From an uncultured Acidobacteriota bacterium (lineage in GTDB: Bacteria; Acidobacteriota; Thermoanaerobaculia; UBA5066; Gp7-AA6): a DNA stretch of 64,000 nt. Positions 1 to 64,000 of this stretch are shown piece by piece. How positions within the stretch are numbered: the first letter of the stretch is position 1; every line of letters starts with the position of its first letter. The notes under the pieces are model-generated. The model was not told the origin of the DNA, searched no databases, and was given only the letters and a program-made list of their open reading frames with translations. A program made the translations under genes and the position numbers. The stretch is from assembly GCA_963815865.1 (NCBI GenBank), contig CAWFIK010000003.1, positions 283,771 to 347,770 of the forward strand, in the 5' to 3' direction.

Positions 1-909
1 CGTCAGCTCGTCGGTCGAGACGACGCCGGAGAGCGGAAAGCCGCCGCCGACGCCCTTGCCGACGGTCAGGATGTCGGGGACGACGCCGTCGTGGTCCACG
101 CCCCACATCTTTCCGGTCCGGCCGAAGCCGGTGATCATCTCGTCGGCGATGAGAAGAGCGCCGTGCTCCTTCGCGATCGACTGGATCGCGGGGAGAAAGC
201 CCGGCGGCGGAATGACGTTGCCCGCCGTGCCCTGCATCGGCTCGACGATCACGGCGGCGACGGCACCCGCGGTCTGATCGCGGATCACGTCGCGAGTCTT
301 CTCCGCGCAGGCGATCCCGCAGTCGGGATACGTCAGCGAGAGCGGGCAGCGGTAGCAGTAGGCGTAGGGCGCGGAGTAGCAGCCGGGCGCGAGGGGGCCG
401 AGGCCCTTCTTGAAATCGCCCCAGAGGAGCGGCAGCACGCCGCCGGTCTTGCCGTGGAACGCGCCCGTGTATCCGACGAACTCGTATTTCTTCGTCGCGG
501 ACTTGGCGAGCCGGAACGCGGCCTCGACCGCCTCGGCGCCTCCGGAGAAGAGCTGGATGCGCGTCAGACCGGGCGGCGTGACGCTCGCGAGCAGCTCCAG
601 GAACTTCGCCCGCGTCTCCGTCGTGAAGCTCCCGAAGGTCAGACGCTCGGCCTGTTCCTTCAGGCGCGCGACGTAGTGAGGGTGACAGTGGCCGACGCTC
701 CCGACCGCGATGCCGGCGATGAAATCGATGTAGCCGTTGCCGTCCTCGTCGAAGAGGCGGCTTCCCCGGCCGCGGGCCATCGCGAGGCCCGAGTAGAGCG
801 CGAAGGATTGCAACCCCGGCGCCATGTGGCGCCCCTCGTCTTCAAAGATCTTCCGCGACCGCGGCCCAACGGCGTTCCCTTTCTTCGCATTCTTCACGGC
901 GTCCGTCAT
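1..909 (-). CDS. Class-III PLP-dependent aminotransferase, partial; the C-terminus runs off the window start. Last gene of the dxs-ispH operon; HpnO-like candidate.
   Basis: The minus-strand translation from ATG at 909 reads MTDAVKNAKKGNAVGPRSRKIFEDEGRHMAPGLQSFALYSGLAMARGRGSRLFDEDGNGYIDF...GAVAAVIVEPMQGTAGNVIPPPGFLPAIQSIAKEHGALLIADEMITGFGRTGKMWGVDHDGVVPDILTVGKGVGGGFPLSGV, typical of class-III aminotransferases including the PLP-lysine region (TVGKG). There is no stop before position 1. The start overlaps the upstream stop (ATGA at 906-909). Confidence 0.85.
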   Translation of the reverse strand, partial: MTDAVKNAKKGNAVGPRSRKIFEDEGRHMAPGLQSFALYSGLAMARGRGSRLFDEDGNGYIDFIAGIAVGSVGHCHPHYVARLKEQAERLTFGSFTTETRAKFLELLASVTPPGLTRIQLFSGGAEAVEAAFRLAKSATKKYEFVGYTGAFHGKTGGVLPLLWGDFKKGLGPLAPGCYSAPYAYCYRCPLSLTYPDCGIACAEKTRDVIRDQTAGAVAAVIVEPMQGTAGNVIPPPGFLPAIQSIAKEHGALLIADEMITGFGRTGKMWGVDHDGVVPDILTVGKGVGGGFPLSGVVSTDELT

Positions 910-1793
910 TCTGGCACTCCGATCTCGACGTGTCCTCGGAACCGCGCCGCCAGGTACGAGGCGATCCGCTCCGACGCGGTGTCGCGGTAGAGGGCGAAGC
1001 TCGGCCAGGCGTTCAAGTCGATGACGATGATCCTCCCGTCGCGCGTCGCGATCGCGTCGCCGCCGTAGACCTCGAGACCCAGCGCCGCGGCCGCCTGCGA
1101 AGCGGAGCAGGCGAGTTCCTGCGGGTCGAACGGATGACCTTCCAGGTTCTGGTCCCGGTGATAGAACCACTGGAACCACCCGCCCGGCTCCCTCTCGTCC
1201 GCCGTTGCCGGGAGGCCGGCGTCCCCCACGCCGTAGAACTTGATCAGGTCTCCCTGGATGTGCTCCTGGAGGACCGCCCGCTCGATGCCGCGGGCGCGCA
1301 TCGCCGCCAGAGCCTGGGCCAGCGCCGTCGGGTCCGCCGCGAACGCGACGTCGCCCGGCTTTGTGGCATGCACATCGCCGCGCTTGACCCAGCAGCCGGT
1401 CGGCGCCTCCTTGAACGATTTGCCGATAGGAATGGGAAGGTCGGTGGGGACGAGGACGCTCGCGGGAAACGGGACGTGGCAGCTCTCGAAGAGGAGCAGT
1501 GTCCGGTCGCGGTAGGTGTTGCGGATCGACGAAGCGCTGTTGACCTGGCAGACGCCCTGCTCCTGCCACCGCTCGAGCTTCTTGAGAATCTCCAGCTGTT
1601 CGCACATGACGAAGAGGAACGGCGGCGGGTTCTCGGCGGAGGCCGTCTCCTCGGCGGTCTTCAGCGAGACGTGGAAGCCTTTGCTCTCGAGATGCCGCGC
1701 GGTGGCCTCGAGGATGCGGGCGTCGTCCGTCTCGCGCCCCGGCGAATGCGCGAGCTCGCGGTAGATGCCCCAGCAGGCCATCGCGGGCGTCAT
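906..1793 (-). CDS. ATP-grasp domain protein (RimK-like carboxylate-amine ligase family)
   Basis: Translation MTPAMACWGIYRELAHSPGRETDDARILEATARHLESKGFHVSLKTAEE...GCWVKRGDVHATKPGDVAF...ERAVLQEHIQGDLIKFYGVGD...IIVIDLNAWPSFALY shows ATP-grasp fold hallmarks. ATG at 1791-1793 overlaps the nucleotidyltransferase stop (ATGA). Stop at 906-908 overlaps the aminotransferase ATG. Confidence 0.75.
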   Translation of the reverse strand: MTPAMACWGIYRELAHSPGRETDDARILEATARHLESKGFHVSLKTAEETASAENPPPFLFVMCEQLEILKKLERWQEQGVCQVNSASSIRNTYRDRTLLLFESCHVPFPASVLVPTDLPIPIGKSFKEAPTGCWVKRGDVHATKPGDVAFAADPTALAQALAAMRARGIERAVLQEHIQGDLIKFYGVGDAGLPATADEREPGGWFQWFYHRDQNLEGHPFDPQELACSASQAAAALGLEVYGGDAIATRDGRIIVIDLNAWPSFALYRDTASERIASYLAARFRGHVEIGVPE

Positions 1794-2500
1794 CGGGACG
1801 GTCTCCGGGTCGACAGGTCCGCCGCCAGGGCGACGTCCGCCGCGCGGTCCACGTCCACGACGGTCTCGATGGAGATTCCGCGGACGGTCTCTCCGCTCTC
1901 GAGAAGCCAGGCGAGGTACTCGCGCAGACGCCCGAGGGTCGGCGGGGCGGCCGCTTCCCGCGCGCGCCGCGAGAAGCGATAGATCCCCGCGGTGACGGCG
2001 TCTCCCGAGTCTCCGCCGATTCTCGTGATTCTTCCGTCCGCGGTCTGGCGGACCCAGAGCGGCTTCTCGTCGGAGACGAACGGAGTGACGGCGAGGACCG
2101 TCTCTTCCGCAGCGGCCGTCGCGGCCCTCTCCGCGAAGCTCACGAAATCCGCGCGCGGGCACCAGGCGTCCACCGTCGAGACGAGCGCCGGTCCGGGCGG
2201 GAGCACGCCCAAGATCTCCCGATAGCTCTCGTAGGAGGAGGCCGTCGTCTTGACGAGGATCTCGATCGGAGCGTGCGGGAAGCGCGACCGGACGAAGCGC
2301 GCGCAGTCCTCTTCCCGGGCATTGAAGATGATCGCGAGTGTCTCGACTCCCGCGGCGAGGAGATTCCCGACGGCGTGCTCGATCAATCGAACGCCCTCGA
2401 TCGGCACGAGGGGCTTCGCCATTTCCCATCCGTCCTCGCGCAGCCGGCTCCCGTCTCCCGCCGCGATGATGCCTCCCGCGCGGATTCCGGCGGGACTCAC
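1790..2500 (-). CDS. Sugar-phosphate nucleotidyltransferase (NTP_transferase family)
   Basis: GTG start at 2498-2500 gives MSPAGIRAGGIIAAGDGSRLRE...KPLVPIEGVRLIEHAVGNLLAAGVETLAIIFNAREED..., a G-x-G-x-R-L nucleotidyltransferase signature. The start overlaps the HAD gene stop (GTGA). Confidence 0.8.
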   Translation of the reverse strand: MSPAGIRAGGIIAAGDGSRLREDGWEMAKPLVPIEGVRLIEHAVGNLLAAGVETLAIIFNAREEDCARFVRSRFPHAPIEILVKTTASSYESYREILGVLPPGPALVSTVDAWCPRADFVSFAERAATAAAEETVLAVTPFVSDEKPLWVRQTADGRITRIGGDSGDAVTAGIYRFSRRAREAAAPPTLGRLREYLAWLLESGETVRGISIETVVDVDRAADVALAADLSTRRPSR

Positions 2501-3252
2501 AGGAACATCTCCGCGAGCTCGTCCAGGCGCCGGATCACCGGGTCCCCGGGACAGCAGGAGCGCCGTCCATTGGAATCTTCGCCGGCGAGCAGGACGTGGC
2601 GCATTCCGACAGTCCGGGCGCCGATCATGTCCCGCTCGAGGGAATCCCCGATGAAGACCGATTTCCCGGGCTCGACGGAGAGCTGCGAAAGCGCCGCGTC
2701 GAAGATCGCCCGATCGGGCTTGCGGCAGCCGACGATGGCAGAGTCCACCTCGGCGGAGAGGAGCTCATGGATCCCGATCTCCCGGCAGACGGCCGTGAGA
2801 TTCCCGTAGAAGTTCGAAACGATAGCGAGCTTGTAGCGCGGAGCGAGTCTGCGGAGAAGTCCGGCGTTGCGTGAGAGGCTCTCGAGGCAGCCGGCGCTGA
2901 AGCGCGCCGCGACGCGGGCGGCCACGGCTTCGCCGCCCGTCCCGAGACCGGCCGCGACCCCGCGGGCGAGCCGCCCGACCGTCTCCGCGAAGGGCAGCGA
3001 CGCGGGAACGGACCCTTCGATCGCGTCGTCCGCCGCGAAGAACGCCCGATCGAAGCGTTCGCGCGGGATCTCTTCCTCCTCCCGCCAGAGCCGGAAGAAT
3101 CGTTCCCGCCAGGCGATCCCCGGGCCGTCGAGCGTTCCGCCGAAGTCGAACAGCAGGGCGGTGATGCCAGATTTGTGATTTGTGATTTGTGATTTGTGAT
3201 TTGGGGATCCCGAGTCCCGAGTCCCGAGTCCCGAGTCCCGAGGTGTGGTCAC
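2497..3252 (-). CDS. HAD-superfamily hydrolase/phosphatase with a repeat-encoded N-terminal leader
   Basis: HAD motif I ITALLFDFGGTLD plus downstream RLAPRYKLAIVSNF and FIGDSLERDMIGA motifs. The only in-frame canonical start is GTG at 3250-3252, overlapping the upstream stop TGA at 3249-3251 (GTGA). This puts the heptamer arrays at 3171-3245 in frame, encoding TTPRDSGLGTRDSGSPNHKSQITNHKSG. Confidence 0.6.
   Translation of the reverse strand: MTTPRDSGLGTRDSGSPNHKSQITNHKSGITALLFDFGGTLDGPGIAWRERFFRLWREEEEIPRERFDRAFFAADDAIEGSVPASLPFAETVGRLARGVAAGLGTGGEAVAARVAARFSAGCLESLSRNAGLLRRLAPRYKLAIVSNFYGNLTAVCREIGIHELLSAEVDSAIVGCRKPDRAIFDAALSQLSVEPGKSVFIGDSLERDMIGARTVGMRHVLLAGEDSNGRRSCCPGDPVIRRLDELAEMFL
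3171..3245. repeat. Two adjacent heptamer tandem arrays: (ATTTGTG)x4 plus ATTTGGG at 3171-3205, then GATCC, then (CGAGTCC)x4 plus CGAGGTG at 3211-3245
   Basis: Directly visible. On the minus (coding) strand they read (GGGACTC)n then (CACAAAT)n. They fill the whole space between the hpnL-like stop and HAD motif I. Confidence 0.95.
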
Positions 3253-4325
3253 GACAGTCTTCTCGCGGCGACGGTTTCCCTGGCCTGCCAGTGGAAGAAG
3301 ACGAGGAGGCCGGGGACGATCCAGGCGAGCTCGCGGCCGCGCCGCGCGAGGCTGTAGGCGGCGCCGGGTCCCGCGCCCAGGCCGAGCAGCAGGAAGACGC
3401 CGACGCGGATCCCCTCCGCGCTTCCGATGCGGGCGGGAATGAAGAGGAGCATGTTGTTGAGCGCCATCGCGAGCGCCTCGACGGCGAACGCCGCGACCCA
3501 GCCCGATCCGGGGGAGAGGAGCCGCAGGATCACGTACGTCTCGACGAGACCGCCGCACCACCCGAGGAAGCACCACCCCAACGCCGCCGCGTAGCGCCCG
3601 CGATGGTTCCGGTAGAAGTCCTGAATGCGGCCGTCGAGCTCCCGGGCGGGCGCCTGAAAGCGATCGAGGCGCCGGGCGAGGAACTTCCAGCGCGCGAGCA
3701 GCCGGAGCACCGGCGAGTAGGTCCCGCGGCGCAGGCCCCAGGTCATGAGAGCGAGGAGGACGCCGAGACCGGCCGCGCCCGCGAGCGCCGCGAGCCGCGC
3801 CGCGAGCGGCATCGGGAACCGCCAGAGGGCGGCGCCGACGCCGAGCGTCACGAAGACCCACTGCGCCGCGAGGTCTGCATGCTTGTGAACGGTGAGGGTG
3901 CCGATCGTCCTCGCCGTCTCCGAGGCGCCGAGCAGCATGCGGGCCTTCAGCGGCTCTCCGGCCACTCCACCGGGCGCGAGGTAGTTGAAGGAGTCTCCTG
4001 CCAGATAGACGCCGAAGAGTCGGACGAATCCGGGACGTCGGGACGGGTTGAAGATCACCCACCAGCCGAGCGCGAACGCGGCCTGCGCCGCGGCGTACAG
4101 GACGACGAGGAGCGCGAACCAGCCGCCGATCCGCGCGAGGTTCGACGCGATAGCCGGCCACCCCACCGACCGGAAGAGGAGGGCGAAGAGCGCGAGGCCG
4201 GCGAGGAGCAGCGCGAATCGAACGGCTTCCCGGCCTCCGAATCGGCGGCGCCGGGGCGGCGGCAGGGCTTCGCCCGGGGCGAGGTCTCCCGCCTCGTTGC
4301 GATCGAGTTGCGACCCGGCCGTCAC
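3249..4325 (-). CDS. UPF0104 (lysyl-PG-synthase-TM-like, flippase-like) membrane protein; the family of hopanoid-associated HpnL
   Basis: A 358-aa polytopic membrane protein, MTAGSQLDRNEAGDL...FALLLAGLALFALLFRSVGWPAIASNLARIGGWFALLVVLYAAAQ...LNNMLLFIPARIGSAEG. It sits between ispH and the HAD gene in the same operon, the position HpnL takes in hopanoid clusters. Confidence 0.7.
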   Translation of the reverse strand: MTAGSQLDRNEAGDLAPGEALPPPRRRRFGGREAVRFALLLAGLALFALLFRSVGWPAIASNLARIGGWFALLVVLYAAAQAAFALGWWVIFNPSRRPGFVRLFGVYLAGDSFNYLAPGGVAGEPLKARMLLGASETARTIGTLTVHKHADLAAQWVFVTLGVGAALWRFPMPLAARLAALAGAAGLGVLLALMTWGLRRGTYSPVLRLLARWKFLARRLDRFQAPARELDGRIQDFYRNHRGRYAAALGWCFLGWCGGLVETYVILRLLSPGSGWVAAFAVEALAMALNNMLLFIPARIGSAEGIRVGVFLLLGLGAGPGAAYSLARRGRELAWIVPGLLVFFHWQARETVAARRLS

Positions 4326-4334
4326 GTTTTCCGC

Positions 4335-5327
4335 CTAGAGAAGGTCGGGCCGGCTCGACTTCAAGAGGTCTTTGAGCTCGATCGGGAGCGGGAAGTTCAC
4401 GTCCTCCTGCACCGTCTCGAACTCCTCGACGGTCTTCACGCCGAGCTTCTCGCGCGCGTAGTCCACGACTTCCCGCACGAGGATCTCCGGCGCCGAAGCG
4501 CTTGCCGTCAGCCCGAGGACCCGCACCCCGGCGAGCCACTCCGGTTGGATATCCGTCGCCCGCTCGATCAGGTACGAAGGGATGTTGTGGGCGCGGCCGA
4601 CTTCGCAGAGGCGCAGCGAGTTCGAGCTGTTAGGCGCGCCGAGCACGAGGAGCGCGTCCACGTGCGGCGCCATCGCGCGGACCGCGTCCTGCCGGTTCTG
4701 GGTGGCGTAGCAAATGTCGCCCTTGGGAGGGCTGACCATGTTCGGGAAACGGCGCTTCAGGACCTCGACGATCTCCCGCGTGTCGTCGAGCGAGAGCGTC
4801 GTCTGGGTCAGGTAGGCCACCCGGTCGGGATCGGGAACCTCGACCGCTTCGGCTTCCTCCCGATTGCCGACGAGGCGGATCGCGCCCGGCGCCTCCCCGA
4901 GCGTCCCGATCGTCTCGTCGTGTTCCTCGTGCCCGATCAGGATGATCGTGTAGCTCTTCTTCGCGTAGTGGATCGCCTCCAGGTGCACCTTCGTGACGAG
5001 GGGGCAGGTCGCGTCGATCGTCTTGAGCTTCCTGCGCCCGGCGTCGGCGCGAACGGTGGGGGAGATGCCGTGGGCCGAATAGATGAGCCACGATCCGTCC
5101 GGCACCTCGGTGACTTCCTCGACGAAGATGGCGCCTTTCTCCCGCAGCTCGTCCACGACGTAGCGGTTGTGGATGATCTCCTTGCGCACGTAGACCGGCC
5201 CGTCGCAGACCTGCAGGGCCCGTTCCACGACGTCGATCGCGCGCACGACCCCCGCGCAGAAACCGCGCAGCCCGGCCACGAGGAGTTTTTCGACCCGCAC
5301 GGCGCCGGGCTCCGACGCTACGACCAT
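4335..5327 (-). CDS. ispH: 4-hydroxy-3-methylbut-2-enyl diphosphate reductase
   Basis: A 330-aa protein with conserved LytB/IspH blocks GFCAGVVRAI, TCPLVTKVH, ICYATQNRQ and LVLGAPNSSNS. Confidence 0.95.
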   Translation of the reverse strand: MVVASEPGAVRVEKLLVAGLRGFCAGVVRAIDVVERALQVCDGPVYVRKEIIHNRYVVDELREKGAIFVEEVTEVPDGSWLIYSAHGISPTVRADAGRRKLKTIDATCPLVTKVHLEAIHYAKKSYTIILIGHEEHDETIGTLGEAPGAIRLVGNREEAEAVEVPDPDRVAYLTQTTLSLDDTREIVEVLKRRFPNMVSPPKGDICYATQNRQDAVRAMAPHVDALLVLGAPNSSNSLRLCEVGRAHNIPSYLIERATDIQPEWLAGVRVLGLTASASAPEILVREVVDYAREKLGVKTVEEFETVQEDVNFPLPIELKDLLKSSRPDLL

Positions 5328-7268
5328 GTCACCGTCTCCACCGCCTTCTCCTCATCGCGCGACGCGGGCGCTTTCCCTCCGGGCGCCGCCAGGCGCGCGA
5401 GCTCCGGATACAGGGCGAGGACCGTCTCCACGACTCCCGCCGCGTCGAGCTTCAGGTTGGCCCGCTGGAGCGCCTGCGGGCTGTGCTCGACGAACTGGTC
5501 GGGGATCGCATGGACCCTCAACTTCTCGGACGGAAGGCCCGCCGCCTGGAAGGCCTCGAGCACGCCGCTCCCGAACCCGCCCGCCGAAAGGTGCTCTTCC
5601 AGCGTGAGGATGCGCGGCGTCATGATCGCGATCTGGCCGAGCAGCTCCCGGTCGAGCGGCTTGGCGAAGCGGGCGTCGGCGACGGCGCAATCGATCCGCC
5701 GCTCCTTGAGCATCTCCGCGGCGGCGAGGGCCACCGACACCATCGAGCCGTAGGCCAGCAGACAGACATCCTTCCCCTCGCGGAGGAGCTCTCCGCGCCC
5801 GATCGGGACCGTCTTGAGCTCCGGATCGAGATCGACGCCGACTCCGAGCCCGCGGGGATAGCGGATCGTGAACGGCCCGCCCGATTCGATCGCGGTGAAG
5901 AGGAGGTGCTGCAGCTCGTTCTCGTCCCTCGGCGCCGCGACGACCATGTTCGGCAGGGGGCGCGTGTAGGCGATGTCGAAGATCCCGTGGTGGGTCTTCC
6001 CGTCGTCGCCGACGAGGCCCGCCCGGTCCGCGCAGATCGTGACCGGGAGGTTCTGCAGGCAGACGTCGTGGATCAGCTGGTCGAACGCGCGCTGCAGGAA
6101 CGTCGAATAGATCGCGACGACCGGCTTCCATCCGGCCTTGGCCATGCCGGCCGCCATGATCACGGCGTGCTCTTCGGCGATCCCGACGTCGTACACGCGG
6201 TTGGGGAAGCGCCTCTGGACCTCGATCAGGGCGGTCCCCTCGAGCATCGCGGCGCTGATCGCGACGATCTTCTCGTCCTTCTCCATCAAGCGCAGGAGCG
6301 TCTTCGCGAAGACCTGGGAGTAGGTGTAACGCACGCCCGGGCCGGCGGCCGCCGAAGGGGTGCCCGGCTGGTGGAACCTGGAGGGGTTTTCCTCGGCCAG
6401 GGTGTAGCCGCGTCCCTTGTGCGTCAGGACGTGGACGACCACGGGCGTGCCTTCGCCGGAGATGTCCTTGACGCTCTTCAGGGCCTCGTCGAGCTCCTCC
6501 AGGTTGTGTCCGTCCACGGGTCCGATGTACTGGAGGCCCATCTCCTCCCAGATCAGGTTGGGGAAGAAGAGCCCCTCGACCGACGTCTTGACCTTGCGCG
6601 CGATCTTCCACGCTTCCTCGCCCAGGGGGAGCTTCGAGAGGAGCTTCTGTCCCGCCTCCGTCAGCTTCTGGTACTTGGGATGGAGCATCAACCGGTTGCG
6701 CCAGTGCGCGAGCCAGCCGACGTTCTCGGAGATCGACCAGCCGTTGTCGTTGAAGATCACGACGAGCCTTTTGGGCTTCAAGTGGACGATGTTGTTCAGG
6801 GCCTCGTAGCTCGGTCCCGAGGTCAGCGCGCCGTCTCCGACCACGGCGACGACGTACGGCTCTTCCGGGGCGTCCTGGAGCGCGACCGCCATCCCGAGCG
6901 CGTAGGACAGGCCCGGTCCCCGCGTGTCCTGCCGCGAGCATGTCGTGCGGGCTCTCCGCCGGCTCGGCGAAGCCGGACAGCCCGCCGGGCGTTCGAATCG
7001 TCGGGAACCGGTCCCGCCGGCCGGTCACGAGCTTGTGCGTGTAGCACTGGTTCGAGGTGTCCCAGACGATCCGGTCCTTCGGACTGTCGAACGCGCGGTG
7101 GAGGGCCAGCGTCAATTCCACGACGCCAAGGTTGGAGGCCAGGTGACCGCCGGTCCGGGTAATCGTCTCGACAATGACGTTGCGACAGTCCTGGGCGACC
7201 TCGCCCAGCTCCTCGATGCTCAAGGCCTTCAGGTCCTGAGGGCCTTCAATTTTGTCCAATCGTGACAT
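5318..7268 (-). CDS. dxs: 1-deoxy-D-xylulose-5-phosphate synthase, interrupted by a single-base frameshift near 6909-6920
   Basis: The N-terminal frame starting at 7268 reads MSRLDKIEGPQDLKALSIEELGEVAQDCRNVIVETITRTGGHLASNLGVVELTLALHRAFDSPKDRIVWDTSNQCYTHKLVTGRR...GLSGFAEPAESPHD. The C-terminal frame ending at 5318 continues LSYALGMAVALQDAPEEPYVVAVVGDGALTSG...IAEEHAV.... The frames switch in a GGG/CCC run (minus-strand ggggaccgggcctgtcc). Confidence 0.9.
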
Positions 7269-7354
7269 GGGTCTCCTCGACGTCGCCCGCCGCGGCGTTT
7301 TGACGTCCTTGCCGAGCCCGTTCCCGGGCCAGAGCGGCTCGAGTTATCGCGCTC

Positions 7355-7400
7355 CTCCTAATATATCAGCTTGATAGCATTCGGGTTTCAGCCCGTATCG
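7355..7400. promoter_or_regulatory. AT-rich core of the dxs / ferritin-like divergent intergenic region (TAATATAT ... TTGATA); putative divergent promoters
   Basis: ctcctaatatatcagcttgatagcatt is the only AT-rich stretch in the 205-bp divergent gap. Hexamer assignments are weak. Confidence 0.2.
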
Positions 7401-7473
7401 AGTGTTGCAATTCCCCGGCCGGGCGTGCAATCTCCCGTCTCGGGAGTTGGTCGAGAGGAGGTCCGGCAAGGAC

Positions 7474-8136
7474 ATGGATGGCTTCAAGATCGGGTCGGAC
7501 GAACACGCCCGTCTCTTCTGCGGGACGTTCGTCGAGACACACCGTCCGTTCCGGGCAGAGGACATCGTCTGGCCGGAGCTCGACCCGGAGAGCCTGGCGA
7601 GGTTGAAGGGCCTTCCCGTCTGGGACGAGGCGGCGCGGACCGAGGCCGCCACGGCGGTCAAGGTACAGACTCTCGGGGACACCGAGACGGACCCCGTGCT
7701 CAAGGAGGCGATCGCCCTCCAGGGGTACGAAGAGGGGCGCCATGCGGAGATCATCGCCCTCTTGACGAAGGCATACGGGATCGAGACGGCACCGTTTGGC
7801 GAGCCGGAGAAGCCGAAGAACCCGACGTGGACGTTCCTGCGCACCGGCTACGGCGAGTGCCTCGATTCCTTCTTCGCGTTCGGCCTCTTCGACATCGGGC
7901 GCAAAAGCGAGTTCTTCCACAAGGACCTGATCGCGATCTTCGACCAGATCATGCAGGAGGAGGCGCGGCACATCCTTTTCATCGTGAACTGGGCGGCCTA
8001 CCTGCGCGCCCGAAAGCCGTTCCCGCTGCGGCCAGTGTTCGACGCGCGGCGCGCCTGGAACATCGTTGCCCAGGCCTTCGACCGCGTGAAGGGCGCGATG
8101 CAGATGGCGGGCGGCGGCAACGGGAGACGGCGGTGA
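7474..8136 (+). CDS. Ferritin-like diiron-carboxylate protein (two E-x-x-H motifs)
   Basis: ATG at 7474 is preceded by GAGGAGG. The 220-aa product MDGFKIGSDEHARLF...YEEGRHAEIIALL...IMQEEARHILFIVNWAAY carries two EExxH motifs about 80 aa apart. It is transcribed divergently from dxs. Confidence 0.6.
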   Translation: MDGFKIGSDEHARLFCGTFVETHRPFRAEDIVWPELDPESLARLKGLPVWDEAARTEAATAVKVQTLGDTETDPVLKEAIALQGYEEGRHAEIIALLTKAYGIETAPFGEPEKPKNPTWTFLRTGYGECLDSFFAFGLFDIGRKSEFFHKDLIAIFDQIMQEEARHILFIVNWAAYLRARKPFPLRPVFDARRAWNIVAQAFDRVKGAMQMAGGGNGRRR

Positions 8137-8173
8137 GAAGAATGAGAAGAAGGGGACACAAGACGGATTCACG

Positions 8174-8380
8174 TTGAAGAGCCACTCGGCCTTCGGCGAC
8201 TTCAAACTGCGCTCGTTCCTGGAGCTCTGCCTGGCCGAGAACGAGCGGCGCCTCTCGCCATACGACCCGCGGCTCCTCCGCCCGACGCTCGTCCCCGGGT
8301 TCGTGCGGCGCTTCGTGAAGGTCTTGCCGAAGTCCAGGCCGGGACGCGGGACTCGGGACGCGGGACTCGAGCCAAGGTGA
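8174..8380 (+). CDS. Uncertain 68-aa ORF (TTG start) whose C-terminus is encoded by the (GGGACGC/GGGACTC) heptamer array
   Basis: Translation MKSHSAFGDFKLRSFLELCLAENERRLSPYDPRLLRPTLVPGFVRRFVKVLPKSRPGRGTRDAGLEPR* has a plausible composition. The repeat-derived tail PGRGTRDAGLE matches the repeat-derived HAD leader PRDSGLGTRDSGS. It is in the same frame as the downstream 8423 gene, separated by TGA at 8378-8380. Confidence 0.2.
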   Translation: MKSHSAFGDFKLRSFLELCLAENERRLSPYDPRLLRPTLVPGFVRRFVKVLPKSRPGRGTRDAGLEPR

Positions 8381-8420
8381 TCGTTCCGAGTTCCGAGTTC
8401 CGAGTCCCGGGTCCCGACTA
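8341..8420. repeat. Two heptamer arrays: (GGGACGC/GGGACTC)x4 at 8341-8368, a 17-nt spacer, then (CCGAGTT/CCGAGTC/CCGGGTC)x5 at 8386-8420, ending 2 nt before ATG 8423
   Basis: Directly visible. The first array uses the same GGGACTC unit as 3211-3245, in the same orientation relative to the downstream gene. Confidence 0.95.
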
Positions 8421-8422
8421 GG

Positions 8423-9586
8423 ATGGGAAACGACCTCGTCAGCGCCTGCGTTTTCTGCGCGGGCCTGCTTCTGGGGCTCGAGCTGCCGCCCCCCCCGGGC
8501 TACCACGCCGAGGTCGGGTTCTCCTATGCGACCGCGGCCCGGCGCTATCGGACGCCGGACGGGCTCGACGATGTTTCGGACGTCACGCCCAAGTTCGCCC
8601 TGGTCGGTTTCGGCTGGAATCGTCCGCCGGCCGCGGGACTGGGGGCCGGGACTCCCGAGGCGGAGTGGCGGGCGCGCGTCGCGCTCGGGCCCTCCCACGA
8701 CGAGCAGTCACAGGCCCCGCTGGCGATCACGAACACCAACGCGACCGGGACGGGGCGCTTCGAGAACTACGCGGTCGTTCTGCGTTACCCGTTCTCCTCG
8801 CGCGATTCCGTCGAGGTGGGTCTGACGCGGCGCTATCACTCCTCGACCGACGAGATCGACATCGGCCAGGAGCGCTTCGTGCTCTCCGAAACGCGAGTGC
8901 TGGCGGCCGAGCGAGTGGACGCCGGGATCGGGTGGAGGCACCGCTGGCCCGGGTTCGAAGCCGCGCTGTCGGAGCGCTACGTCCGGCCCAACGGCAGCAA
9001 CGCGACGGCCGGCGCCTTCCACATCACCGAGGGGCACCTCTGGGGCGGGACGGCGGAGGCGCGGGCGCGTTGGAAGGGATGGACGTTTTCCGGCTCCGCC
9101 GAATACGCCAGCGGCTCGCTCTCCGTCCACGAGGAGAACCAGCCGAACTTCGCGCCGCGCAACTTCGACGCGAAGGCGACGCTCGAGACCTACCGGCTGG
9201 GAGTCGGTCTCCTCCTCGGAAAGAGGGACTTTTTCCTGCAGGCGGCCTACGATCGTTCCCGCCTTCCGTTCGTGTCCCTCGCGGTCCTCGGCAGCGAGAT
9301 CGCGGCGTTCGAGTCGGGCTACCACCCGGATGCCCGCGCGCGCGTCGTCCTCTGGGACCTGACGGCGCGGCACGAGTTCGCGCCCGGCTTCCGCTTCAAG
9401 CTGCTCCTGCGCACCTCCCGCGGGGACGAGACGCTGACTCTGACGGATGCCTCCGGCGTCCTCCCTTCGCGACAGCTCGACGTCAAGCGGTCGGGCGTTT
9501 TCGGCGCCGGCCTCTCCCGCGCCCTCGGCAGCCCGGAGGCGACCCTCGGCTTCGGAGTGGAGCTTTCGCTGCCCGTCGCGAAGTGA
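8423..9586 (+). CDS. Hypothetical secreted/outer-membrane beta-barrel-like protein
   Basis: The 387-aa product has an N-terminal hydrophobic segment MGNDLVSACVFCAGLLLGLELPPPPG. It has alternating amphipathic, Gly/Tyr/Arg-rich beta-strand-like composition, and strong third-position GC periodicity. Confidence 0.5.
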   Translation: MGNDLVSACVFCAGLLLGLELPPPPGYHAEVGFSYATAARRYRTPDGLDDVSDVTPKFALVGFGWNRPPAAGLGAGTPEAEWRARVALGPSHDEQSQAPLAITNTNATGTGRFENYAVVLRYPFSSRDSVEVGLTRRYHSSTDEIDIGQERFVLSETRVLAAERVDAGIGWRHRWPGFEAALSERYVRPNGSNATAGAFHITEGHLWGGTAEARARWKGWTFSGSAEYASGSLSVHEENQPNFAPRNFDAKATLETYRLGVGLLLGKRDFFLQAAYDRSRLPFVSLAVLGSEIAAFESGYHPDARARVVLWDLTARHEFAPGFRFKLLLRTSRGDETLTLTDASGVLPSRQLDVKRSGVFGAGLSRALGSPEATLGFGVELSLPVAK

Positions 9587-9620
9587 TGTCGGAGATAATC
9601 CGTCTGCAACGGTGAGCTGC

Positions 9621-11216
9621 GTGAGGCGGATCCTCTGCGTCTTTCCCCGCTACGCCCGGTCGTTCGGGACGCTGCACCACGCCTACCCGCTCCTGCCGCG
9701 CGTGCGCGCCTTCATGCCGCCGCAGGGGCTCCTCCTGATCGCGGCCGCGCTGCCGGCCGGCTGGGAGGTCCGCTTCGTGGACGAGAACATGTCGGCGGCG
9801 CGCACCGAGGACTTCGCCTGGGCGGACGCGGTCTTCGTGACCGGCATGCACGTGCAGCGCGACTGCATCAACGACGTCAACGAGCGGGCGCACGCCGCCG
9901 GCAAGGTCACGGCGCTCGGAGGCCCCTCCGTCTCCGCGTCTCCCGAGTGGTACCCGGAATTCGACATCCTCCACATCGGGGAGCTGGGCGACGCGACGCG
10001 CGCTCTCTACGCGCGCCTGGACGAGACCGTCGAGCGGCCACTCGAGCAGATCCGCTTCACTACCGCGGACCGGACGCCGCTGACGGACTTTCCGACGCCC
10101 GCCTATCACCTGATCGACATCAAGCACTACTTCCTGGCGAGCGTGCAGTTCTCGAGCGGCTGTCCCTACCGCTGCGAGTTCTGCGACATCCCGGAGCTCT
10201 ACGGCAGGAACCCCCGATTGAAGAGCCCCGAGCAGGTCTGCCGCGAGCTCGACGCGATCGTCGCCGCGGGCCCTCCCGGCGCGATCTACTTCGTGGATGA
10301 CAACTTCATCGGCAACCAGAAGGCCACGCTCGAATTGCTGCCGCACCTCGTCGAATGGCAGCGGCGCACCGGCTACCGCGTTCGCTTCGCCTGCGAGGCG
10401 ACGCTGAACATCGCGCAGAACCGGAAGGTCCTGGAGCTCATGAGGGAGGCGTTCTTTCACACGGTGTTCATCGGCATCGAGACGCCGGACCCGGAAGCAC
10501 TGCGCGGGATGGTGAAGGACCAGAACCTTCGCCTTCCGATCCTGGAGGCCGTCGAGATCCTGAACTCCTACGGAATGGAGGTCGTCTCCGGGATCATCCT
10601 GGGACTCGATCAGGACACCGAGCATACGGCCGACGACATCCTGGCCTTCATCGAGGCGTCGAAGATCCCGATGCTCACGATCAATCTCCTGTACGCGCTC
10701 CCCAGGACCCCGCTCTGGCGCCGGCTGGAGAAGGAGGGCCGGATCCTCTCGGACGGAACCGGCGGAGAGGAGTCCAACGTCCAGTTCCTTCTCCCGCGAG
10801 ACGTCGTGCGGAGCAGCTGGTTGAAGTGCGTGGCGGAATCGAACAAGCCGGAACCGCTCTACCGCCGCTTCCAGCACCAGATCGAGAAGACCTATCCCAA
10901 CCGTTTCAACCCCGGCGCGCTGAGGAAGGTCGAGAGGAGCGACGTGGCCAACGGCTTCAAGATCCTCGGCCGGATCCTCTGGCGCGTGGGCCTGCGCTCA
11001 GACTACCGGAACGTCTTCTGGCGCATGGCGCGTCCGGCTTTGAAGCGCGGCGACATCGAGGCAGTCATCCACGTCGGCCTCGTCGCCCATCACCTGATCC
11101 GGTTCGCCCGCGACTGCGAGGCCGGCGTCGGCGAGTACTCCTTCTACTCCGAGAAGGGCGCCGCCTCGCGCTCCGGCTCGGCCGCCGACGTCCAGCCCGT
11201 CGGTGCCACCGGATAG
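9621..11216 (+). CDS. hpnJ: Cobalamin-binding radical SAM protein, hopanoid biosynthesis-associated HpnJ family
   Basis: Translation (M)RRILCVFPRYARSFGTLHHAYPLLP...FVTGMHVQ (B12-binding N-domain) and FSSGCPYRCEFCDIPELYG (CxxxCxxC radical-SAM cluster). It lies in the hopanoid context. The start is GTG at 9612 or 9621. Confidence 0.8.
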   Translation: MRRILCVFPRYARSFGTLHHAYPLLPRVRAFMPPQGLLLIAAALPAGWEVRFVDENMSAARTEDFAWADAVFVTGMHVQRDCINDVNERAHAAGKVTALGGPSVSASPEWYPEFDILHIGELGDATRALYARLDETVERPLEQIRFTTADRTPLTDFPTPAYHLIDIKHYFLASVQFSSGCPYRCEFCDIPELYGRNPRLKSPEQVCRELDAIVAAGPPGAIYFVDDNFIGNQKATLELLPHLVEWQRRTGYRVRFACEATLNIAQNRKVLELMREAFFHTVFIGIETPDPEALRGMVKDQNLRLPILEAVEILNSYGMEVVSGIILGLDQDTEHTADDILAFIEASKIPMLTINLLYALPRTPLWRRLEKEGRILSDGTGGEESNVQFLLPRDVVRSSWLKCVAESNKPEPLYRRFQHQIEKTYPNRFNPGALRKVERSDVANGFKILGRILWRVGLRSDYRNVFWRMARPALKRGDIEAVIHVGLVAHHLIRFARDCEAGVGEYSFYSEKGAASRSGSAADVQPVGATG

Positions 11217-13051
11217 GCACGCGTCCCCCACCGGCCGTGCCGCCGCTCGGCCAGGACGCCCTGCCCCGCTTCGCACTCTCCGTGCGACAGCAGGCGGCTG
11301 CGTGGGCCCTCGAGGAGGACGGTCGCCCCGGGCAGCATCAGGTCCCGGCCGCCGATGACGAAGACGCGATCGGAGGATTCCCAGCTCTTCAGAAACGCGT
11401 CCGGCGTCAGGAACACCTCCGGGGCGTCGCCGCGCCGGTAGCCGAAGAGCAGCTCCGGCCCCGGGCCCCCGAGGACCTGCGTCGCGAGGCCCGTATAGAA
11501 CGTGATCCCGCATGCCTCCTCGTAGTCTTCCGCCACGACGAGGCGGGATCCGGGCGCCCAATCCCGGTCGACGATCGCGGCGGCCGCGCGCTGGGATCGG
11601 TCTTCCCCGACCAGCCGCATCCCTCCGTCCGCCAGGCCGAGGACGAGCACGGCGCCGCCGACCCAGAGCGCGAAGGCGCGGAGGACCCGGGCCCGCCGGA
11701 TTAACAGGAAAGACAGGCCCCCGAGGATGAGGAGGACGATTGGAAAGGGGCGGGCCATCCGGAGAAGCTCGGTCCCGAACACCATGGCGGCTCCCGGATG
11801 GGACGCGAAATACTCCCGGTAGTAGCCGTCGAGATTGGAAACCAGCTCCGTCAGGCCGGCCGGGCCCGCTCGGGCCGAGAAGAAGACGATCGGCGCGAGG
11901 GCGAGCCCGATCCCGCCCACGATCAGGCTCGGCGTGAGAAAGGCGGGCGCGCGTCGGCTGCCGGTCATGAACCGGCGCCAGCCGGAGCCCAGGATCACGG
12001 CCAGCGCCGGAAAGGCGGGGAGCGCGTAGTACTCCATCCGGGAGCCGGTCAGCGTGAAGAAGAGCACGATCCCGGCCACCCAGATCCACGCGAGCGCCAG
12101 TCTCCGGCTCCACCGTCGCCCGCGCCGGGGAAGAGCGCTCGGAAGAAACAGGAACCAGGGGAAGATCCAGAGGAGCGTCGCAATCCAGAAATCTCTGATC
12201 GACAGCGGCGTGAAGTTCACGGGGTACCGCTGCCCCAGGAATCGGGCGAACTGCTCGTGGCCGAAGTAGAACGGGAGAAAGGCCGGGTCCTTCCACGCCA
12301 GGAGGACGTGCCAGGGGAGGAAGACGATCCCGACGATCGCGGCGCCGAGCCACGGGCGGAGCCTCCGGACGAAGTCCCGGCCGCCCACGAACAGCGCGTA
12401 CGCGGCGGCCGTCGCGAACGGAAAGAGGAGCCCGATCAATCCCTTCGTCAGGCCCGCGAGCGAAGCTCCCAGGAAGAACATCACCGGGCCGGCGAGACTC
12501 TCCCGCCTTCGGAGGGCCTTCGCCAGGCCGAGCAGCGAGACGCTCAGCCAGAAGACGAGCAGAGTGTCGGTGAAGAGAAAGCGGCCGAACAGGAACGGCC
12601 CGAGAGACGTCGCGTAGATGAGCGCGGCCAGCGGAGCGGTCCCGCTCCCGACGAGCTCCAGCGCCAGGAGAAAGGTCACGACGACCGTCCCGACGTAGGC
12701 CACCGCGCTCGGGAGCCGGGAGGCGAACTCCGTGAATCCGAGGAGCCGATAGGAGGCCGCGACGCACCAGTAGGTCAGCGGCGGCTTCTCGTAGTAACGC
12801 GCGTGGTTGAAGTGAGGCTGGATCCAGTCGCCGCTCTCCAGCATCTCCCGCGCGACGAGCGCGTAGCGTGCCTCGGCCGGGCTGATCAGCGGGCGCGCGC
12901 CGAGGCCGGAGAAGGCGAGCACCGAGGCGAGAAGCCCGCACCCGGCGAGGGAGACGAAGAGCGTGGGCCGCCGTCCCCGGGACGGCCCGTCGCGCGGAGA
13001 GGAATCTGTGCGACCCTCTGAGACGAGGTGGTTGATGCCTAACGGTATCAC
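11144..13051 (-). CDS. GT-C family 39 glycosyltransferase (ArnT/PMT-like; polyprenyl-phosphate-sugar dependent)
   Basis: A 635-aa polytopic membrane protein, GTG start at 13051, with the diagnostic block ESGDWIQPHFNHARYYEKPPLTYW. The 3' end overlaps the hpnJ 3' end convergently by about 70 nt. Confidence 0.8.
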   Translation of the reverse strand: MIPLGINHLVSEGRTDSSPRDGPSRGRRPTLFVSLAGCGLLASVLAFSGLGARPLISPAEARYALVAREMLESGDWIQPHFNHARYYEKPPLTYWCVAASYRLLGFTEFASRLPSAVAYVGTVVVTFLLALELVGSGTAPLAALIYATSLGPFLFGRFLFTDTLLVFWLSVSLLGLAKALRRRESLAGPVMFFLGASLAGLTKGLIGLLFPFATAAAYALFVGGRDFVRRLRPWLGAAIVGIVFLPWHVLLAWKDPAFLPFYFGHEQFARFLGQRYPVNFTPLSIRDFWIATLLWIFPWFLFLPSALPRRGRRWSRRLALAWIWVAGIVLFFTLTGSRMEYYALPAFPALAVILGSGWRRFMTGSRRAPAFLTPSLIVGGIGLALAPIVFFSARAGPAGLTELVSNLDGYYREYFASHPGAAMVFGTELLRMARPFPIVLLILGGLSFLLIRRARVLRAFALWVGGAVLVLGLADGGMRLVGEDRSQRAAAAIVDRDWAPGSRLVVAEDYEEACGITFYTGLATQVLGGPGPELLFGYRRGDAPEVFLTPDAFLKSWESSDRVFVIGGRDLMLPGATVLLEGPRSRLLSHGECEAGQGVLAERRHGRWGTRAYPVAPTGWTSAAEPEREAAPFSE

Positions 13052-13101
13052 CCGCCCGCGGGGCGCAACAGGTCTGAAAACGAGTCTCGGCGTGGCCGCG
13101 C

Positions 13102-14102
13102 CCTAATGAAGCCAGCCGGGACCCGATGGCCGCGAACAAGCCCCCTTCGCCGCCGAGCGCTCGCATCCACGAGAGCTGTGCGAGGACCCCCTCGATCGCC
13201 CAGTCGTCTTCCGACTGCGCGAAGAGATGGTTCGATTCGCCGGCGAGGAGCGCGCTCGGAAACGCGCGCAGGTACTCGAGCCCGTTGTCGCGGAACCAGG
13301 CCTGCACTTGCGCGAGCGTGTGCCGATGCTCCTCGACGGGATGATATTGATCGCGCAGCCACGCCTCGCGGCGCTCCGGCTGCGCGCGGCGGTCGCGCAG
13401 GACGGGATCCCACGGGATCCACCGGAACCCGGTCAGGCGCGCGACGGCGCGCCGCAGGCGCAGCGGCAGGCGCGCGTAGGCGTTGTAGAGCCCGACGACG
13501 AGAACGCCGCCCGGACGTACGAGGCGCGCCACGGAGGCGAACGACGCCCTCGGATCGGGAGTGTGGTGCAGGACACCCGAGCAAATCACGACGTCGAACG
13601 CCTCGCGCGCGAACCCCGGCGACCGCAGGTCCGTCTCCACGAAGGCAACGCCGGCGAGTCCGTAGCGCCCGGCCGCCGCGCGCGCGAGCGCGAGCGAGGG
13701 GCGCGCCAGGTCGGCGCCGACGACGACGCGGTCCGCGCTCGCCAGAAACAGGCTCAACTGTCCCGTCCCGCACCCCAGCTCCAGCACGGCCGCGTCGCCG
13801 GGAATCGACTCGTCCAGCCGCCGCGCGAACTCGCTGCGGGCGGCGCGGGCACGCAGGGCCGCAAGGCTGTCGCGCGGCGGGTAGCCGGGAAATGGCGCCC
13901 GCGAGTAGAACGCGCGCACTCTCTCGGTACGTGGATCGGAAGGGAGTCTCAGATCGGGAATGCCGCCGGGCGCGGTGTACTGCTCCGCGCAGGCGGCGCA
14001 GCGAAGGCCCGCCGGGGGAAATGGGGGACCGCAAGGGCCCCCGCTTGAGACCAGTCCGCCGCCGCAGCGCGGGCAGGCGAGCAGGTCGTCAAAAGATGGC
14101 AT
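13102..14102 (-). CDS. Class I SAM-dependent methyltransferase with N-terminal Trm112-like zinc ribbon; no in-frame stop found
   Basis: Translation MPSFDDLLACPRCGGGL...LRCAACAEQY (Cys4 ribbon) then AAVLELGCGTGQLSLFLA...DVVICSGVLHHTPDP (SAM-binding motifs I and post-I). The frame runs on with no stop into Arg-rich non-protein-like sequence. A TAG lies in the +1 frame at 13102-13104 just before the GT39 start. The 3' end is therefore uncertain, and a frameshift is suspected. Confidence 0.65.
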
Positions 14103-14301
14103 AGACGAACGGCGCCAGCGCCTCGACCGCGGCCGCCAGCACGAGCACGAGCCCGGTCGCGCAGAGGAAGATCAGGAGTGGCACCAGCCACTTGCGTCCC
14201 GATTCGCTGCGCCACAGTCCCCGCGCCCCGTCGGCAATCGTGGGAAAGGCGCTTCCCAGAATGAGCATCGTGCGCGTGAGCTTTCCGCGGCGCTTGATCA
14301 T
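14089..14301 (-). CDS. Small 2-TM membrane protein of the kind often found downstream of NodU/CmcH carbamoyltransferases
   Basis: The 70-aa product is MIKRRGKLTRTMLILGSAFPTIADGARGLWRSESGRKWLVPLLIFLCATGLVLVLAAAVEALAPFVYAIF. ATG at 14299-14301 overlaps the carbamoyltransferase stop (ATGA). The stop overlaps the methyltransferase start. Confidence 0.55.
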   Translation of the reverse strand: MIKRRGKLTRTMLILGSAFPTIADGARGLWRSESGRKWLVPLLIFLCATGLVLVLAAAVEALAPFVYAIF

Positions 14302-16067
14302 GCGACGGCCTCCGGCGCGGCCTGCGCCACCCTCGGCTTGGCGACGACGGCCTCCCCCGCGACGAGGAGGTCGATTCCGGAGCGGCGGAAGGTCGAGTAG
14401 CCCTCGACGGCGCGGTTGACGATCGGCTCGCCGGCGAGGTTGAAGCTGGTGTTCAGGAGGACCGGGATGCCGGTCAGCGCTCCGTACGCCTCGAGGAGCG
14501 CATGGAAGCGCGGGGCCATCTGCGGGTCCACGGTCTGCACGCGCGCGGTCCCATCCACGTGCGTAACCGCCGCGAGGCGCTCGCGCCACTCGCGGCGCAC
14601 CGGGAAGACCCCCGACATGTAACGTCCAAGCCGCGCGCCGCCGGGCGGCAGCTCGAAGAACCGCTCCGCCTGCCCGAGCGGCACCGCGGGTGCGAACGGC
14701 CGGAACTCCTCGCGATACTTGATCGAGCGGTTCAGCCGGTCGCGCATCGCGGCGTCGTGGGGCGCGGCGAGGATGCTGCGATTGCCGAGCGCCCGCGGGC
14801 CGAGCTCCGCCGGGCCCTGCATCCAGCCGACGATGCGACCGCGCGCGAGCTCGCGGGCGATCCGATCGGTCAGCGCGGACTCGCGGGGCAGCTCTTCGAA
14901 GTCGAGCCCGTCCTCCCGCGCGACCCGGGAAAGCTCGCGCGCGTCGATCGGCGGTCCCCAGTACGGATGGTCCGGGACGGCGCGGTGCGGCCTGCGGAAA
15001 TGCAGGCGGTCCGCGACGAGCGCCGCTCCGAGCGCGCAGCCGGCGTCGCCCGGAGCGCTCGGCACGTAGACGTTGCGGAAACCCGACTCGCGCAGAATGC
15101 GCGCGTTGGCGCAGCCGTTCAGCGCGACGCCGCCCCCGAGGCAGAGGTCGTCGAGGCCGGTCTCCTGCCGGAGCGAGCGCGCCAGGTCCACGAGGATTTC
15201 CTCGAGCACCCGCTGGACGCTCGCCGCGATGTCCGCGTACCGCGCACCTTCGGGCGTCGCGAGGTCGATCGGCTCCAGCGGATCGCGCGGCGGCCCCAGC
15301 TCTTCCACGAAGCGGTCGGAGAAACTCCGCCGCGCTCCTTCGTGGTATTCGAAATACGACAGGTCGAGCGCGATCGCGCCATCGGCTGTGTGCCGCACCA
15401 TCTTGCGCACCTGCGGCTCGAAGGCCGGCTTGCCGTAGGAGGCGAGCCCCATCACCTTGTACTCGCCTTCGTTGACCGGGAAGCCGAGATAGGCCGTGAA
15501 GGTCGAGTAGAGCATTCCGAGCGAATGCGGGAAGCGCAGCTCGCGAAGGAGCTCGAGCGTGATGGCGCCGTCGTCGGCGATCGCGCCGCGGCCGAGCGAG
15601 AGCGTCGCCCACTCGCCGACGCCGTCGGCGGTCAGGATCGCGGCCCGGCGCGTCGGCGCGGTCAGGAACGCCGCGGCCGCGTGCGACTGGTGGTGCTCGG
15701 CGAAGAGGATGCGCTTGCCCGGCACCCCGAGCTGCGAGGAGATGATTCCCTTGACCCAGAGCTTGCCGCCGAGGGCGTTCTTCATCGCGCGCGGAAAGCT
15801 CGGCCAGGAGCGCGGAAAACCGCGCAGCGCCATCGTCAGGATCCGCTCGAATTTGAGCATCGGCTTCTCGTAGAAGACAACCGCGTCCAGGTCCTCGGGC
15901 TCTAATCCGCCGCGCTCCAGGCACCATTCGATCGCCGCGAGCGGGAACGACGCGTCGTTCTTGCGCCGCGAGAGGCGTTCTTCCTGGACCGCGCAGACGG
16001 GAACGCCGTCGGCGAGGAGGGCCGCGGCCGAATCGTGGTAGTGCGCCGAAATGCCGAGGATTTTCAT
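14298..16067 (-). CDS. Carbamoyltransferase, NodU/CmcH/NovN family
   Basis: A 589-aa protein, MKILGISAHYHDSAAALLADGVPVCAVQEERLSRRKNDASFP...HHQSHAAAAF...LCLGGGVALNGCAN...THVDGTARVQTV, matching the YrdC/Kae1-like carbamoyltransferase architecture. ATG at 16065-16067 overlaps the upstream stop (TGATG). Confidence 0.9.
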   Translation of the reverse strand: MKILGISAHYHDSAAALLADGVPVCAVQEERLSRRKNDASFPLAAIEWCLERGGLEPEDLDAVVFYEKPMLKFERILTMALRGFPRSWPSFPRAMKNALGGKLWVKGIISSQLGVPGKRILFAEHHQSHAAAAFLTAPTRRAAILTADGVGEWATLSLGRGAIADDGAITLELLRELRFPHSLGMLYSTFTAYLGFPVNEGEYKVMGLASYGKPAFEPQVRKMVRHTADGAIALDLSYFEYHEGARRSFSDRFVEELGPPRDPLEPIDLATPEGARYADIAASVQRVLEEILVDLARSLRQETGLDDLCLGGGVALNGCANARILRESGFRNVYVPSAPGDAGCALGAALVADRLHFRRPHRAVPDHPYWGPPIDARELSRVAREDGLDFEELPRESALTDRIARELARGRIVGWMQGPAELGPRALGNRSILAAPHDAAMRDRLNRSIKYREEFRPFAPAVPLGQAERFFELPPGGARLGRYMSGVFPVRREWRERLAAVTHVDGTARVQTVDPQMAPRFHALLEAYGALTGIPVLLNTSFNLAGEPIVNRAVEGYSTFRRSGIDLLVAGEAVVAKPRVAQAAPEAVA

Positions 16068-16801
16068 CAGTACTGACTCTCCAGTTTCAAAACCGCGCGC
16101 GACGGGGCGAACCCCTCGGGCTCCCGCCGCGCCGCGCGCTTGGCGAGGAGGGAGAAGAGCGGCAGGATCACGAAATACTGGACGGCGAGCATCACCGTCC
16201 CGAGCAAGGCCGCTATCGCGGTGGCGATTCGGAGATATGCCTTCCAGAGCCGCCCGGCGCGCGCCTGCCACAGGCGCCATCCCTGTCGCCGCGGGGAGAG
16301 GCGGGCGAGCTGCTTGCGGGTGTAGGTCATGTGGAACACCTCGTCTTCGAGGATGCGGGCGAACATCGCGCGTGACGGCGGGTCGCAGGCGAGCACTCTT
16401 TCGTAAATGACGAAGCGGCCGGCCGCGGCTTTCTCGGACAGATGGAGAAACGCCAGGAGCGCTTCGTCTCCTCCCGACCCGACGTCGAGATCGTCGAGCC
16501 CGCGTTCTCCCGGCGCCAGCCAGTTCGCCTCGAACACCGCGCCGCTCGAGGAGTCGAGCAGCTCCCGCCCGCGCCGCTCGAAGAGAAACGCATGCCGCTG
16601 CTCGTCGTCGGCGTGCCGGAGATAGAGGCGGCGCAGCGTTGGATCGGACGTGAGCTCGGCCGCGCGGCTGATGTCGCGCGCGCCGTCGGCCTCCGTCGCG
16701 GAGAAGCTCAGCATCTTGCGCGCGCGCCGCTGGACGTCGCCCCACACCCAACGGTGCACCGGCGTGAGGAGCAGGTCCCAGGTCGACGGCGCGGCTCGCA
16801 T
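16067..16801 (-). CDS. Ferritin-like diiron-carboxylate protein with C-terminal transmembrane anchor
   Basis: Motifs LRHADDEQRHAF and ILEDEVFHMTY (ExxH x2), followed by hydrophobic LRIATAIAALLGTVMLAVQYFVILPLFSLLA. It is the first gene of the carbamoyltransferase operon. The start is M at 16801 or at the internal MLSFS near 16714. Confidence 0.6.
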   Translation of the reverse strand: MRAAPSTWDLLLTPVHRWVWGDVQRRARKMLSFSATEADGARDISRAAELTSDPTLRRLYLRHADDEQRHAFLFERRGRELLDSSSGAVFEANWLAPGERGLDDLDVGSGGDEALLAFLHLSEKAAAGRFVIYERVLACDPPSRAMFARILEDEVFHMTYTRKQLARLSPRRQGWRLWQARAGRLWKAYLRIATAIAALLGTVMLAVQYFVILPLFSLLAKRAARREPEGFAPSRAVLKLESQY

Positions 16802-16964
16802 GAATTCACGTTAGTCCCGCGTTCTCGCGAGCGTTTGGATTTATGGCAATTCTTAAAATCAACTCAGAGGCTAAACGTGAGAAATGTGCGAAAACTCTGC
16901 CAATCCTCGACGAGGAACGAGGTCGCTCGTTGGCGCGGTACGTTGTTTGCTCCTTTCCACGCCG

Positions 16965-17765
16965 ATGGGCAGGTGCTGTCTTCGGATTCTGTTGCTGGTT
17001 ATCGCCTCCGGCGTCATGGCGGCGGAGCCGGTGAGAGTGCGCCACACGGAGGGCGTGGTGCACGGTTTTCTGGCGCTGCGAACGCTCGAGGGGGAGACTC
17101 TGGCGGACGGCGATCTGATCCAGGCCTTCCGGGGGGGCCGCGTCACGAGCCGCCTCGTCTTTCACTTCAAAGACGGGTCGATCCACGACGAGACGGTCGT
17201 GTTCACCGAGCGGGGCCTCTTCCGGCTCGTCAGCGACCATCTCGTCCAGAAGGGACCGAGCTTTCCGCATCCGATCGATGTGACGATCGATGGAACCTCC
17301 GGGGATGTCCGTGTCGTTTATCAGGAGGACAATGAAGAAAAGAAACGATTGACGAAGCGGATGAAGCTGCCCGACGACGTCTCCAACGGACTGATGCTGA
17401 CGCTGCTCAAGAACATCGACTCCCGGTCGGCGATCACGAGAGTCTCGATGGTCGCCGCGACTCCCAAGCCGAGGCTCGTCAAGCTCGCCGTTTCACCGGA
17501 GGGGGAGGACCCATTCTCGACCGGAGGCTCCTCACGCAAGGCGATCCGGTACGTCGTCAAGGTCGAGATCGGCGGCATCGCCGGAGTGCTCGCTCCGATT
17601 GTCGGTAAGCAGCCTCCGGACACCCGTGTTTGGATCCTCACGGGCGAGGCCCCCGCCTTCGTCAAGTCGGAGGGGCCTCTCTTTTTCGGGGGGCCGGTCT
17701 GGCGGATCGAGCTGCTGAGCCCCATTTGGCCGCGGACTCCCTCGCCGTCCGCCACGCCCGGTTGA
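16965..17765 (+). CDS. Hypothetical secreted protein
   Basis: Signal-peptide-like N-terminus MGRCCLRILLLVIASGVMAAEP with good coding periodicity. I recognise no family. Confidence 0.5.
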   Translation: MGRCCLRILLLVIASGVMAAEPVRVRHTEGVVHGFLALRTLEGETLADGDLIQAFRGGRVTSRLVFHFKDGSIHDETVVFTERGLFRLVSDHLVQKGPSFPHPIDVTIDGTSGDVRVVYQEDNEEKKRLTKRMKLPDDVSNGLMLTLLKNIDSRSAITRVSMVAATPKPRLVKLAVSPEGEDPFSTGGSSRKAIRYVVKVEIGGIAGVLAPIVGKQPPDTRVWILTGEAPAFVKSEGPLFFGGPVWRIELLSPIWPRTPSPSATPG

Positions 17766-17781
17766 GGCGGAGCGTCCGCCC

Positions 17782-18957
17782 TTGAGCCGGTCTTCCGACA
17801 GGTCCCGTGTGGCCGTTCGCGCCGTCGCGTTTCTCGCGCTTGCCGCGCCCGCTGCCGGACTCGTGTGGTTCGCCGCGATCGCAAAGGAAGCCTGGTTCGA
17901 GCGCCATATCGTCGTGCCCGCGTACCGTCTTCCTCCACCGGGCTGGGCGCTGCCGGCGCTGCGGACCGGCGCGGCCGTCCTCGGCCTCGCTCTCGCCGCG
18001 TGCGCCGTCGCCGCGGGCCGGCGGGCGACGGCAGGGGGAGCGGCGCGGGTCGCGGCCGCGCTCGCGCTGTCGCTCTGCGCTTGCGAGCTCGTGCTGCGGT
18101 GGATGCGGCGGCCCGAGCCCGAGATGCCCGACCCCCGCCTCGAGTGGATCCTCGGCGCGCCCGACGCGCGCACCGGATGGGCGTTCGTTCCGAACCGGAC
18201 CATGGACCTGCCGCGGCGCGGCCGCCAGCGGATCGCGCGATATGCAATCGACGCGCACGGCGACCGCGCTCCTTCGCAGGACTGGGTCGAGGATCCGCAA
18301 GCGCCGACGCTCCTCTTGACCGGCGAATCGACCGCCGTCGGGCACGGCCTGCAGTGGCCCGACACGGTCGCGGCGCAACTGTCCGAGAAGCTGCGCATGC
18401 AGGTCGTCAACGTCGCCGAGGGGGGATACGGAAGCGATCAGGCGCACCTGCGCGCCGTGGACGCGCTGCCGCGCTTCGCGCATCCGCTCGCGGTCGTGAC
18501 GCTGGTGCTGCCGGTGCAGCTCCACCGCAACATCCAGGATGATCACCCGCGCCTCGTCGTGCGCGACGGGGCGCTCGTCGTCGAGCCCGCGTCCCGCTCG
18601 CCGTTCCGGCTCCGGCAGGTGTTCGTGGACGAGATCCCTTATCTCTCCGAGAGGGATCTCGAGCGGAGCCTGACGCTCACGCGTGAGATCCTCCACGCCA
18701 CCGCCGACGCCGCGCGGGCGCGCGGCGCGTGGCCGCTCTTCGTCGTGCCGTGCATCGGGCCGCAACGCCCGGCGGAGGCGCGTCCCGAGGCGTTCGTCGT
18801 GAGCGCGCTGCTCGACGACCTGCCGCACGTGGTCGTAGACATCGAGCCGGCGGAGCTGATTCCCTTCGACGGCCATCCCGACCGCGCCGGCGCCGCCCGG
18901 ATCGCCGACGCCATCGCCGGCGCACTCGCGCCGCTGCTGCGGCCGCCGGCCGGTTGA
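17782..18957 (+). CDS. Membrane-anchored SGNH/GDSL-like hydrolase family protein (tentative)
   Basis: TTG start. An N-terminal TM segment VAVRAVAFLALAAPAAGLVWFAAI, then a block LLLTGESTAVGHGLQWPD resembling the SGNH catalytic Ser block. Otherwise unrecognised. Confidence 0.45.
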   Translation: MSRSSDRSRVAVRAVAFLALAAPAAGLVWFAAIAKEAWFERHIVVPAYRLPPPGWALPALRTGAAVLGLALAACAVAAGRRATAGGAARVAAALALSLCACELVLRWMRRPEPEMPDPRLEWILGAPDARTGWAFVPNRTMDLPRRGRQRIARYAIDAHGDRAPSQDWVEDPQAPTLLLTGESTAVGHGLQWPDTVAAQLSEKLRMQVVNVAEGGYGSDQAHLRAVDALPRFAHPLAVVTLVLPVQLHRNIQDDHPRLVVRDGALVVEPASRSPFRLRQVFVDEIPYLSERDLERSLTLTREILHATADAARARGAWPLFVVPCIGPQRPAEARPEAFVVSALLDDLPHVVVDIEPAELIPFDGHPDRAGAARIADAIAGALAPLLRPPAG

Positions 18958-18991
18958 CGAAAGACGGGGAATCCTGTTTTGGGTTCGCAGG

Positions 18992-19897
18992 TCAGGGGCC
19001 GATGACGACCGCGGGCTCGCCGGCGTCGAGGGCCAGAACGACGCGCTTGCGGATCGCGAAGAGCTCGAGGCGCGAGATCTTGGAGCCGGGGCCCCGCTCC
19101 TCGACCTTCCTCAGCGTCGCCCAGGCAAGCTCCGTCGGGAGGGCGCAGAACTCGACGAGGCCTCGCGGCGCCTCGGCGCGTTGCAGCGCGAGGGTGTATT
19201 CAGCCGCGACGTGAAGGTCGCGGCGGGCCAGCGCGAAGACCTCGGAGCGCGCGACTCCACGCGGCAGGTAGCTTCGTCCCTCGGTGACGTCCACAGCCGC
19301 GTCCTTCAGAATGTTGACGAGTTGGAGGGCCTCGCCGAAGGTCGCGGCGCGCTCGCGCAGATATGGAGCGGCCGGCCGGAGCGTCTCGCGGTTCAGGAGG
19401 AAGAGCGCGGAGAGCATCTCTCCGACAATCCCGGCGACCGCGTAGCAGTAGTTGCGCAGATCGCGGAGATCGTTCAAGACAAGCGCGCCGCCGTCCGTGC
19501 GGCCGACGAAGACCGCCATCCCCTCGGCCGAGCGGCAGACGTGATCCCGCACAGAGGCGACAGCCTCGGGCTCGAGCGCGAAGAACGCTTCGAGGACGAA
19601 CGGCGTCTCCGTGACGAGCCGCCGGTAGCCGGCGTGGGGCGAAACTCCGGCCCCGGTCCACTGTCGCGCCAGCCGGTCTGCCTTCGCGGGGGAGAAATCG
19701 CGCAGCAGGTCCTGGAACTCCCGGAGCGCTTCGATGCGGCGCTCCGGCGGCCAGTGGGCCGCGTCCTCGAACGTGTCGGCGATCCGGAAGAGGAGATACG
19801 CGATCATGACCTGGCGCCGCGTCGGCTCGGGGAGCACGGGGATCGAGAGCGCGAACGTGCGGCTCGTCTTCTCCAGCAGTTCTTCGAGCGTCGTCAT
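18992..19897 (-). CDS. Squalene/phytoene synthase family protein (HpnC/HpnD/SQS-type, hopanoid precursor synthesis)
   Basis: The 301-aa product is MTTLEELLEKTSRTFALSIPVLPEPTRRQVMIAYLLFRIADTFEDAAH...NYCYAVAGIVGEMLSALF...LQLVNILKDAAVDVTEGRSYLP. These are trans-isoprenyl diphosphate synthase head-to-head motifs. ATG at 19897 overlaps the hpnG stop. Confidence 0.8.
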   Translation of the reverse strand: MTTLEELLEKTSRTFALSIPVLPEPTRRQVMIAYLLFRIADTFEDAAHWPPERRIEALREFQDLLRDFSPAKADRLARQWTGAGVSPHAGYRRLVTETPFVLEAFFALEPEAVASVRDHVCRSAEGMAVFVGRTDGGALVLNDLRDLRNYCYAVAGIVGEMLSALFLLNRETLRPAAPYLRERAATFGEALQLVNILKDAAVDVTEGRSYLPRGVARSEVFALARRDLHVAAEYTLALQRAEAPRGLVEFCALPTELAWATLRKVEERGPGSKISRLELFAIRKRVVLALDAGEPAVVIGP

Positions 19898-20634
19898 TCG
19901 AGTCCGTCCGCGAGGAATCGTTCGAGGAAGAGGGAAAGCTGCTTCGCGCAATCCAGGGTGCGGCGGCGCAGCCGGAAGAGGTCCGGGATCCTCGAGGGGC
20001 GGGCAAGCGCGCGAGCGACGACGGCGCCGCGGCGAATCGCGCCGTCCTCGCCCAGGCACTCGGCGAGGTACTCGGGCAGGCCCTCGTCCGCGCCGTCGCT
20101 GATCGAACGGACGACGACGTAGGGGATGCCGCGCGAGGCGGCCACGCGCGCCCAGGCGGCCGATTCCATGTCCACGGCGCAGACGCCTTCGAGGGTCGCG
20201 GCCAGCCGCGTCTTCTCGGCCGCGGACGTGACCGGCCTCCCGACCGTCAGGAGCGTGCCCTCCTCCGCGCCGGCCTCGAGGGCCCGGGAAAGGAGGCGGG
20301 CGTCGGGCGCTGGCGCCTCCCCGGCGGAGTCGCGGATGCGTTTGCCGGCGACGATCGCGCCGACGCCGAGCCCGGGGGAGAGAGCCCCGGCGATGCCGGC
20401 GCCGACGACGGCCTGCGGGCGCGTCCGCTCGCAGAAGGACTCCGCTCTCTCGCCCGCCCTCTCCGGACCGTCTCCCGTCGCCGCGATGACGACGTCCGTC
20501 GTTCCGAGCTGCGCGCCGATGACGCCTCTCCACTGGTAATGGATCCGCGAGGCGCGCCGGAGGATCGCGTTCAAGTCGAGCTCCTCGGAGATCGCCGTCA
20601 GGATGAGGACCCCGTTCGGCCTATCCGCGGACAT
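19894..20634 (-). CDS. hpnG: Hopanoid-associated phosphorylase/nucleosidase (PNP/MTAN family)
   Basis: The 246-aa product is MSADRPNGVLILTAISEELDL...VIAATGDGPERAG...VCAVDMESAAWARVAASRGIPYVVVRSISD, a nucleoside phosphorylase fold. It sits between hpnA and the squalene synthase-like gene. Confidence 0.8.
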   Translation of the reverse strand: MSADRPNGVLILTAISEELDLNAILRRASRIHYQWRGVIGAQLGTTDVVIAATGDGPERAGERAESFCERTRPQAVVGAGIAGALSPGLGVGAIVAGKRIRDSAGEAPAPDARLLSRALEAGAEEGTLLTVGRPVTSAAEKTRLAATLEGVCAVDMESAAWARVAASRGIPYVVVRSISDGADEGLPEYLAECLGEDGAIRRGAVVARALARPSRIPDLFRLRRRTLDCAKQLSLFLERFLADGLE

Positions 20635-21607
20635 AGCCGTTCTCGCGAAACCAGGCGACCGCGCGACCGAGGGCCTCCTCGACGGGACTCTGAGGAAGCC
20701 CGAGCTCCCGCACCGCCTTGCTCGAATCGAAGTACATCTTGTGGCGGGACATTCTCACGCCTTCGAGCGGCACTCGCGGCGGCCGCGCGGCGACCTTCGA
20801 CGCCAGTGTGCTCACGGCGGCGGCGGCGAGCGGGATCCAGTGCGGCAGCTTGATCGCCGGCGAGGGAACTCCGGTCAGCTTCGAGAGCGCGTCGAAGATC
20901 TCCTTGAGCGTCATATCGCGGTTTCCCAGGATGTATTTTTCTCCGACTCGTCCCTTCTCCGCGGCGAGCACGTGCCCCTCCGCGACGTCGCGCACGTCCA
21001 CGAGATTCAATCCCGTTTCGACATACGCCGGCATCCGGCGGTTCAGGAAGTCCACGATCATCTGTCCCGTGGGGGTCGGCTTGATGTCCCTCTCGCCGAC
21101 CGGCGTGGAAGGGTTGACGATGACGACCGGCAGTCCCCTGGCCGCGAACTCCACCGCCACGCATTCCGCTTCGTGCTTGCTCTTCTTGTAATGGCCGATC
21201 AGGGAGCGGGGTTCGACCGGCGTCTTCTCATTGCCCGGCCGGCCGTCGTGCGTCAGGCCCAGGGCCCCCACACTGCTCGTGTGCACGACCCGCTCGGCGC
21301 CGATCTCCGACGCGGCGGCCAGGACGTTTCGAGTCCCTTCGACGTTGGCGGCGTGGATTTCCCGGGGATGGCGCGCCGACAGCCGGTAATCCGCGGCGCA
21401 GTGATAGACGATCTTCGCGCCGCCCATCGCGCGCGCCAGCGACGCCGCGTCGGTGACGTCGCCCGTCACGATCTCGACCGGAAGCCCCTCGAGATTGCTC
21501 AGGCGGCTGGAGGAGCGCACAAGGCAGCGCACGGTCCGTCCGCGCGCCAGGAGCGCCCGGACGAGGTGCGCGCCGATGAAGCCCGTGCCCCCGGTGACGA
21601 AGTCCAC
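20621..21607 (-). CDS. hpnA: NAD-dependent epimerase/dehydratase, hopanoid-associated sugar epimerase family
   Basis: MDFVTGGTGFIGAHLVRALLARG (Rossmann GxxGxxG)...YKKSKHEAE (YxxxK) in a 328-aa protein. Positioned between hpnH and hpnG. Confidence 0.8.
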   Translation of the reverse strand: MDFVTGGTGFIGAHLVRALLARGRTVRCLVRSSSRLSNLEGLPVEIVTGDVTDAASLARAMGGAKIVYHCAADYRLSARHPREIHAANVEGTRNVLAAASEIGAERVVHTSSVGALGLTHDGRPGNEKTPVEPRSLIGHYKKSKHEAECVAVEFAARGLPVVIVNPSTPVGERDIKPTPTGQMIVDFLNRRMPAYVETGLNLVDVRDVAEGHVLAAEKGRVGEKYILGNRDMTLKEIFDALSKLTGVPSPAIKLPHWIPLAAAAVSTLASKVAARPPRVPLEGVRMSRHKMYFDSSKAVRELGLPQSPVEEALGRAVAWFRENGYVRG

Positions 21608-21621
21608 CGGGGAAGTCTAGG

Positions 21622-22623
21622 CTACCCCGTCAGGTTCCAGGCGACGAGGCGGAACATGTCGCCGGGATGCTTCGGGAGCTCCTTGACCACGGAGGCCTCG
21701 AAGCCGGAGTGCATCGCGCAGTTGGCGCAGAGCGGATCCTGGCGCGACTCCCAGTAGTCCCAGTCGGTGCCGCCCCAGAACTCCTCCCACGAGTGCGTGT
21801 ACTTCTTGCCGATCAGGTAGCACGGGCCCTTCCAGCCGTTGGGCGTGTACGTCACGGTGCTCCATGGAGAACACTTGTACTCGCGCAGCCCCGCCGCAAA
21901 CTCGAGGAACATCGGAGTCGAGGTCAGCTTGTATTTCTTCGAGATCTCCAGGACCCGCCGGAACTTCCTCTGGATCTCCGACTTCGTCAGGAACATGTCG
22001 CGCTCGACCGACTCGTAGTGATAGCCGGGCGAGACGAGGAGCCCCTCGACGCCGAGCCCGGTCAGGAGCTCGCAGACCTGCTCGACCTCGGAGACGTCGG
22101 TCTCCTTGAAGATCGTCATGTTGGCCATGACGTGATGGCCGAGGCGAACGCCCTCGCGGATCATCTCGACCGCCGTGTCGAAGACTCCTTCGCGCGCGCA
22201 GACCTTGTCGTGCGTCTCCCGCATGCCGTCCAGGTGGACGTTGATCATGAGGCGGCGGTTGGGAGGGATGACGCCGTACACCTTCGTGTCGAGGAGGAGG
22301 CCGTTCGTGCAAAGGTAGATGTGGCGCTTCCTCCGGATGATCTCGGAGACGAGCTGCGGCAGCTCCGGGTAGATCGTCGGCTCGCCGCCGCAGATCGAGA
22401 CGATCGGCGCCGTCGAAACGTCCACCGCCGCGAGGCATTTCTCGAGCGGGAGCCGGTCCTGGAGCTTCCCGGTGTGCCGCTCGATCGCGCACCCCAGGCA
22501 GGCGAGGTTGCAGGTGTAGAGGGGCTCGAGCATCAGGACGAACGGGTAGCGCTTGTTGCCCGCGAGCGCGTTGACGATCTGGTGCTTGATCGTGCCCGTC
22601 GTGATGTGCAGCGGAAACCTCAT
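21622..22623 (-). CDS. hpnH: Adenosylhopane-forming radical SAM enzyme
   Basis: The 333-aa product is MRFPLHITTGTIKHQIVNALAGNKRYPFVLMLEPLYTCNLACLGCAIERH (CxxxCxxC)...GGEPTIYPEL...HLDGMRETHDKVCAREGVFD. ATG at 22621-22623 overlaps the shc stop (ATGA). Confidence 0.9.
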   Translation of the reverse strand: MRFPLHITTGTIKHQIVNALAGNKRYPFVLMLEPLYTCNLACLGCAIERHTGKLQDRLPLEKCLAAVDVSTAPIVSICGGEPTIYPELPQLVSEIIRRKRHIYLCTNGLLLDTKVYGVIPPNRRLMINVHLDGMRETHDKVCAREGVFDTAVEMIREGVRLGHHVMANMTIFKETDVSEVEQVCELLTGLGVEGLLVSPGYHYESVERDMFLTKSEIQRKFRRVLEISKKYKLTSTPMFLEFAAGLREYKCSPWSTVTYTPNGWKGPCYLIGKKYTHSWEEFWGGTDWDYWESRQDPLCANCAMHSGFEASVVKELPKHPGDMFRLVAWNLTG

Positions 22624-24656
22624 CGGCTCGATTCTCCTTCTCTCGGTCTCGTGTCGGCGATGGCTTCCATGGCCTTCCGGCCGGCCTCCGGGGCCGAATC
22701 GGCCGGCCCGGCCTCCCGTTCGTAGACCGCGAGGGCCCAGAGCGGGAAGTACGTCGCGTAAAGATGGTAACGCAGGTAGAACACCCGCGGGAACCCCGTG
22801 CCGGTCCAGTGCTCGTCCTTCCAGGAGCCGTCGTACTCCTGGTTGCGTAGCAGGTACTCGAGGCCCCGCCGCACGCTGGTGGAAGCAATGTCGTCCAACG
22901 CAAAGAGTCCGAGCAACGCCCATGCCGTCTGGGACGGAGTGCTCGGCCCGATCCCCTTGCGGCCCGGCTCGTCGTAGGAGCGGGGGAGCTCTCCCCATCC
23001 GCCGTCCTCGTTCTGGTGCCGGCGCAGCCAGCTCCCCGCGCGCTGGTGGCGCTCCTGGGAGAGGTCCTCGCCGGCGGCGGCGAGCCCACGCAGCGCGAGC
23101 CACGTGCCGTAGAGGAAGTTGCACCCCCAGCGGCCGTACCACGTTCCGTCGGCGTCCTGCCTCCGGTTCAGGTACGCGGCGGCTCGCCGCACGGCCTTGA
23201 CGTCGCGCCCGACGCCGAGGCGCTCGAGCGCCTCGAGCGTGCGGCCCGTGATGTCCTCGCAGCTCGGATCGATCATCGCGTTGTGGTCGGCGAAGGGGAT
23301 GAACGTCAGGACCTCGTTGTCGCAGTCGCGGTCGAACGCGGGCCACCCCCCGTCGCCGTTCTGCATGGCGAGCTGCCAGGCGAGGCCGCGCGCGATCGCC
23401 CCCTGGCGCCGCCGCTCCTCGCGCTCGTCGGGAAAACGCACGGCGGCAAGCGAGGTCAGGACCTCCGCGGTGTCGTCGGTGTCGGGATAGAACTCGTTCT
23501 CGTACTCGAAGTACCAGCCTCCGGGAGGCGTCTTCGGGATCCGCCGCTGCCAGTCGCCGGGCACGCGGACCTCGCGATCGAGAAGCCAGCTCGCCGCGCG
23601 GAGCAGTCGCGGATCGTCCTCGGAGACTCCCGACTCCCGCAGGGCCACGACCGCGAGCGCCGTGTCCCAGACCGGTGGGAAGCAGGGCTGGAGGCGGAGG
23701 GTCTCTTCCTCCTCGATCTCCAGGTTCTGCAGCTCTTCCACCTGGCTCTTCACGATCGGATGGTCGGCCGCGTAGCCGCGGCAGCGCAGCGCGAGGATCG
23801 TGTTGACGATCGGAGGGAAGATCGCGCCGAGACCGTCGCTGCGCTCGAGACGCTCGAGGATCCAGGCCTCCGCCCGGTCGAGCGCGCGGCGGCGCAGCGG
23901 CGTCCACTGCCGGACCTCCAGCTCGTGGAGGAAGCGGTCCACGACGCCGAAAAAGGCCCCCCAGAGCCGCGCCCGGAGGCTCTTCGCGGGTCCCTTCGGC
24001 CGCGCCGCGCCCTCTGGAGTCTTGAGCTCCACCAGGGACGCGCTCTCCGGCACCGGGCAGGTCGGGCGATAGGCCGAGATGATCGAGAGCGGCACGACGA
24101 TCGCGCGGGACCAGGAGGACATCCGGTAGATCGAGACCGGCACCCAGTCGGGGAAGAGGATCAGCTCCGCCGGCACGGTCGGGCATTTCTCCCAGGCGTA
24201 CTGGCCGAAGATCGAGAGGTAGATCTTCGTGAAGGAGTTGCAGGCGTCGAGCCCCCCGAGCTCGACGATGACGCGGCGCGCCCTGGCCATGTGAGGCGCT
24301 TGCGAATCGTCCCCCACGAGCTTCAACACGAAGTAGGCTTTCGTCGAGGCGCTCACCTCCGCCGGCCCTCCCGGGTAGATCGCCCAGCCTCCCGACGGGA
24401 GCTGCTTGCGCCGCAGGTATTCGGCCGCCTTCCGGATCCGCGGCTCTTCGAGGCGCCCGAGGAAGTGCATCGTGAGCAGGTACTCGGACTCGAGGATCGT
24501 GTCCCCCTCGAGCTCGGCGCACCAGTGGCCGTCCTCGCGCTGGATCGAGAGGAGGTACCGGCGCGCCGCCGCCGCCGCGGCGTCCACGGAAAGAGCAGCC
24601 GCCGGCGCTCGGGCGCCGCCCGGATCGTCGGGGACCGCGTCTTGCTCTACCGACAT
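22620..24656 (-). CDS. shc: Squalene-hopene cyclase
   Basis: A 678-aa protein with multiple QW motifs (RRKQLPSGGWAIYPGG, MQNGDGGWPAFD, RRQDADGTWYGRWGCNFLYGTW, RHQNEDGGWGE, RNQEYDGSWKDEHWTGTGFPRVFYLRYHLY) and the DDTAEV catalytic Asp motif. Confidence 0.95.
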   Translation of the reverse strand: MSVEQDAVPDDPGGARAPAAALSVDAAAAAARRYLLSIQREDGHWCAELEGDTILESEYLLTMHFLGRLEEPRIRKAAEYLRRKQLPSGGWAIYPGGPAEVSASTKAYFVLKLVGDDSQAPHMARARRVIVELGGLDACNSFTKIYLSIFGQYAWEKCPTVPAELILFPDWVPVSIYRMSSWSRAIVVPLSIISAYRPTCPVPESASLVELKTPEGAARPKGPAKSLRARLWGAFFGVVDRFLHELEVRQWTPLRRRALDRAEAWILERLERSDGLGAIFPPIVNTILALRCRGYAADHPIVKSQVEELQNLEIEEEETLRLQPCFPPVWDTALAVVALRESGVSEDDPRLLRAASWLLDREVRVPGDWQRRIPKTPPGGWYFEYENEFYPDTDDTAEVLTSLAAVRFPDEREERRRQGAIARGLAWQLAMQNGDGGWPAFDRDCDNEVLTFIPFADHNAMIDPSCEDITGRTLEALERLGVGRDVKAVRRAAAYLNRRQDADGTWYGRWGCNFLYGTWLALRGLAAAGEDLSQERHQRAGSWLRRHQNEDGGWGELPRSYDEPGRKGIGPSTPSQTAWALLGLFALDDIASTSVRRGLEYLLRNQEYDGSWKDEHWTGTGFPRVFYLRYHLYATYFPLWALAVYEREAGPADSAPEAGRKAMEAIADTRPREGESSR

Positions 24657-24830
24657 GATGCGCTGTCGCCGGGGTCCTCCATCGGACCGGATCGCCCCGC
24701 TTGATTCCCTCCGCGTTGCCGGGAGTGTAATCCCTCCGCCCGGAACGCCCCCAACCGTCCCATCGCGGAGTATACGGTCCCGGCCGGAGAGGCGATTCAG
24801 GAGAAGCGCTCGATCACGGATAATGCCCTC

Positions 24831-27800
24831 GTGGCGAGTCCGGAAGAGAGAGCGGCATCCGCGAGGGAGCGGGCCGAGGCCCTGGCCGAGGTCCTCGCGG
24901 AGCGGATCCTCGTCCTGGACGGCGCCACGGGGACCTTCCTCCAGGGGGAGAACCTGACCTCGGCGGACTTCGGCGGCGAGCAGTACGAGGGGTGCAACGA
25001 GAATCTCGTCCTGACCCGGCCCGACGTCGTGCGGAAGATGCACGAGAGCTATCTCGCGGCGGGCGCCGACATGGTCGAGACCGACACGTTCGGCGGGACG
25101 CCGCTCGTTCTCGCCGAGTACGGTCTCGCGGAGAAGGCTTTCGAGATCAACGCGCAGGCGGCGCGACTGGCTCGCGAGGCCGCGGCGGAGCACTCGACAG
25201 CCGGGAACCCGCGCTTCGTCGCGGGCTCGATGGGTCCCACGACGCGGTCGGTGACCGTGACGGGGGGCGTCACGTTCGAGGAGCTGATCGGCCACTACCG
25301 GACGCAGGCCGCGGGGCTCCTCGCCGGCGGCGCCGACGTCCTGCTTCTCGAGACGACGCAGGACACGCGCAATCTCAAGGCGGGGCTGATTGCCGTCCAA
25401 GAGGCATTTGCGCAGGCGGGGTGGAGCGTGCCGGTCATGGCCTCCGTCACGATCGAGCCGATGGGGACGATGCTCGCCGGGCAGGCGATCGACGCGCTCT
25501 ACGCCTCGATCATGCACGCGCCGCTCCTGTCGGTGGGGTTGAACTGCGCGACCGGGCCGGAGTTCATGGCGGACCACCTCCGCACGCTCTCGGGGCTCGC
25601 GAGAACGCTCGTGTCGTGCTATCCCAACGCAGGGCTTCCCGACTCCGACGGCTGCTATCCGGAGACGCCGGAGAAGATCGCGGCGCACCTGACGCGCTTC
25701 ATGGAAGAGGGGCTCGTCAACATCGTCGGGGGGTGCTGCGGCACGACGCCGGCGCACATCCGGGCGCTCGCGGCCGCGGCGCGCGGGAAGAAGCCGCGCC
25801 GGCCGCCGATCCACAACAGGACGCTCGTGTCGGGCATCGAGATGCTCGAGATCAACGAGGACAACCGGCCGGTCCTGGTCGGCGAGCGCACGAACGTGCT
25901 CGGCAGCCGCAAGTTCAAGCGCCTCGTCGCGGAGGGGAAGTTCGAGGCGGCCGCCGAGATCGCCCGGGCGCAGGTCAAGGCGGGCGGCCAGGTCATCGAC
26001 GTCTGCCTCCAGGACCCGGACCGCGACGAAGTCGCCGACGCGAACGCGTTCCTCGAGCGCGCCACGAAGATGGTCAAGGTCCCGCTGATGCTCGACTCGA
26101 CGGACTGGCGGGTCATGGAGCTGGGACTCAAATGGAGCCAGGGGAAATCGATTCTGAACTCCATCAACCTCGAGGACGGCGAGGAGCGGTTCAAGGCGGT
26201 CGTTCCGCTCGCGCAGAAGTACGGCGCGGCCCTGATCGTCGGCACGATCGACGAGGACCCGGAAACCGGGATGGGCGTCACGCGCGAGAGGAAGCTCGAG
26301 ATCGCGCGGCGGAGCTACACGCTCCTGACCGAGAAGTACGGCGTCGCGCCGGAAGACATCTACTTCGACCCGCTCGTCTTCCCGTGCGGGACCGGCGACG
26401 AGAAGTACGTCGGGAGCGCGGTCGAGACGATCGAGGGGATCCGCGCGATCAAGGCGGCCTTTCCCGAGTCGCGGACGATCCTCGGGATCTCCAACGTCAG
26501 CTTCGGGCTGCCGGAGTCGGGGCGCGAGGTCCTGAACTCCGTCTTCCTCTATCACTGCGTCAAGGCGGGGCTCGATCTCGCGATCGTCAACTCCGAGAAG
26601 ATGATGCGGTATCCATCGATCCCCGAGGAGGAGCGGCGGCTCGCCGAGGACCTCCTCTACAACCGCGGCGCCGACCCGGTCGCGGCCTTCGCCGGCCACT
26701 TCAAGGCGAAGGGCGCTGCGCCGAGGAAGCCCGTCGAGCGTGCCGGCAACGCCGATCGAGCGGCTGCCGCGCTACATCCTGGAAGGCTCAAAGGAAGGGC
26801 TGCTTGACGACCTCGAGGCGGTGCGCGGCGGCGGCATGGGTCCGCTCGACATCATCAACGGCCCGCTGATGGAGGGGATGCGCGAGGTCGGCCGCCTCTT
26901 CAACGCGAACGAGCTGATCGTCGCGGAGGTGCTGCAGTCGGCCGAGGCGATGAAGGCGGCCGTGAGCCACCTCGAGAAGTTCATGGAGAAGAAGAGCGAC
27001 TCGCGCAAGGGGAAGGTCATCCTCGCGACGGTCAAGGGAGACGTCCACGACATCGGGAAGAACCTGGTCGAGATCATTCTCTCGAACAACGGCTACGAGG
27101 TCGTCAACCTCGGCATCAAGGTTCCGCCCGAGCGGCTGATCGAGGCATACCGGGAGCACCGGCCGGATCTCATCGGCCTCTCCGGCCTGCTCGTGAAGAG
27201 CGCGCAGCAGATGGTCGCGACGGCGAAGGACCTGACGGCGAGCGGAGTGGAGGCTCCGATGCTCGTCGGAGGCGCCGCGCTCTCGCAGAAGTTCACGGAT
27301 CTGAAGATCGCGCCCGCTTACGGCGGCCTCGCCGTCTACGCGCAGGACGCGATGCGGGGCCTCGCGCTCGCCGACCGGATCCTCTCGGGAGGAGAGGCGC
27401 GCGCGTCTCTCGCGGCGGAGGCGCAGGAGCGCCGGCGGTCCGCGGCCGCGGCGGCGGAGGTGGCGGAGGCCGAGAACCCGCTCGCGGCGCCGGAGGTTCG
27501 AAGCGAGAACGTCCCGATCGCCGAGCCGCTCCCCGCGCCGGATCTCAGCGGAGTACGTCCTGCCGGACCTCGACGCCGATGAAATATGGAAGTACATCAA
27601 TCCCCACATGCTCTACGCGAAGCACCTCGGCTTGCGCGGGAGCTACCGCAGGCTCAAGGAGGCCGGCGACCCGAAGCTTGCGGAGCTCGAGGCGGTCATC
27701 GCGCGCGTCCGGAGCGCCGGCTGGATCCGTCCGCGCGCGATGTATCGCTACCTGGAGGCGTACTCGGAGGGGAACGGGCTGCACCTCGTCTGCGGGGGAC

Positions 27801-28303
27801 GCCGGCTCGCGAGCTTCGCGTTCCCGCGGCAGGCAATGGGCGAGCGTCTCTGCCTCGCCGACTTCGTCGCTCCGCGAAAGGAGGGAGGCCAGCTCGACTC
27901 GGTCGCGCTCCTCATCACGACCGCGGGCGAGGGAGTTCGCGACCGGGCCGAGATTCTCAAGGCCAGCGGCGAGTATCTCCTCTGCCACTGCCTGCAGGCG
28001 CTTGCCGTCGAGACCGCCGAAGCCGCCGCCGAGTGGGTCCACCGGACTATCCGCGAGCGCTGGGGCTTCCCCGATCCCCCCGAGCTGACGATGACCGACC
28101 GCTTCCAGGCCCGTTACCGCGGCAAGCGCTACAGCCCCGGCTACCCCGCCTGCCCCGACCTCGCCGATCAGGCCACGATCTTCCAGCTTCTCCCCGGCTC
28201 CAAGATCGGCGTGGACCTGACCGAGGGCTTCATGATGGACCCCGAAGCCTCCGTCTCGGCCCTCGTCGTCCACCACCCCCACGCCCGCTACTACGCCGTC
28301 TGA
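24831..28303 (+). CDS. metH: Cobalamin-dependent methionine synthase; all four domains present but split over three reading frames (two +1 frameshifts)
   Basis: Frame A 24831-26807 holds the Hcy-binding and pterin-binding domains ([10 protein letters not shown]...[11 protein letters not shown]...). Frame B 26740-27582 holds the B12 cap and binding domain ([30 protein letters not shown]). Frame C 27608-28303 holds the AdoMet activation domain (...[11 protein letters not shown]...). Switch points are about 26715-26745 and 27550-27580. Confidence 0.9.
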
Positions 28304-28308
28304 CGTCG

Positions 28309-28343
28309 CTCCGCGCCTGCGCGGGGACGTCTGCGCTTCTTCC
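28309..28343 (+). terminator. Candidate intrinsic terminator after metH
   Basis: ctccgcg-cctg-cgcgggg gives a 7-bp stem (one G.U) 6 nt after the TGA, followed by the pyrimidine/T-rich run gtctgcgcttcttcc. Confidence 0.35.
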
Positions 28344-28403
28344 ATGTAGGGGAACTCTTGCGGCTCCCGCCCCTCGCCGTTCGAGCTGTCGCGTCGGGTC
28401 GAG

Positions 28404-29951
28404 TCAGTGGAGGTGGGCGGTGGGGTCGCCCGGGGGCAGGGCTGCAAAGGCGGGGTGGTCCGGGTTTCCTCGGGTCACGATCAACGCGTAGAGGAAGGGG
28501 CCGAAGCTCGTTCCCTTCCGGCCGTTGACCGCCACGATCGGCGTCCCGTCGGAGTCGAACAGGGCGGCGGCGGTGATGTCGTCTTCGAGCTTCAGGCCCG
28601 TCGCGGCGGAATCGATGCAGGCCGTCAGCGTGGCCCGAGGCATGAATGGCGCCGCGATCTCGAACACCTTCTCGCGCGTCAGGTCCTTCTGCGCGGCGAA
28701 GAGCGCGGCGGCAAACTCCTGCTCCTTGCCGGTCGGCTCCATGCAGATCCTCGATTTCGCGGCCACGCACCGGACGTCGTCCCCCTTCGCCTGGTGGACG
28801 AGGGAGTTGCAGCGTCCGTCGAGAGGAAACTGCCGCGCGTCCACGGAAAAGCTGCCAGGCGGCGAGCTCTCGCGCAGTGTCTGGAGGGTCTCCTGCAGCC
28901 CGGCGCAGTGCTCGCAGAGGATGTCGGTGAACTCGGTGATCCGCACCGGCGCCAGGTCCGATCCCGCGAGGGCGCGCGGCGGCGGGAGGCGCTGAGGCTG
29001 GGCCGCCCGGTAGATGGCCAGGGAGTCGGCGAGGGTCTGCTTGAGCGGCGGCTCGAGCGACGCGATCATGTTCGTGAGGATCTTGTCGGACTGCGGGTTG
29101 CCGGTGCCGGCCGGGGGGCGCGCGACGCTTCCGGACTGCGCGGCCGCCTCCGAGACGGCCCTCCGCCCCGCCTCCCCGCTCGATTTGGGCGTGTGCAGCC
29201 CTGGATAGAGAAGCAGCAGGAAGGCCGCGACGAACATGCCGCCGGCGATCATCACCCCGCGGGCGGCGCGCGGGAATCCCGCGGGACGCCACTGCAGGAG
29301 GGAGATGAAGCCGTAGGCCGCGACGATCAGGTACGTCACGGCGCATCCGGGGCAGAACGCGCCCGCGATCGCGCTCTCGGCGATCATCAACGCGACCGCC
29401 AGGATTCCCGAGAGCCCGACGAAACGCACCGCGCTCACGAATGGGCTGACGCTCTTCCCTTCCGCGCGGCGCAGCAGCGCGGCGAGCGGAAGGAGGAGAG
29501 CCGCAACGCTCCAGGCCAGGCCCCAGCCGGCGATCGGAAGCCCCGTGGCTCCGTGAATCGCCGCGGCGAACCCCCCGTTCCAGACCGCCTCGCAGTCGAA
29601 GCTGCCGCCGAACCCGCAGAAGGAGCTCCCTCCCGAGCGCACCAGCACGAGCTCCGACCAGAGGAAGAGGGACCAGAGCGCCGACAGAATTCCGAGCAGG
29701 CACAACTTCGCGAGGCTCCGCGGCGTGATCACCGCCCCCAGATCCGCCGGCGCCGGCGGGCGCTCCTCTGGCGCTGACACTTCAGCTTCACGCCGTTCTT
29801 TCCTGGCCACGCCGGGATTCTGACATGCGCCGACCGAGAAGCCCGCGGGAGGGAAACGCTCGTCCTCATTGCCGCCGAGGAACCGAGAGGCCGCCGTTTC
29901 GTTTCTGCCCGTCCCCATCGCGAGAACGTGGCAAACCAGTCTTCCCGGCAA
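28404..29951 (-). CDS. Vitamin K epoxide reductase (VKOR) domain fused to a C-terminal thioredoxin/DsbA-like domain
   Basis: Polytopic N-terminal half with paired Cys (FCGFGGSFDCEAV; CPGCAVTY) typical of VKOR. C-terminal half has FTDILCEHCAGL (CxxC thioredoxin fold). N-terminal start uncertain: the first about 80 aa are low-complexity. Confidence 0.7.
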   Translation of the reverse strand: MPGRLVCHVLAMGTGRNETAASRFLGGNEDERFPPAGFSVGACQNPGVARKERREAEVSAPEERPPAPADLGAVITPRSLAKLCLLGILSALWSLFLWSELVLVRSGGSSFCGFGGSFDCEAVWNGGFAAAIHGATGLPIAGWGLAWSVAALLLPLAALLRRAEGKSVSPFVSAVRFVGLSGILAVALMIAESAIAGAFCPGCAVTYLIVAAYGFISLLQWRPAGFPRAARGVMIAGGMFVAAFLLLLYPGLHTPKSSGEAGRRAVSEAAAQSGSVARPPAGTGNPQSDKILTNMIASLEPPLKQTLADSLAIYRAAQPQRLPPPRALAGSDLAPVRITEFTDILCEHCAGLQETLQTLRESSPPGSFSVDARQFPLDGRCNSLVHQAKGDDVRCVAAKSRICMEPTGKEQEFAAALFAAQKDLTREKVFEIAAPFMPRATLTACIDSAATGLKLEDDITAAALFDSDGTPIVAVNGRKGTSFGPFLYALIVTRGNPDHPAFAALPPGDPTAHLH

Positions 29952-30034
29952 CCACTCGTTGGGCCGGAGGTCCGTTTTTGAAACCTTCCATTCGGGCGCG
30001 GGTTTCTAAGGACTGAGATCGGCCCCCAAACCGC

Positions 30035-30063
30035 TTGACGAATCTTCTAAGAATAGTTAGATT
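30035..30063 (+). promoter_or_regulatory. Putative sigma70-type promoter for the Lrp-family gene (TTGACG-17 nt-TAGATT)
   Basis: cTTGACGaatcttctaagaatagtTAGATTttgcgaATG. This is a locally AT-rich island in a 70% GC genome, ending 6 nt before ATG 30070 (leaderless-like). Confidence 0.35.
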
Positions 30064-30069
30064 TTGCGA

Positions 30070-30564
30070 ATGATCAACGGTACTGATAGGCAAATACTGA
30101 ATATTCTGCAGGAAAATGCTCGAACTTCCAATGCCGAGATCGCGCGGCAGGTGGGGTTGGCGCCTTCAGCGGTGTTCGAGCGGGTCCGGAAGCTCGAAGA
30201 GAGAGGCGTCATTCGCGGCTATCGGGCGGAGATCGATCCGAAGGTCCTCGGGCTGGCGCAACTCGCGTTCACGTTCGTGCGGTCGAACGACCGGCCGGGC
30301 GGAGTCGTGACGGGGGAGAAGCTCGCCGAGATTCCGGAGATCCTCGAGGTGCATCACGTCGCCGGAGAGGACTGCTTCCTCATCAAGGCCCGCGCCCGCG
30401 ACGCGGAGGCCCTGGGACGGCTTCTGCGCGAGCGACTCGGCGCGATCGCCACGATCAGCTCGACGCGGACGACGATCGTCCTCGAGACCGTGAAGGAGAC
30501 AGCGGCGTTGCCGCTCGCCGGCGCCGAAACGGAGACCGATGACGAAGAGGCGGCGAATGCCTGA
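30070..30564 (+). CDS. Lrp/AsnC family transcriptional regulator
   Basis: MINGTDRQILNILQENARTSNAEIARQVGLAPSAVFERVRKLEERGVI (HTH_AsnC) plus a C-terminal RAM domain. An alternative TTG start at 30064 is possible. It is possibly leaderless, given the promoter-like TTGACG-17-TAGATT just upstream. Confidence 0.8.
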   Translation: MINGTDRQILNILQENARTSNAEIARQVGLAPSAVFERVRKLEERGVIRGYRAEIDPKVLGLAQLAFTFVRSNDRPGGVVTGEKLAEIPEILEVHHVAGEDCFLIKARARDAEALGRLLRERLGAIATISSTRTTIVLETVKETAALPLAGAETETDDEEAANA

Positions 30565-31504
30565 GGGTTCCACGGCGATCGCGCCCGGCCGGGCGAAGCT
30601 CGTCGCGGCGTTCGGGGCGGTGTACGTCCTGTGGGGCTCGACGTATCTCGCGATCCGGTTCGGCGTCGAGACGATTCCGCCGTTTCTGATGGCGGGGACG
30701 CGGCACCTGACCGCGGGGCTGATTCTCTTTCTCTGGACGCGGCTGCGCGGCGAGCCGCGTCCGGACAAGAGCCACTGGGCGACGGCCGTTTTCATCGGAG
30801 GGCTGATGCTTCTCGGCGGCAACGGTCTCGTGACGTGGGCGGAGCAGCGCGTGCCGTCGGGGCTCGCCGCGCTCATCGTGGCGTCGGTGCCGCTCTGGAT
30901 GGCGCTTCTGGACGGCGTGCACAAGAGGGTCCGGCCGCGCGCGCACGTGGTCGCCGGCCTCGTCATCGGCCTCGCGGGGATCCTCATGCTCGTCGCGCCG
31001 GGGCGCTTCGCTGGCAACGGGCGTGTGGACCTGCTCGGAGCGGGAGCGCTCCTGCTCGCGGCCTTGAGCTGGACGGCCGGATCTCTCTTCTCCCGCCACG
31101 CGCGGCTGCCCGAGTCGGTGCTGACCTCGACGGCGATGCAGATGATCGGCGGCGGCGTCCTCCTCTGGGTGACGGGTCTCGTCGTCGGCGAGGGGTCCCG
31201 GCTCGACCTCGCCGCCGTGTCGCAGCGCTCGATCCTCTCGCTCGGGTACCTGATCGTCTTCGGATCGTTGCTCGGCTTCTCGGCCTACGTCTGGCTCCTG
31301 AGGGCGACGACGCCGGCCCGGGTTTCGACCTACGCGTACGTCAATCCCGTCGTCGCGGTTTTCCTCGGATGGGCATTCGCTGGAGAGAGCGTGACGATTC
31401 GCGTCGCGCTCGCGACCATCGCGGTCGTCGCGTCCGTGGCGCTCATCATCCGTTACGGAGGGGCGCGAGCCAGGCAGGATCACCGGAAGGAGGCGGCGGC
31501 ATGA
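30557..31504 (+). CDS. EamA/DMT-superfamily transporter (10-TM drug/metabolite exporter)
   Basis: Two EamA repeats (…VYVLWGSTYLAIRF…, …LLAALSWTAGSLFSRH…). Overlaps the Lrp gene end. An alternative ATG at 30539. Confidence 0.8.
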   Translation: MPEGSTAIAPGRAKLVAAFGAVYVLWGSTYLAIRFGVETIPPFLMAGTRHLTAGLILFLWTRLRGEPRPDKSHWATAVFIGGLMLLGGNGLVTWAEQRVPSGLAALIVASVPLWMALLDGVHKRVRPRAHVVAGLVIGLAGILMLVAPGRFAGNGRVDLLGAGALLLAALSWTAGSLFSRHARLPESVLTSTAMQMIGGGVLLWVTGLVVGEGSRLDLAAVSQRSILSLGYLIVFGSLLGFSAYVWLLRATTPARVSTYAYVNPVVAVFLGWAFAGESVTIRVALATIAVVASVALIIRYGGARARQDHRKEAAA

Positions 31505-32016
31505 GGAAGAGAAGAGCGGCGCGGCGAGGCGGCGAGATCGCCGTGTTCCTCCACGCGCTCGACGAGGCCTATGAAGGGAACGCGTGGCACGGGACCACGC
31601 TCAAGGGCTCGCTTCGCGCCGTGACGGCGAAGGAGGCGGCATGGCGCCCGGCTCCGGGCCGGCACAACATCCGGGAGCTCGCCGTTCACGCGGCGTACTG
31701 GAAATATCGCGCGCGCCGGAGGCTCAGTGGGGAAAAGCGCGGTTCCTTTCCGATCGAAGGCAACAACTGGTTCGAGCGCTCGGACGTGAGCGAGAAGGGG
31801 TGGCTCCTGGAGAAGGAGCTCCTCGAGGTCGAGCACCGCGCTCTGCGCCGGACAGTCGCGGGCCTGCCGCCCGCGCGCCTGACAGGCACGCTGCCGGGGA
31901 CGCGCAGCCGCACCGCCCGTCGGGAGATCGTAGGAGCCGCCCTGCACGACGTCTACCATACGGGTCAGATCCAGCTGTTGAAGGCCCTGCTCAAGAAACG
32001 GCGTCGCGTCCGCTGA
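31501..32016 (+). CDS. DinB/YfiT-like (DinB_2) metal-dependent hydrolase-like protein
   Basis: The 171-aa product is MRKRRAARRGGEIAVFLHALDEAYEGNAWHGTTLKGSL...HAAYWKY...HDVYHTGQIQLL, with conserved His of the DinB four-helix bundle. The ATG overlaps the EamA stop (ATGA). Confidence 0.65.
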   Translation: MRKRRAARRGGEIAVFLHALDEAYEGNAWHGTTLKGSLRAVTAKEAAWRPAPGRHNIRELAVHAAYWKYRARRRLSGEKRGSFPIEGNNWFERSDVSEKGWLLEKELLEVEHRALRRTVAGLPPARLTGTLPGTRSRTARREIVGAALHDVYHTGQIQLLKALLKKRRRVR

Positions 32017-32029
32017 AACAGGAGGAACG

Positions 32030-32560
32030 ATGGACCCGCAATATCCGGTCGGCCCGTTCGTCAGGCCACAGGAGCCCTTGAGCGCGGAGGACCGCGGCCG
32101 CTTCATCGCCGAGATCGCCGCCGCGCCGGCGAAGCTGCGCGAAGCGGTCGCCGGCCTGACGGCCGCGCAGCTCGACACTCCCTACCGCCCGGGAGGCTGG
32201 ACCGCGCGGCAGGTGGCGCATCACATCCCCGACAGCCACTTGAACGCCTACATACGCGTCAAGCTCGCCCTGACAGAAGACGCGCCGGCGCTCCGGGGCT
32301 ACGAGGAATCGGAGTGGGCGAAGCTTCCCGACACGGCGGCGACGCCGGTCGAAGTGTCCCTCGAGCTGCTCGAAGCGCTCCACACGCGGTGGGTGACGCT
32401 GCTGCGCTCCCTCGGCGAGAAGGACTTCCGCCGTCCGGCGCAACACCCATCGTGGGGAGCGATCACCGTGGACTTCCTTCTCGCGCAGTACGCATGGCAC
32501 GGCCGGCATCACGTCGCCCACATCACGTCGCTGCGGGAGAGGGAAGGGTGGACGGCTTGA
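32030..32560 (+). CDS. DinB/YfiT-like (DinB_2) family protein, second copy
   Basis: The 176-aa product is MDPQYPVGPFVRPQEPLSAEDRGRFIAEIAAAPAKLREAV...WTARQVAHHIPDSHLNAY...AWHGRHHVAHI, with His triad-like residues. Confidence 0.7.
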   Translation: MDPQYPVGPFVRPQEPLSAEDRGRFIAEIAAAPAKLREAVAGLTAAQLDTPYRPGGWTARQVAHHIPDSHLNAYIRVKLALTEDAPALRGYEESEWAKLPDTAATPVEVSLELLEALHTRWVTLLRSLGEKDFRRPAQHPSWGAITVDFLLAQYAWHGRHHVAHITSLREREGWTA

Positions 32561-33228
32561 GCCGGCGCCGGCTCATCGATCTCTCCCATCCGATCGAACC
32601 CGGGATGACGACCTACCCGGGCCTTCCCGGGCCCGCCGTCTCGGAATTCCTGTCACGCGAGGCCTCGCTCGGAAAGTACGCTCCCGGCACGAGCTTCTCG
32701 ATCGCGCGGATCGAGATGGTCGCCAACACCGGGACTTACGTGGATGCGCCGTACCACCGGTTCGCCGACGGGCCCGACGTCGGTGGCCTTCCTCTGGAGC
32801 GTCTGGCGGACCTGGACGGCGTCGTCGTCGACAAGCCTGCCGGACGCGCATTCGACGCCGACCTCATTGCCGGACGCAATCTGGAAGGCAAGGCCGTCCT
32901 GCTTCGCTCCGGATGGGATGTCCACTGGCGGACGCCGGCGTACGCCCACGGCCACCCCTACGTCACGCGCCGGGCTGCCGAGGCGCTCGTCGCGGCGCGG
33001 CCGGCCCTGGTGGGAATCGACTCGCTCAACATCGACGACACGGAGGACGGGACGCGGCCCGCGCACACGCTGCTCCTCGAGGCGGGCATCCCGATCGCCG
33101 AGCATCTCTGCAACCTCGCGGGCCTGCCGGCGGGAGGATTCCGTTTCCACTGCGTGCCGGCGCCGCTCCTCGGCGTGGGGAGCTTCCCGGTCCGGGCCTA
33201 CGCGGTCCTCGAGGAGAGCGCGCCATGA
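32548..33228 (+). CDS. Putative cyclase family protein (kynurenine formamidase-like fold)
   Basis: GTG start after GGGAGAGGGAAGG. The product (M)DGLSRRRLIDLSHPIEPGMTTYPGLPGP...NTGTYVDAPYH matches the cyclase HxGTHxDxPxH-type motif. Confidence 0.75.
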   Translation: MDGLSRRRLIDLSHPIEPGMTTYPGLPGPAVSEFLSREASLGKYAPGTSFSIARIEMVANTGTYVDAPYHRFADGPDVGGLPLERLADLDGVVVDKPAGRAFDADLIAGRNLEGKAVLLRSGWDVHWRTPAYAHGHPYVTRRAAEALVAARPALVGIDSLNIDDTEDGTRPAHTLLLEAGIPIAEHLCNLAGLPAGGFRFHCVPAPLLGVGSFPVRAYAVLEESAP

Positions 33229-33662
33229 GCTCGACGAAGCTCCTCGTGCTGTCGGTGATCGTGATCGTCGCGTCGAACGTCCTGTATCACGTCTCGCAGA
33301 AGTCGATCCCGGCCGGCGTGCATCCGCTCCTCTCGGTCGCGGTGACGTACGCGGCGGCGCTTCTCGTGACGCTCGCCCTGTGGCCCCTTTCCCCCGGCGG
33401 GGCTCCGAAGCTCTCCCAGGTCTCGAAGCTCAACTGGGCGACTATCGGCGTCGCGGTATCGGCCGTGGGGATCGAGATCGGGTTTCTTCTCGCCTATCGG
33501 GCGGGGTGGAACATCAACGTCGGTTCGCTGATGGTCAGCGTCGCGGTCGCGCTCCTGCTCATTCCGACGGGAGCGCTGCTCTTCCAGGAACACCTGTCCG
33601 CCGCGAACGTCCTCGGGATCGTGCTCTGCCTGGCGGGGCTCGTCCTCGTCATGCAACGCTGA
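33225..33662 (+). CDS. Small DMT/EamA-like 4-TM membrane protein
   Basis: The 145-aa product is MSSTKLLVLSVIVIVASNVLYHVSQKS...IVLCLAGLVLVMQR. The ATG overlaps the cyclase stop (ATGA). Confidence 0.65.
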   Translation: MSSTKLLVLSVIVIVASNVLYHVSQKSIPAGVHPLLSVAVTYAAALLVTLALWPLSPGGAPKLSQVSKLNWATIGVAVSAVGIEIGFLLAYRAGWNINVGSLMVSVAVALLLIPTGALLFQEHLSAANVLGIVLCLAGLVLVMQR

Positions 33663-33682
33663 CGAGAAAGGGGATCGTCAGC
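33658..33682. terminator. Candidate bidirectional hairpin between the convergent DMT and lipoprotein genes
   Basis: gctgacga-gaaagggga-tcgtcagc forms a perfect 8-bp stem in the 23-bp gap between the two stop codons. Confidence 0.35.
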
Positions 33683-33685
33683 GGC

Positions 33686-34189
33686 CTACAGGCACTTGAC
33701 GATGCGCCCGGCGGTTCCGAGAGTGAGCACGAACGGGCCGAACGTCTGACCGAGGTCGGTCTCCGTGACCGAGAAGGTCATCGTCTTCCCGTCCACGGCG
33801 CCGGTATAGCGCGCCGGGTGCGTGTTGGACTCCCCTGGGTGGACCGGACCGGGCGATTCCGGAGTGTGCGTCCCGACGAGATCGAATTTGCCGGACTGGT
33901 CCGTGACGAAGGGCTGATCGATCGTCCCGTGGGCGCAGTCGTAGGAGAGGATCGTGCTCGCGGCGCCGACCGTGATCGTCAGGTGAGTTCCTCCCCACGT
34001 CCCGATCATTCCGTTGGGCGGGAGCTCTCTCGACGCAAGCGGGCGAGTCGAGGGGCGGCCTGCGGCGGACGCCGTTTGGAGGGACGCGGAGCTCGCCTCC
34101 ATGGAAACCGGCTGCGTCGGGGACTTGTCGCTGCAGGCGAGCGGGAGTGCCGCGGCGGCGAACAGAGCGAAAAACTTGCGGACGGCCAT
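33686..34189 (-). CDS. Hypothetical lipoprotein
   Basis: MAVRKFFALFAAAALPLACSDKS (lipobox LAC) followed by a soluble domain about 140 aa long that I do not recognise. Confidence 0.5.
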   Translation of the reverse strand: MAVRKFFALFAAAALPLACSDKSPTQPVSMEASSASLQTASAAGRPSTRPLASRELPPNGMIGTWGGTHLTITVGAASTILSYDCAHGTIDQPFVTDQSGKFDLVGTHTPESPGPVHPGESNTHPARYTGAVDGKTMTFSVTETDLGQTFGPFVLTLGTAGRIVKCL

Positions 34190-34847
34190 AACAAACTCCG
34201 AGAGCATGAATGCTATCACACCCAGGTCAAGGCGACAGATGCATAGGTAGTGGGTCAGTTTGCTTGTGGCTTTCAATCCGCCCCGGCGTCGGGCCCGCGG
34301 CTGTCGGCCGCGGCGTTCGCTTCGCGAACAGGCGGCCGAGAGAGTTCAAACCGGGGCTTTGATCAGGACAACACGAGACCAGGGCGGAAAAAGGCCGTCG
34401 CTCTGACGCGAAAGCACAGTCATCGGGAGGCAATTCGGGATTCGTGGTGGCGTGCTTTCGCTCACGGCGCTCCTCCGGGAGGCGGCCCCGCCGCCGGGGC
34501 TCCACGGTGGCGGAGCCGAACTGCAAGCTCCCGTTTAGAACCTCTCGGCCGCTGGTCGCGTAGCGACCGCCGCGGCCGAAAGCCATGGGTGACGAGCATG
34601 GAACGCCACCGCCGGCACCACGGTGAGACTGCGAGGAGCTCTCAGCGCCCGCCGGTTCTCACCGACACGGCCTGCGGGCGCGTGCCCCGTAGGGAATGCC
34701 GCCGGCTCCGGGGCGTCCTTTTCGCTTGGATCGGCTCGATGTGCAAAGTGACCCAGTATTGACGCATACAATCGTGTCGGCCTTCACGGGATGTGGGTGA
34801 GAACGGCGATCGGCTGAGCACCTCGTCCCCCACGGGCTGCAAAGTCT

Positions 34848-36117
34848 ATGCACAGGGCAATCCTCCTGATCACCGCCGTTCTTCTCTTCACCGCGGCCGG
34901 GAGCCTTCCGCCCGCGGAGCGGCCGGAGGGCGTCACGGCCGTGCCCGAGATCACGCTCGTCCCGCTCGCGGCGGGGATCGGGCCGATCACCTCGATCGCG
35001 AATGCGGGGGACGCGCGCCTCTTCCTGACCGTCCAGACCGGGAAGATCCTGATCTTCCGCGGCGGGCAGGTCCAGCCGGGGGCGTTCCTGGATCTGGCGC
35101 CGCTCATCTCCTGCTGCGCCGAGCGCGGCCTCCTCGGCCTCGCGTTTTCATCCGCAATACGCCGCGAACCGTTTCTTCTTCGTGGACTACACCAACGCCG
35201 CCGGCGACACGGTCATCGCGCGCTATCAGGCCTCGGCCGGGAACGCCGACCTCGCCGATCCGGCGAGCGGCGTCATTCTGATGACGATCTCACAGCCTTT
35301 CAGCAATCACAATGGCGGGCAACTGCAGTTCGGACCGGACGGTTACCTCTACATCGGCATGGGAGACGGAGGCTCGGCCAACGATCCGCAGTGCAACGGG
35401 CAGCGCAGCGACTCCTTGCTCGGCAAACTCCTGAGGATCGATGTCAACCAGAACGCCGACACGCCTCCCTTCTTCGGGATCCCGCCGTCCAACCCATTCG
35501 CCGCGGCTGGCTCGCCCGCCGACAGGATCTGGGCCATGGGATTGCGCAACCCCTGGCGGTTCTCCTTCGACCGCGCGACCGGGGACCTCTACGTTGCCGA
35601 CGTCGGACAGAGCGCGCGCGAAGAGATCGACTTCCAGCAGCGCGCGAGCGTGGGAGGGGAAAATTACGGCTGGAAGATCATGGAGGGAACGCTCTGCGGC
35701 GCCGGCGGCAGCTCGGGATGTCCGGCCGGCGTGCCCCCCTGCAACTCTCCGGTCTTCAAGGCCCCGCTCTACGAGTACGGCCACGCGGGCAGCGGCGGCT
35801 GCACCGGAACGGTCATCGGCGGCTACGTTTACCGCGGTGCGCTGTATCCGGCGCTCGACGGCGTCTACCTCTACGGCGACTACTGTTTCGGATCGCTCTT
35901 CGGAGACGGTCAGACGCTCTCGCCGAACGTCCCGCAGTTGACGACGTTCGGCGAGGACGCGACGGGAGAGCTGTATCTCGGCACTGAGGACGGGAAGCTC
36001 TTCCGGATCGCCTCTCTGATCCCCCCGACGCCGACGCCAGGTCCGTCTCGGGCGACCCCCGCGCTGTCTCTTCCGCCGCGGCCGCCGCCCCGCGTCGTCA
36101 CGCGCCCGCCCGGGTAA
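34848..36117 (+). CDS. PQQ-dependent sugar (glucose/sorbosone) dehydrogenase, beta-propeller; one +1 frameshift at the TTTT run 35145-35148
   Basis: Signal peptide MHRAILLITAVLLFTAAGS. Frame 1 reaches LLGLAF, then the conserved continuation HPQYAANRFFFVDYTNAAGDTVIARY...HNGGQLQFGPDGYLYIGMGDGG...GLRNPWRFSFD lies in frame 2. An extra T in gcgTTTTcat explains the shift. Confidence 0.8.
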
Positions 36118-36129
36118 CGTCCGCGCCGG

Positions 36130-37812
36130 CTACTGCTGCGCGGCGCGCCGTCCCCACGCGAGAAAGGCCGCCGCGGAGAGGGCCGCGAGGAGAACGCCGT
36201 ATGCGGCGGCGGCGCCCGTGTCCTGCATCCGGAGCGAGGAGAGAATCTCGATGGAGATCGGGCGCGTCTCGAACGTGTAGAGGACGATCGAGACGACGAA
36301 GTCTCCGAGCGACGTCAGGAACGCGAGGGAAGCTCCGGCGAGGAGGGCGGGCGCGAGAAGCGGGATCGTGATCCGAACCAGCCGCCTCCAGCGACGCGCG
36401 CCGAGAGAGGCTCCCGCTTCGTCCAGAGAGCGGTCGAGCTGCCGGAGTCCGGCGAAGGCGGCGCGCCCGGTCAGCGGGAGATTCCGGACGAGGTAGCCGA
36501 GCGGCAGGATCGCTGCCGTGCCGACGAGCACGAAGCGTCCCGCCCAGGGAGCGTGGCGGGAGAACGTCGCCGCAAGCGCCACCGCGAAGACGGTCCCGGG
36601 GAGCGCCCACGGCACGGCGACGAGCGCTTCGAGCGCTCCGCGCCAGCGGGTTCGCCGCGCCACCGCGAGCCACGCCGCGAAGAACCCCAGCAGGAGCGCG
36701 ATCGCGGTCGAGACGACGGCCATCCAGAGTGAGTTGACGATCGGCCGCAGGCGCTCCGTCTGCGAGAAGACCGACGCCCAGTTGGTCAAGTTCAGGACCG
36801 GCGGCCACGCCTCGATCGTCCACGTCCCCGGCGGCACGAAGGAGACGAGCAGGAGCGTGGCGTGCGGGAGCAGAAGGAATGCCGCGAGCAGCCACGCGAG
36901 GAGAGCCACCAGCGTCCCGCGGCGCAGCCGGCGTCGCGAAGGGGGCGTGCCCCGGATCGCCCCGGCCACCTCGCGGCGTTTCTCCGCGCGCTGAAGGAAG
37001 TAGAGGCCGATGAGAGCGAGCGCCGCGAGCGTCGTCGTCTCGACCATCGCCATCTCGTTATCGCCGTTCAAGCGCGAGAAGACGATCTGCGTCGTCATGA
37101 CGCGAAACGTCCCGCCGAAGAGGTACGGCGCCGAAAAGGAGGAGAGGGAAGTCATGAACGTCAGCAGCGCGCCGCCGGCGAGCGCGGGCGCGAGCAACGG
37201 CAGGGTCACCCGGGCGAGGACGCGTCCCGGCCCCGCCCCGAGGGCCGCGGCCGCCTCGAGGTATGCGGCGTCCAGGCGGGCGAGCCCGGCGCGCGTGAAG
37301 AGATAGAAGTAGACGTACATCGAATAGGCGTGCACGAGCAGGACGGCGCCCGGGCCGGAGAGGCGCCAGGGCGGCTCCTTCGAGCCCGTCACCGCCTGGA
37401 GCGCGCGCGCGAAGAATCCGCTTTCTCCGTAGAGAAAGAGGAACGCGACGACGCCGACGAGCGGAGGGAGGACGACCGGCAGCGCGATCAAGGTTCCCAG
37501 CACGCGGCGCCCCGGGAAGTCCGCGCGCTCGAAGAGGAACGCGAGCGGGATGCCGATCGAGGCCGCGAGGACGACCGTGGCGAGCGAGATCCAGAGACTC
37601 GCCCAGAGCGCCTGCCACTCATCGGGCCGGCGAAAAAACTCCGCGAAGTAGCGCAGGCTCCACCCCGGCGCCGCGAGCGCTTCCCGAAACGTCAACAGAA
37701 GCGGATAACAAACCAGCCACGCAAGAAGTACGACGAGGAGTCCCGCCGCCAGACCTCCCTCTCCCCCCGGGAGAGGGCCGGGGTGAGGGCGAGACCGGCG
37801 CCAGGGCATCAA
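36130..37812 (-). CDS. ABC transporter permease with two fused permease domains (Fe(III)/thiamine FbpB-type)
   Basis: The 560-aa product has two EAA-like loops (EAAAALGAGPGRVLARVTLPLL; DEAGASLGARRWRRLVRITIPLL) and 12 predicted TM segments. Confidence 0.85.
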   Translation of the reverse strand: MMPWRRSRPHPGPLPGGEGGLAAGLLVVLLAWLVCYPLLLTFREALAAPGWSLRYFAEFFRRPDEWQALWASLWISLATVVLAASIGIPLAFLFERADFPGRRVLGTLIALPVVLPPLVGVVAFLFLYGESGFFARALQAVTGSKEPPWRLSGPGAVLLVHAYSMYVYFYLFTRAGLARLDAAYLEAAAALGAGPGRVLARVTLPLLAPALAGGALLTFMTSLSSFSAPYLFGGTFRVMTTQIVFSRLNGDNEMAMVETTTLAALALIGLYFLQRAEKRREVAGAIRGTPPSRRRLRRGTLVALLAWLLAAFLLLPHATLLLVSFVPPGTWTIEAWPPVLNLTNWASVFSQTERLRPIVNSLWMAVVSTAIALLLGFFAAWLAVARRTRWRGALEALVAVPWALPGTVFAVALAATFSRHAPWAGRFVLVGTAAILPLGYLVRNLPLTGRAAFAGLRQLDRSLDEAGASLGARRWRRLVRITIPLLAPALLAGASLAFLTSLGDFVVSIVLYTFETRPISIEILSSLRMQDTGAAAAYGVLLAALSAAAFLAWGRRAAQQ

Positions 37813-38903
37813 GAGTTCGCCCTCGGAAACGCCCGAGGCGCCGGCCCCTCCCGATCCGGCGCGGCAGAGACCTTCTCCCCCGGACGCGCCGAGTCGGAGG
37901 CCGCCTGAACCTCGACGCTCTCTCCGTTCTCGAGCGCCACGTCGAGCAGCGCCACGCGCCCCGCGTACCGCCGCGCCGTCACCTCGCCCGCGATCGAATC
38001 CGGCTCCGCCGCGCTCACGAGTCTCAATCCCTCCGGCCGAACGACGAGGTCAACTGCCGCCCCGTCCCGGAGGCCCTCGCCTCCCGTAGCGCGCCAGACC
38101 GGACCCGCCGCGAGGCGCACGCCTCCCGCCGTCCAGATTCCCGCGAGAACGCTCGACCGCCCGATGAACGTGGCGACGAAGCGGCTCGCCGGTTCCTCGT
38201 AGAGGGCTTCCGGCGGTCCGACCTGCTCCAGTCGCCCCGCGTTGATGACGGCCACGCGGTCGCCCAGGTCGAACGCCTCCTCCTGCTCGTGGGTGACGAA
38301 GAGCGTCGTGATTCCGACCTTCCGGATGATCCGCTTCAGCTCCCGCCGCGTGCGCTCGCGCAGGGTCGGATCGAGATTGGAGAACGGCTCGTCAAGCAGG
38401 AGGACGCGCGGCTGAGGCGCGAGCGCGCGCGCGACCGCGACGCGCTGCTGCTGACCTCCGGAAATCTCCCCGATCCTCCGCCGCTCGAAGCCCGCCAACT
38501 CCACCGCCGCGAGGGTCTCCGCGACGCGGCGCTCCACGTCCGCCCGCGGCATCCCCTGAGCCTCCAGGCCGAACGCGATGTTCTCCCCGACGCTCATGTG
38601 CGGAAAGAGCGCGTAGTGCTGGAACACCATCCCGAACCGCCGGCGCTCCGGGGGGAGCCGCGTCACGTCCTCCTCCTCGACGCGCACGGTTCCGGAGTCG
38701 GGCGTCTCGAACCCGGCGACCAGGCGCAGCACGGTCGTCTTGCCGCTCCCCGACGGCCCGAGCAGCGCCACGATCTCGCTTCGCGAGACCGACAGGGACA
38801 GGTCGGCTGTTACATGCAGATTGCCGAAACGCTTCTCGAGGCGATCGAGGTGAAGGAAGTCGTGAGTTGTGAACTGTGAGTTGTGAGTCGGGTCTCTTAT
38901 CAC
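37809..38903 (-). CDS. ABC transporter ATP-binding protein (FbpC/PotA-like) with a repeat-encoded N-terminal leader
   Basis: Walker A LLGPSGSGKTT, signature ISGGQQQRVAVARAL, Walker B VLLLDEPFSNLD, and a C-terminal TOBE-like domain. The only canonical in-frame start is GTG at 38901-38903, overlapping the substrate-binding-protein gene stop (GTGA). This places the (CACAACT) repeats in frame as IRDPTHNSQFTTHDF. Confidence 0.85.
   Translation of the reverse strand: MIRDPTHNSQFTTHDFLHLDRLEKRFGNLHVTADLSLSVSRSEIVALLGPSGSGKTTVLRLVAGFETPDSGTVRVEEEDVTRLPPERRRFGMVFQHYALFPHMSVGENIAFGLEAQGMPRADVERRVAETLAAVELAGFERRRIGEISGGQQQRVAVARALAPQPRVLLLDEPFSNLDPTLRERTRRELKRIIRKVGITTLFVTHEQEEAFDLGDRVAVINAGRLEQVGPPEALYEEPASRFVATFIGRSSVLAGIWTAGGVRLAAGPVWRATGGEGLRDGAAVDLVVRPEGLRLVSAAEPDSIAGEVTARRYAGRVALLDVALENGESVEVQAASDSARPGEKVSAAPDREGPAPRAFPRANS
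38862..38889. repeat. Heptamer tandem array (GTGAGTT/GTGAACT)x4; on the coding minus strand it reads (AACTCAC)n
   Basis: Directly visible. It lies between the substrate-binding-protein stop (38900) and the ABC ATPase conserved N-terminus. Confidence 0.95.
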
Positions 38904-39952
38904 TTCCCTTTGCCTCTTACTTCTCGGTCCCACTTCGCCATCCAGGCCTGGCCTTCCCGCTCGAGCTGATCCCAGTCCATCTTCGCGGGCTTCATTTTCT
39001 TCTCGACGTCGCGAGCCCACTCGGGCAAGTTCCCCTCGGGAAGGTCGGTGCGCGCGGGAAGGCGGTAGGCGCTGCGCGCGGCCGCGAGCTGCGCCTCGGG
39101 GCTGCCGATCCATTCGAGAAGCTCCCGCGCCTCGCGCGGATGCTTCGCGCCGGCGACGAGGCCGGCGGCATCGTCGATGACCGGAGTGCCGCTCGAGGGG
39201 AAGACGTAGGCGAGGTCCTTGCTTCGCTGCATCTCGAGCAGGACGTCGGGCAGGTCCCAGACCGTGACGAGCCCCTCGCGCCTCGCGATCTTCTCGACGA
39301 GGACGGAGGCGTTCATCACGTACTCCTTCGTTTGCGCGTCCAGCCGCGAGAGCCACTGGAAGCCGCGATCCGTCGAGCCCGTGTCGGCGAGCGACCGCTC
39401 GAGGATCATCCCGAAGATCGCTCGCATCGTGCCGGAGGCGATCGGATACCGGATGAGGATCTTCCCCTTCCAGCGCGGATCGAGCAGGTCCTCCCAGTCG
39501 CGCGGAGCCTCCCCCGAGGCGACGGCGCCCGAGTTGTAGACGAGGACGGCGGGAGTCCTGTAGACGCCGAAGTAGAGGTCCTGCGCCTGCCGGCTCTCCG
39601 GCGGGATCGCCGCCGACCAGGACGGCCGGTAAGGCTGCAGGAGGCCTTCGCGCGCGCCGCGTGCGAAGATCGTGTTCGGACCGCCGAACCAGAGGTCCGC
39701 CTGCGGATTCGCCTTCTCGGAGCGAACCCGGTCGTAAACCTCCTGCGATCCCATGTCGAGCCACCGCACGTCCACCTCCGGATGCTTCGCCTCGTACGTC
39801 TTCTCCACCAGGCCGAGCAGGTCTCTTCCGTGCGGCGAGTAGAGAACGATCGGCGTCCGGGCGTCTCTGTGGCAGCCGGCCGGAAGGACGAGGAGAGGCG
39901 TCAGCCAGCAGAGCGTGACAACTCTCCGGCGGCTCATGGTCCGGCGGAGCAT
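38900..39952 (-). CDS. ABC transporter periplasmic substrate-binding lipoprotein (Fe(III)/FbpA-like family)
   Basis: MLRRTMSRRRVVTLCWLTPLLVLPAGC (lipobox), then the SBP fold IVLYSPHG...DLWFGGP.... The start is ATG at 39952 or 39937. Confidence 0.8.
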   Translation of the reverse strand: MLRRTMSRRRVVTLCWLTPLLVLPAGCHRDARTPIVLYSPHGRDLLGLVEKTYEAKHPEVDVRWLDMGSQEVYDRVRSEKANPQADLWFGGPNTIFARGAREGLLQPYRPSWSAAIPPESRQAQDLYFGVYRTPAVLVYNSGAVASGEAPRDWEDLLDPRWKGKILIRYPIASGTMRAIFGMILERSLADTGSTDRGFQWLSRLDAQTKEYVMNASVLVEKIARREGLVTVWDLPDVLLEMQRSKDLAYVFPSSGTPVIDDAAGLVAGAKHPREARELLEWIGSPEAQLAAARSAYRLPARTDLPEGNLPEWARDVEKKMKPAKMDWDQLEREGQAWMAKWDREVRGKGK

Positions 39953-39988
39953 AGCAGCAGAGTCCGATGGTTTATCTTCCGGAAGAGC

Positions 39989-40723
39989 ATGGGCGACTTC
40001 AGCGAGTTCTCGCTCAAGGTGCAGCTGTTTCTCAAGGCGTATCGGTGGCGGCGGATCGATCCGGTGCCGTGGACGCCGCTCGGAAAGCCGCTCGCGCAGT
40101 GTCGCGTCGCGCTCGTCTCGAGCGCGGGATTCGTCCTGCCGGATCAGGAGCCGTTCGACGAGAAGAAGCGAGGCGGAGATCCGAGGTTCCGCGAGATCCC
40201 GGCGGACACGGACGTCGCCACGCTCGTCGATACCCACCGCAGCGGCTCCTTCGATCACGCGGCGATGCTCAAAGACCCGAACCTCGCGTTTCCGATCGAC
40301 CGGCTCCGGGAGCTCGCCGAGTCCGGCGTGATCGGGCAGGTCAACCGCCGGCACCTCTCCTTCATGGGCTCGCTGACGGCGACGGGCCGCCTCGTCGCCG
40401 AGACCGCCCCGGAGGCCGCGCGCCTTCTCGCCGGGGACCGCGTGGACGCGGCGCTCCTCGTCCCCGTCTGACCGATGTGCAACCAGACCGTGTGTCTGGT
40501 GGCAGCGGAGCTCGAGCGGCAGGGGATCGCGACGGTCGCGATCCAACTCCTGCGGGAAGTCGCCGTCCGCGTGCGTCCGCCGCGGGCGCTCGTCGTTCCC
40601 TTCCGCCACGGCCATCCGCTGGGAGAGCCGCACCGGCCCGAGCAGCAGCGCGCGGTTCTCGAGGCGGCGCTCCGGATGCTCGAGGACAGGGCGCTGCGTC
40701 CCCCGGCGCTGTCCGATTACTGA
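39989..40723 (+). CDS. GrdB-like (glycine/sarcosine/betaine reductase selenoprotein B family) predicted selenoprotein; in-frame TGA (Sec) at 40469-40471
   Basis: MGDFSEFSLKVQLFLKAYRWRRIDPVPWTPLGKPLAQCRVALVSSAGF...AALLVPV-TGA-PMCNQTVCLVAAELERQGIATVAIQLLREV.... The ORF stays in frame through the TGA for 82 more codons. The UGA is followed 10 nt later by a 7-bp hairpin (ACCAGAC-CGUGU-GUCUGGU) resembling a bacterial SECIS. Confidence 0.65.
40482..40500 (+). promoter_or_regulatory. Candidate bacterial SECIS hairpin for the GrdB-like selenoprotein
   Basis: accagac cgtgt gtctggt forms a perfect 7-bp stem with a 5-nt loop containing GU. It is extendable to about 10 bp with one A.G mismatch. The apical loop lies 18-22 nt downstream of UGA. 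Confidence 0.5.
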
Positions 40724-40724
40724 G

Positions 40725-41492
40725 TTATTTCGCGGGTGGGGGAGTCTTCCCGGACGGGGAGCTCTTCATCGGCTTCTGCTCGGGCGCCGCCGCTGCGGGC
40801 ATGTCGCTCAGCTGCTTGTACCCCGCCGGCACCTCGAAGAGAGAGGGCGCCACCGGCTTCCTCTCGAACCGCACGAGCTCCATCGTGGAGACCGGCGGGG
40901 AGTTTCCCTTGCCGCGCATGACGAAGCGGATCGGAAAGGCGTCGAGGCCGTTCGCGCGCAGCGCCTTGACGAGGTTGTCCGAGCGGTCGCGCCGGCTCTG
41001 GAGCGCCAGGAACGCGGAGGAAGGGAAGAGCTCGCGGGCGGCGCAGATCTCCCACCGCGAGCCGCTCGAGGAGATGAGAAGTGCCTTCTCGCACGAATAC
41101 CCGGCGATCGTGTCGCGCCCCATCCGCCGTACCCGGTAGGTGCTCCGCGCCTCCTGCGGCGAGGCCTTCCGGAACTCCTTCAGATCGGTGATGGAGTAGG
41201 CCTTCCGGGTGTCGTCGATGTTGACGATGTGGTCCGGGTCGGACAGCTTCTGGATGATGACGATCTTCTGTCCCGCCGGCGGCGCGCCTTTCCCCGGCGT
41301 AGAGTCCGCCGTTTTGATCTCCCATTCCATCCGGTAGGCGCCCTTGGACAGATAGACCTTGCCGGAGCCGGGCACCGTCTTCCCGCCCCCCGCCCAGGCG
41401 GAGCCCTGGAACTCGGCGACCCCCTCGCTCTGAGCGAAGGCGGCCGCGCGCAGCGCGAGGAGCGCGGCGGCGGCGAGGGTCCAGGGCTTCAC
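40725..41492 (-). CDS. Hypothetical secreted protein
   Basis: GTG start. Signal peptide (M)KPWTLAAAALLALRAAAFAQSEG, then a domain about 230 aa long that I do not recognise. The start overlaps the upstream gene stop by 4 nt. Confidence 0.5.
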   Translation of the reverse strand: MKPWTLAAAALLALRAAAFAQSEGVAEFQGSAWAGGGKTVPGSGKVYLSKGAYRMEWEIKTADSTPGKGAPPAGQKIVIIQKLSDPDHIVNIDDTRKAYSITDLKEFRKASPQEARSTYRVRRMGRDTIAGYSCEKALLISSSGSRWEICAARELFPSSAFLALQSRRDRSDNLVKALRANGLDAFPIRFVMRGKGNSPPVSTMELVRFERKPVAPSLFEVPAGYKQLSDMPAAAAPEQKPMKSSPSGKTPPPAK

Positions 41493-44118
41493 TGGCCGCC
41501 GGCCTTCCAGGCGAGGAGGTTGGCGAAGAGGCGGTAGGCGCCCGGCACGCCAGCGGGGAGCTGCCGGAAGAACGCCACGCCCGTGTAGATGTAGCGCCCC
41601 TTCCCGATCGTGGCGGCGAGGAGCGAGCCCTGGCGCTCCGGCTCGCCCGGGTCCGCCATGCCGAGGAGCGGCCTGTACGCGGGCGCCCAGGTGTTGGCGA
41701 AGTAGAGGCCGCGCTCCTGGACCCAGCCGTCCCAGTCCCTCTCGCCGATCCGGTTCGGGGTCGTGAGAATCGGATGGGACGGGTCGAGGAGCCGGACGGG
41801 CGCCGTCTCGTCTGTCACGCGGTCGATCGGGCGCGTGATCTCGATCTTCTCCGGGGCGAAGTTGCCGGCGGCGAACGGGCCCTGCTGGTACTGGACGATC
41901 AAGAGTCCGCCGCGACGGACGTAGCCGAGGAGGCGGCCGTTGCCCGCCACCAGAGACGCGTCGGTCTCGTAGGCGCGCGGCCCGACGACGATCGCGTCGT
42001 AGCGCGAGAGGTCGCCGTGCTCGAGCTGCCGTGGCGTCAGGATCTCGACCGGGATCCCGATCGCGGTGAGCGCCTCCGGCACGCGGTCCGAGGCGCCGCG
42101 GACGTAGCCGACGTGGCGCAGGGGAGGGAGCCGCAGGTCCACGACGGAGAGCTCGACCGAGCTCGACAGCGGCAGGGGAGTCGGCCGGATGTGCTCGTAA
42201 TCCACGAGGCGAATGGAGAAATCGGAGCGCTCTCCGCTCTCGAGAACCGCCGCGACCGGAATCGCTCCGCGAAACGGTGCGAGCGCGGCCGGAGGGCGGA
42301 GCGCTAGCTCGATCGTCTGCGCGGCGTTTCGCTTCTCGAGCAGGAAGGGGGCCGATGCGACCGCGGGCCATCCCGGCGGGACGCCGACCTCGAGGCTTCC
42401 CTTCAAGGGCTCGGGTGAGTTCGACACAATGCGCGCCTCCAGCCTCGGCGCCTCCCTTTTGCCCGTCGGCCAGACGATCAGGCCCGGCTCGACGAAGACC
42501 TCGACCGGCGGCACAGCGCGAAGCGAATGGCGGACCTCGCCGAACGCTTCGTCGCGGAACCGGTACGTCACCTCGCGCTCGATCCGGATCTTCGTCCTTC
42601 CGATCGAGATCGTCGCCGCGGCCGTCAGGGGCGGAGGCTGGAACGGCTCTCCGCGCACGGAGGACGCGGCGTCGGTCCAGTCGTAGAGAGCGCCTTTCAG
42701 CGGCCGCCGCAGGAAGTAGGGGATCGTCGGCGCCGCCCCCTTCGGCGGACCCGCCGTGAGCTTCCATTCCTCGAGCCTTCCGGGCGGGAGATCGCGTGCC
42801 GCGCTCTGCGCCGCCGGCACGTTCCAGCCGTCCGGGCTCGCGAGCTCGACGTCGGTCACGGACGCCGGGCGCGGCCCCGCGTTCCAGACGCTGACGGAGA
42901 TCTGCAGCGACTCTCCCGGCACCGCCGTCTCGCGGTCGGCGAGCGCGTCCATCGTGACGCCGGCGGCGGCGGCGAGCGCTGACTGCGCGGCCGCGATCTT
43001 CTCGTCGAGCAGCAGGAGCGTCGCGGAGGGCTTCTCCTTCGGCTCCGCGGCGGCCGCGGCGGAGCGCGCCGCGCGCAGCTCTTCCAGCGCCGCCGAGAGG
43101 GGAGTGATCGCCGCCGCGAGATCGCCCGGCGTCAACTGCCGGCGCGTCTCTTCGGCGAGCTTCTGCACCGTGCGCAGCCGCTCCTCGACGCGGCGCCGCG
43201 CCGGCGCGTCGGCGACCCCGGCTGCGATCGCGGGGAGTGTCGTGTCCACCTGTGCGAAGAGGTCCTTCTCCTGCGGCCCGCCGGCCCCGGCCACCCACGC
43301 CCCCCGCGTGTCGCCGCCGCCGATCGGCTGGAGCGCGCCGGTCGACTGCGAACGCTGCAGGCTGCGGCTGGCGATCGCAATCTGCTGGTAGGAGCGCCCC
43401 GTGAACGGCTCGATCCCTCCCGTCGGAAGGATCACCGTCGTCGCTTCGCGGTCGAGAAACCGGGTGCCACGGTAGAGCGCGACCGGCTTCCACGGAGTCA
43501 GCCCCTCGGCGGCGAGCTCGGGATAGGCCGACGGGTCGCCCGCCGCGGCAAACGCGTCCCTCGCGACGAGCGCCGACTCCTGGTGCTGGCCGTGACCGTC
43601 GCGCGGCGTGCCCGAGAAGACGGCCCAGACGATTTGCGGCCGGAAGCGCCGAATCACGCGGACGGCGTCCCGGACGATCTCCTCTCGCGGCCAGAACTTG
43701 AACGCTTCCTCGACGCTCTTGGAGAACCCGAAGTCGTACGCCCGAGTGAAGTACTGCCGCGCGCCGTCGAGCTTGCGCGCCGCGTTCAGTTCCTGCGTGC
43801 GGATGACGCCGAGGCCCGTCCCCAGCTCCTCGCCGATGAGATTCTGTCCGCCGTCGCCGCGCGAGAGCGACAGATACGCCGACTCCCCCCCATCCCGCGC
43901 GCGACGAGCGTCAGGAGCGCCGTGTCCTCGTCGTCCGGATGCGCCGCGATGACGAGCACCCGCCGGTGCGTCGTGAGCTTCGCCACCATCGCGTCGAGCG
44001 CCGGGAGCCCTCCCGTCGAGGGGGGCGGCAGGGCAGTTCCGGGCGCGTTGGCAGCAAACGAATCGCCCGCCGCCAGGCCGGCGAGGGCGGCAAGGAGGAG
44101 CAGGAGTGTTCGTTTCAT
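41489..44118 (-). CDS. Secreted PIG-L/LmbE-family deacetylase fused to a large C-terminal domain (about 600 aa); one frameshift in a C7 homopolymer near 43884-43891
   Basis: MKRTLLLLLAALAGLAAG (signal) ...RVLVIAAHPDDEDTALLTLVARGMGG. The conserved continuation ESAYLSLSRGDGGQNLIGEELGTGLGVIRTQEL appears only if one G is added to the G7 run. The C-terminal ORF continues (VIRRFRPQIVWAVFSGTPRDGHGQHQESALVARDAFAAAGDP...). Confidence 0.7.
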
Positions 44119-44170
44119 TGCGAACGGAGTGTACGACGAGCCGCGCCCCGGGTTCTTCGGACGGAGCGAG

Positions 44171-45982
<1,812 letters not shown>

Positions 45983-47863
45983 CCTCTGTCGCGCCGAAGC
46001 GCCGCGCCTGAAGCTCGAACATCGTGCAGTAGCGCCCCCGCCGCGCCATCAGCTCGTCGTGCGAGCCGAGCTCGATCACCCGTCCGTGCTCGATCACGGC
46101 GACCCGCTCGGCGTGGCGCACGGTCGAGAAGCGGTGCGAGATCAGGACCGTCGTGACGTTGCGCGTCGCCGCGAGGATGCGGTCGAAGATCTCCGCCTCG
46201 CCGCGGACGTCGAGCTGCGCAGTCGGCTCGTCCAGGAGCACCAGCCCGGCGCCGAGCCGGACGGCGCAGAGCGCCCGCGCGAGCGCGATGCGCTGCCACT
46301 GTCCGCCCGAAAGTTCCGTCCCCCCCGCGTAGCCGCGCGCGAGCGGCGTGTCGAGAGAAGCCAGGTTGCCGGCGCCCGCCTCGGCCAGCGCGGCAAGGAC
46401 CGCGTCGTCGGGGGCGCCGGCCGGGGCGACGTTGTCCCGGAGCGGCAGCTCGAAGCGGATGAAGTCCTGGAACACCGCGGCGAGGCGCGCGCGCCAGCCG
46501 TCGAGGTCAAGGTCGCGCAGGTCTACGCCGTCCACCTCGATCGAGCCGGACTGCGGGTCGTAGAGGCGGCAGAGGAGCTTCGCGAGCGTCGTCTTTCCGG
46601 CGCCGTTCTGCCCGACGATCGCGAGCGAGGACCCGGCGGGGATCGTCAGATCGAAGCCCTCGAGCACCGGCCCGCCGCCTCCGGGATACGCGAAGGTCAC
46701 GCCGCGGAAGCGAATCTCGCGCGCCGGCATTCCGGTCGCCGGGAGGGGCGCTCCCTTCGGCGGAGCGAGCACGCCCGCCGCGCGCATCGCGGGCTCGAGG
46801 CGCAGAACGGCGACGACGGGCGCGGCCGCTCCGTCGAGCACCCAGTTCAGGCCGCCGAACGCGATCATGCTCGCGCCGATCGCGGCCTGCGCGAAGATGA
46901 CCAGGCGAGAGAGATCAATCCGGCCCGCGGCGGCCGCGCCGGCGAGCGACCAGAACACGGCGACGTTGGCGGCGGTGACGAGCAGGAGGCTCCAGGCGAG
47001 CGGTCTTTCGCGCAGCCGCGTCGCCTTGTACTGGAGGTCGAACAGGAGCCGGCGGCGGCCGAGGAACCGCTCGATCGTCCAATCGGCGAGGCCGAAGAGG
47101 CGCAGCTCCTTCGCAGCGGGCGGATCGACCGCGAGTCGGTAGGCGTACTCGGCGTCGCGCTGCGCCGCGCGCACCGGTTCCGTGTTGCGGTCGCGCCACA
47201 CGGAGCTCTCGCGCAGCAGCCAGTGTGTGGCGATCCATGCGCCGCCGAGAACGAGCGGCGCCCACCACGTGTAGCTGAAGAGCAGGACCGAGCAGGCGGC
47301 GCCGCCGATCATCGTGACGAGACTGCCGGCGATGAAGTCCATGTCGATGTGCATCGGCGGGCCGGTCATCCCCATGTCGAATTCCCGCGCGACGGTCATG
47401 TCGCCGGTGAGCCTGGGGTCTTCCAGATGGCCCATCCCCGGCGGGCGCACGCACGCCTCCGTCATCCGGTCGTAGAGCCATGCGGCGACGCGGCTTCCCA
47501 GGTTGGCGGAGAGCGTCTGGTGGACCGGCGACAGCACCTGGAGGAGCACGAAGACGACGCCGACGAACGAGAGGGGAGCGGCGAGACTCTCGCGGCGCTC
47601 GACCGCACCGATGAGCGCCCCCATCGCGACGGCGAAAAACGCCGGGAGCACACCCCGCAGGACGAGCACGACCCACCATGCCGACGCGAGCGGCCGGTCC
47701 GCCCGGGCCAGCGCCCCGAAGAACTTCCACTCCTGTCTTTCGCGCAGCCAACGCGGCATGGATCTCCCCGTCAACAGCACATCGTAGACCGGAGACCCGC
47801 GCGGGAAGGGCTGCCGTTCGTCTGGAAACGGCTGGACCGGCCGTCTTCCTCGGTCTCCGAGCT

Positions 47864-49363
47864 CTAGAAGTGTTGGAGGGCCTCCACCGGGGCGTAGGCG
47901 TCCGTCAGCTCGGTGGTTCCGGCCGGGGGTTGCGGACTATGGATCAGGCCATCCGCAGCGAGGACGAGGCCCGGGAGCTTCCATTGCGCGGACATTTCCG
48001 CGGCGTTGCGCCGGATCACGTCCAGAGGCAGAGGATCCGCCGACACCGTGGCAAAGACGAGGACATTTCCTTTCAGGGCGGTCTGACCCGCGGAGAGGTC
48101 GGCATTGATCACATAAACCTGGCCGAACTGACGGCGGATCGTCTGATACGTCGCCCAGAAGAGACGGCCGTTCTTTCCCATGAGGCTGCCGATGAAGTTG
48201 GCGGCGAAGGCGCCGTCGGGAGAAAGGCGGCTGCGAACCGTCTCGAAGAACTCCCGCGTCGTCAGATGAAACGGAACGCCGGTGGAATTGAAGGCATCGA
48301 GGATGATCAGGTCGTAGGGCGAACCGCCTTTGGCCAGAAAGGACCTTCCGTCCTCGATTGCCGTCATCGCTTTCTCGGACTCTTTGTACAGGAACAGATC
48401 GCGAGCGATGTCCCGGACAACCGGGTCGATCTCCACGCTCTGGACGACAACGTCCGGCCGAATCCGTCTGAGAGTTCTGACGACTCCGCCGCCGCCCAGG
48501 CCGATCATGCAGACGTTCCGGATCCCGGGACGTATCGCGAACGCGAGAGGAAGGCCCTGCTCGTACGGCAGGACCGCCCTCTCCGGATGGGCGACGTTGA
48601 CCGCGCTCTGCGTCAGGTTGTCGAATCGGAGCCACCGCGTGTCGAGGAGTTGCGTCACGACGATGTGGTGGTAGGCCGTGTCCTTCTCCAGGAGGATTCG
48701 CTCATAGTGCGGAGCGTCGCGCCGGGCGAAGCCCGTCATCCCGCAGGCCGCCGCCGCCAGGCCGGCGATCACGACGCTGGAAGGGTCGCGCATCATCAGG
48801 AACGCGCAGAGGGCGAGCGTCCCGGCAAGCCCGAGCAGAAGCGAGTTGACCGGAAAAGCGGGAATCAGAACGAACGTCGTCAGGAGCGTGCCCAGGATCG
48901 ATCCCGCCGTGGACAGCGCCGAGTACCCGCCGGCGACCGATCCCGCCGCTTCCATCTGGCGAATGGCGATCCGCACCGCGAAGGGGGTCACCATTCCCAT
49001 GGCGATCGACGCGGGCAGGAAGAGGAGGACGGCCGCCGCCAGCACCGACCACCGCGCATCGAGGCCGCTCGCGACGAGCACGCGCAGGAGGGCGCCTCCC
49101 CACGCGACACAGGGAAGGACGAGCACCGCTCCAACCGACAGGATGATCGACAGAACCGCCGCCGAGGGGCGTCGGTCTGCCAGCCGCCCGCCGAACGCAT
49201 AGCCGAGGGCCAGGGCCGTTAGAAACGTGGAAATCAAGCTCCCCCAGACATAGACCGACGACCCGTAACTCGGCGCCAGCACACGCGATCCCAGAATCTC
49301 GAGGGCCATCAACACGGCTCCCGCGATCGCGACGACGGCCTTCAACACCCAGTTCGCCTTCAT
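47864..49363 (-). CDS. Membrane-fused spermidine-synthase-like aminopropyltransferase family protein
   Basis: The N-terminus has about 7 TM helices. The C-terminal half has a SpeE-type Rossmann fold (VCMIGLGGGGVVRTLRRIRPDVVVQSVEIDPVV...YDLIILDAFNSTG). Confidence 0.75.
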   Translation of the reverse strand: MKANWVLKAVVAIAGAVLMALEILGSRVLAPSYGSSVYVWGSLISTFLTALALGYAFGGRLADRRPSAAVLSIILSVGAVLVLPCVAWGGALLRVLVASGLDARWSVLAAAVLLFLPASIAMGMVTPFAVRIAIRQMEAAGSVAGGYSALSTAGSILGTLLTTFVLIPAFPVNSLLLGLAGTLALCAFLMMRDPSSVVIAGLAAAACGMTGFARRDAPHYERILLEKDTAYHHIVVTQLLDTRWLRFDNLTQSAVNVAHPERAVLPYEQGLPLAFAIRPGIRNVCMIGLGGGGVVRTLRRIRPDVVVQSVEIDPVVRDIARDLFLYKESEKAMTAIEDGRSFLAKGGSPYDLIILDAFNSTGVPFHLTTREFFETVRSRLSPDGAFAANFIGSLMGKNGRLFWATYQTIRRQFGQVYVINADLSAGQTALKGNVLVFATVSADPLPLDVIRRNAAEMSAQWKLPGLVLAADGLIHSPQPPAGTTELTDAYAPVEALQHF

Positions 49364-49532
49364 ATTTGCGGCGGCACCCGTCGGAAGAGTCCCTGCGTTG
49401 ATTGACGTGACATCCCGTCAGGCAGCATCCAGATCTTGGAGCGAAGAGGTGTCGAGGCTACGGCTCGGTGCCGCGGTTGTCAATGAAGAGCTCCCCTCAG
49501 GCGTGAGCTCCCGGAGCGCGTCGCTGGAGCAC

Positions 49533-52500
49533 TCAACCGAGGACGACTTCGATCGTGTGGGTCTTGCCGTCGGAGGCGAGGGGGATCGCGGCGACGGAGC
49601 AGGCCTCGCCGTCGAGCGTGACGCGCGCGATGCCGCGGGTGACGCCGTGGGGGTTCTGGACGGAGAGCTGGTACTGCGCGGAGTGGTAGCGGAAGGAGAT
49701 CTTGTATCCGCGCCACGCCCTCGGAATGCACGGGTCGAGGTGGAGCGTCGTGCCGCGCAGGCGGAAGCCGAGGATCCACTCCATGCCCGCGCGGTACATC
49801 CAGCCGGCCGAGCCCGTGTACCAGGTCCATCCCCCGCGTCCGACGTGGGGGTTCTCGGTGTAGATGTCGGCGGCCGCGACATACGGCTCGACCTTGTAGC
49901 GGTGGAGTCCCGCGCGCGTCGAGGCGTGGTTGATCGGGTTCAGGATCGCGAAGAGCTCGCCCGCCTTGTCCCCTTCGTCGAGCTCGGCGAACGCGATGAC
50001 CGACCAGATCGCGCCGTGCGTGTACTGCCCGCCGTTCTCGCGCACTCCGGGGAGGTAGCCCTTGATGTAGCCCGGATCGAGCGGCGTCTTGTCGAACGGG
50101 GGAGTGAAGAGGAGCACGAGCCCGTCGCCGCGCCGCACGAGGTATTCCTCGACGGCGGCCATCGCGCGGCGGCGCCGCTCGTGGTCGCCGGCTCCGGAAA
50201 GGACGGCCCACGACTGCGCGATCGAGTCGATCCGGCACTCCGCGTTCTGCGCCGAGCCGAGCGGCGTCCCGTCGTCGAAATACGCGCGCCGGTACCAGTC
50301 TCCGTCCCAGGCGTCCCGCTCGACCGCCATCTTCAGCGCGTCCACGTGCGCGCGCCAGCGGTCCGCGCGCTCGACGTCGCCGCGCTCCCGCGCGAGGCGG
50401 GCGAACTCCCACAGGTTCGTGTGGAGGAACCAGGCGAGCCAGACGCTCTCCCCCTTCCCCTCGAGACCGACGCGGTTCATTCCGTCGTTCCAGTCCCCGG
50501 TGCCGATGAGCGGCAGGCCGTGCGCCCCGACCTCGAGGCTGCGGTCGAGCGCGCGGGCGCAATGCTCGTAGAGCGTCGCGCTCTCGGCGGAGACCTCGGG
50601 CGCGAAGAACCGCTCGAGCTCCTCGGGCTTGAGAGGCTCGCCGCGCACGAACGGCACGCGGTCGTCGAGCACGCTCGCGTCGCCGGTGACCTCGATGTAG
50701 TGCGTGACGGCGTAGGGGAGCCAGATCCGGTCGTCGGACATCCGCGTGCGGACACCTCCTCCGGACGGAGAGTGCCACCAGTGCTGCACGTCCCCCTCCT
50801 CGAACTGGCGCGAGGCGGCGCGCAGCAGGTGCCCCCGCGTGACTTCGCGGCGGGCCGCGGTCAGCGCCATGACGTCCTGGAGCTGATCGCGGAAACCGTA
50901 GGCGCCGGAGGCCTGGTAGAACGCGGTGCGCCCCCAGACCCGGCAGGAAAGGGTCTGGTAGAGAAGCCACCGGTTGAGGAGGATGTCCATCGAGCGGTCG
51001 GGCGTCTCGATCCGCACGGCGCCGAGCGTGTCGTCCCACATCCGGCGCACGGAGGCGAGGCACGCGCCGAGGTCTTCCTTGCGATAGCGCGCGATGAGAC
51101 TGCGCGCGTCGGCCTCGTTGTCCCCCTGGCCGAGGAGGAACACGACGTGCGCCTTCTCGCCGGGAGCGAGGCGCAGCGTGGTCTGCAGCGCGGCGCACGG
51201 ATCGAGCCCCGCGCCCGCCTTTCCCGAGAGCTTCCCCTCGAGGGAGAGCGCGGCGGGGGCGTCGAGGGTCCCGTTGCGGCCGAGGAACTCGGAGCGGTCC
51301 GCCGTCCACGCCGTCGGGTCCGGGGTCATGTCTGCAAAGGCCACACGCCCGGCGAACTGCTCGTTCCACGGGTTCAGCGCGAAGAGCGCCCCGCTCTCCG
51401 CGTCCCGCTGCGTGATGAGAAACGGCGCCGCGGCGCCGCGCTGAGTGCCGAGCACCCACTCGGCGTAGGCGGTGACGGAGAGATCCCGGTGCGAGCGGGA
51501 GCGGTTCTCGACGGAGAGAAACGAGATCTTGACCGGGTCCTCGAGCGGCACGAACTGCGTCAGGTCGAGCCGGATGCCGCGGCTCTCGTGCTCGAAGCGG
51601 CTGTACCCCTGCCCGTGCCGCGCCACGTAGGGCCACGCGTCGCGAGCGGGGAGGGGCGTCGCTCCCCAGATCTCGCCGGTCTCCTCGTCGCGGACGAGGA
51701 TCGCCTCGCCGGGCGGGTCGCTGACGGGGTCGTTGGACCAGGGCGTCAACTGGTTCTGCTGGCTGTTGACCGCCCAGGTGCAGCCGGAGCCGGACTCGGA
51801 CACGAAGAATCCGAACGCGGGGTTGGCGATGACGTTGATCCAGGGGGCCGGGGTCCACTGCCGCTCCCCCAGGATCGTGACGTACTCGCGCCCGTCGTCT
51901 CCGAATCCGCCGAGGCCGTTGAAGAACTCCAGCTCCAGCTGCGGCGCGGGAACGTCCCCCGTCGGCGCGCTCGGAGGCGAGGGGCGGGGAGGCCGGGCCG
52001 CCGGCTCGCGGCGAAGCAGGCGGACGATCTGCTCGGCGAGCGTGCCGTGCCGCGACAGCAGGACCACGCGCGCCGCGGAGCGGAGCAGATCGTGGTCATC
52101 GGTCGAGACGAGGTCGCGGCGCAGGAGGAAAATCCCTCCGACCGGCGGCGCCCCGTCCGCGGAATCGGCCTGGCGGCGCGAGCGCACGAGCGCCTCGAGC
52201 GCCTGCCGCAGGTCCTCGCCGTAGGAGGTCGCCTGCTCGTTGACGATCACCAGGTCCACGGCGAGCCCCTTCGTGCGCCAGTACTCGTGGGCGCGCAGAA
52301 GCTGGCGGACGATGTCCTGGTCGTCCGGATCGTCGATCCGCAAAAGCACGATCGGCAGGTCGCCGGAGATCCCGTGGGGCCAGAGCGCCGAGGGACCCTT
52401 GCGGTTGCGCAGGAGGACGTGCGCGGGGGCGCGCAGCGTCGGATCGGAATAGAGGATCCGCGTCGCGACTCTCTGGAAGAGGTGCGCCTCGTCGGCGGTA

Positions 52501-55500
52501 ATGCCGAGGTGCCGCAGCTGCACCTGGGCCTGCGTCCAGGCGACATTGGCCGTGCGCTCGAACGCCGCCGGCTCGCGGTACTTGTCGGCCAGCTCCACGG
52601 CCTTCTCGCGCGAATCCGCGGCGAGGGTCGCGAAGTGGATGCGCGCCGTCGCGCCGGCCGGCAGCCGCACGCGGCGCCGCAGGCTCATGATCGGATCGAG
52701 CACGGAGCCGACGGTGTTGGAGAGGGGGCGACCGTCCTCGATCGAGCCGGCGTTGCGGATGCCGCGGCCGCGCCCGAGGAACCGCGCGCGGTCCGTCTCG
52801 AATTGCACCGCTCCCACCGTCTCTCCCTCGACCGCCGCCACATGCGCGATCCAGATCGGCTTCTCGTCCGGCTCGCGCGGCCGGCGCGTGGCGAGGATCG
52901 CCTCGAGGTGGGGCACGAACTGCGTCTGGACGAAGAGGTTCGAGAAGGCGGGATGCGCCCGGTCCGCAGCGGAGGGCGCGAGCGCCAGCTCCGCGTAGGA
53001 GGTGATCTCGATCTCGCGCGGCCGCGTCCCGAGGTTCGTGACGGAGACCTGCCGGATCTCCGCGTCGTCTTCCGCGGAGACCACGATGTGCGTCGTCGTC
53101 GTCAGGGACGCGTCCCGTCTCCGGATCTCGACGTGGTCCTCGGAATAGAAGACCTCATACGCGCTCGCCTCCGCGCCGGCGGGCTGGTAGCCGGCCGACC
53201 AGACGCGCCCGGCGTCCACGTCGCGCAGGAAGACGTACGTTCCCCAGCAGTCGCGCGTGACGTCTTCCCGCCAGCGCGTCACGTCCCGGCCGCGCCAGCG
53301 GGAATAGCCGGAGCCCGCGGCCGTGATCATGACCGAATAGCGTCCGTTGGAGAGCAGGTGCGCGCGCGGCGTCGGGTCGTGCGGGGAGCGGAAGCGCCTC
53401 AGCACCGGCGGCACGAAGTCGCGCACGTGCAGATGGGTCGAAACCTCGTCGGCCCGCGGGCGCGCGACGGAGACCGTCGATGGGGTCCGCTCCTGCAGGA
53501 GCAGCTCCGTCGCCTGCACGGCCGGCTCGGCGTGGAAGCGTGTCCTCATCGCTCCGCGAGTGAGGACGTTGCCGAGGGCCACGACCGTCATCCCCTGGTG
53601 GTGCGCCATGACGGCGTGCACGATCGCGCCCTTCTCTCCCTCGCGCAATCTCAGGGCCGTGTAGTCCACGGCCTCGTAGAACCCGTACCGGCCGAGGGCG
53701 CCCGCCGCCGCGAGGCGCTCGAAGTTGCGGACGGCGGCGGCGGCGTCCACCATCGCCGCGAGGGCCGTCGCATACGGCGCGACGACGAGGTCCTCCGAGA
53801 GGCCGCGCTTCAGGCCCAGGCCGCTGACGCCGAAGTTGGAGTACTGATAGGTGAAGTGCAGGTCCTGGGCGTTGAAGGCCGACTCCGAGATGCCCCACGG
53901 CACGCCGCGCTCCTCGCCGTAGGTGATCTGCCTCTGCACGATGAGCCGGTTGGTCTGGTCGAGGAGGCTTCCGGCCGGCGCCTTCATGACGAGATCCGGC
54001 ATCAGGTACTCGAACATCGAGCCGGACCAGGAGATGAGCGCCGAGCCCTTTCCGATCGGGGTCAGCGAGCGGCCGAGGCGGAACCAGTGGGACACGGGAA
54101 CGTCTCCGCGCGCGATCGCGATGAAGCTCGCCAGGCGCGCCTCCGAGGCGAGCAGGTCGTAGTACCCCGGGTCCAGCCGGCCGTCGGACAGGTTGAAGCC
54201 GATCGAGAAGAGCTTGCGCTCGGGGTCGAAGAGGAACGTGAAGTCCATCTCTTCGATGAGGCCCGTGGCCAGGCGGGACAGCTCCGTCAGGCGCCGGGTC
54301 AGGGCCGCGACGCGGCCGGCGCAGTGCCGCAGCTCCCGAACGAGCGTGGCGGCGGCCGCGCCTCCCTCGGCGCCGATCTTCTCGATTTCCCCGGCGGCCG
54401 CCTCATAGGCGTCGGGAAGCGCCTCGAGGGGCGCCTCTTCTCCGTTCAACTCCTCGAGCGTCCGGGAGGCGGCGGCGGGGAGCTCCGAGGAGCGCGGCGA
54501 GCCGCCGGGCAGGAAGCGGGTCCAGCACTGCGTCTCCTCGAAGTCGCGGGCATGGCTCGCGACCGCGAGGGCGACTGCCTGGGCCCATTCGAGCGCCTCC
54601 GCGAAGCGCGCGTCCGGCCGGTCCTGGGCGAGCGCCCGGACTGTATCCAGGACGGTCTCGGCCCTCTGCGAGAGCTGCGAGAGGCGCCGGCCCCACTGTG
54701 CCGCGGAGACGGGCTCCGGCCCGAGGCACGCTTCGAGCGCGTCGAGCGACGTCTCCAGCTGCCGGCGCGTCACGGCTCCCTCTTCCCCCGGGGCGAGGTC
54801 CGCGGCGGTCTCGCGCAGGAGCGCGAAGGCGTCGCCGATCCCCCCGAGCGCGCCGGCGAAAGTGATGGGGTTCCCGATCTGCTCGAGGCACGCCTGTTTG
54901 ACGACGATGAGGTCTCCGGCCAGGTTGCCGCTGTCCACCGTCGAGACATACCGCGGATCGAGAGGCTTCAGGCTCCGCGTGTCATACCAATTGTAGAGGT
55001 GGCCCCTGTACCGCTCGAGCCGCCCGACCGTTCTGAGGGTCTCCTCGAGGCGGTCGACCATCTCCTCCGTCCCGATCCAGCCGAGGTCGTTCGCGGTGAT
55101 CGTCGAAAGGAGAAGAAGGCCGATGTTCGTCGGCGAGGTACGGTGCGCCACGACCGGCTGGGGAAGCTGCTGGAAGTTGTCGGGCGGAAGCGCGTTCTCC
55201 TCCGTCCGGGCGAATACGTCGAAGAACCTCCAGGTCCGCCGCGCGATCGAGCGCAGGAACCTCGTGTCGGCGGCCGGCAGCGGTTTCTCCTCCTCGTCGC
55301 GGGGGGGGAGGCTTGCCCAGCGGGCCACGGCCGGAGAGGCGACCCAGGCCGCGAGGAAGAGGCCCGCCTGGGCGAAGGAGCCCGGCCGCAGAAGCGCGAC
55401 GGCGAGCGCGGCCGCGACCGCCAGGAGCGGAGCGGAGCTCATGCGCTGGTAGAACCCGGAGAGCGCGAGGTCGAGGTGGCGCCGCGCCTGTCGGGCGGGG

Positions 55501-58289
55501 ACCCATTCGAGCAGGCGACGCCGCGTGATCCAGAGCCGCGCAAGCGTCCTCGCGCCGGCGTCGGCCATGAGCCAGGCCTGATGCGCGAGGAGCACGATCC
55601 GCAGCGCTCCCTGGGCGAACGACAGCGCCAGCTCGGCGCCGAGGCGTCCCACGTAGCTTCTCTTGGCGATCCCGCGGCGCGGCGGGATCAGCAGCCCGGT
55701 GAAGAACGCCAGAAGCCCCGGGATCAGGATCGTGGCGACGACGAACCCGGTCCAGATGTCGGGTCTTCCGCCGGGCAGCGTCCAGCTCGCGACGAGCGTC
55801 GCCAACGCGGCCGGCGGGAAGAGGCTGCGGCGGAGGTTGTCGAGCATCTTCCAGCGGCCGATCGCGGAAATCGGGTTGCGGACCCTCCGGCCCGCCGCGT
55901 CCGGCACCTTGCCGAAGATCCAGGGGAGCAGCTGCCAGTCGCCCCGCGCCCAGCGGTGCTTGCGAATGGCCGCGGCCTCGTAGTGCGCCGGGTAACCCTC
56001 GAAGAGCTCGATGTCGGCGACGAGGCCTGCGCGCGCGAAAAGGCCCTCGAAGAGGTCGTGGGAGAGGAGCGCGTTTTCCGGAATGCGGCCGGCAAGCGCG
56101 CGCTCGAACGCGTCCACGTCGTAGATCCCCTTGCCCGTGTAGATCCCTTCGCCGAAGAGATCCTGGTACAGATCGGACGCGGCGAACGCGTAGGGGTCGG
56201 TGCCGCGCGGCCCGGAGAACACCTGCTGGAAGATCGTGCCGGAGCCGGTCTCCGGGAGCGTCGGGGTCACACGCGGCTGGAGCACCGCGTGCCCCCCGGC
56301 GACGCACCCGGTCTCCAGGTCGAAGACCGGCTGGTTCAGCGGATGGGCCATCGTGCCGATCAGGCCCCGGGCGGCTTCCCGCGGCAGGCGCGTGTCTTCG
56401 TCGAGGGTGATCACGTAGCGCACGTCGGCAGGGACGGAGGCCACGCTCGGGGCGAGCGGAAGGAACGTCGTGTCCTTCGCACCGCGCAGGAGCCGGTTCA
56501 ACTCGTGGAGCTTTCCCCGTTTCCTCTCCCAGCCGATCCATTCCCCTTCCTTCTCGTTCCAGGAGCGCCGGCGGTGGAGAAGCAGAAACCGCTCGCCTCC
56601 GCCGGGAGCGGGTCCGTGGCGCGCGTTGAGCTGCGCGATGCCGGCGGCCGCGGCCGCGACGAGCTCTTCGTCCCCGTCCGCGCTCTCGGCCGGCGCGTCG
56701 GTCCAGTCCGAGAGGAGAGCGAACCGCAGGTCCCCCTCGCTGTTGGCGAGGTAGTGAACCTCGAGGCGCTCGATCTGCTGGGCGATGTCGCTCTCGCTCG
56801 CGAGGAGCGTCGGGACCACGACGAGCGTCCGGAGCTCGCCCGGAACTCCGCTCTTCAGCTCGAGCTTCGGCAGGCGCCGCGGCCGGACGATCCGCGCGAC
56901 GTCGCGGTTGACGACCGCGATCGCGAGGTCGGAGGCGGGGACGAGCGCGAGCAGGGCGATCAGGATCAACGGAAGGAGGGGCTCCCCCGCGAACGCCGCG
57001 ATCACGACCGGGCAGCTGACGATCACCGCGGTCAGGAACACGACCGTCCCGATGTAGCCGCCGGTCGCGTGGCGCAGCCAGGCGCGCTTCAACCAGTGCC
57101 GCAGGGGAACGCGGTAGGCGAGCTCCTTCTCGAAACTCTCCCGCCCCTGCGCGATCAGGAAGAAGCCCGGGTCCGCGAGTCGGGACTCGCTCGCTGATCT
57201 CAGCGGGGGACCCTGCGGTCCCCCGAACCCCCTGCCGGCAAGGCCAGCGGCCGCCTTCGCCGCCCGGCTCGCCGCGCGCCGCGCGACCTCGACCTCGGAG
57301 AAGCGGCTCCCCCGGGCGAGCTCCTCGACGGCGCGCCGGTACTGGTCGCGCGTCGGGAAGTCCATCTCGGCCACGCGCGTCCCCTCGCGCAGCGCTTCCT
57401 CGACGAGGCTGACGCTCTCGAAGAACTCGGCCCAGTCCACCGAGGAGAGCAGCCGCATGCTCGTGATGACGTTGCGCACGGTGACGTGCGTCGCGACCTG
57501 CTCCTGCTGTTCCTGCCGCACGATCTCTTCGGCCGAGACTCCCTGGGCGGCGAGCCGCTCCGCAAGCCAGGAGATGGCGGGCGTGACATGGGGGTCCTGC
57601 TCGCGCAGCCGCTCGATGAGCCGGACGGCGAACGGGCCGGAGAGCGGCCGCTCCTCCAGCGCGCGCAGGATCGGGCGCGCGTCCGGGGGCGGCTGTCCCT
57701 CGACGCCCAGGAGCGTGTCGCTGATCGCGTCGGCTTCCTCGCGGCCGCTGCGCCGCTCGACGATGCGCACCGCGAGGCGCCGCAGGTTCTCGACGAGGAC
57801 GACTCTCAGGGAGATCGCGATCGCCCAGAGCTCTCCGATTGTCAGGAGCCGGGAGCGCTGGTACGCGCGCACGAACCGGCGCAGCGTCTCCGGGTCGAAA
57901 TGGCTGTCGGTGTGCTCGACGAAGGCCCAGGCCAGCGCGTAGACGCGCGGGTATCCCTCGAGCGGGCCGCGGGAGAGTTTCGGCAGCTCGCGGTAGAAGC
58001 CGGGGGGGAGATCTTCGCGGATCTCCCGCAGCTGGTCCTCCACGATGTGGAAGTTGTCCACGAGCCATTCGGCCGCGGGAGAGATCGTCCGCTCCTCGCG
58101 GATCGCGCTCGCGATCGAGCGGTACGAGGAGAGCAGGACGCGCCCGTTTTCCTGCAGCCTCGGCAGGAGCGGGCGACCCCGGCGCTGGCCGGGGAAAACC
58201 GCGTGCTCGGCCGCCAATCCCTCCGCGAACTGTTCGAGGCGCTCGGTCGAGAAGAGCTCGCCGCGGATGGGCTCAGCGGCCGTCGGCAT
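49533..58289 (-). CDS. ndvB: Cyclic beta-1,2-glucan synthase (GT84 + GH94 cellobiose-phosphorylase-like domains)
   Basis: A single uninterrupted 2918-aa ORF with an N-terminal TM-containing glycosyltransferase region and a C-terminal GH94-like region (…[19 protein letters not shown]…). The size and domain order match NdvB/ChvB/Cgs. Confidence 0.9.
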
Positions 58290-58463
58290 TCCGGTTCCCC
58301 TCGCCGCCGGCGGCGAAGGGCCGCGGCCGAACCGATCCGCCGGGCGAGCAGAGCCTCCGCCTGCTGAGGACGAAGTCGTTTGAGAAATTCATCCGCAGAG
58401 CAACGAGGCAGCAGAAACCGTGCCAGTCCATGACGGCACGCGGAGGCGCGCGGCGCGACCGCG

Positions 58464-58870
58464 CTACTTCTTCAATCGGGCCCGAACGATCGGCGCCGAA
58501 GCCGCGGCGAGAGCGGCGAGGAGCGCGGCGACGAACTGCGTCCGGCGCTTCGTGTCCATTCCTTCCCACTCTTTCGCCAGGCGCGCGATCGTCTTCTTCG
58601 ACGCCGCGCCCGCGCCCGGAAGGCCTTCCCGGCAGCGTCCGTGCCCTGCCCGGACAGAGTCTTCAGCCCCTTTCCGGCGGCGGCCGCTTTGGCCGACCAT
58701 CCGTCCAGTAATGCCGACAGGTTCTTCGCCGTCGCGCGGGCCCGGCCCGTCGCTTTCTTGCGCCGCGCCGGCGCCTTGCGCGAAGGGGCCTTGCGCCGGG
58801 CCGGCGCCTTGCGGCGTTTTTGAGCCGCTGCCGGTGCCGGATTCTCAGCGGGAGTCTCGGTCTCTACCAC
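58464..58870 (-). CDS. Lys/Ala-rich histone H1-like (AlgP/Hc1-type) small basic protein; probable internal frameshift
   Basis: N-terminal frame MVETETPAENPAPAAAQKRRKAPARRKAPSRKAPARRKKATGRARATAKNLSALLDGWSAKAAAAGKGLKTL. A protein-like C-terminal continuation, ASKKTIARLAKEWEGMDTKRRTQFVAALLAALAAASAPIVRARLKK*, lies in the +1 frame. The frames meet in a cgggcgcgggcgcgg stretch. Confidence 0.3.
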
Positions 58871-58968
58871 GGTTCACCTCCAGTTGTTTCGCTCACAGCA
58901 AGATGCAAGCCGATGAGGGTCATCGAATTCGTCATCGGCCGCTCTCGTAGATGCGCGCCGCAGCTCCG

Positions 58969-60739
58969 TCATTTCTCACCGGCCGCCGTGAAAACCGGAG
59001 CGATGTCGACCGGCACATCGCCCAGATGAGCGATCGTGGCCTTGATCTCCGGCGTCATCCTCCCGTAGCGCTCGAGCAGCAGGCGCGCGCGCGGGAGGTC
59101 TCCGGTCGCTTCGATCTCCAGCAGCTCCGTGGCGAGCGAGCGGACCGCTTCGCGGACCTTCTCCATTCGCACGCGGAAACGGCCGCTCGAGGAGGGCTCG
59201 ATCGCCCGCTTCTCCCGGTACCAGTTCCACTGCACCGCCGTGCCGCCGCCGTGCGCCTCCTCCAGCCCGAAGCGCATCGAGCGGAACATCAGGCCGGCAT
59301 CGGTCGCGAAGAGCGCCGCTTCATCGAACCCCTTCATCCACTTCCGGTCCATGCCATAGAGGATGTTCCAGATGCCGAGCACGTCGGCCTTGCATTCCTC
59401 GATCGTCGAGTGGAGGTTCTTGAGCAGGAGCCGCGCCTCCACCTTCTTCCCGTCGGGTCCCATGATGATGCCCGGTCCGAGGCCGTGCGACATCTCGTGG
59501 AAGAGGGTGTGATTGAAATATGCGTCGAAGGAGAGGAGTCCCGCCTGCGCCGGATCGAGGACGCGCTGCGCGATCGGCAGACCGCTCGACCGGAACTTCG
59601 CCTCCATCACGTTCTTGAGCAGGACCTTCTTGGAGCCTTTCGCCTGCCGCACGCGCTCGTCGTTGGGGAGGTTGAACGCGGAGGTCTGGACGGCGATGCG
59701 CGAGTCGCCCGCCGTCATGGCCTCCTGCACCACCCGGATGGGAGATTCGAACTTGCGCGAGAAGTTCTTCTGCTCCTCGCGGATGGGCAGGTTCTTCTCC
59801 ATGTCCTGCAGGTGAGCGGCATAGACGGCGAGCTTCGCGCTCTCGGCCTTGTCGCGCACCGTGACGAACGCCTCGAAGGCGGCCTTGTAGTTGAAGAGAG
59901 CGTCCTCGTACACTTCGTAGGGTCCCAGAATCACCTCGATGTCGGAGTCAAGGTCAATCCACGCGAGGTCGGAGGCGTAGTAGTCGTCGGAGAGGACCGC
60001 ACCGGCCAGGAGCGTCAGATACTTCTTCAGGGACGCGTTTGCCGTCAGGCCGGCCGCGTCGCGCAGGATCTTCGCGAGGCGGGTCAGCTCCGGACCGTAG
60101 TACTTCGAGTACGGGATCGCGACGAGCCGCTTGCCGTCGCGGCGGATCACGGTGAAGAGACCCAGGAACTTCGCCTTGTCTTCCGGATGGGCCTTCAGCC
60201 AGCCCTCGAACTCCTCCTTCGTGAGGTCGGCCGGATAGAAGGCCGCCCCGGGCGGCTTGCCGCGCGAGCCGATGAACGGCTCGTTTCCCTTGAGCCTGTC
60301 CCACGGCCCCTGGTTGATGGTGAAGTAACGGAGAGCGTCGTTGGCATCCGGCCGGCTGCCGGCGGCCCGCTGGAGCGACGCCCGCAGCGACGGGTTCTCC
60401 TCGGACACCTGCCGCAGATAGATCTCGTCGATCACGCGCAAGGCTTCGAGCAGCTTGTTGAGAGCCCGTTTCTCCGGCTCGCTCAGAAGGGAATGGTCAT
60501 AGTCGAGCTTCGTGGCGGGGAGCTGCCGCAACCGTCCCGCGATATCGGGTGCGAACGCGAGCGTTTCCCCCGTCGCGGACGCCGCGGGGGCCGGGGACGG
60601 TTTCTTCTCGATCACCGGCTCGGTCGAAAACGCCGGGCCCGCAACCGCGCTCGCGATGAGAGCCAGCGCAACAACGCGAAGGAGGAGAGCGGCGCCGCGC
60701 ACAGGCTCGAATCTAACACCCCTTCGGCATCGTATTAGC
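58969..60739 (-). CDS. Secreted zinc metallopeptidase, DPP III (M49)-like
   Basis: Signal peptide MLIRCRRGVRFEPVRGAALLLRVVALALIASAVAG. HEMSHGLG (HExxH) followed 33 aa later by EECKADVLG, resembling the M49 HExxGH/EECRAE pair. The start may be further upstream at 60828. Confidence 0.55.
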
Positions 60740-62068
60740 ATGAAGTCGCCGATGATGACGTTCGATCGCCGGGCTTTTGTGGAATGGTTCGACAGGAACC
60801 GCAGGCGCTCGCGGGAGTTGTTCGACACTGTCGTTCCCGAGGCCTACGAAGCGCGCCCGATCCCTTTGCGCAATCCGATCTGTTTCTACGAGGGGCATCT
60901 GCCGGCGTTCAACGTGAACACGCTGGTCAAGAGGGGACTCCGGGAGCGCGGAATCGATGCCGGCTACGAGGTCCTGTTCGAGCGCGGTATCGACCCGGAA
61001 GACGAGTCGGCGGTCGGCCGCGCCCCGTTCCGCTGGCCGTCTCGAGAGCAGATCCAGTCGTACGGAGATCGCGCCGACCGGGCGATCCGGGAGGCGTTGC
61101 TCGAAAAGGACGTCCTCCGCGACGACCAACCTGTGCTCCGCGGCGGCCTTGCCGTGTACACGGTGCTCGAGCACGAGCCGATGCACCAGGAGACGCTGCG
61201 TTACATGTGGCACCGCCTTCCGTTCGACAGGAAGATCCGTCCCGCCTCCGAGCCGCCGTTGCTGGCCGGCAACGGTTCGCCGCCGCCGAGAACCGTCCGG
61301 GTCCCGGCCGGCGTGGCGACGCTCGGCGCCGCGCGCGATCGTGTGCCCTTCGGCTGGGACAACGAATTTCCCGAGCACCGCGTCGAAGTCGCCGGTTTCG
61401 AGATCGACGTCTTCAACGTCACAAATGGCGAGTTCCTGAAGTTCGTCGAGGCGGGGGGGTACGGCAAGCGCGAGCTCTGGGACGAGGAGGGATGGGAGTG
61501 GCGTTCGCGAGGCGGCGTCGAGCACCCGACTTTCTGGGAGCGCGCGGATGGAACCTGGTCCTGGCGCGGAATGTACGAGGCAATTCCGCTCCCCGCGGCC
61601 TGGCCCGTATACGTCTCGCACGCGGAGGCGGAGGCCTACGCCCGCTGGAAGGGGAAACGTCTGCCGACCGAAGCGGAGTTTCACCGCGCCGCCTACGGGA
61701 CGCCGGGCGGCGAGGAGCTCTCCTATCCGTGGGGGGAAGAGCCGCCCGACGAGACCCGGGGGAATTTCGACTTCCGCCGCTCCGACCCGGTGCCGGTCGG
61801 CTCGTTTCCTGCGGGCGCGAGCGCGTGGGGAGTCCTCGACCTCGTCGGCAATGGCTGGGAATGGACTTCGACGGTGTTCAGCGGTTTTCCCGGATTCGAG
61901 CCGATGGCCTCCTACCCCGTCTATTCCACGGACTTCTTCGACGGAAAACACTGGGTCATGAAGGGCGCGTCCCCGGCCACCGCGAAAGAGCTGCTGCGGA
62001 GAAGCTTTCGGAATTGGTTCCGCGGGAACTATCCGTATGTGTATGCGGGGTTCCGGTGTGCCAAGTGA
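60739..62068 (+). CDS. egtB: Ergothioneine biosynthesis sulfoxide synthase (DinB_2 + FGE-sulfatase domains)
   Basis: MKSPMMTFDRRAFVEWFDRNRRRSRELF...FYEGHLPAF...HEPMHQETL (DinB-like iron-binding), then the FGE domain VTNGEFLKFV...VSHAEAEAYARWKGKRLPTEAEF...GNGWEWT. The ATG shares CATG with the divergent peptidase start. Confidence 0.85.
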
Positions 62069-62173
62069 TCGGGTGATCGGAAGATCGGGTGATCGGGTGA
62101 TCGACCGAAGCCTGAGCGCGTCTGCCCCATTTCAATCACCCGATCACCAATCACCCGATCACCAGATTGGCGA
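62065..62173. repeat. Octamer array (GTGATCGG)x5 at 62065-62104 and an inverted, degenerate copy (CGATCACC/AATCACCC)x4 at 62143-62173, about 38 nt apart. A potential long imperfect hairpin spanning the egtB stop and egtD start.
   Basis: Directly visible. Each unit contains GATC. The second array is the reverse complement of the first. Confidence 0.9.
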
Positions 62174-63101
62174 TTTCGCGGCGGACGTCAAACGCGACCT
62201 GTCGCTCAAGCCGAAGCAGATCCAGTCAAAGTACCTGTATGACGCGCTCGGGTCCTGTCTCTTCGAGGCGATCAGCCGGCTCCCATGGTATCGGGTCACG
62301 CGGGCCGAAGGGAGGCTGCTCTCCCGGTGGGCGGACCAGGTCGTCGCGCAGCTGGCGAACCCGCTGACGCTCGTCGAGCTCGGGTGCGGCAGCGGCGAGA
62401 AGATCGCGATGCTCGCCGAAGCGCTACGCAGCCGCCGCCGTCCGGTCTCGGTCCACCTGATCGACATCTCGCCCACGGCCCTCGAGCTGTCCGAGCGAAC
62501 GCTCGGCCGCTTCGAGCACGTCTCGGTCGTCGGGCACCGCGCGACCTACGAGGAGGGGCTGCGGCGCGCCGCGGAGGGGCGGGGACGGGGGACGATGTTC
62601 GTCCTCTTCCTCGGGTCGAACATCGGCAACTTCGACCCGCCGGCCTCCCACGAATTCCTCTCGGAGATCCGGCGGGCGCTGCGTCCGGGAGACGCGCTCC
62701 TGCTGGGAGCGGATCTCGTCAAGCCGGAGAAGGACCTTCAGCTCGCCTACGACGATCCGCTCGGCATCACCGCGGCGTTCAACAAGAACCTGCTCGTGCG
62801 GATCAACCGCGAGCTCGACGGGAACTTCGACCTCGGAGGTTTCGACCACCGCGCGATCTGGAACGCGGCCGAGAGCCGCGTCGAGATGCACCTCGTGTCG
62901 CGGCGCGCGCAGCGGGTCGCGATCCCGCGCGCCGACTGCGACGTCTCTTTTGAGGCCGGCGAGTTCATCTGGACCGAGAGCTCCTACAAGTACTCCGCCG
63001 AGCAGGTGCTCGCGATGGGCGCGGCGACCGGCTTCCGGGCCCTGGAGCAATGGATCGAGCCCGAGGCCCGCTTTGCGCTGACGCTGTTTCTGGCCGAGTA
63101 G
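62094..63101 (+). CDS. egtD: L-histidine N-alpha-methyltransferase
   Basis: IGDFAADVKRDLSLKPKQIQSKYLYDALGSCLFEAISRLPWYRVTRAE...LVELGCGSGEKIAML...VLFLGSNIGNF, the EgtD family. There is no ATG upstream of the conserved block. Candidate in-frame GTG starts lie inside the octamer repeat array (for example 62094). The N-terminus is repeat-encoded (…DRSLSASAPFQSPDHQSPDHQ). Confidence 0.8.
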   Translation, partial: RVIDRSLSASAPFQSPDHQSPDHQIGDFAADVKRDLSLKPKQIQSKYLYDALGSCLFEAISRLPWYRVTRAEGRLLSRWADQVVAQLANPLTLVELGCGSGEKIAMLAEALRSRRRPVSVHLIDISPTALELSERTLGRFEHVSVVGHRATYEEGLRRAAEGRGRGTMFVLFLGSNIGNFDPPASHEFLSEIRRALRPGDALLLGADLVKPEKDLQLAYDDPLGITAAFNKNLLVRINRELDGNFDLGGFDHRAIWNAAESRVEMHLVSRRAQRVAIPRADCDVSFEAGEFIWTESSYKYSAEQVLAMGAATGFRALEQWIEPEARFALTLFLAE

Positions 63102-63205
63102 CCGGCTGGCTCGACCGGCCGCCCGCGCAAAGAGCTGTAATTTTTCCCCCGTTTTCATCGTATGGTAGCGTGCGATTTCCATATTTTCTTGAGGAGGAGG
63201 TCCCC

Positions 63206-64000
63206 TTGCGAAAGGTTTTCGCCGCTGCGCTCTGCTCGCTCCTGCTGGTTTCGTCTCTGCCGGGACAGGAGCGGGTGGACCTGGACATGGTCACCCGGAT
63301 CCGGCTGGAGGGGTTCCGCAACTCGAAGGTCATGGAGACCGCGAGCACTCTCATGGACAAGATCGGCCCGCGCCTGACCGGGTCCCCCAACATGCGGCGG
63401 GCCAACGAATGGACGCGCCAGCAGCTGGAGGAGTGGGGGCTCGTCAACGCGCACCTCGAAGCGTGGGAGCCGTTCGGGCGCGGCTGGAGCTACGAGGTCG
63501 CGACGGTGCGGATGCTGTCGCCCGATGTCGCCGAGCTCCTCGCGTTGCCGCTCGCCTGGAGCCCCGGAACCGACGGGCCGGTGCGCGCCCAGGCGGTCAA
63601 GGTCAAGCTGACGGAGAAGGACGACCTCGAGAAGCAGAAGGGGAAGCTCGCCGGCAAGATCGTGATGCTCGGCGAGACGCGCGACGTGAAGCCGCAGGAG
63701 AAGGCGCTCTCGGAGCGCTACGACGAGAAGTCGCTCGCGGACATCGCCCGCTACGAGATCCCGGGCCGCCCTTACATGCGCGCGGGCCAGCCCTTCAATC
63801 GCGAGGAGTTCGCCCGGCGGCGCGCGTTCCAGCGCGAGCTGACGAAGTTCCTCGTCGAGGAGAAAGTCGCCGCGGTCCTCGAGGCGGGCGCGCTCGATGG
63901 CGGCACGTTCCGCGTCCAGGGAGTCCAGGGCGGGCAGCGCAAGGACGCGCCCGCGACGGTGCCCTCGCTCATGATGGCGATCGAGCACTGGGAGCGGATC
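63206..64000 (+). CDS. M28-family (PA-domain) aminopeptidase, partial (3' end beyond the window)
   Basis: TTG start 5 nt after GAGGAGGAGG. Signal peptide (M)RKVFAAALCSLLLVSSLPGQ, then DMVTRIRLEGFRNSKVMETASTLMDKIGPRLTGSPNMRRANEWTRQQL, typical of the M28 N-terminal region. Confidence 0.7.
   Translation, partial: MRKVFAAALCSLLLVSSLPGQERVDLDMVTRIRLEGFRNSKVMETASTLMDKIGPRLTGSPNMRRANEWTRQQLEEWGLVNAHLEAWEPFGRGWSYEVATVRMLSPDVAELLALPLAWSPGTDGPVRAQAVKVKLTEKDDLEKQKGKLAGKIVMLGETRDVKPQEKALSERYDEKSLADIARYEIPGRPYMRAGQPFNREEFARRRAFQRELTKFLVEEKVAAVLEAGALDGGTFRVQGVQGGQRKDAPATVPSLMMAIEHWERI

Follow-up and report, generated by a model that had tools for sequence, protein, structure and literature searches.

The window, a stretch of 64,000 nucleotides of DNA from an uncultured Acidobacteriota bacterium, carries on its minus strand a complete three-gene ABC transporter operon: the gene of an iron(III)-type periplasmic solute-binding lipoprotein or SBP (38900..39952, minus strand; 350 aa, from MLRRTMSRRR; Pfam matches SBP_bac_6/8/1/11), an FbpC-like ABC ATPase ORF (37809..38903, minus strand; 364 aa counted from the GTG at 38903; ABC_tran and TOBE_2) and an ABC permease gene (36130..37812, minus strand; BPD_transp_1) whose start overlaps the ATPase stop in a TTGATG context. 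The ATPase ORF is intact over its 364 codons, is 87% identical to its orthologs and keeps all motifs. The SBP C-terminus, ...REVRGKGK, is followed by a TGA stop codon (38900..38902, minus strand) that overlaps, as GTGA, a GTG codon (38901..38903, minus strand) lying upstream of the conserved ATPase N-terminus FLHLDRLEKRFG (38823..38858, minus strand). The overlap is as the original prediction had it. That prediction also held this GTG to be the only canonical ATPase start; it is the closest in frame, but more in-frame GTGs lie 75 and 162 nt 5' of the Phe codon that begins the conserved segment, within the SBP gene, where the frame is open upstream. A frame scan places the nearest GTG at -45 nt in frame 0 and finds frames 1 and 2 without starts. 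An SD-like purine run, AAGAGG (38913..38918, minus strand), is situated 9 nt 5' of the GTG within conserved SBP C-terminal codons, and the purine-rich 3' end of the SBP gene is kept across orthologs.

The heptamer array

Between the SBP stop and the conserved ATPase N-terminus there is a spacer, ATAAGAGACCCG (38889..38900, minus strand), followed by a degenerate heptamer array (38861..38888, minus strand) that consists of the units ACTCACA (38888-38882), ACTCACA (38881-38875), GTTCACA (38874-38868) and ACTCACG (38867-38861), is read in frame as THNSQFTTH and aligns with perfect arrays in orthologs. The presence of four heptamers before the ATPase domain, noticed earlier, is confirmed by TRF (period 7, 4.4 copies, 79% matches, 38858-38888), with only two contiguous units perfect. 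Translation from the GTG at 38903 gives VIRDPTHNSQFTTHDFLHLDRLEKRFG...GPSGSGKT and thus runs in frame through the heptamers into the conserved N-terminus, as had been claimed, and no in-frame ATG, GTG or TTG occurs between the array and that N-terminus. The array is C/A-rich and stop-free, includes three ACA motifs, and has 43% G+C versus 69% G+C for the window. First-order Markov simulations give 0.02 low-GC period-7 arrays for the window versus two observed, and 0.85 period-7 arrays of any GC versus six observed.

The junction has no partner arm for the array, and its fold is not stable (z +1.42; 188 of 200 shuffles fold as well or better); the folding test likewise revealed no significant pairing between the array and the 3' part of the SBP coding sequence. 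A search of the 64-kb window against Rfam gave no match, which disposes of a known RNA family or riboswitch, and at the junction no promoter or terminator was found above chance, nor any minus-strand terminator-like site. The operon is an iron operon, and Fur sites are 7-1-7 heptamers. A Fur-box reading was rejected on the grounds that the units match TGATAAT poorly and that like arrays, some of GC-rich units, occur at non-iron genes.

Orthologous junctions

In a comparison set of 84 orthologous loci, about 60 array-free relatives have an ATPase ATG 2-4 codons before the conserved F/Y-L-x-L-D, the Phe position of the window gene. In a Thermoanaerobaculia subclade this ancestral ATG is missing, or displaced upstream, by a heptamer array. 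The array-bearing orthologs are the window and L001, L002, L004, L005, L009, L015 and L030, in all of which the array adjoins the Phe codon with no start after it. The arrays have 3.7-5.4 units of differing families: CACAACT in L002 and L004, and CACAAAT in L001, L005, L015 and L030. The likeness that had been pointed out between the window array and the CACAAAT array at a HAD hydrolase junction is thereby borne out, both units being found at the same position of ATPase orthologs. L205 and L206, which are close to L001 (92-94% identity), have no array and a plain ATG (MSSYLTL...). As side observations, L003 carries an AACTGAW array, and L026, L075 and L084, from other lineages, have a different, GC-rich palindrome at the ATPase-start junction.

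An in-frame ATG, GTG or TTG lies 5' of the array in 8/8 array-bearing orthologs versus 0/8 and 3/8 in the other two frames (Fisher p=2.2e-4), a count in which the eight are not fully independent because they share unit families. In L005 the in-frame TTG has an AGGAG 10 nt 5' of it. SD 5-mers precede only 14 of 54 called genes in the clade, and in several clade genes the ATG is preceded, at 6-9 nt, by a -10-like hexamer. In the array-free orthologs, GATAAT-like motifs lie 8-13 nt 5' of the ATPase ATG; the L002 loop ATG, located between the two arms of the element described below, is preceded by a TTGAGATAG motif that is also found in array-free orthologs. In the two MAGs L002 and L006, which are 2.3% diverged over 11 kb, arrays and junction are identical. 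The sequence AGAGACCCGA, taken from the window spacer and running one base into the array, matches the sequence just 5' of the loop ATG in L002 and L006 (caAGAGACCCGATG), and the ATG that is present in this loop is absent from the window spacer. Relative to L002 the window junction shows a clean multi-base deletion, unlike a homopolymer error.

A metagenome scan with CACAAMT x3.4, aimed at strain-level variation in copy number at this locus, yielded at least 120 loci on contigs of 21-69% GC; the matches listed did not include any ATPase junction orthologous to this one, and they contained a single near-identical pair, from a low-GC organism.

Paired hairpin elements of the subclade

In most subclade members the array at the ATPase junction serves as the 3' arm of an inverted pair with the structure (GTGAATT/GTGATTK)n-loop-(CACAAYT/CACAAAT)n. 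These paired forms fold into long hairpins (z -4 to -8.7) with loops as short as ~22-24 nt in L015 and L001. Compared with them, the window copy is without 5' arm and loop, and the ancestral ATG is gone as well.

Further members of the array family occur in the window. At the LPG_synthase_TM to HAD junction (3170..3252, minus strand) a GTGA overlap (3252-3249) is followed by (CTCGGGA)5 (3242-3208) and (AAATCAC)~5 (3203-3170), all in the reading frame of the HAD domain, whose first residue is number 30; the other frames are without starts, and the architecture claimed to be shared by the two junctions is indeed the same. At 8340..8417 (plus strand) (CGGGACK)4 pairs with (GTYCCGR)5; the resulting hairpin has an MFE of -65 kcal/mol and z -7.2, and its end is 6 nt 5' of an ATG at 8423. 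The EgtB to EgtD junction (62062..62167, plus strand) has 8-mer arms, (GTGATCGG)5 and (ATCACCCG)4, that form a hairpin of z -4.6; the EgtB stop lies within the first GTGA, and the downstream frame is open across both arms.

Array density is 6.55 per 100 kb in the subclade versus 0.33 per 100 kb, a ~20-fold enrichment, and by an array-centred flank-frame analysis nearly all of the ~32 elements in 1.4 Mb lie at stop/start junctions; the window has four such junctions. The elements form a genuine family that is confined to the clade, and the contention that recurrence at unrelated operons is no coincidence is upheld by this enrichment and placement. The upstream stop codon is located within or close to the first array unit, and the downstream start at or inside the last. 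Unit sequences differ from locus to locus, and arm order is strongly biased, the stop-rich arm being 5' and the stop-free arm 3'. Among genomes of 92-94% identity, elements have been gained, lost, or exchanged for another unit family at the same junction. The antisense-strand hairpin is more stable than the sense hairpin in 12 of 14 elements (p=0.002), a sign opposite to that expected from selection for an mRNA hairpin, which was accordingly rejected.

Origin of the array and initiation of the ATPase

The explanation favoured here, and held to be fairly probable, is that the window array is what decay has left of the 3' arm of a heptamer element specific to the lineage, and that the ATPase is started from an upstream in-frame GTG across it. 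The complete element would have the form 5'-(G/T-rich, TGA-containing heptamer)n-loop-(C/A-rich, stop-free heptamer)n-3' and would occupy intercistronic junctions in the Thermoanaerobaculia subclade, with its 5' arm starting at or holding the upstream stop and its 3' arm abutting, containing or passing the downstream start. At the SBP to ATPase junction, comparison of the orthologous sequences shows that the 3' arm came to separate the start codon from the conserved Phe. A deletion in the window genome would then have taken out the 5' arm and the loop along with the ancestral ATG, a polarity (5' arm lost and not never present) that is drawn from an alignment of five sequences. The only variants to survive would be those with an upstream canonical start in frame across the stop-free arm, which in the window would be the GTG made by the conserved ...AAG TGA end of the SBP gene.

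In-frame starts upstream of the array, at 8/8 orthologs versus 3/16 in the other frames, make its translation probable. From the GTG start and the survival of in-frame variants only, it follows that the ATPase is most likely made by termination-reinitiation at the GTGA, as judged from the sequence, and the SD-like AAGAGG would act from its position 9 nt 5'. The protein would thereby gain ~15 low-complexity residues (V/M-IRDPTHNSQFTTHD) ahead of FLHLDRLEK. The start may instead be at the GTG at 38933 or at a non-canonical codon. CA- or ACA-rich unstructured tracts 5' or just 3' of a start codon raise initiation (PMC5934652, PMC3879156), and a CA-type enhancer precedent is attributed to Martin-Farmer & Janssen (1999) as cited in PMC9031893. 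By analogy, the G-poor, unstructured, ACA-containing tract would at the least permit, and might even favour, initiation in an mRNA of 69% G+C. On this account the array would be a tolerated remnant and not a switch.

Alternative explanations

The original prediction had proposed repeat-mediated translational coupling or phase variation as a genome-wide mechanism. A contingency locus, in which 7-nt slippage would switch the ATPase (and the HAD protein) ON and OFF, could draw on a unit length that is not a multiple of 3, on the placement of the array within the ORF, 3' of the GTG at 38903 and 5' of the Phe at 38858, on the heptamer SSR precedent (ATCTTTC)n of H. influenzae hmw (PMC12721329), and on L152 and L192, two 97% identical low-GC metagenome contigs that differ by one unit of a related array. 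It is nevertheless highly improbable for this junction: the tract is imperfect beyond two contiguous units (79% matches), arrays and junction are unchanged between L002 and L006 despite their divergence, all eight orthologs and the HAD gene are in the ON frame, and the genes affected are cytoplasmic housekeeping genes (ABC ATPase, HAD hydrolase, EgtD) and not genes of surface structures. Rehm et al. were likewise negative for the Xanthomonas heptamers (PMC4692102). Coupling as the designed function of the repeat is unproven. The prediction, made from the one sequence, could take account neither of the lost half of the inverted pair nor of the ordinary ATG in array-free relatives. In a dedicated coupling device the ribosome would stop in the 5' arm, unzip the stem and expose the start, the window copy being constitutively open. 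Stops in or at the 5' arm combined with starts either inside the loop or at the 3' arm, stable stems, loops in L015 and L001 short enough that they would occlude the 30S site, the biased arm order and the CA-tract standby precedent are all consistent with it. However, sense hairpins are the weaker ones, elements come and go at 92-94% identity while relatives without the array manage with a plain ATG, the arm-order bias fits survivorship equally where spacers are tiny, and the window copy has no stem, so that the device is judged unlikely. An extension of it is quite unlikely: the paired heptamers would be a modular, sequence-independent coupling and rheostat device, found in this lineage only, in which copy number sets start exposure and unpaired copies are locked open, the ribosome terminating in an all-frame-stop 5' arm and unzipping a stem whose loop encloses the start region, after which comes a G-free landing pad.

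The array might alternatively be an untranslated leader, with a non-canonical start at its 3' end or with a leaderless transcript arising from an internal promoter. The array ends exactly at the ATG position of array-free orthologs, most clade genes are without an SD while several have the -10-like hexamer, and the GATAAT-like motifs lie close to the ATPase ATG of array-free orthologs. Against this, the stretch between the window array and the Phe codon holds no ATG, GTG or TTG and no in-frame CTG, ATT or ATC, no promoter-like site was found at the junction, and this reading would not account for an in-frame upstream start in 8/8 orthologs. A leaderless start is further disfavoured because leaderless initiation normally requires a 5'-terminal AUG (PMC9031893); the leader in either form is decidedly improbable. 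An assembly artefact in the form of a mis-assembled repeat, or else a decaying, unexpressed ATPase gene, is extremely unlikely. It is true that the array is degenerate and that the relatives are metagenome assemblies, and MAG assemblies can mis-call repeat lengths; but mis-calling is made less likely by the 8/8 in-frame result, the ATPase ORF and its operon are complete, the change relative to L002 is a clean deletion, and the same architecture occurs independently at the HAD junction.

Relation to known repeats and coupled junctions

REP/BIME palindromes occur in ABC-transporter operons, for example just after the binding-protein gene in E. coli malE-malF, and REPs are conserved in sequence and come with dedicated RAYT transposases. 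The elements described here are likewise dispersed and palindromic and follow the binding-protein gene of an ABC operon; they differ in that only the architecture is conserved, the sense fold is not favoured, and the window copy is stemless. Stop/start overlaps of the ATGA, GTGA and TGATG kinds couple translation in operons. The SBP-ATPase junction has the sequence features of such overlap coupling, a 4-nt GTGA between co-directional genes and an open frame up to the conserved domain, and the ATPase to permease junction overlaps as well. Unlike ordinary overlaps, ~15 non-conserved repeat-encoded codons intervene, and the overlap would be secondary, following loss of the ancestral ATG.

Paired heptamers in Xanthomonas and start-proximal heptamers in Beggiatoaceae are already described. 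Heptameric LSSRs were described by Mrazek et al. (2007), and the GGGAATC arrays of Xanthomonas by Rehm et al. (2015, PMC4692102). The present arrays belong to the heptamer LSSRs by virtue of a tandem unit above chance, occurrence at many junction loci, and copy and unit variation between relatives. They share with the Xanthomonas LSSRs 7-nt units in ~4-5 copies, a high-GC genome, a mostly intergenic location near ORF ends, many convergent pairs able to form stem-loops, turnover in length and sequence between related genomes, and the lack of a tie to surface genes. In contrast to those of Xanthomonas, many unit sequences coexist in one genome, mostly AT-rich and not G-rich and so without G4 potential, the arms overlap stops and starts, the 3' arm would repeatedly be translated as an N-terminal extension, and the arms follow a strongly polarised order. 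TAACTGA heptamer direct repeats are known from Beggiatoaceae, cyanobacteria and Bacteroidetes (MacGregor 2015, PMC4679880). As here, these heptamers lie only a few nt from start codons, SD motifs are rare, and one orientation stops all frames and overlaps the upstream stop while the other is translatable and occurs at the extreme termini of proteins, such as the start of a corrinoid ABC permease. However, theirs is one conserved unit that is almost never inverted (one indirect repeat), whereas varied units and inverted pairs prevail here.

In H. influenzae hmw (Rapun-Araiz et al. 2025, PMC12721329) a heptamer array in the 5'-UTR also forms one arm of a long mRNA hairpin, but its other arm is non-repeat and G-rich, and the tract is perfect, has at least 11 units, is phase-variable and controls an adhesin. 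The CA/ACA enhancers and standby tails (PMC3879156, PMC5934652) resemble the window array as G-poor, unstructured, C/A-rich tracts near a start; those are (CA)n or ACA motifs of E. coli or Salmonella, whereas here heptamers are found in another phylum.

Implications

Repeat elements can displace a start codon in compact high-GC operons, and the gene then survives only via an upstream in-frame start, by reading across the stop-free arm. Gene callers are inconsistent at these junctions, giving the same ATPase lengths of 319, 362 and 378 aa in three relatives, and start-site annotation in this lineage therefore needs repeat-aware rules. The little-studied paired heptamer arrays are now extended from Xanthomonas to the Acidobacteriota, with the addition of an arm-order rule and a strand asymmetry, both of which any functional model must explain.

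The heptamer array at the SBP-ATPase junction

The three-gene iron ABC transporter operon lies on the minus strand and encodes an iron(III)-type solute-binding lipoprotein (SBP; SBP_bac_6/8/1/11) that ends ...REVRGKGK with a TGA stop at 38902-38900, an FbpC-like ATPase (ABC_tran + TOBE_2) whose conserved N-terminus FLHLDRLEKRFG begins at the Phe codon TTC 38858, and a downstream permease (BPD_transp_1). Read on the minus strand, the junction runs GTGA, TAAGAGACCCG, ACTCACA, ACTCACA, GTTCACA, ACTCACG, AC, TTC CTT CAC CTC GAT..., and the original prediction of an array combined with a GTGA overlap is confirmed by sequence, TRF and translation from GTG 38903. The four predicted heptamers are present but imperfect; TRF finds a period-7 array at 38858-38888 of 4.4 copies with 79% matches. 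The array has 43% G+C vs 69% for the window, and two low-GC period-7 arrays are observed vs 0.02 expected per window from Markov simulations. No promoter-like or minus-strand terminator-like site was found at the junction, and Rfam families gave no matches across the whole window.

Orthologous junctions

A protein search places the window in the Thermoanaerobaculia (Acidobacteriota), with best SBP matches of 85-91% identity, and the sequence 5' of the conserved ATPase N-terminus was extracted from loci chosen by protein identity (4), from reference genomes (80) and from further close relatives (4). Some 60 more distant orthologs have an ordinary ATG (at times GTG/TTG) 2-4 codons before F/Y-L-x-L-D, usually with a GAGATAA/GATAAT-like motif 8-16 nt 5' of the start. 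One subclade (the window, L001/L007, L002/L006, L004, L005, L009, L015 and L030) lacks this ATG and instead has a heptamer array adjoining the Phe codon. L002 and L004 carry (CACAACT)n; (CACAAAT)n is found in L001, L005, L015 and L030; the tract of L009 is degenerate and AATCT-rich. Most array-bearing orthologs also carry an inverted-complement partner array upstream; e.g. L002 has (GTGAATT/GCGAATT)x4, 95 nt and (ATTCACA ACTCACA ACTCACA ATTCGCA), L001, L005 and L015 have (GTGATTK)x4-5, 20-30 nt and (AAATCAC)x4.5-5.4, and the 5' partner in L009 is an array of an 8-mer (GGATTGAA). In L030, (GTGATTT)n follows the SBP stop (8106-8138) and (AAATCAC)n precedes the ATPase (9415-9450), with 1.3 kb between.

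The paired orthologs form long hairpins (z -4.1 to -8.7 vs dinucleotide shuffles); the window junction has less structure than its shuffles (z +1.42), 188 of 200 of which fold at least as well. Alignment places the window arm on the 3' arms of the orthologs and shows that the window lacks the 5' arm and loop. The window stretch AGAGACCCGA, reaching through the spacer into the first array base, matches the L002 sequence just 5' of its loop ATG (caAGAGACCCGATG), and that ATG is absent at the corresponding window site. The target array is almost certainly homologous to this heptamer element family.

The ATPase-start junction is, on sequence comparison, a general hotspot for palindromic repeats; in other lineages (L026, L075, L084) the ATPase start carries a GC-rich palindrome unrelated to the heptamer element. 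A palindrome of this kind, CCCTCTCCCGGGGGGAGAGGG, lies within the permease N-terminus of the window (~37753-37785, minus strand; translated ...PHPGPLPGGEGG...), and another precedes the permease in L005, where it is followed by a heptamer array, (ATCCAAR)x4, at 12275-12302.

Probable start codon and read-through of the array

No ATG, GTG or TTG in the ATPase frame was found between the target array and Phe. GTG 38903-38901, which shares GTGA with the SBP stop, is the nearest in-frame canonical start but not the only one, as had been claimed; farther 5', the SBP gene has in-frame GTGs at 75 and 162 nt from Phe. The product from GTG 38903 reads VIRDPTHNSQFTTHDFLHLDRLEK..., and an SD-like AAGAGG (38918-38913) lies 9 nt 5' of this GTG in conserved SBP C-terminal codons. 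The conserved SBP end ...AAG TGA, which several orthologs share, would give rise to this GTGA as a by-product.

In the eight array-bearing orthologs, each of the three frames was followed 5' of the Phe codon until a stop appeared; a canonical start turned up first in 8/8 in the ATPase frame, in 0/8 in frame +1 and in 3/8 in frame +2 (Fisher's exact test, p = 2.2e-4). ATG accounts for four of the in-frame starts. The in-frame TTG of L005 has AGGAG 10 nt 5', and the L002 ATG is preceded by a TTGAGATAG motif that is also present in array-free orthologs, e.g. L065 and L046. The CACAAMT units of the 3' arms are stop-free in all frames, and three or more (GTGANNN) units supply TGA in all three. The simplest reading is that ATPase initiation in the subclade would occur upstream of the 3' arm with read-through of the arm, and in the window GTG 38903 would be this start. 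Automated calls for the same ATPase give 319 aa in L001 (12493, cut past the N-terminal strand), 362 aa in L002 (11130, loop ATG) and 378 aa in L004 (1367, far-upstream GTG); start prediction is evidently misled by heptamer arrays.

The element family in the window and subclade

The window holds three further family members. At the minus strand LPG_synthase_TM to HAD junction (3170-3252), the architecture is the same, as originally proposed: a GTGA overlap (3252-3249) is followed by perfect (CTCGGGA)5 and (AAATCAC)~5 arrays back to back, in frame with the HAD domain that starts at residue 30. No starts were found in the other two frames there, and the two arrays show no complementarity (z -1.1). 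On the plus strand, the junction between EgtB (FGE-sulfatase/DinB_2) and EgtD (Methyltransf_33) at 62062-62167 has 8-mer arms, (GTGATCGG)5 and (ATCACCCG)4; the EgtB stop is in the first GTGA, and just one unit would put a TGA into the EgtD frame, and that unit is mutated (AAGATCGG). In-frame EgtD GTGs lie 108, 93 and 69 nt 5' of IGDF (62166). The paired arrays at 8340-8417 (plus strand) form a very stable hairpin (-65 kcal/mol, z -7.2) with an ATG (8423) 6 nt past the 3' arm. The ORF 5' of this pair seems to continue across the 5' arm (...PGRGTRDAGLEPR*) to a stop in the loop, and the CGGGACT unit of the HAD junction is found again at 8340-8369, on the opposite strand; no Pfam match was found for either flanking protein.

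Scanning 1.4 Mb for period-7/8 arrays revealed a recurring stop/start-junction architecture: 44 arrays fall in ~32 elements, with a density 20-fold higher in the subclade of the window than in more distant relatives (6.55 vs 0.33 per 100 kb). The architecture recurs, not the unit sequence, which is diverse (GTGAATT, GTGATTK, ATTGATG, GATTGAW, TAGTCGG, ATTGATCC, AGTTCTC, TCCCGAG, CGGGACK, GTGATCGG): the upstream stop codon is in or a few nt from the first unit of a G/T-rich 5' arm, and the 3' arm adjoins or holds the next start, e.g. the CitMHS ATG in L001, L003, L008 and L029. Nearly all pairs have a stop-rich 5' arm and a stop-free 3' arm, one element (L003 4500-4592) having the opposite order; since the order is the same read from either strand, it is compatible with any neighbor orientation.

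In genomes 92-94% identical to L001, L207 keeps the (GATTGAW)/(AATCGTC) pair after SBP, L205 retains about two units at this junction, and L206 has another unit family (GTGAATT/CACAAYT) here. A CitMHS-family transporter gene separates SBP and ATPase in L001 (11202-12299), L003 (11123-), L205 and L206 and is absent there from the window, L002, L004 and L005; elements flank it on both sides in L001 and on the SBP side only in L206, with the ~2-unit remnant in L205. The CitMHS to ATPase junction of L205 and L206 is array-free with a normal ATG (MSSYLTL...); in L001 the junction carries a complete pair and lacks the ATG. These comparisons indicate that elements turn over on a between-species timescale.

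Possible functions

Phase variation had been offered as one purpose of the recurring arrays. This is very unlikely. L002 and L006 have diverged by 2.3% (239 mismatches and 16 gaps over 11 kb), and yet their 186-nt junctions are identical, both arrays included; on this comparison the elements are not hypermutable. The copy number of the unit is polymorphic in an unrelated organism: in two metagenome contigs 95-97% identical (~21% G+C), the (AATTCAC)n(AAATCAC)n array has 10.1 copies at L152 8212-8282 and 9.1 at L192 337-400, a difference of exactly one unit.

That the paired forms, with their long hairpins, are a dedicated coupling device is possible, with rather low probability. A selected mRNA hairpin predicts sense stability at least equal to antisense, and G.U at arm mismatches. 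The antisense fold is stabler in 12/14 elements (mean difference 7.2 kcal/mol, Wilcoxon p = 0.002) and in ~8/9 independent unit families, and the mismatches on the sense strand are A.C, e.g. AACTCAC for AATTCAC, which argues against selection for an mRNA stem. The asymmetry suggests a pressure that keeps the 3' arm rich in C and A and poor in G on the sense strand.

Of 54 called genes in L001-L004, just 14 have an SD 5-mer upstream, so SD-independent initiation is common in the clade. Several of these genes have a -10-like hexamer 6-9 nt before ATG (e.g. ...TAGATTctaagaATG; SBP ...TATTCTtcgcgcgATG); leaderless transcripts may be common. In E. coli and Salmonella, G-poor CA/ACA-rich tracts act as enhancers when placed 5' of a start (standby) or immediately 3' of it (PMC5934652; PMC3879156), as also reported by Martin-Farmer & Janssen 1999, as cited in PMC9031893. 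The target tract is C/A-rich with three ACA motifs, and by analogy is plausibly permissive or mildly helpful for initiation. The favored reading, of moderate confidence as a whole, is that the target is a degenerate 3' arm, with the ATPase probably starting at GTG 38903 by stop/start-overlap coupling and bearing a short repeat-encoded N-terminal extension.

Relation to known heptamer repeats

Among the long SSRs of bacteria, no class is more over-represented than heptamers, according to Mrazek 2007 as cited in PMC4679880 and PMC4692102. In Xanthomonas, GGGAATC arrays mostly have ~4 units, and 89-93% of them lie between genes; each genome has 70-75 convergent pairs that could fold into stem-loops, and the arrays, for which no function is known, vary from one related species to another (PMC4692102). 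Beggiatoaceae TAACTGA repeats lie a few nt from start codons, where SD motifs are rare; one orientation gives all-frame stops overlapping upstream stops and the other is translated at extreme protein termini (PMC4679880). In H. influenzae hmw, (ATCTTTC)n is truly phase-variable and makes up one side of a hairpin in the 5'-UTR that RNase III cuts (PMC12721329). The present elements share features of this class, and add a variety of AT-rich units within a single genome, overlaps with both stops and starts, polarized arm order, repeated start-codon displacement with the 3' arm probably translated, and strand asymmetry.

A scan of metagenomes for runs of at least three CACAAMT units gave at least 120 loci, which among the matches listed spread over contigs of 21-69% G+C, so CACAAMT is a widespread heptamer SSR. 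Among the same matches, (GTGATTK)n or (GTGAGTT)n is again a frequent 5' partner on high-GC contigs; a same-strand gene after the array either starts no more than ~30 nt from where the array stops (CACAAATG is used in L101) or has no start past the array, its ORF opening upstream (L113, L164, L175); and no orthologous ATPase junction is seen. On a low-GC contig (L098), ATG-AGT-(ACAAATC)n leads into a glycosyltransferase-like N-terminus. The finding is of use mainly for annotating gene starts and for understanding the remodeling of operon junctions by SSR elements.

Follow-up and report, generated by a model that had tools for sequence, protein, structure and literature searches.

Introduction

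Does the TGA triplet that interrupts a long reading frame in the DNA of an Acidobacteriota-like bacterium end a short protein, or is it decoded as selenocysteine (Sec), and if so, what kind of protein is made? The frame lies within a stretch of 64 kb (hereafter the window). A first-pass annotation, made from these letters alone, had proposed that the gene encodes a GrdB-like selenoprotein in which the TGA supplies the first residue of a U-x-x-C motif and is followed by a hairpin resembling a bacterial SECIS element. Its coordinates for the ORF, the TGA and the hairpin were all correct on re-checking. The reading favoured here, to which we assign a probability of about 0.9, is that the gene encodes one selenoprotein of 244 residues whose UGA is read by way of a SECIS element, and that this protein is a stand-alone relative of the PrdB and GrdB-type B subunits and not a D-proline reductase.

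Results

The reading frame continues past the TGA

Translation of the plus strand from the start ATG gives 160 sense codons, the in-frame TGA, 83 more codons and finally a stop codon, itself TGA, at 40721-40723; the coordinates of all features are collected in Table 1. The peptide across residue 161 reads LLVPV-U-PMCNQTVCLVAAELER, so that the TGA stands in the context V-P-V-U-P-M-C-N-Q-T-V-C, the U-x-x-C arrangement that had been claimed for it. At the other end of the protein the start motif MG..EFSL is common to the window protein and its homologues. The first of the 83 downstream codons specifies proline and the others form an ORF of 82 amino acids starting at the ATG at 40475.

It had also been predicted that automated annotation would truncate or split the gene, and this is what the databases contain. 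The 160-residue protein P0012, from a contig of 687,547 bp, is 100% identical to the N-terminal part of the window protein, and on an identical 2-kb contig the gene is called as separate ORFs of 160 and 82 amino acids. Gene callers routinely cut PrdB-like selenoprotein genes in two.

Table 1. Features of the selenoprotein locus, in window coordinates; assignments to selenocysteine and SECIS are predictions
Feature	Position	Strand	Basis or remark
Complete PrdB-like gene, predicted selenoprotein	39989..40723	+	244 residues including Sec161; translation, and full-length Cys-type homologues aligned end to end
N-terminal 160 codons	39989..40468	+	Equals the truncated 160-aa database protein P0012; Pfam GRDB match
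UGA codon, predicted Sec161, residue 1 of UxxC	40469..40471	+	Homologue column holds TGA or Cys; equivalent to PrdB residue 151
C-terminal 83 codons after Sec	40472..40720	+	Called by gene callers as a separate 82-aa ORF, 40475-40723
Cys164 codon, putative resolving Cys of U-P-M-C and 5' arm of lower SECIS stem	40478..40480	+	Invariant in the alignment; equals C154 of PrdB P0245
Bacterial SECIS hairpin (predicted)	40478..40504	+	Covariation, invariant loop GU, minimum free energy (MFE), bSECIS model criteria
ABC substrate-binding protein	38903-39937		Divergent from selenoprotein gene
ABC ATPase	37812-38897		Divergent from selenoprotein gene
Fused ABC permease	36133-37812		Divergent from selenoprotein gene

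The TGA is conserved and the codons beyond it resemble coding sequence

Homologues were collected by a search of 5.8 billion proteins, which gave 3462 matches, and by a genome scan with one genome per species, which returned 80 loci. At the column assigned to Sec, the gene copies from the scan hold TGA in 74 cases (71 distinct sequences) and TGC in 2, while TGC or TGT occupies it in the five Cys-type loci examined. A cysteine is likewise found there in 13 full-length proteins, which read VPVCPMCNQ. The full-length relatives are about 247 amino acids long, 59-73% identical to the query, and cover 97-100% of it (100% in all but two). Among the matches listed, dozens of closer relatives (73-89% identical) end exactly at residue 160.

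The TGA-bearing copies come from metagenome-assembled genomes (MAGs) spanning about ten phyla. Their hosts belong to the Acidobacteriota (Thermoanaerobaculia), Myxococcota, Desulfobacterales, Verrucomicrobiota, Brocadiaceae and Binatia, and further to the Gemmatimonadales, Nitrospirae, Sumerlaeota, Spirochaetales, Gammaproteobacteria and Bacteroidetes; the nearest TGA relative, from an Acidobacteriota MAG, is 87% identical.

In each of 69 TGA homologues, a further 83-131 codons follow the TGA without a stop. Identity to the window averages 72% in this downstream part as against 68% in the N-terminal part, and the nucleotide differences in the downstream part are distributed over codon positions 1, 2 and 3 as 1082:812:2629. 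In the alignment of homologues the C-terminal motif PPRAL.VPF is invariant, as is Cys164. Since the frames are open, the identity is high and the differences favour the third position, the codons after the TGA are evidently translated and under purifying selection. The frame continuation claimed in the first-pass annotation is therefore real, at 83 codons. A genuine C-terminus at the TGA, or an unconserved tail, would have spoken against readthrough; neither is what the homologues display.

These data bear on one group of other explanations of the TGA, namely that it is a sequencing or assembly error, an inactivating mutation in a pseudogene, or a sense codon in a reassigned code. The source is a metagenome-type assembly, and a methionine synthase nearby that extends over three frames could indicate indel errors. 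The same TGA is nonetheless found in 74 independently assembled homologues, and again in a contig from an independent read set (L001) that is identical to the window; purifying selection on the downstream frame argues against a pseudogene. As for reassignment, only two TGAs in the window have 50 stop-free codons of high GC3 on both sides, and the other one (at 8378) is a gene boundary. Because the selenoprotein gene itself also ends with TGA, the code of the window is the standard one, with TGA otherwise a stop. Hardly any credence can be given to this group of explanations.

A different possibility is that the TGA is a true stop and that translation re-initiates at the ATG at 40475, the resulting proteins of 160 and 82 amino acids assembling as a split PrdB-like protein. 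This matches the output of the gene callers, and the ATG is placed only one codon past the TGA. The ATG, however, is not conserved: many TGA homologues have Leu, Ile, Thr or Val codons in its place (CTG, ATA, ATT, ATC, ACG, ACC, GTA), so there is no conserved restart site. Furthermore, each Cys-type homologue is one continuous chain whose Cys falls exactly at the TGA column, and a stop at this point would cost the UxxC motif its catalytic residue. The hairpin, considered next, also bears on this explanation.

A hairpin follows the TGA

The perfect 7-bp stem and the 5-nt loop containing GU that had been described at 40482-40500 were found there. In the upper stem ACCAGAC (40482-40488) pairs with GUCUGGU (40494-40500), closing the apical loop CGUGU (40489-40493). 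The stem can be extended, as had been suggested, across one mismatch: beyond A.G (40481/40501), UGC at 40478-80 pairs with GCA at 40502-04. The upper stem starts ten nucleotides after the TGA, and the hairpin as a whole lies 6 nt downstream of it.

The published bSECIS model (that of bSECISearch, as summarised in PMC13188914) describes a loop of 3-9 nt with G within its first two positions and then G or U, an upper stem of 4-16 bp, a distance of 16-37 nt from UGA to loop, and an MFE of -7.5 kcal/mol or below. The window element falls within all four published ranges: its loop of 5 nt has G at position 2 followed by U, its stem is 7 bp, its UGA-to-loop distance is 17 nt and its MFE, calculated for a 39-nt element, is -17.5 kcal/mol (z = -3.07). 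A longer fold of 71 nt is unremarkable (z = -1.05). The sequence of the element is unrelated to that of the E. coli fdhF SECIS, and neither a scan of the whole window against Rfam at gathering thresholds nor one of 40440-40560 at E <= 10 gave a SECIS or other credible RNA family; it is therefore the published consensus model, together with covariation, that identifies the element as a SECIS.

Taken alone, the hairpin is weak evidence: the window has a GC content of 69%, and of its 1097 TGA trinucleotides 105 (9.6%) are followed by a hairpin of at least 7 bp beginning 4-20 nt past the triplet. The in-frame TGA is in itself unusual, being one of the two with coding-like codons on both sides. That a hairpin such as this is statistically not unusual in a single sequence could be taken to favour a true stop with re-initiation. 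It is the comparison of homologues that is decisive.

The hairpin covaries in the Sec forms

The 71 distinct TGA sequences align without gaps over the hairpin, and the counts that follow are raw counts over these sequences, which are phylogenetically related. A helix of ten pairs is 95.2% paired across them. Both sides have changed at five of the helix pairs, and the observed covariation was reached in none of 500 shuffles; as a control, sliding the partner by 1-3 columns lowers pairing to 21-43%. At pair 19:27 (40487/40495 in the window), 32 sequences have A:U, 34 have G:C and 5 are exceptions (Fisher p 1.2e-14); at pair 15:31, C:G is found in 49 sequences and U:A in 13 (p 2.5e-7). The two states of the main covarying pairs are scattered over phyla.

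Because the hairpin lies over conserved codons, it owes some of its conservation to the protein. Column 27 is a synonymous third position, and the rare T-ending codons for Cys, Gly or Ser occur there exactly where the partner base, which is the first position of a Thr or Ala codon, is A. The loop follows the pattern C/G-G-U-N-N, in which G22 and U23 are invariant. These are the first two bases of a Val codon that all 71 Sec forms have. None of the 13 Cys forms has it; Met, Ala or Ser is found there instead. Moreover, of the 7 pairs in the upper stem the five Cys-type loci retain no more than 3-6, and they lack the loop GU.

The hairpin thus behaves as a feature of the RNA tied to the TGA, in a pattern expected if it were needed only for recoding of UGA, and the SECIS-like character first suggested for it holds up on the model ranges, the covariation and the GU kept in TGA forms. 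A true stop followed by re-initiation gives no role to the covariation or to a loop GU retained only where the TGA is, and we regard that explanation as very improbable. Together, the homologue column, the downstream frame and the covariation, and not the hairpin alone, settle the reading of the in-frame TGA, which almost certainly encodes selenocysteine. The same three lines of comparison support the core of the first-pass proposal, that the TGA is a Sec codon within the UxxC motif of a protein belonging to the GRDB superfamily.

The protein is related to PrdB and GrdB

Residues 13-158 match the Pfam GRDB family (PF07355) with 44.5 bits against a cut-off of 22, which passes the superfamily threshold. 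The best curated family is NCBIfam TIGR04483 (PrdB), at 133.8 bits (E 6e-39), short of the equivalog cut-off of 300 bits. The GrdB model TIGR01917 scores 51.8 bits against a cut-off of 602 and is matched only at profile positions 197-421; more generally the GrdB, GrdF and GrdH models are matched in their C-terminal halves only, with 52-65 bits against cut-offs of 602-800, and the subfamily model TIGR01918 is narrowly missed (54.5 vs 65.45). The designation "GrdB-like" was correct as to the superfamily, but the protein is nearer to PrdB. It scores under both cut-offs and belongs to neither family.

A library-wide HMM search gave 3094 clusters at 50% identity with E <= 1e-3, and 159 with E <= 1e-30. 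Among them is a bona fide PrdB, P0245 (453 bits with TIGR04483), which shares 35% identity with the window protein along 210 residues. Its C151 and C154 stand opposite Sec161 and Cys164 in the alignment; in the PrdB of C. difficile, U151 is the catalytic residue (PMC11229817). The window protein resembles the D-proline reductase PrdB of C. difficile and Acetoanaerobium sticklandii in length and in the motifs FPIDRL.EL and G.IG, and PrdB likewise has its Sec encoded by UGA with a SECIS after it in the coding region (PMC11229817). It differs in having U-P-M-C where PrdB has C/U-G-T-C, and in possessing an extra conserved N-terminal segment (residues 1-24, with invariant Y.WRR..P.P) together with HRS/DH motifs.

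The likeness to GrdB, GrdF and GrdH (TIGR01917, NF040794, NF040795) is confined to the C-terminal half, which is homologous over profile positions of about 200-420 of about 431, including the UxxC with its Sec. In contrast to GrdB, the window protein is half as long (244 vs about 430 amino acids), the N-terminal half of GrdB being missing, and the UxxCxxC of GrdB corresponds to UxxCxxxxC in the window protein, in which the last Cys is variable (C, G, S or D).

For the Cys homologue P0001 there is an AlphaFold model with pLDDT 93; no relative turned up when PDB sequences were searched with the family profile. Most C-terminal extensions of the longer homologues have no Pfam domain. One fusion to an HTH domain, one to an AMP-binding domain and one weak UGSC match occur among them, and an assignment of function from such fusions was rejected as they are too sporadic.

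The relationship to PrdB raises the question of whether we are dealing with a true PrdB, or with its counterpart in an analogous amino-acid reductase, whose PrdA-like pyruvoyl partner would be encoded at another place in the genome. In favour of this, no curated family scores higher than PrdB, and bona fide PrdB has the FPIDRL.EL motif and the Sec and Cys columns in common with the window protein. Many homologues are labelled "D-proline reductase PrdB" by JGI, and selenoproteome surveys, in their passages on the family, file it under proline reductase (PMC1088965, PMC2398784). The score, on the other hand, is far below the 300-bit cut-off, identity to true PrdB is low, and the invariant Y.WRR..P.P and the HRS/DH motifs are the family's own and absent from PrdB. 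Further evidence comes from the genes around it.

Neither PrdA nor another conserved partner is found nearby

True PrdB is encoded in a cluster of prdA, a small ORF and prdB. This is the arrangement at two true PrdB loci (L085 and L086), where prdA (PF09338) and ORF149 precede prdB, and P0245 lies in such a cluster. A tblastn search with the PrdA of a true PrdB cluster (E <= 1e-3) gave no match in about 1.2 Mb of sequence, made up of the 64-kb window and 83 related loci. Unlike PrdB, the window gene has no prdA, prdH, prdC, prdD, prdE or prdF next to it, and, unlike GrdB, no grdA, grdC, grdD, grdE, trxA or trxB among its neighbours; none of the 31 window ORFs scanned has a grd operon domain. 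When all ORFs were clustered, no neighbour family was common to more than 10 of 81 loci, so a conserved partner gene is also lacking. Many of the phyla that host the PrdB-like family are not known as Stickland fermenters, which we count against a true PrdB as well. We consider it improbable that the protein is a PrdB subunit with a distant partner; a stand-alone PrdB-like UxxC selenoprotein better suits its scores under the cut-offs and the absence of PrdA from the window and the 83 loci. With neither an adjacent PrdA pyruvoyl subunit, here or in any relative, nor a conserved partner, the gene product does not appear to be a D-proline reductase.

The immediate neighbours are an ABC importer, transcribed divergently, and a convergent DUF4412 gene. 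The importer had been described as of the Fe(III) type. That it is divergent is right, but its class is broader (Fe(III)/thiamine/2-aminoethylphosphonate) and its best matches are of the PhnS/T/U type, all below threshold. The upstream importer and a GSDH-like gene are shared by the window with four close Acidobacteriota relatives only, whereas the Desulfobacterales loci have an acyl-CoA synthetase upstream and an alpha/beta-hydrolase-OsmC fusion downstream. The synteny is clade-local, and since linkage to the importer is conserved only in those four relatives, a functional link between importer and selenoprotein is without support.

Scans for promoters and terminators in the vicinity of the selenoprotein gene gave nothing. 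Genes for selA, selB, selD and tRNA-Sec were not found in the 64-kb window or the related loci, a SelD probe (an approximate E. coli sequence) and ARAGORN giving no SelD and no tRNA-Sec; as the window is less than 10% of a 687-kb contig, this is uninformative.

Discussion

The comparisons above lead to a simple picture of how this gene would be expressed. During translation the UGA at residue 161 would be decoded as selenocysteine and, by the established route of bacterial Sec decoding, the hairpin would recruit SelB-GTP-Sec-tRNA(Sec) to the ribosome. The product is best regarded as a stand-alone protein akin to the selenoprotein B subunits of the D-proline and glycine reductases, with a Rossmann-like alpha/beta domain, in which Sec161 and Cys164 occupy the columns of the catalytic Sec151 and Cys154 of PrdB. 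By analogy with PrdB and GrdB, Sec161 could act as the nucleophile and form a Se-C or Se-S adduct; Cys164 may then resolve this adduct to give a selenenylsulfide, which might in turn be reduced by a thiol system such as thioredoxin.

The locus also illustrates how a SECIS within a coding sequence constrains the protein that it overlaps, the Val codon and the rare T-ending codons being fixed only in Sec forms. As to annotation, the gene should be given as one CDS of 244 amino acids with a transl_except for Sec at 40469-71, in place of a 160-aa fragment and an 82-aa hypothetical ORF. A like correction is due for hundreds of database entries that end at residue 160.

The family itself is not new. 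In the Sargasso Sea, "Proline reductase PrdB", described by its UxxC motif and pfam07355, ranked third in abundance among known selenoprotein families, with 42 Sec forms and 1 Cys form (Zhang et al. 2005, PMC1088965), and in the GOS data it was among the most abundant, with 235 Sec and 110 Cys forms (Zhang & Gladyshev 2008, PMC2398784); a further paper lists it for Anaeromyxobacter and Geobacter uraniumreducens (PMC1794560). In the passages of these three papers on the family, the name is given by homology only and PrdA goes unmentioned (PMC1088965, PMC2398784, PMC1794560); the word PrdA does not occur in PMC2398784. The window protein and its relatives share with this environmental family the PF07355 domain, a length of about 240-250 amino acids, a Sec that comes first in UxxC, an occurrence in non-clostridial environmental bacteria and a predominance of Sec over Cys forms, here 74 gene copies to 2 in the genome scan. 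Nothing material separates the two, the likeness being drawn from the published description of the family. The window gene is one more, ordinary member, from an Acidobacteriota-like MAG, of a family surveyed since 2005, and a selenoprotein specialist would find nothing surprising in it. In literature searches, no study devoted to PrdB-like or GrdB-like proteins of the stand-alone kind was found.

What the locus says of its host is that this Acidobacteriota-like bacterium very probably uses selenocysteine, judging from the gene itself. For the family, it is a further indication that the "PrdB" selenoproteins so abundant in the environment function without PrdA. Stand-alone PrdB-like proteins, with their 159 clusters at E <= 1e-30 and 3094 at E <= 1e-3, are overwhelmingly of the Sec type across about ten phyla, and we lean towards the view that they may be a distinct, PrdA-independent selenoenzyme with a substrate and conserved N-terminal and HRS/DH motifs of its own, rather than subunits of proline reductase. 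If that is true, two decades of selenoproteome surveys would have mislabelled one of the most abundant selenoprotein families in the environment.

A TGA between two ORFs and a probably false tRNA call

Besides the TGA that is almost certainly read as Sec161 in the PrdB-like selenoprotein gene, the only TGA of the window with stop-free, high-GC3 flanks on both sides is that at 8378-8380 on the forward strand, where it separates two ORFs (8090-8380 and 8381-9586) that lie in one frame. The peptide around this codon is of low complexity, and neither ORF gave a match in Pfam; the TGA was treated as a gene boundary.

ARAGORN called a 95-nt tRNA-Arg (CCT), with its anticodon at position 33, on the reverse strand at 30434-30528. 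At the Rfam gathering score no tRNA was seen within the whole 64-kb window, and the called interval overlaps the stop-to-stop frames of two forward-strand ORFs, 30061-30564 and 30494-31504, the latter being an EamA-type gene whose interval is that of the frame rather than one from a defined start. The call is probably a false positive, and it does not represent a tRNA-Sec.

Other enzyme genes of the window

In the domain scan of the window ORFs, cobalamin-dependent methionine synthase (MetH) is represented by all four of its domain groups, with their order kept, spread over three different reading frames. This arrangement reflects either a natural split with overlapping genes or two frameshifts, which would be assembly errors or the mark of a pseudogene.

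Methionine synthase domain matches in the window
Feature	Position	Strand	Basis
Cobalamin-dependent methionine synthase domain groups (four)	24705-28300	+	domain matches of ORFs
S-methyl_trans + Pterin_bind	24705-26804	+	domain matches
B12-binding	26605-27579	+	domain match
Methionine synthase activation domain	27305-28300	+	domain match

Also present in the window, at 60503-63098 (+), is an EgtB-like gene (DinB_2 and FGE-sulfatase) adjoining an EgtD-like gene (Methyltransf_33, 297 bits); these neighbours look like an ergothioneine biosynthesis pair. On the reverse strand, a VKOR domain and a DsbA/thioredoxin-like domain lie within one ORF (28407-30005), which is a predicted fusion protein for disulfide-bond formation, and a single ORF of 2951 aa occupies 49536-58388. 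The domain scan of the latter gave a glucoamylase domain, two GH94 supersandwich domains, a GH94 catalytic domain and a GH65 C-terminal domain, an architecture that resembles that of cyclic beta-1,2-glucan synthases.

Variants, copies and neighbours of the PrdB-like gene

Several variants occur among the database proteins of the GRDB-domain family, namely P0022, P0207, P0213, P0131 and similar proteins. P0022 has glycine at the Sec/Cys column, P0207 carries an HTH_3 domain at its N-terminus, and the region of P0213 around its Sec site weakly matches the UGSC selenoprotein family (E 9e-4). Furthermore, a group of members of 380-415 aa is extended at the C-terminus by about 150 aa, a stretch in which Pfam finds no domain.

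One Binatia MAG contig (L009) bears two copies of the PrdB-like gene, at 10134 and 14317, with 4.2 kb between them; each carries the TGA with its hairpin, the two stems differing at synonymous positions.

In a clade of Desulfobacterales/delta-proteobacterial MAGs (L010, L030, L035, L037, L038, L062, L071 and L077), an acyl-CoA synthetase-like gene precedes the PrdB-like gene on the same strand in four loci (L030, L035, L038 and L077), and an alpha/beta-hydrolase-OsmC fusion follows it within 250-480 nt in all except L030. A single database protein, P0274, has an AMP-binding C-terminal part fused to the GRDB domain. The Desulfobacterales gene order, together with this fusion, may represent a lineage-specific functional link, or it may be mere inherited gene order.
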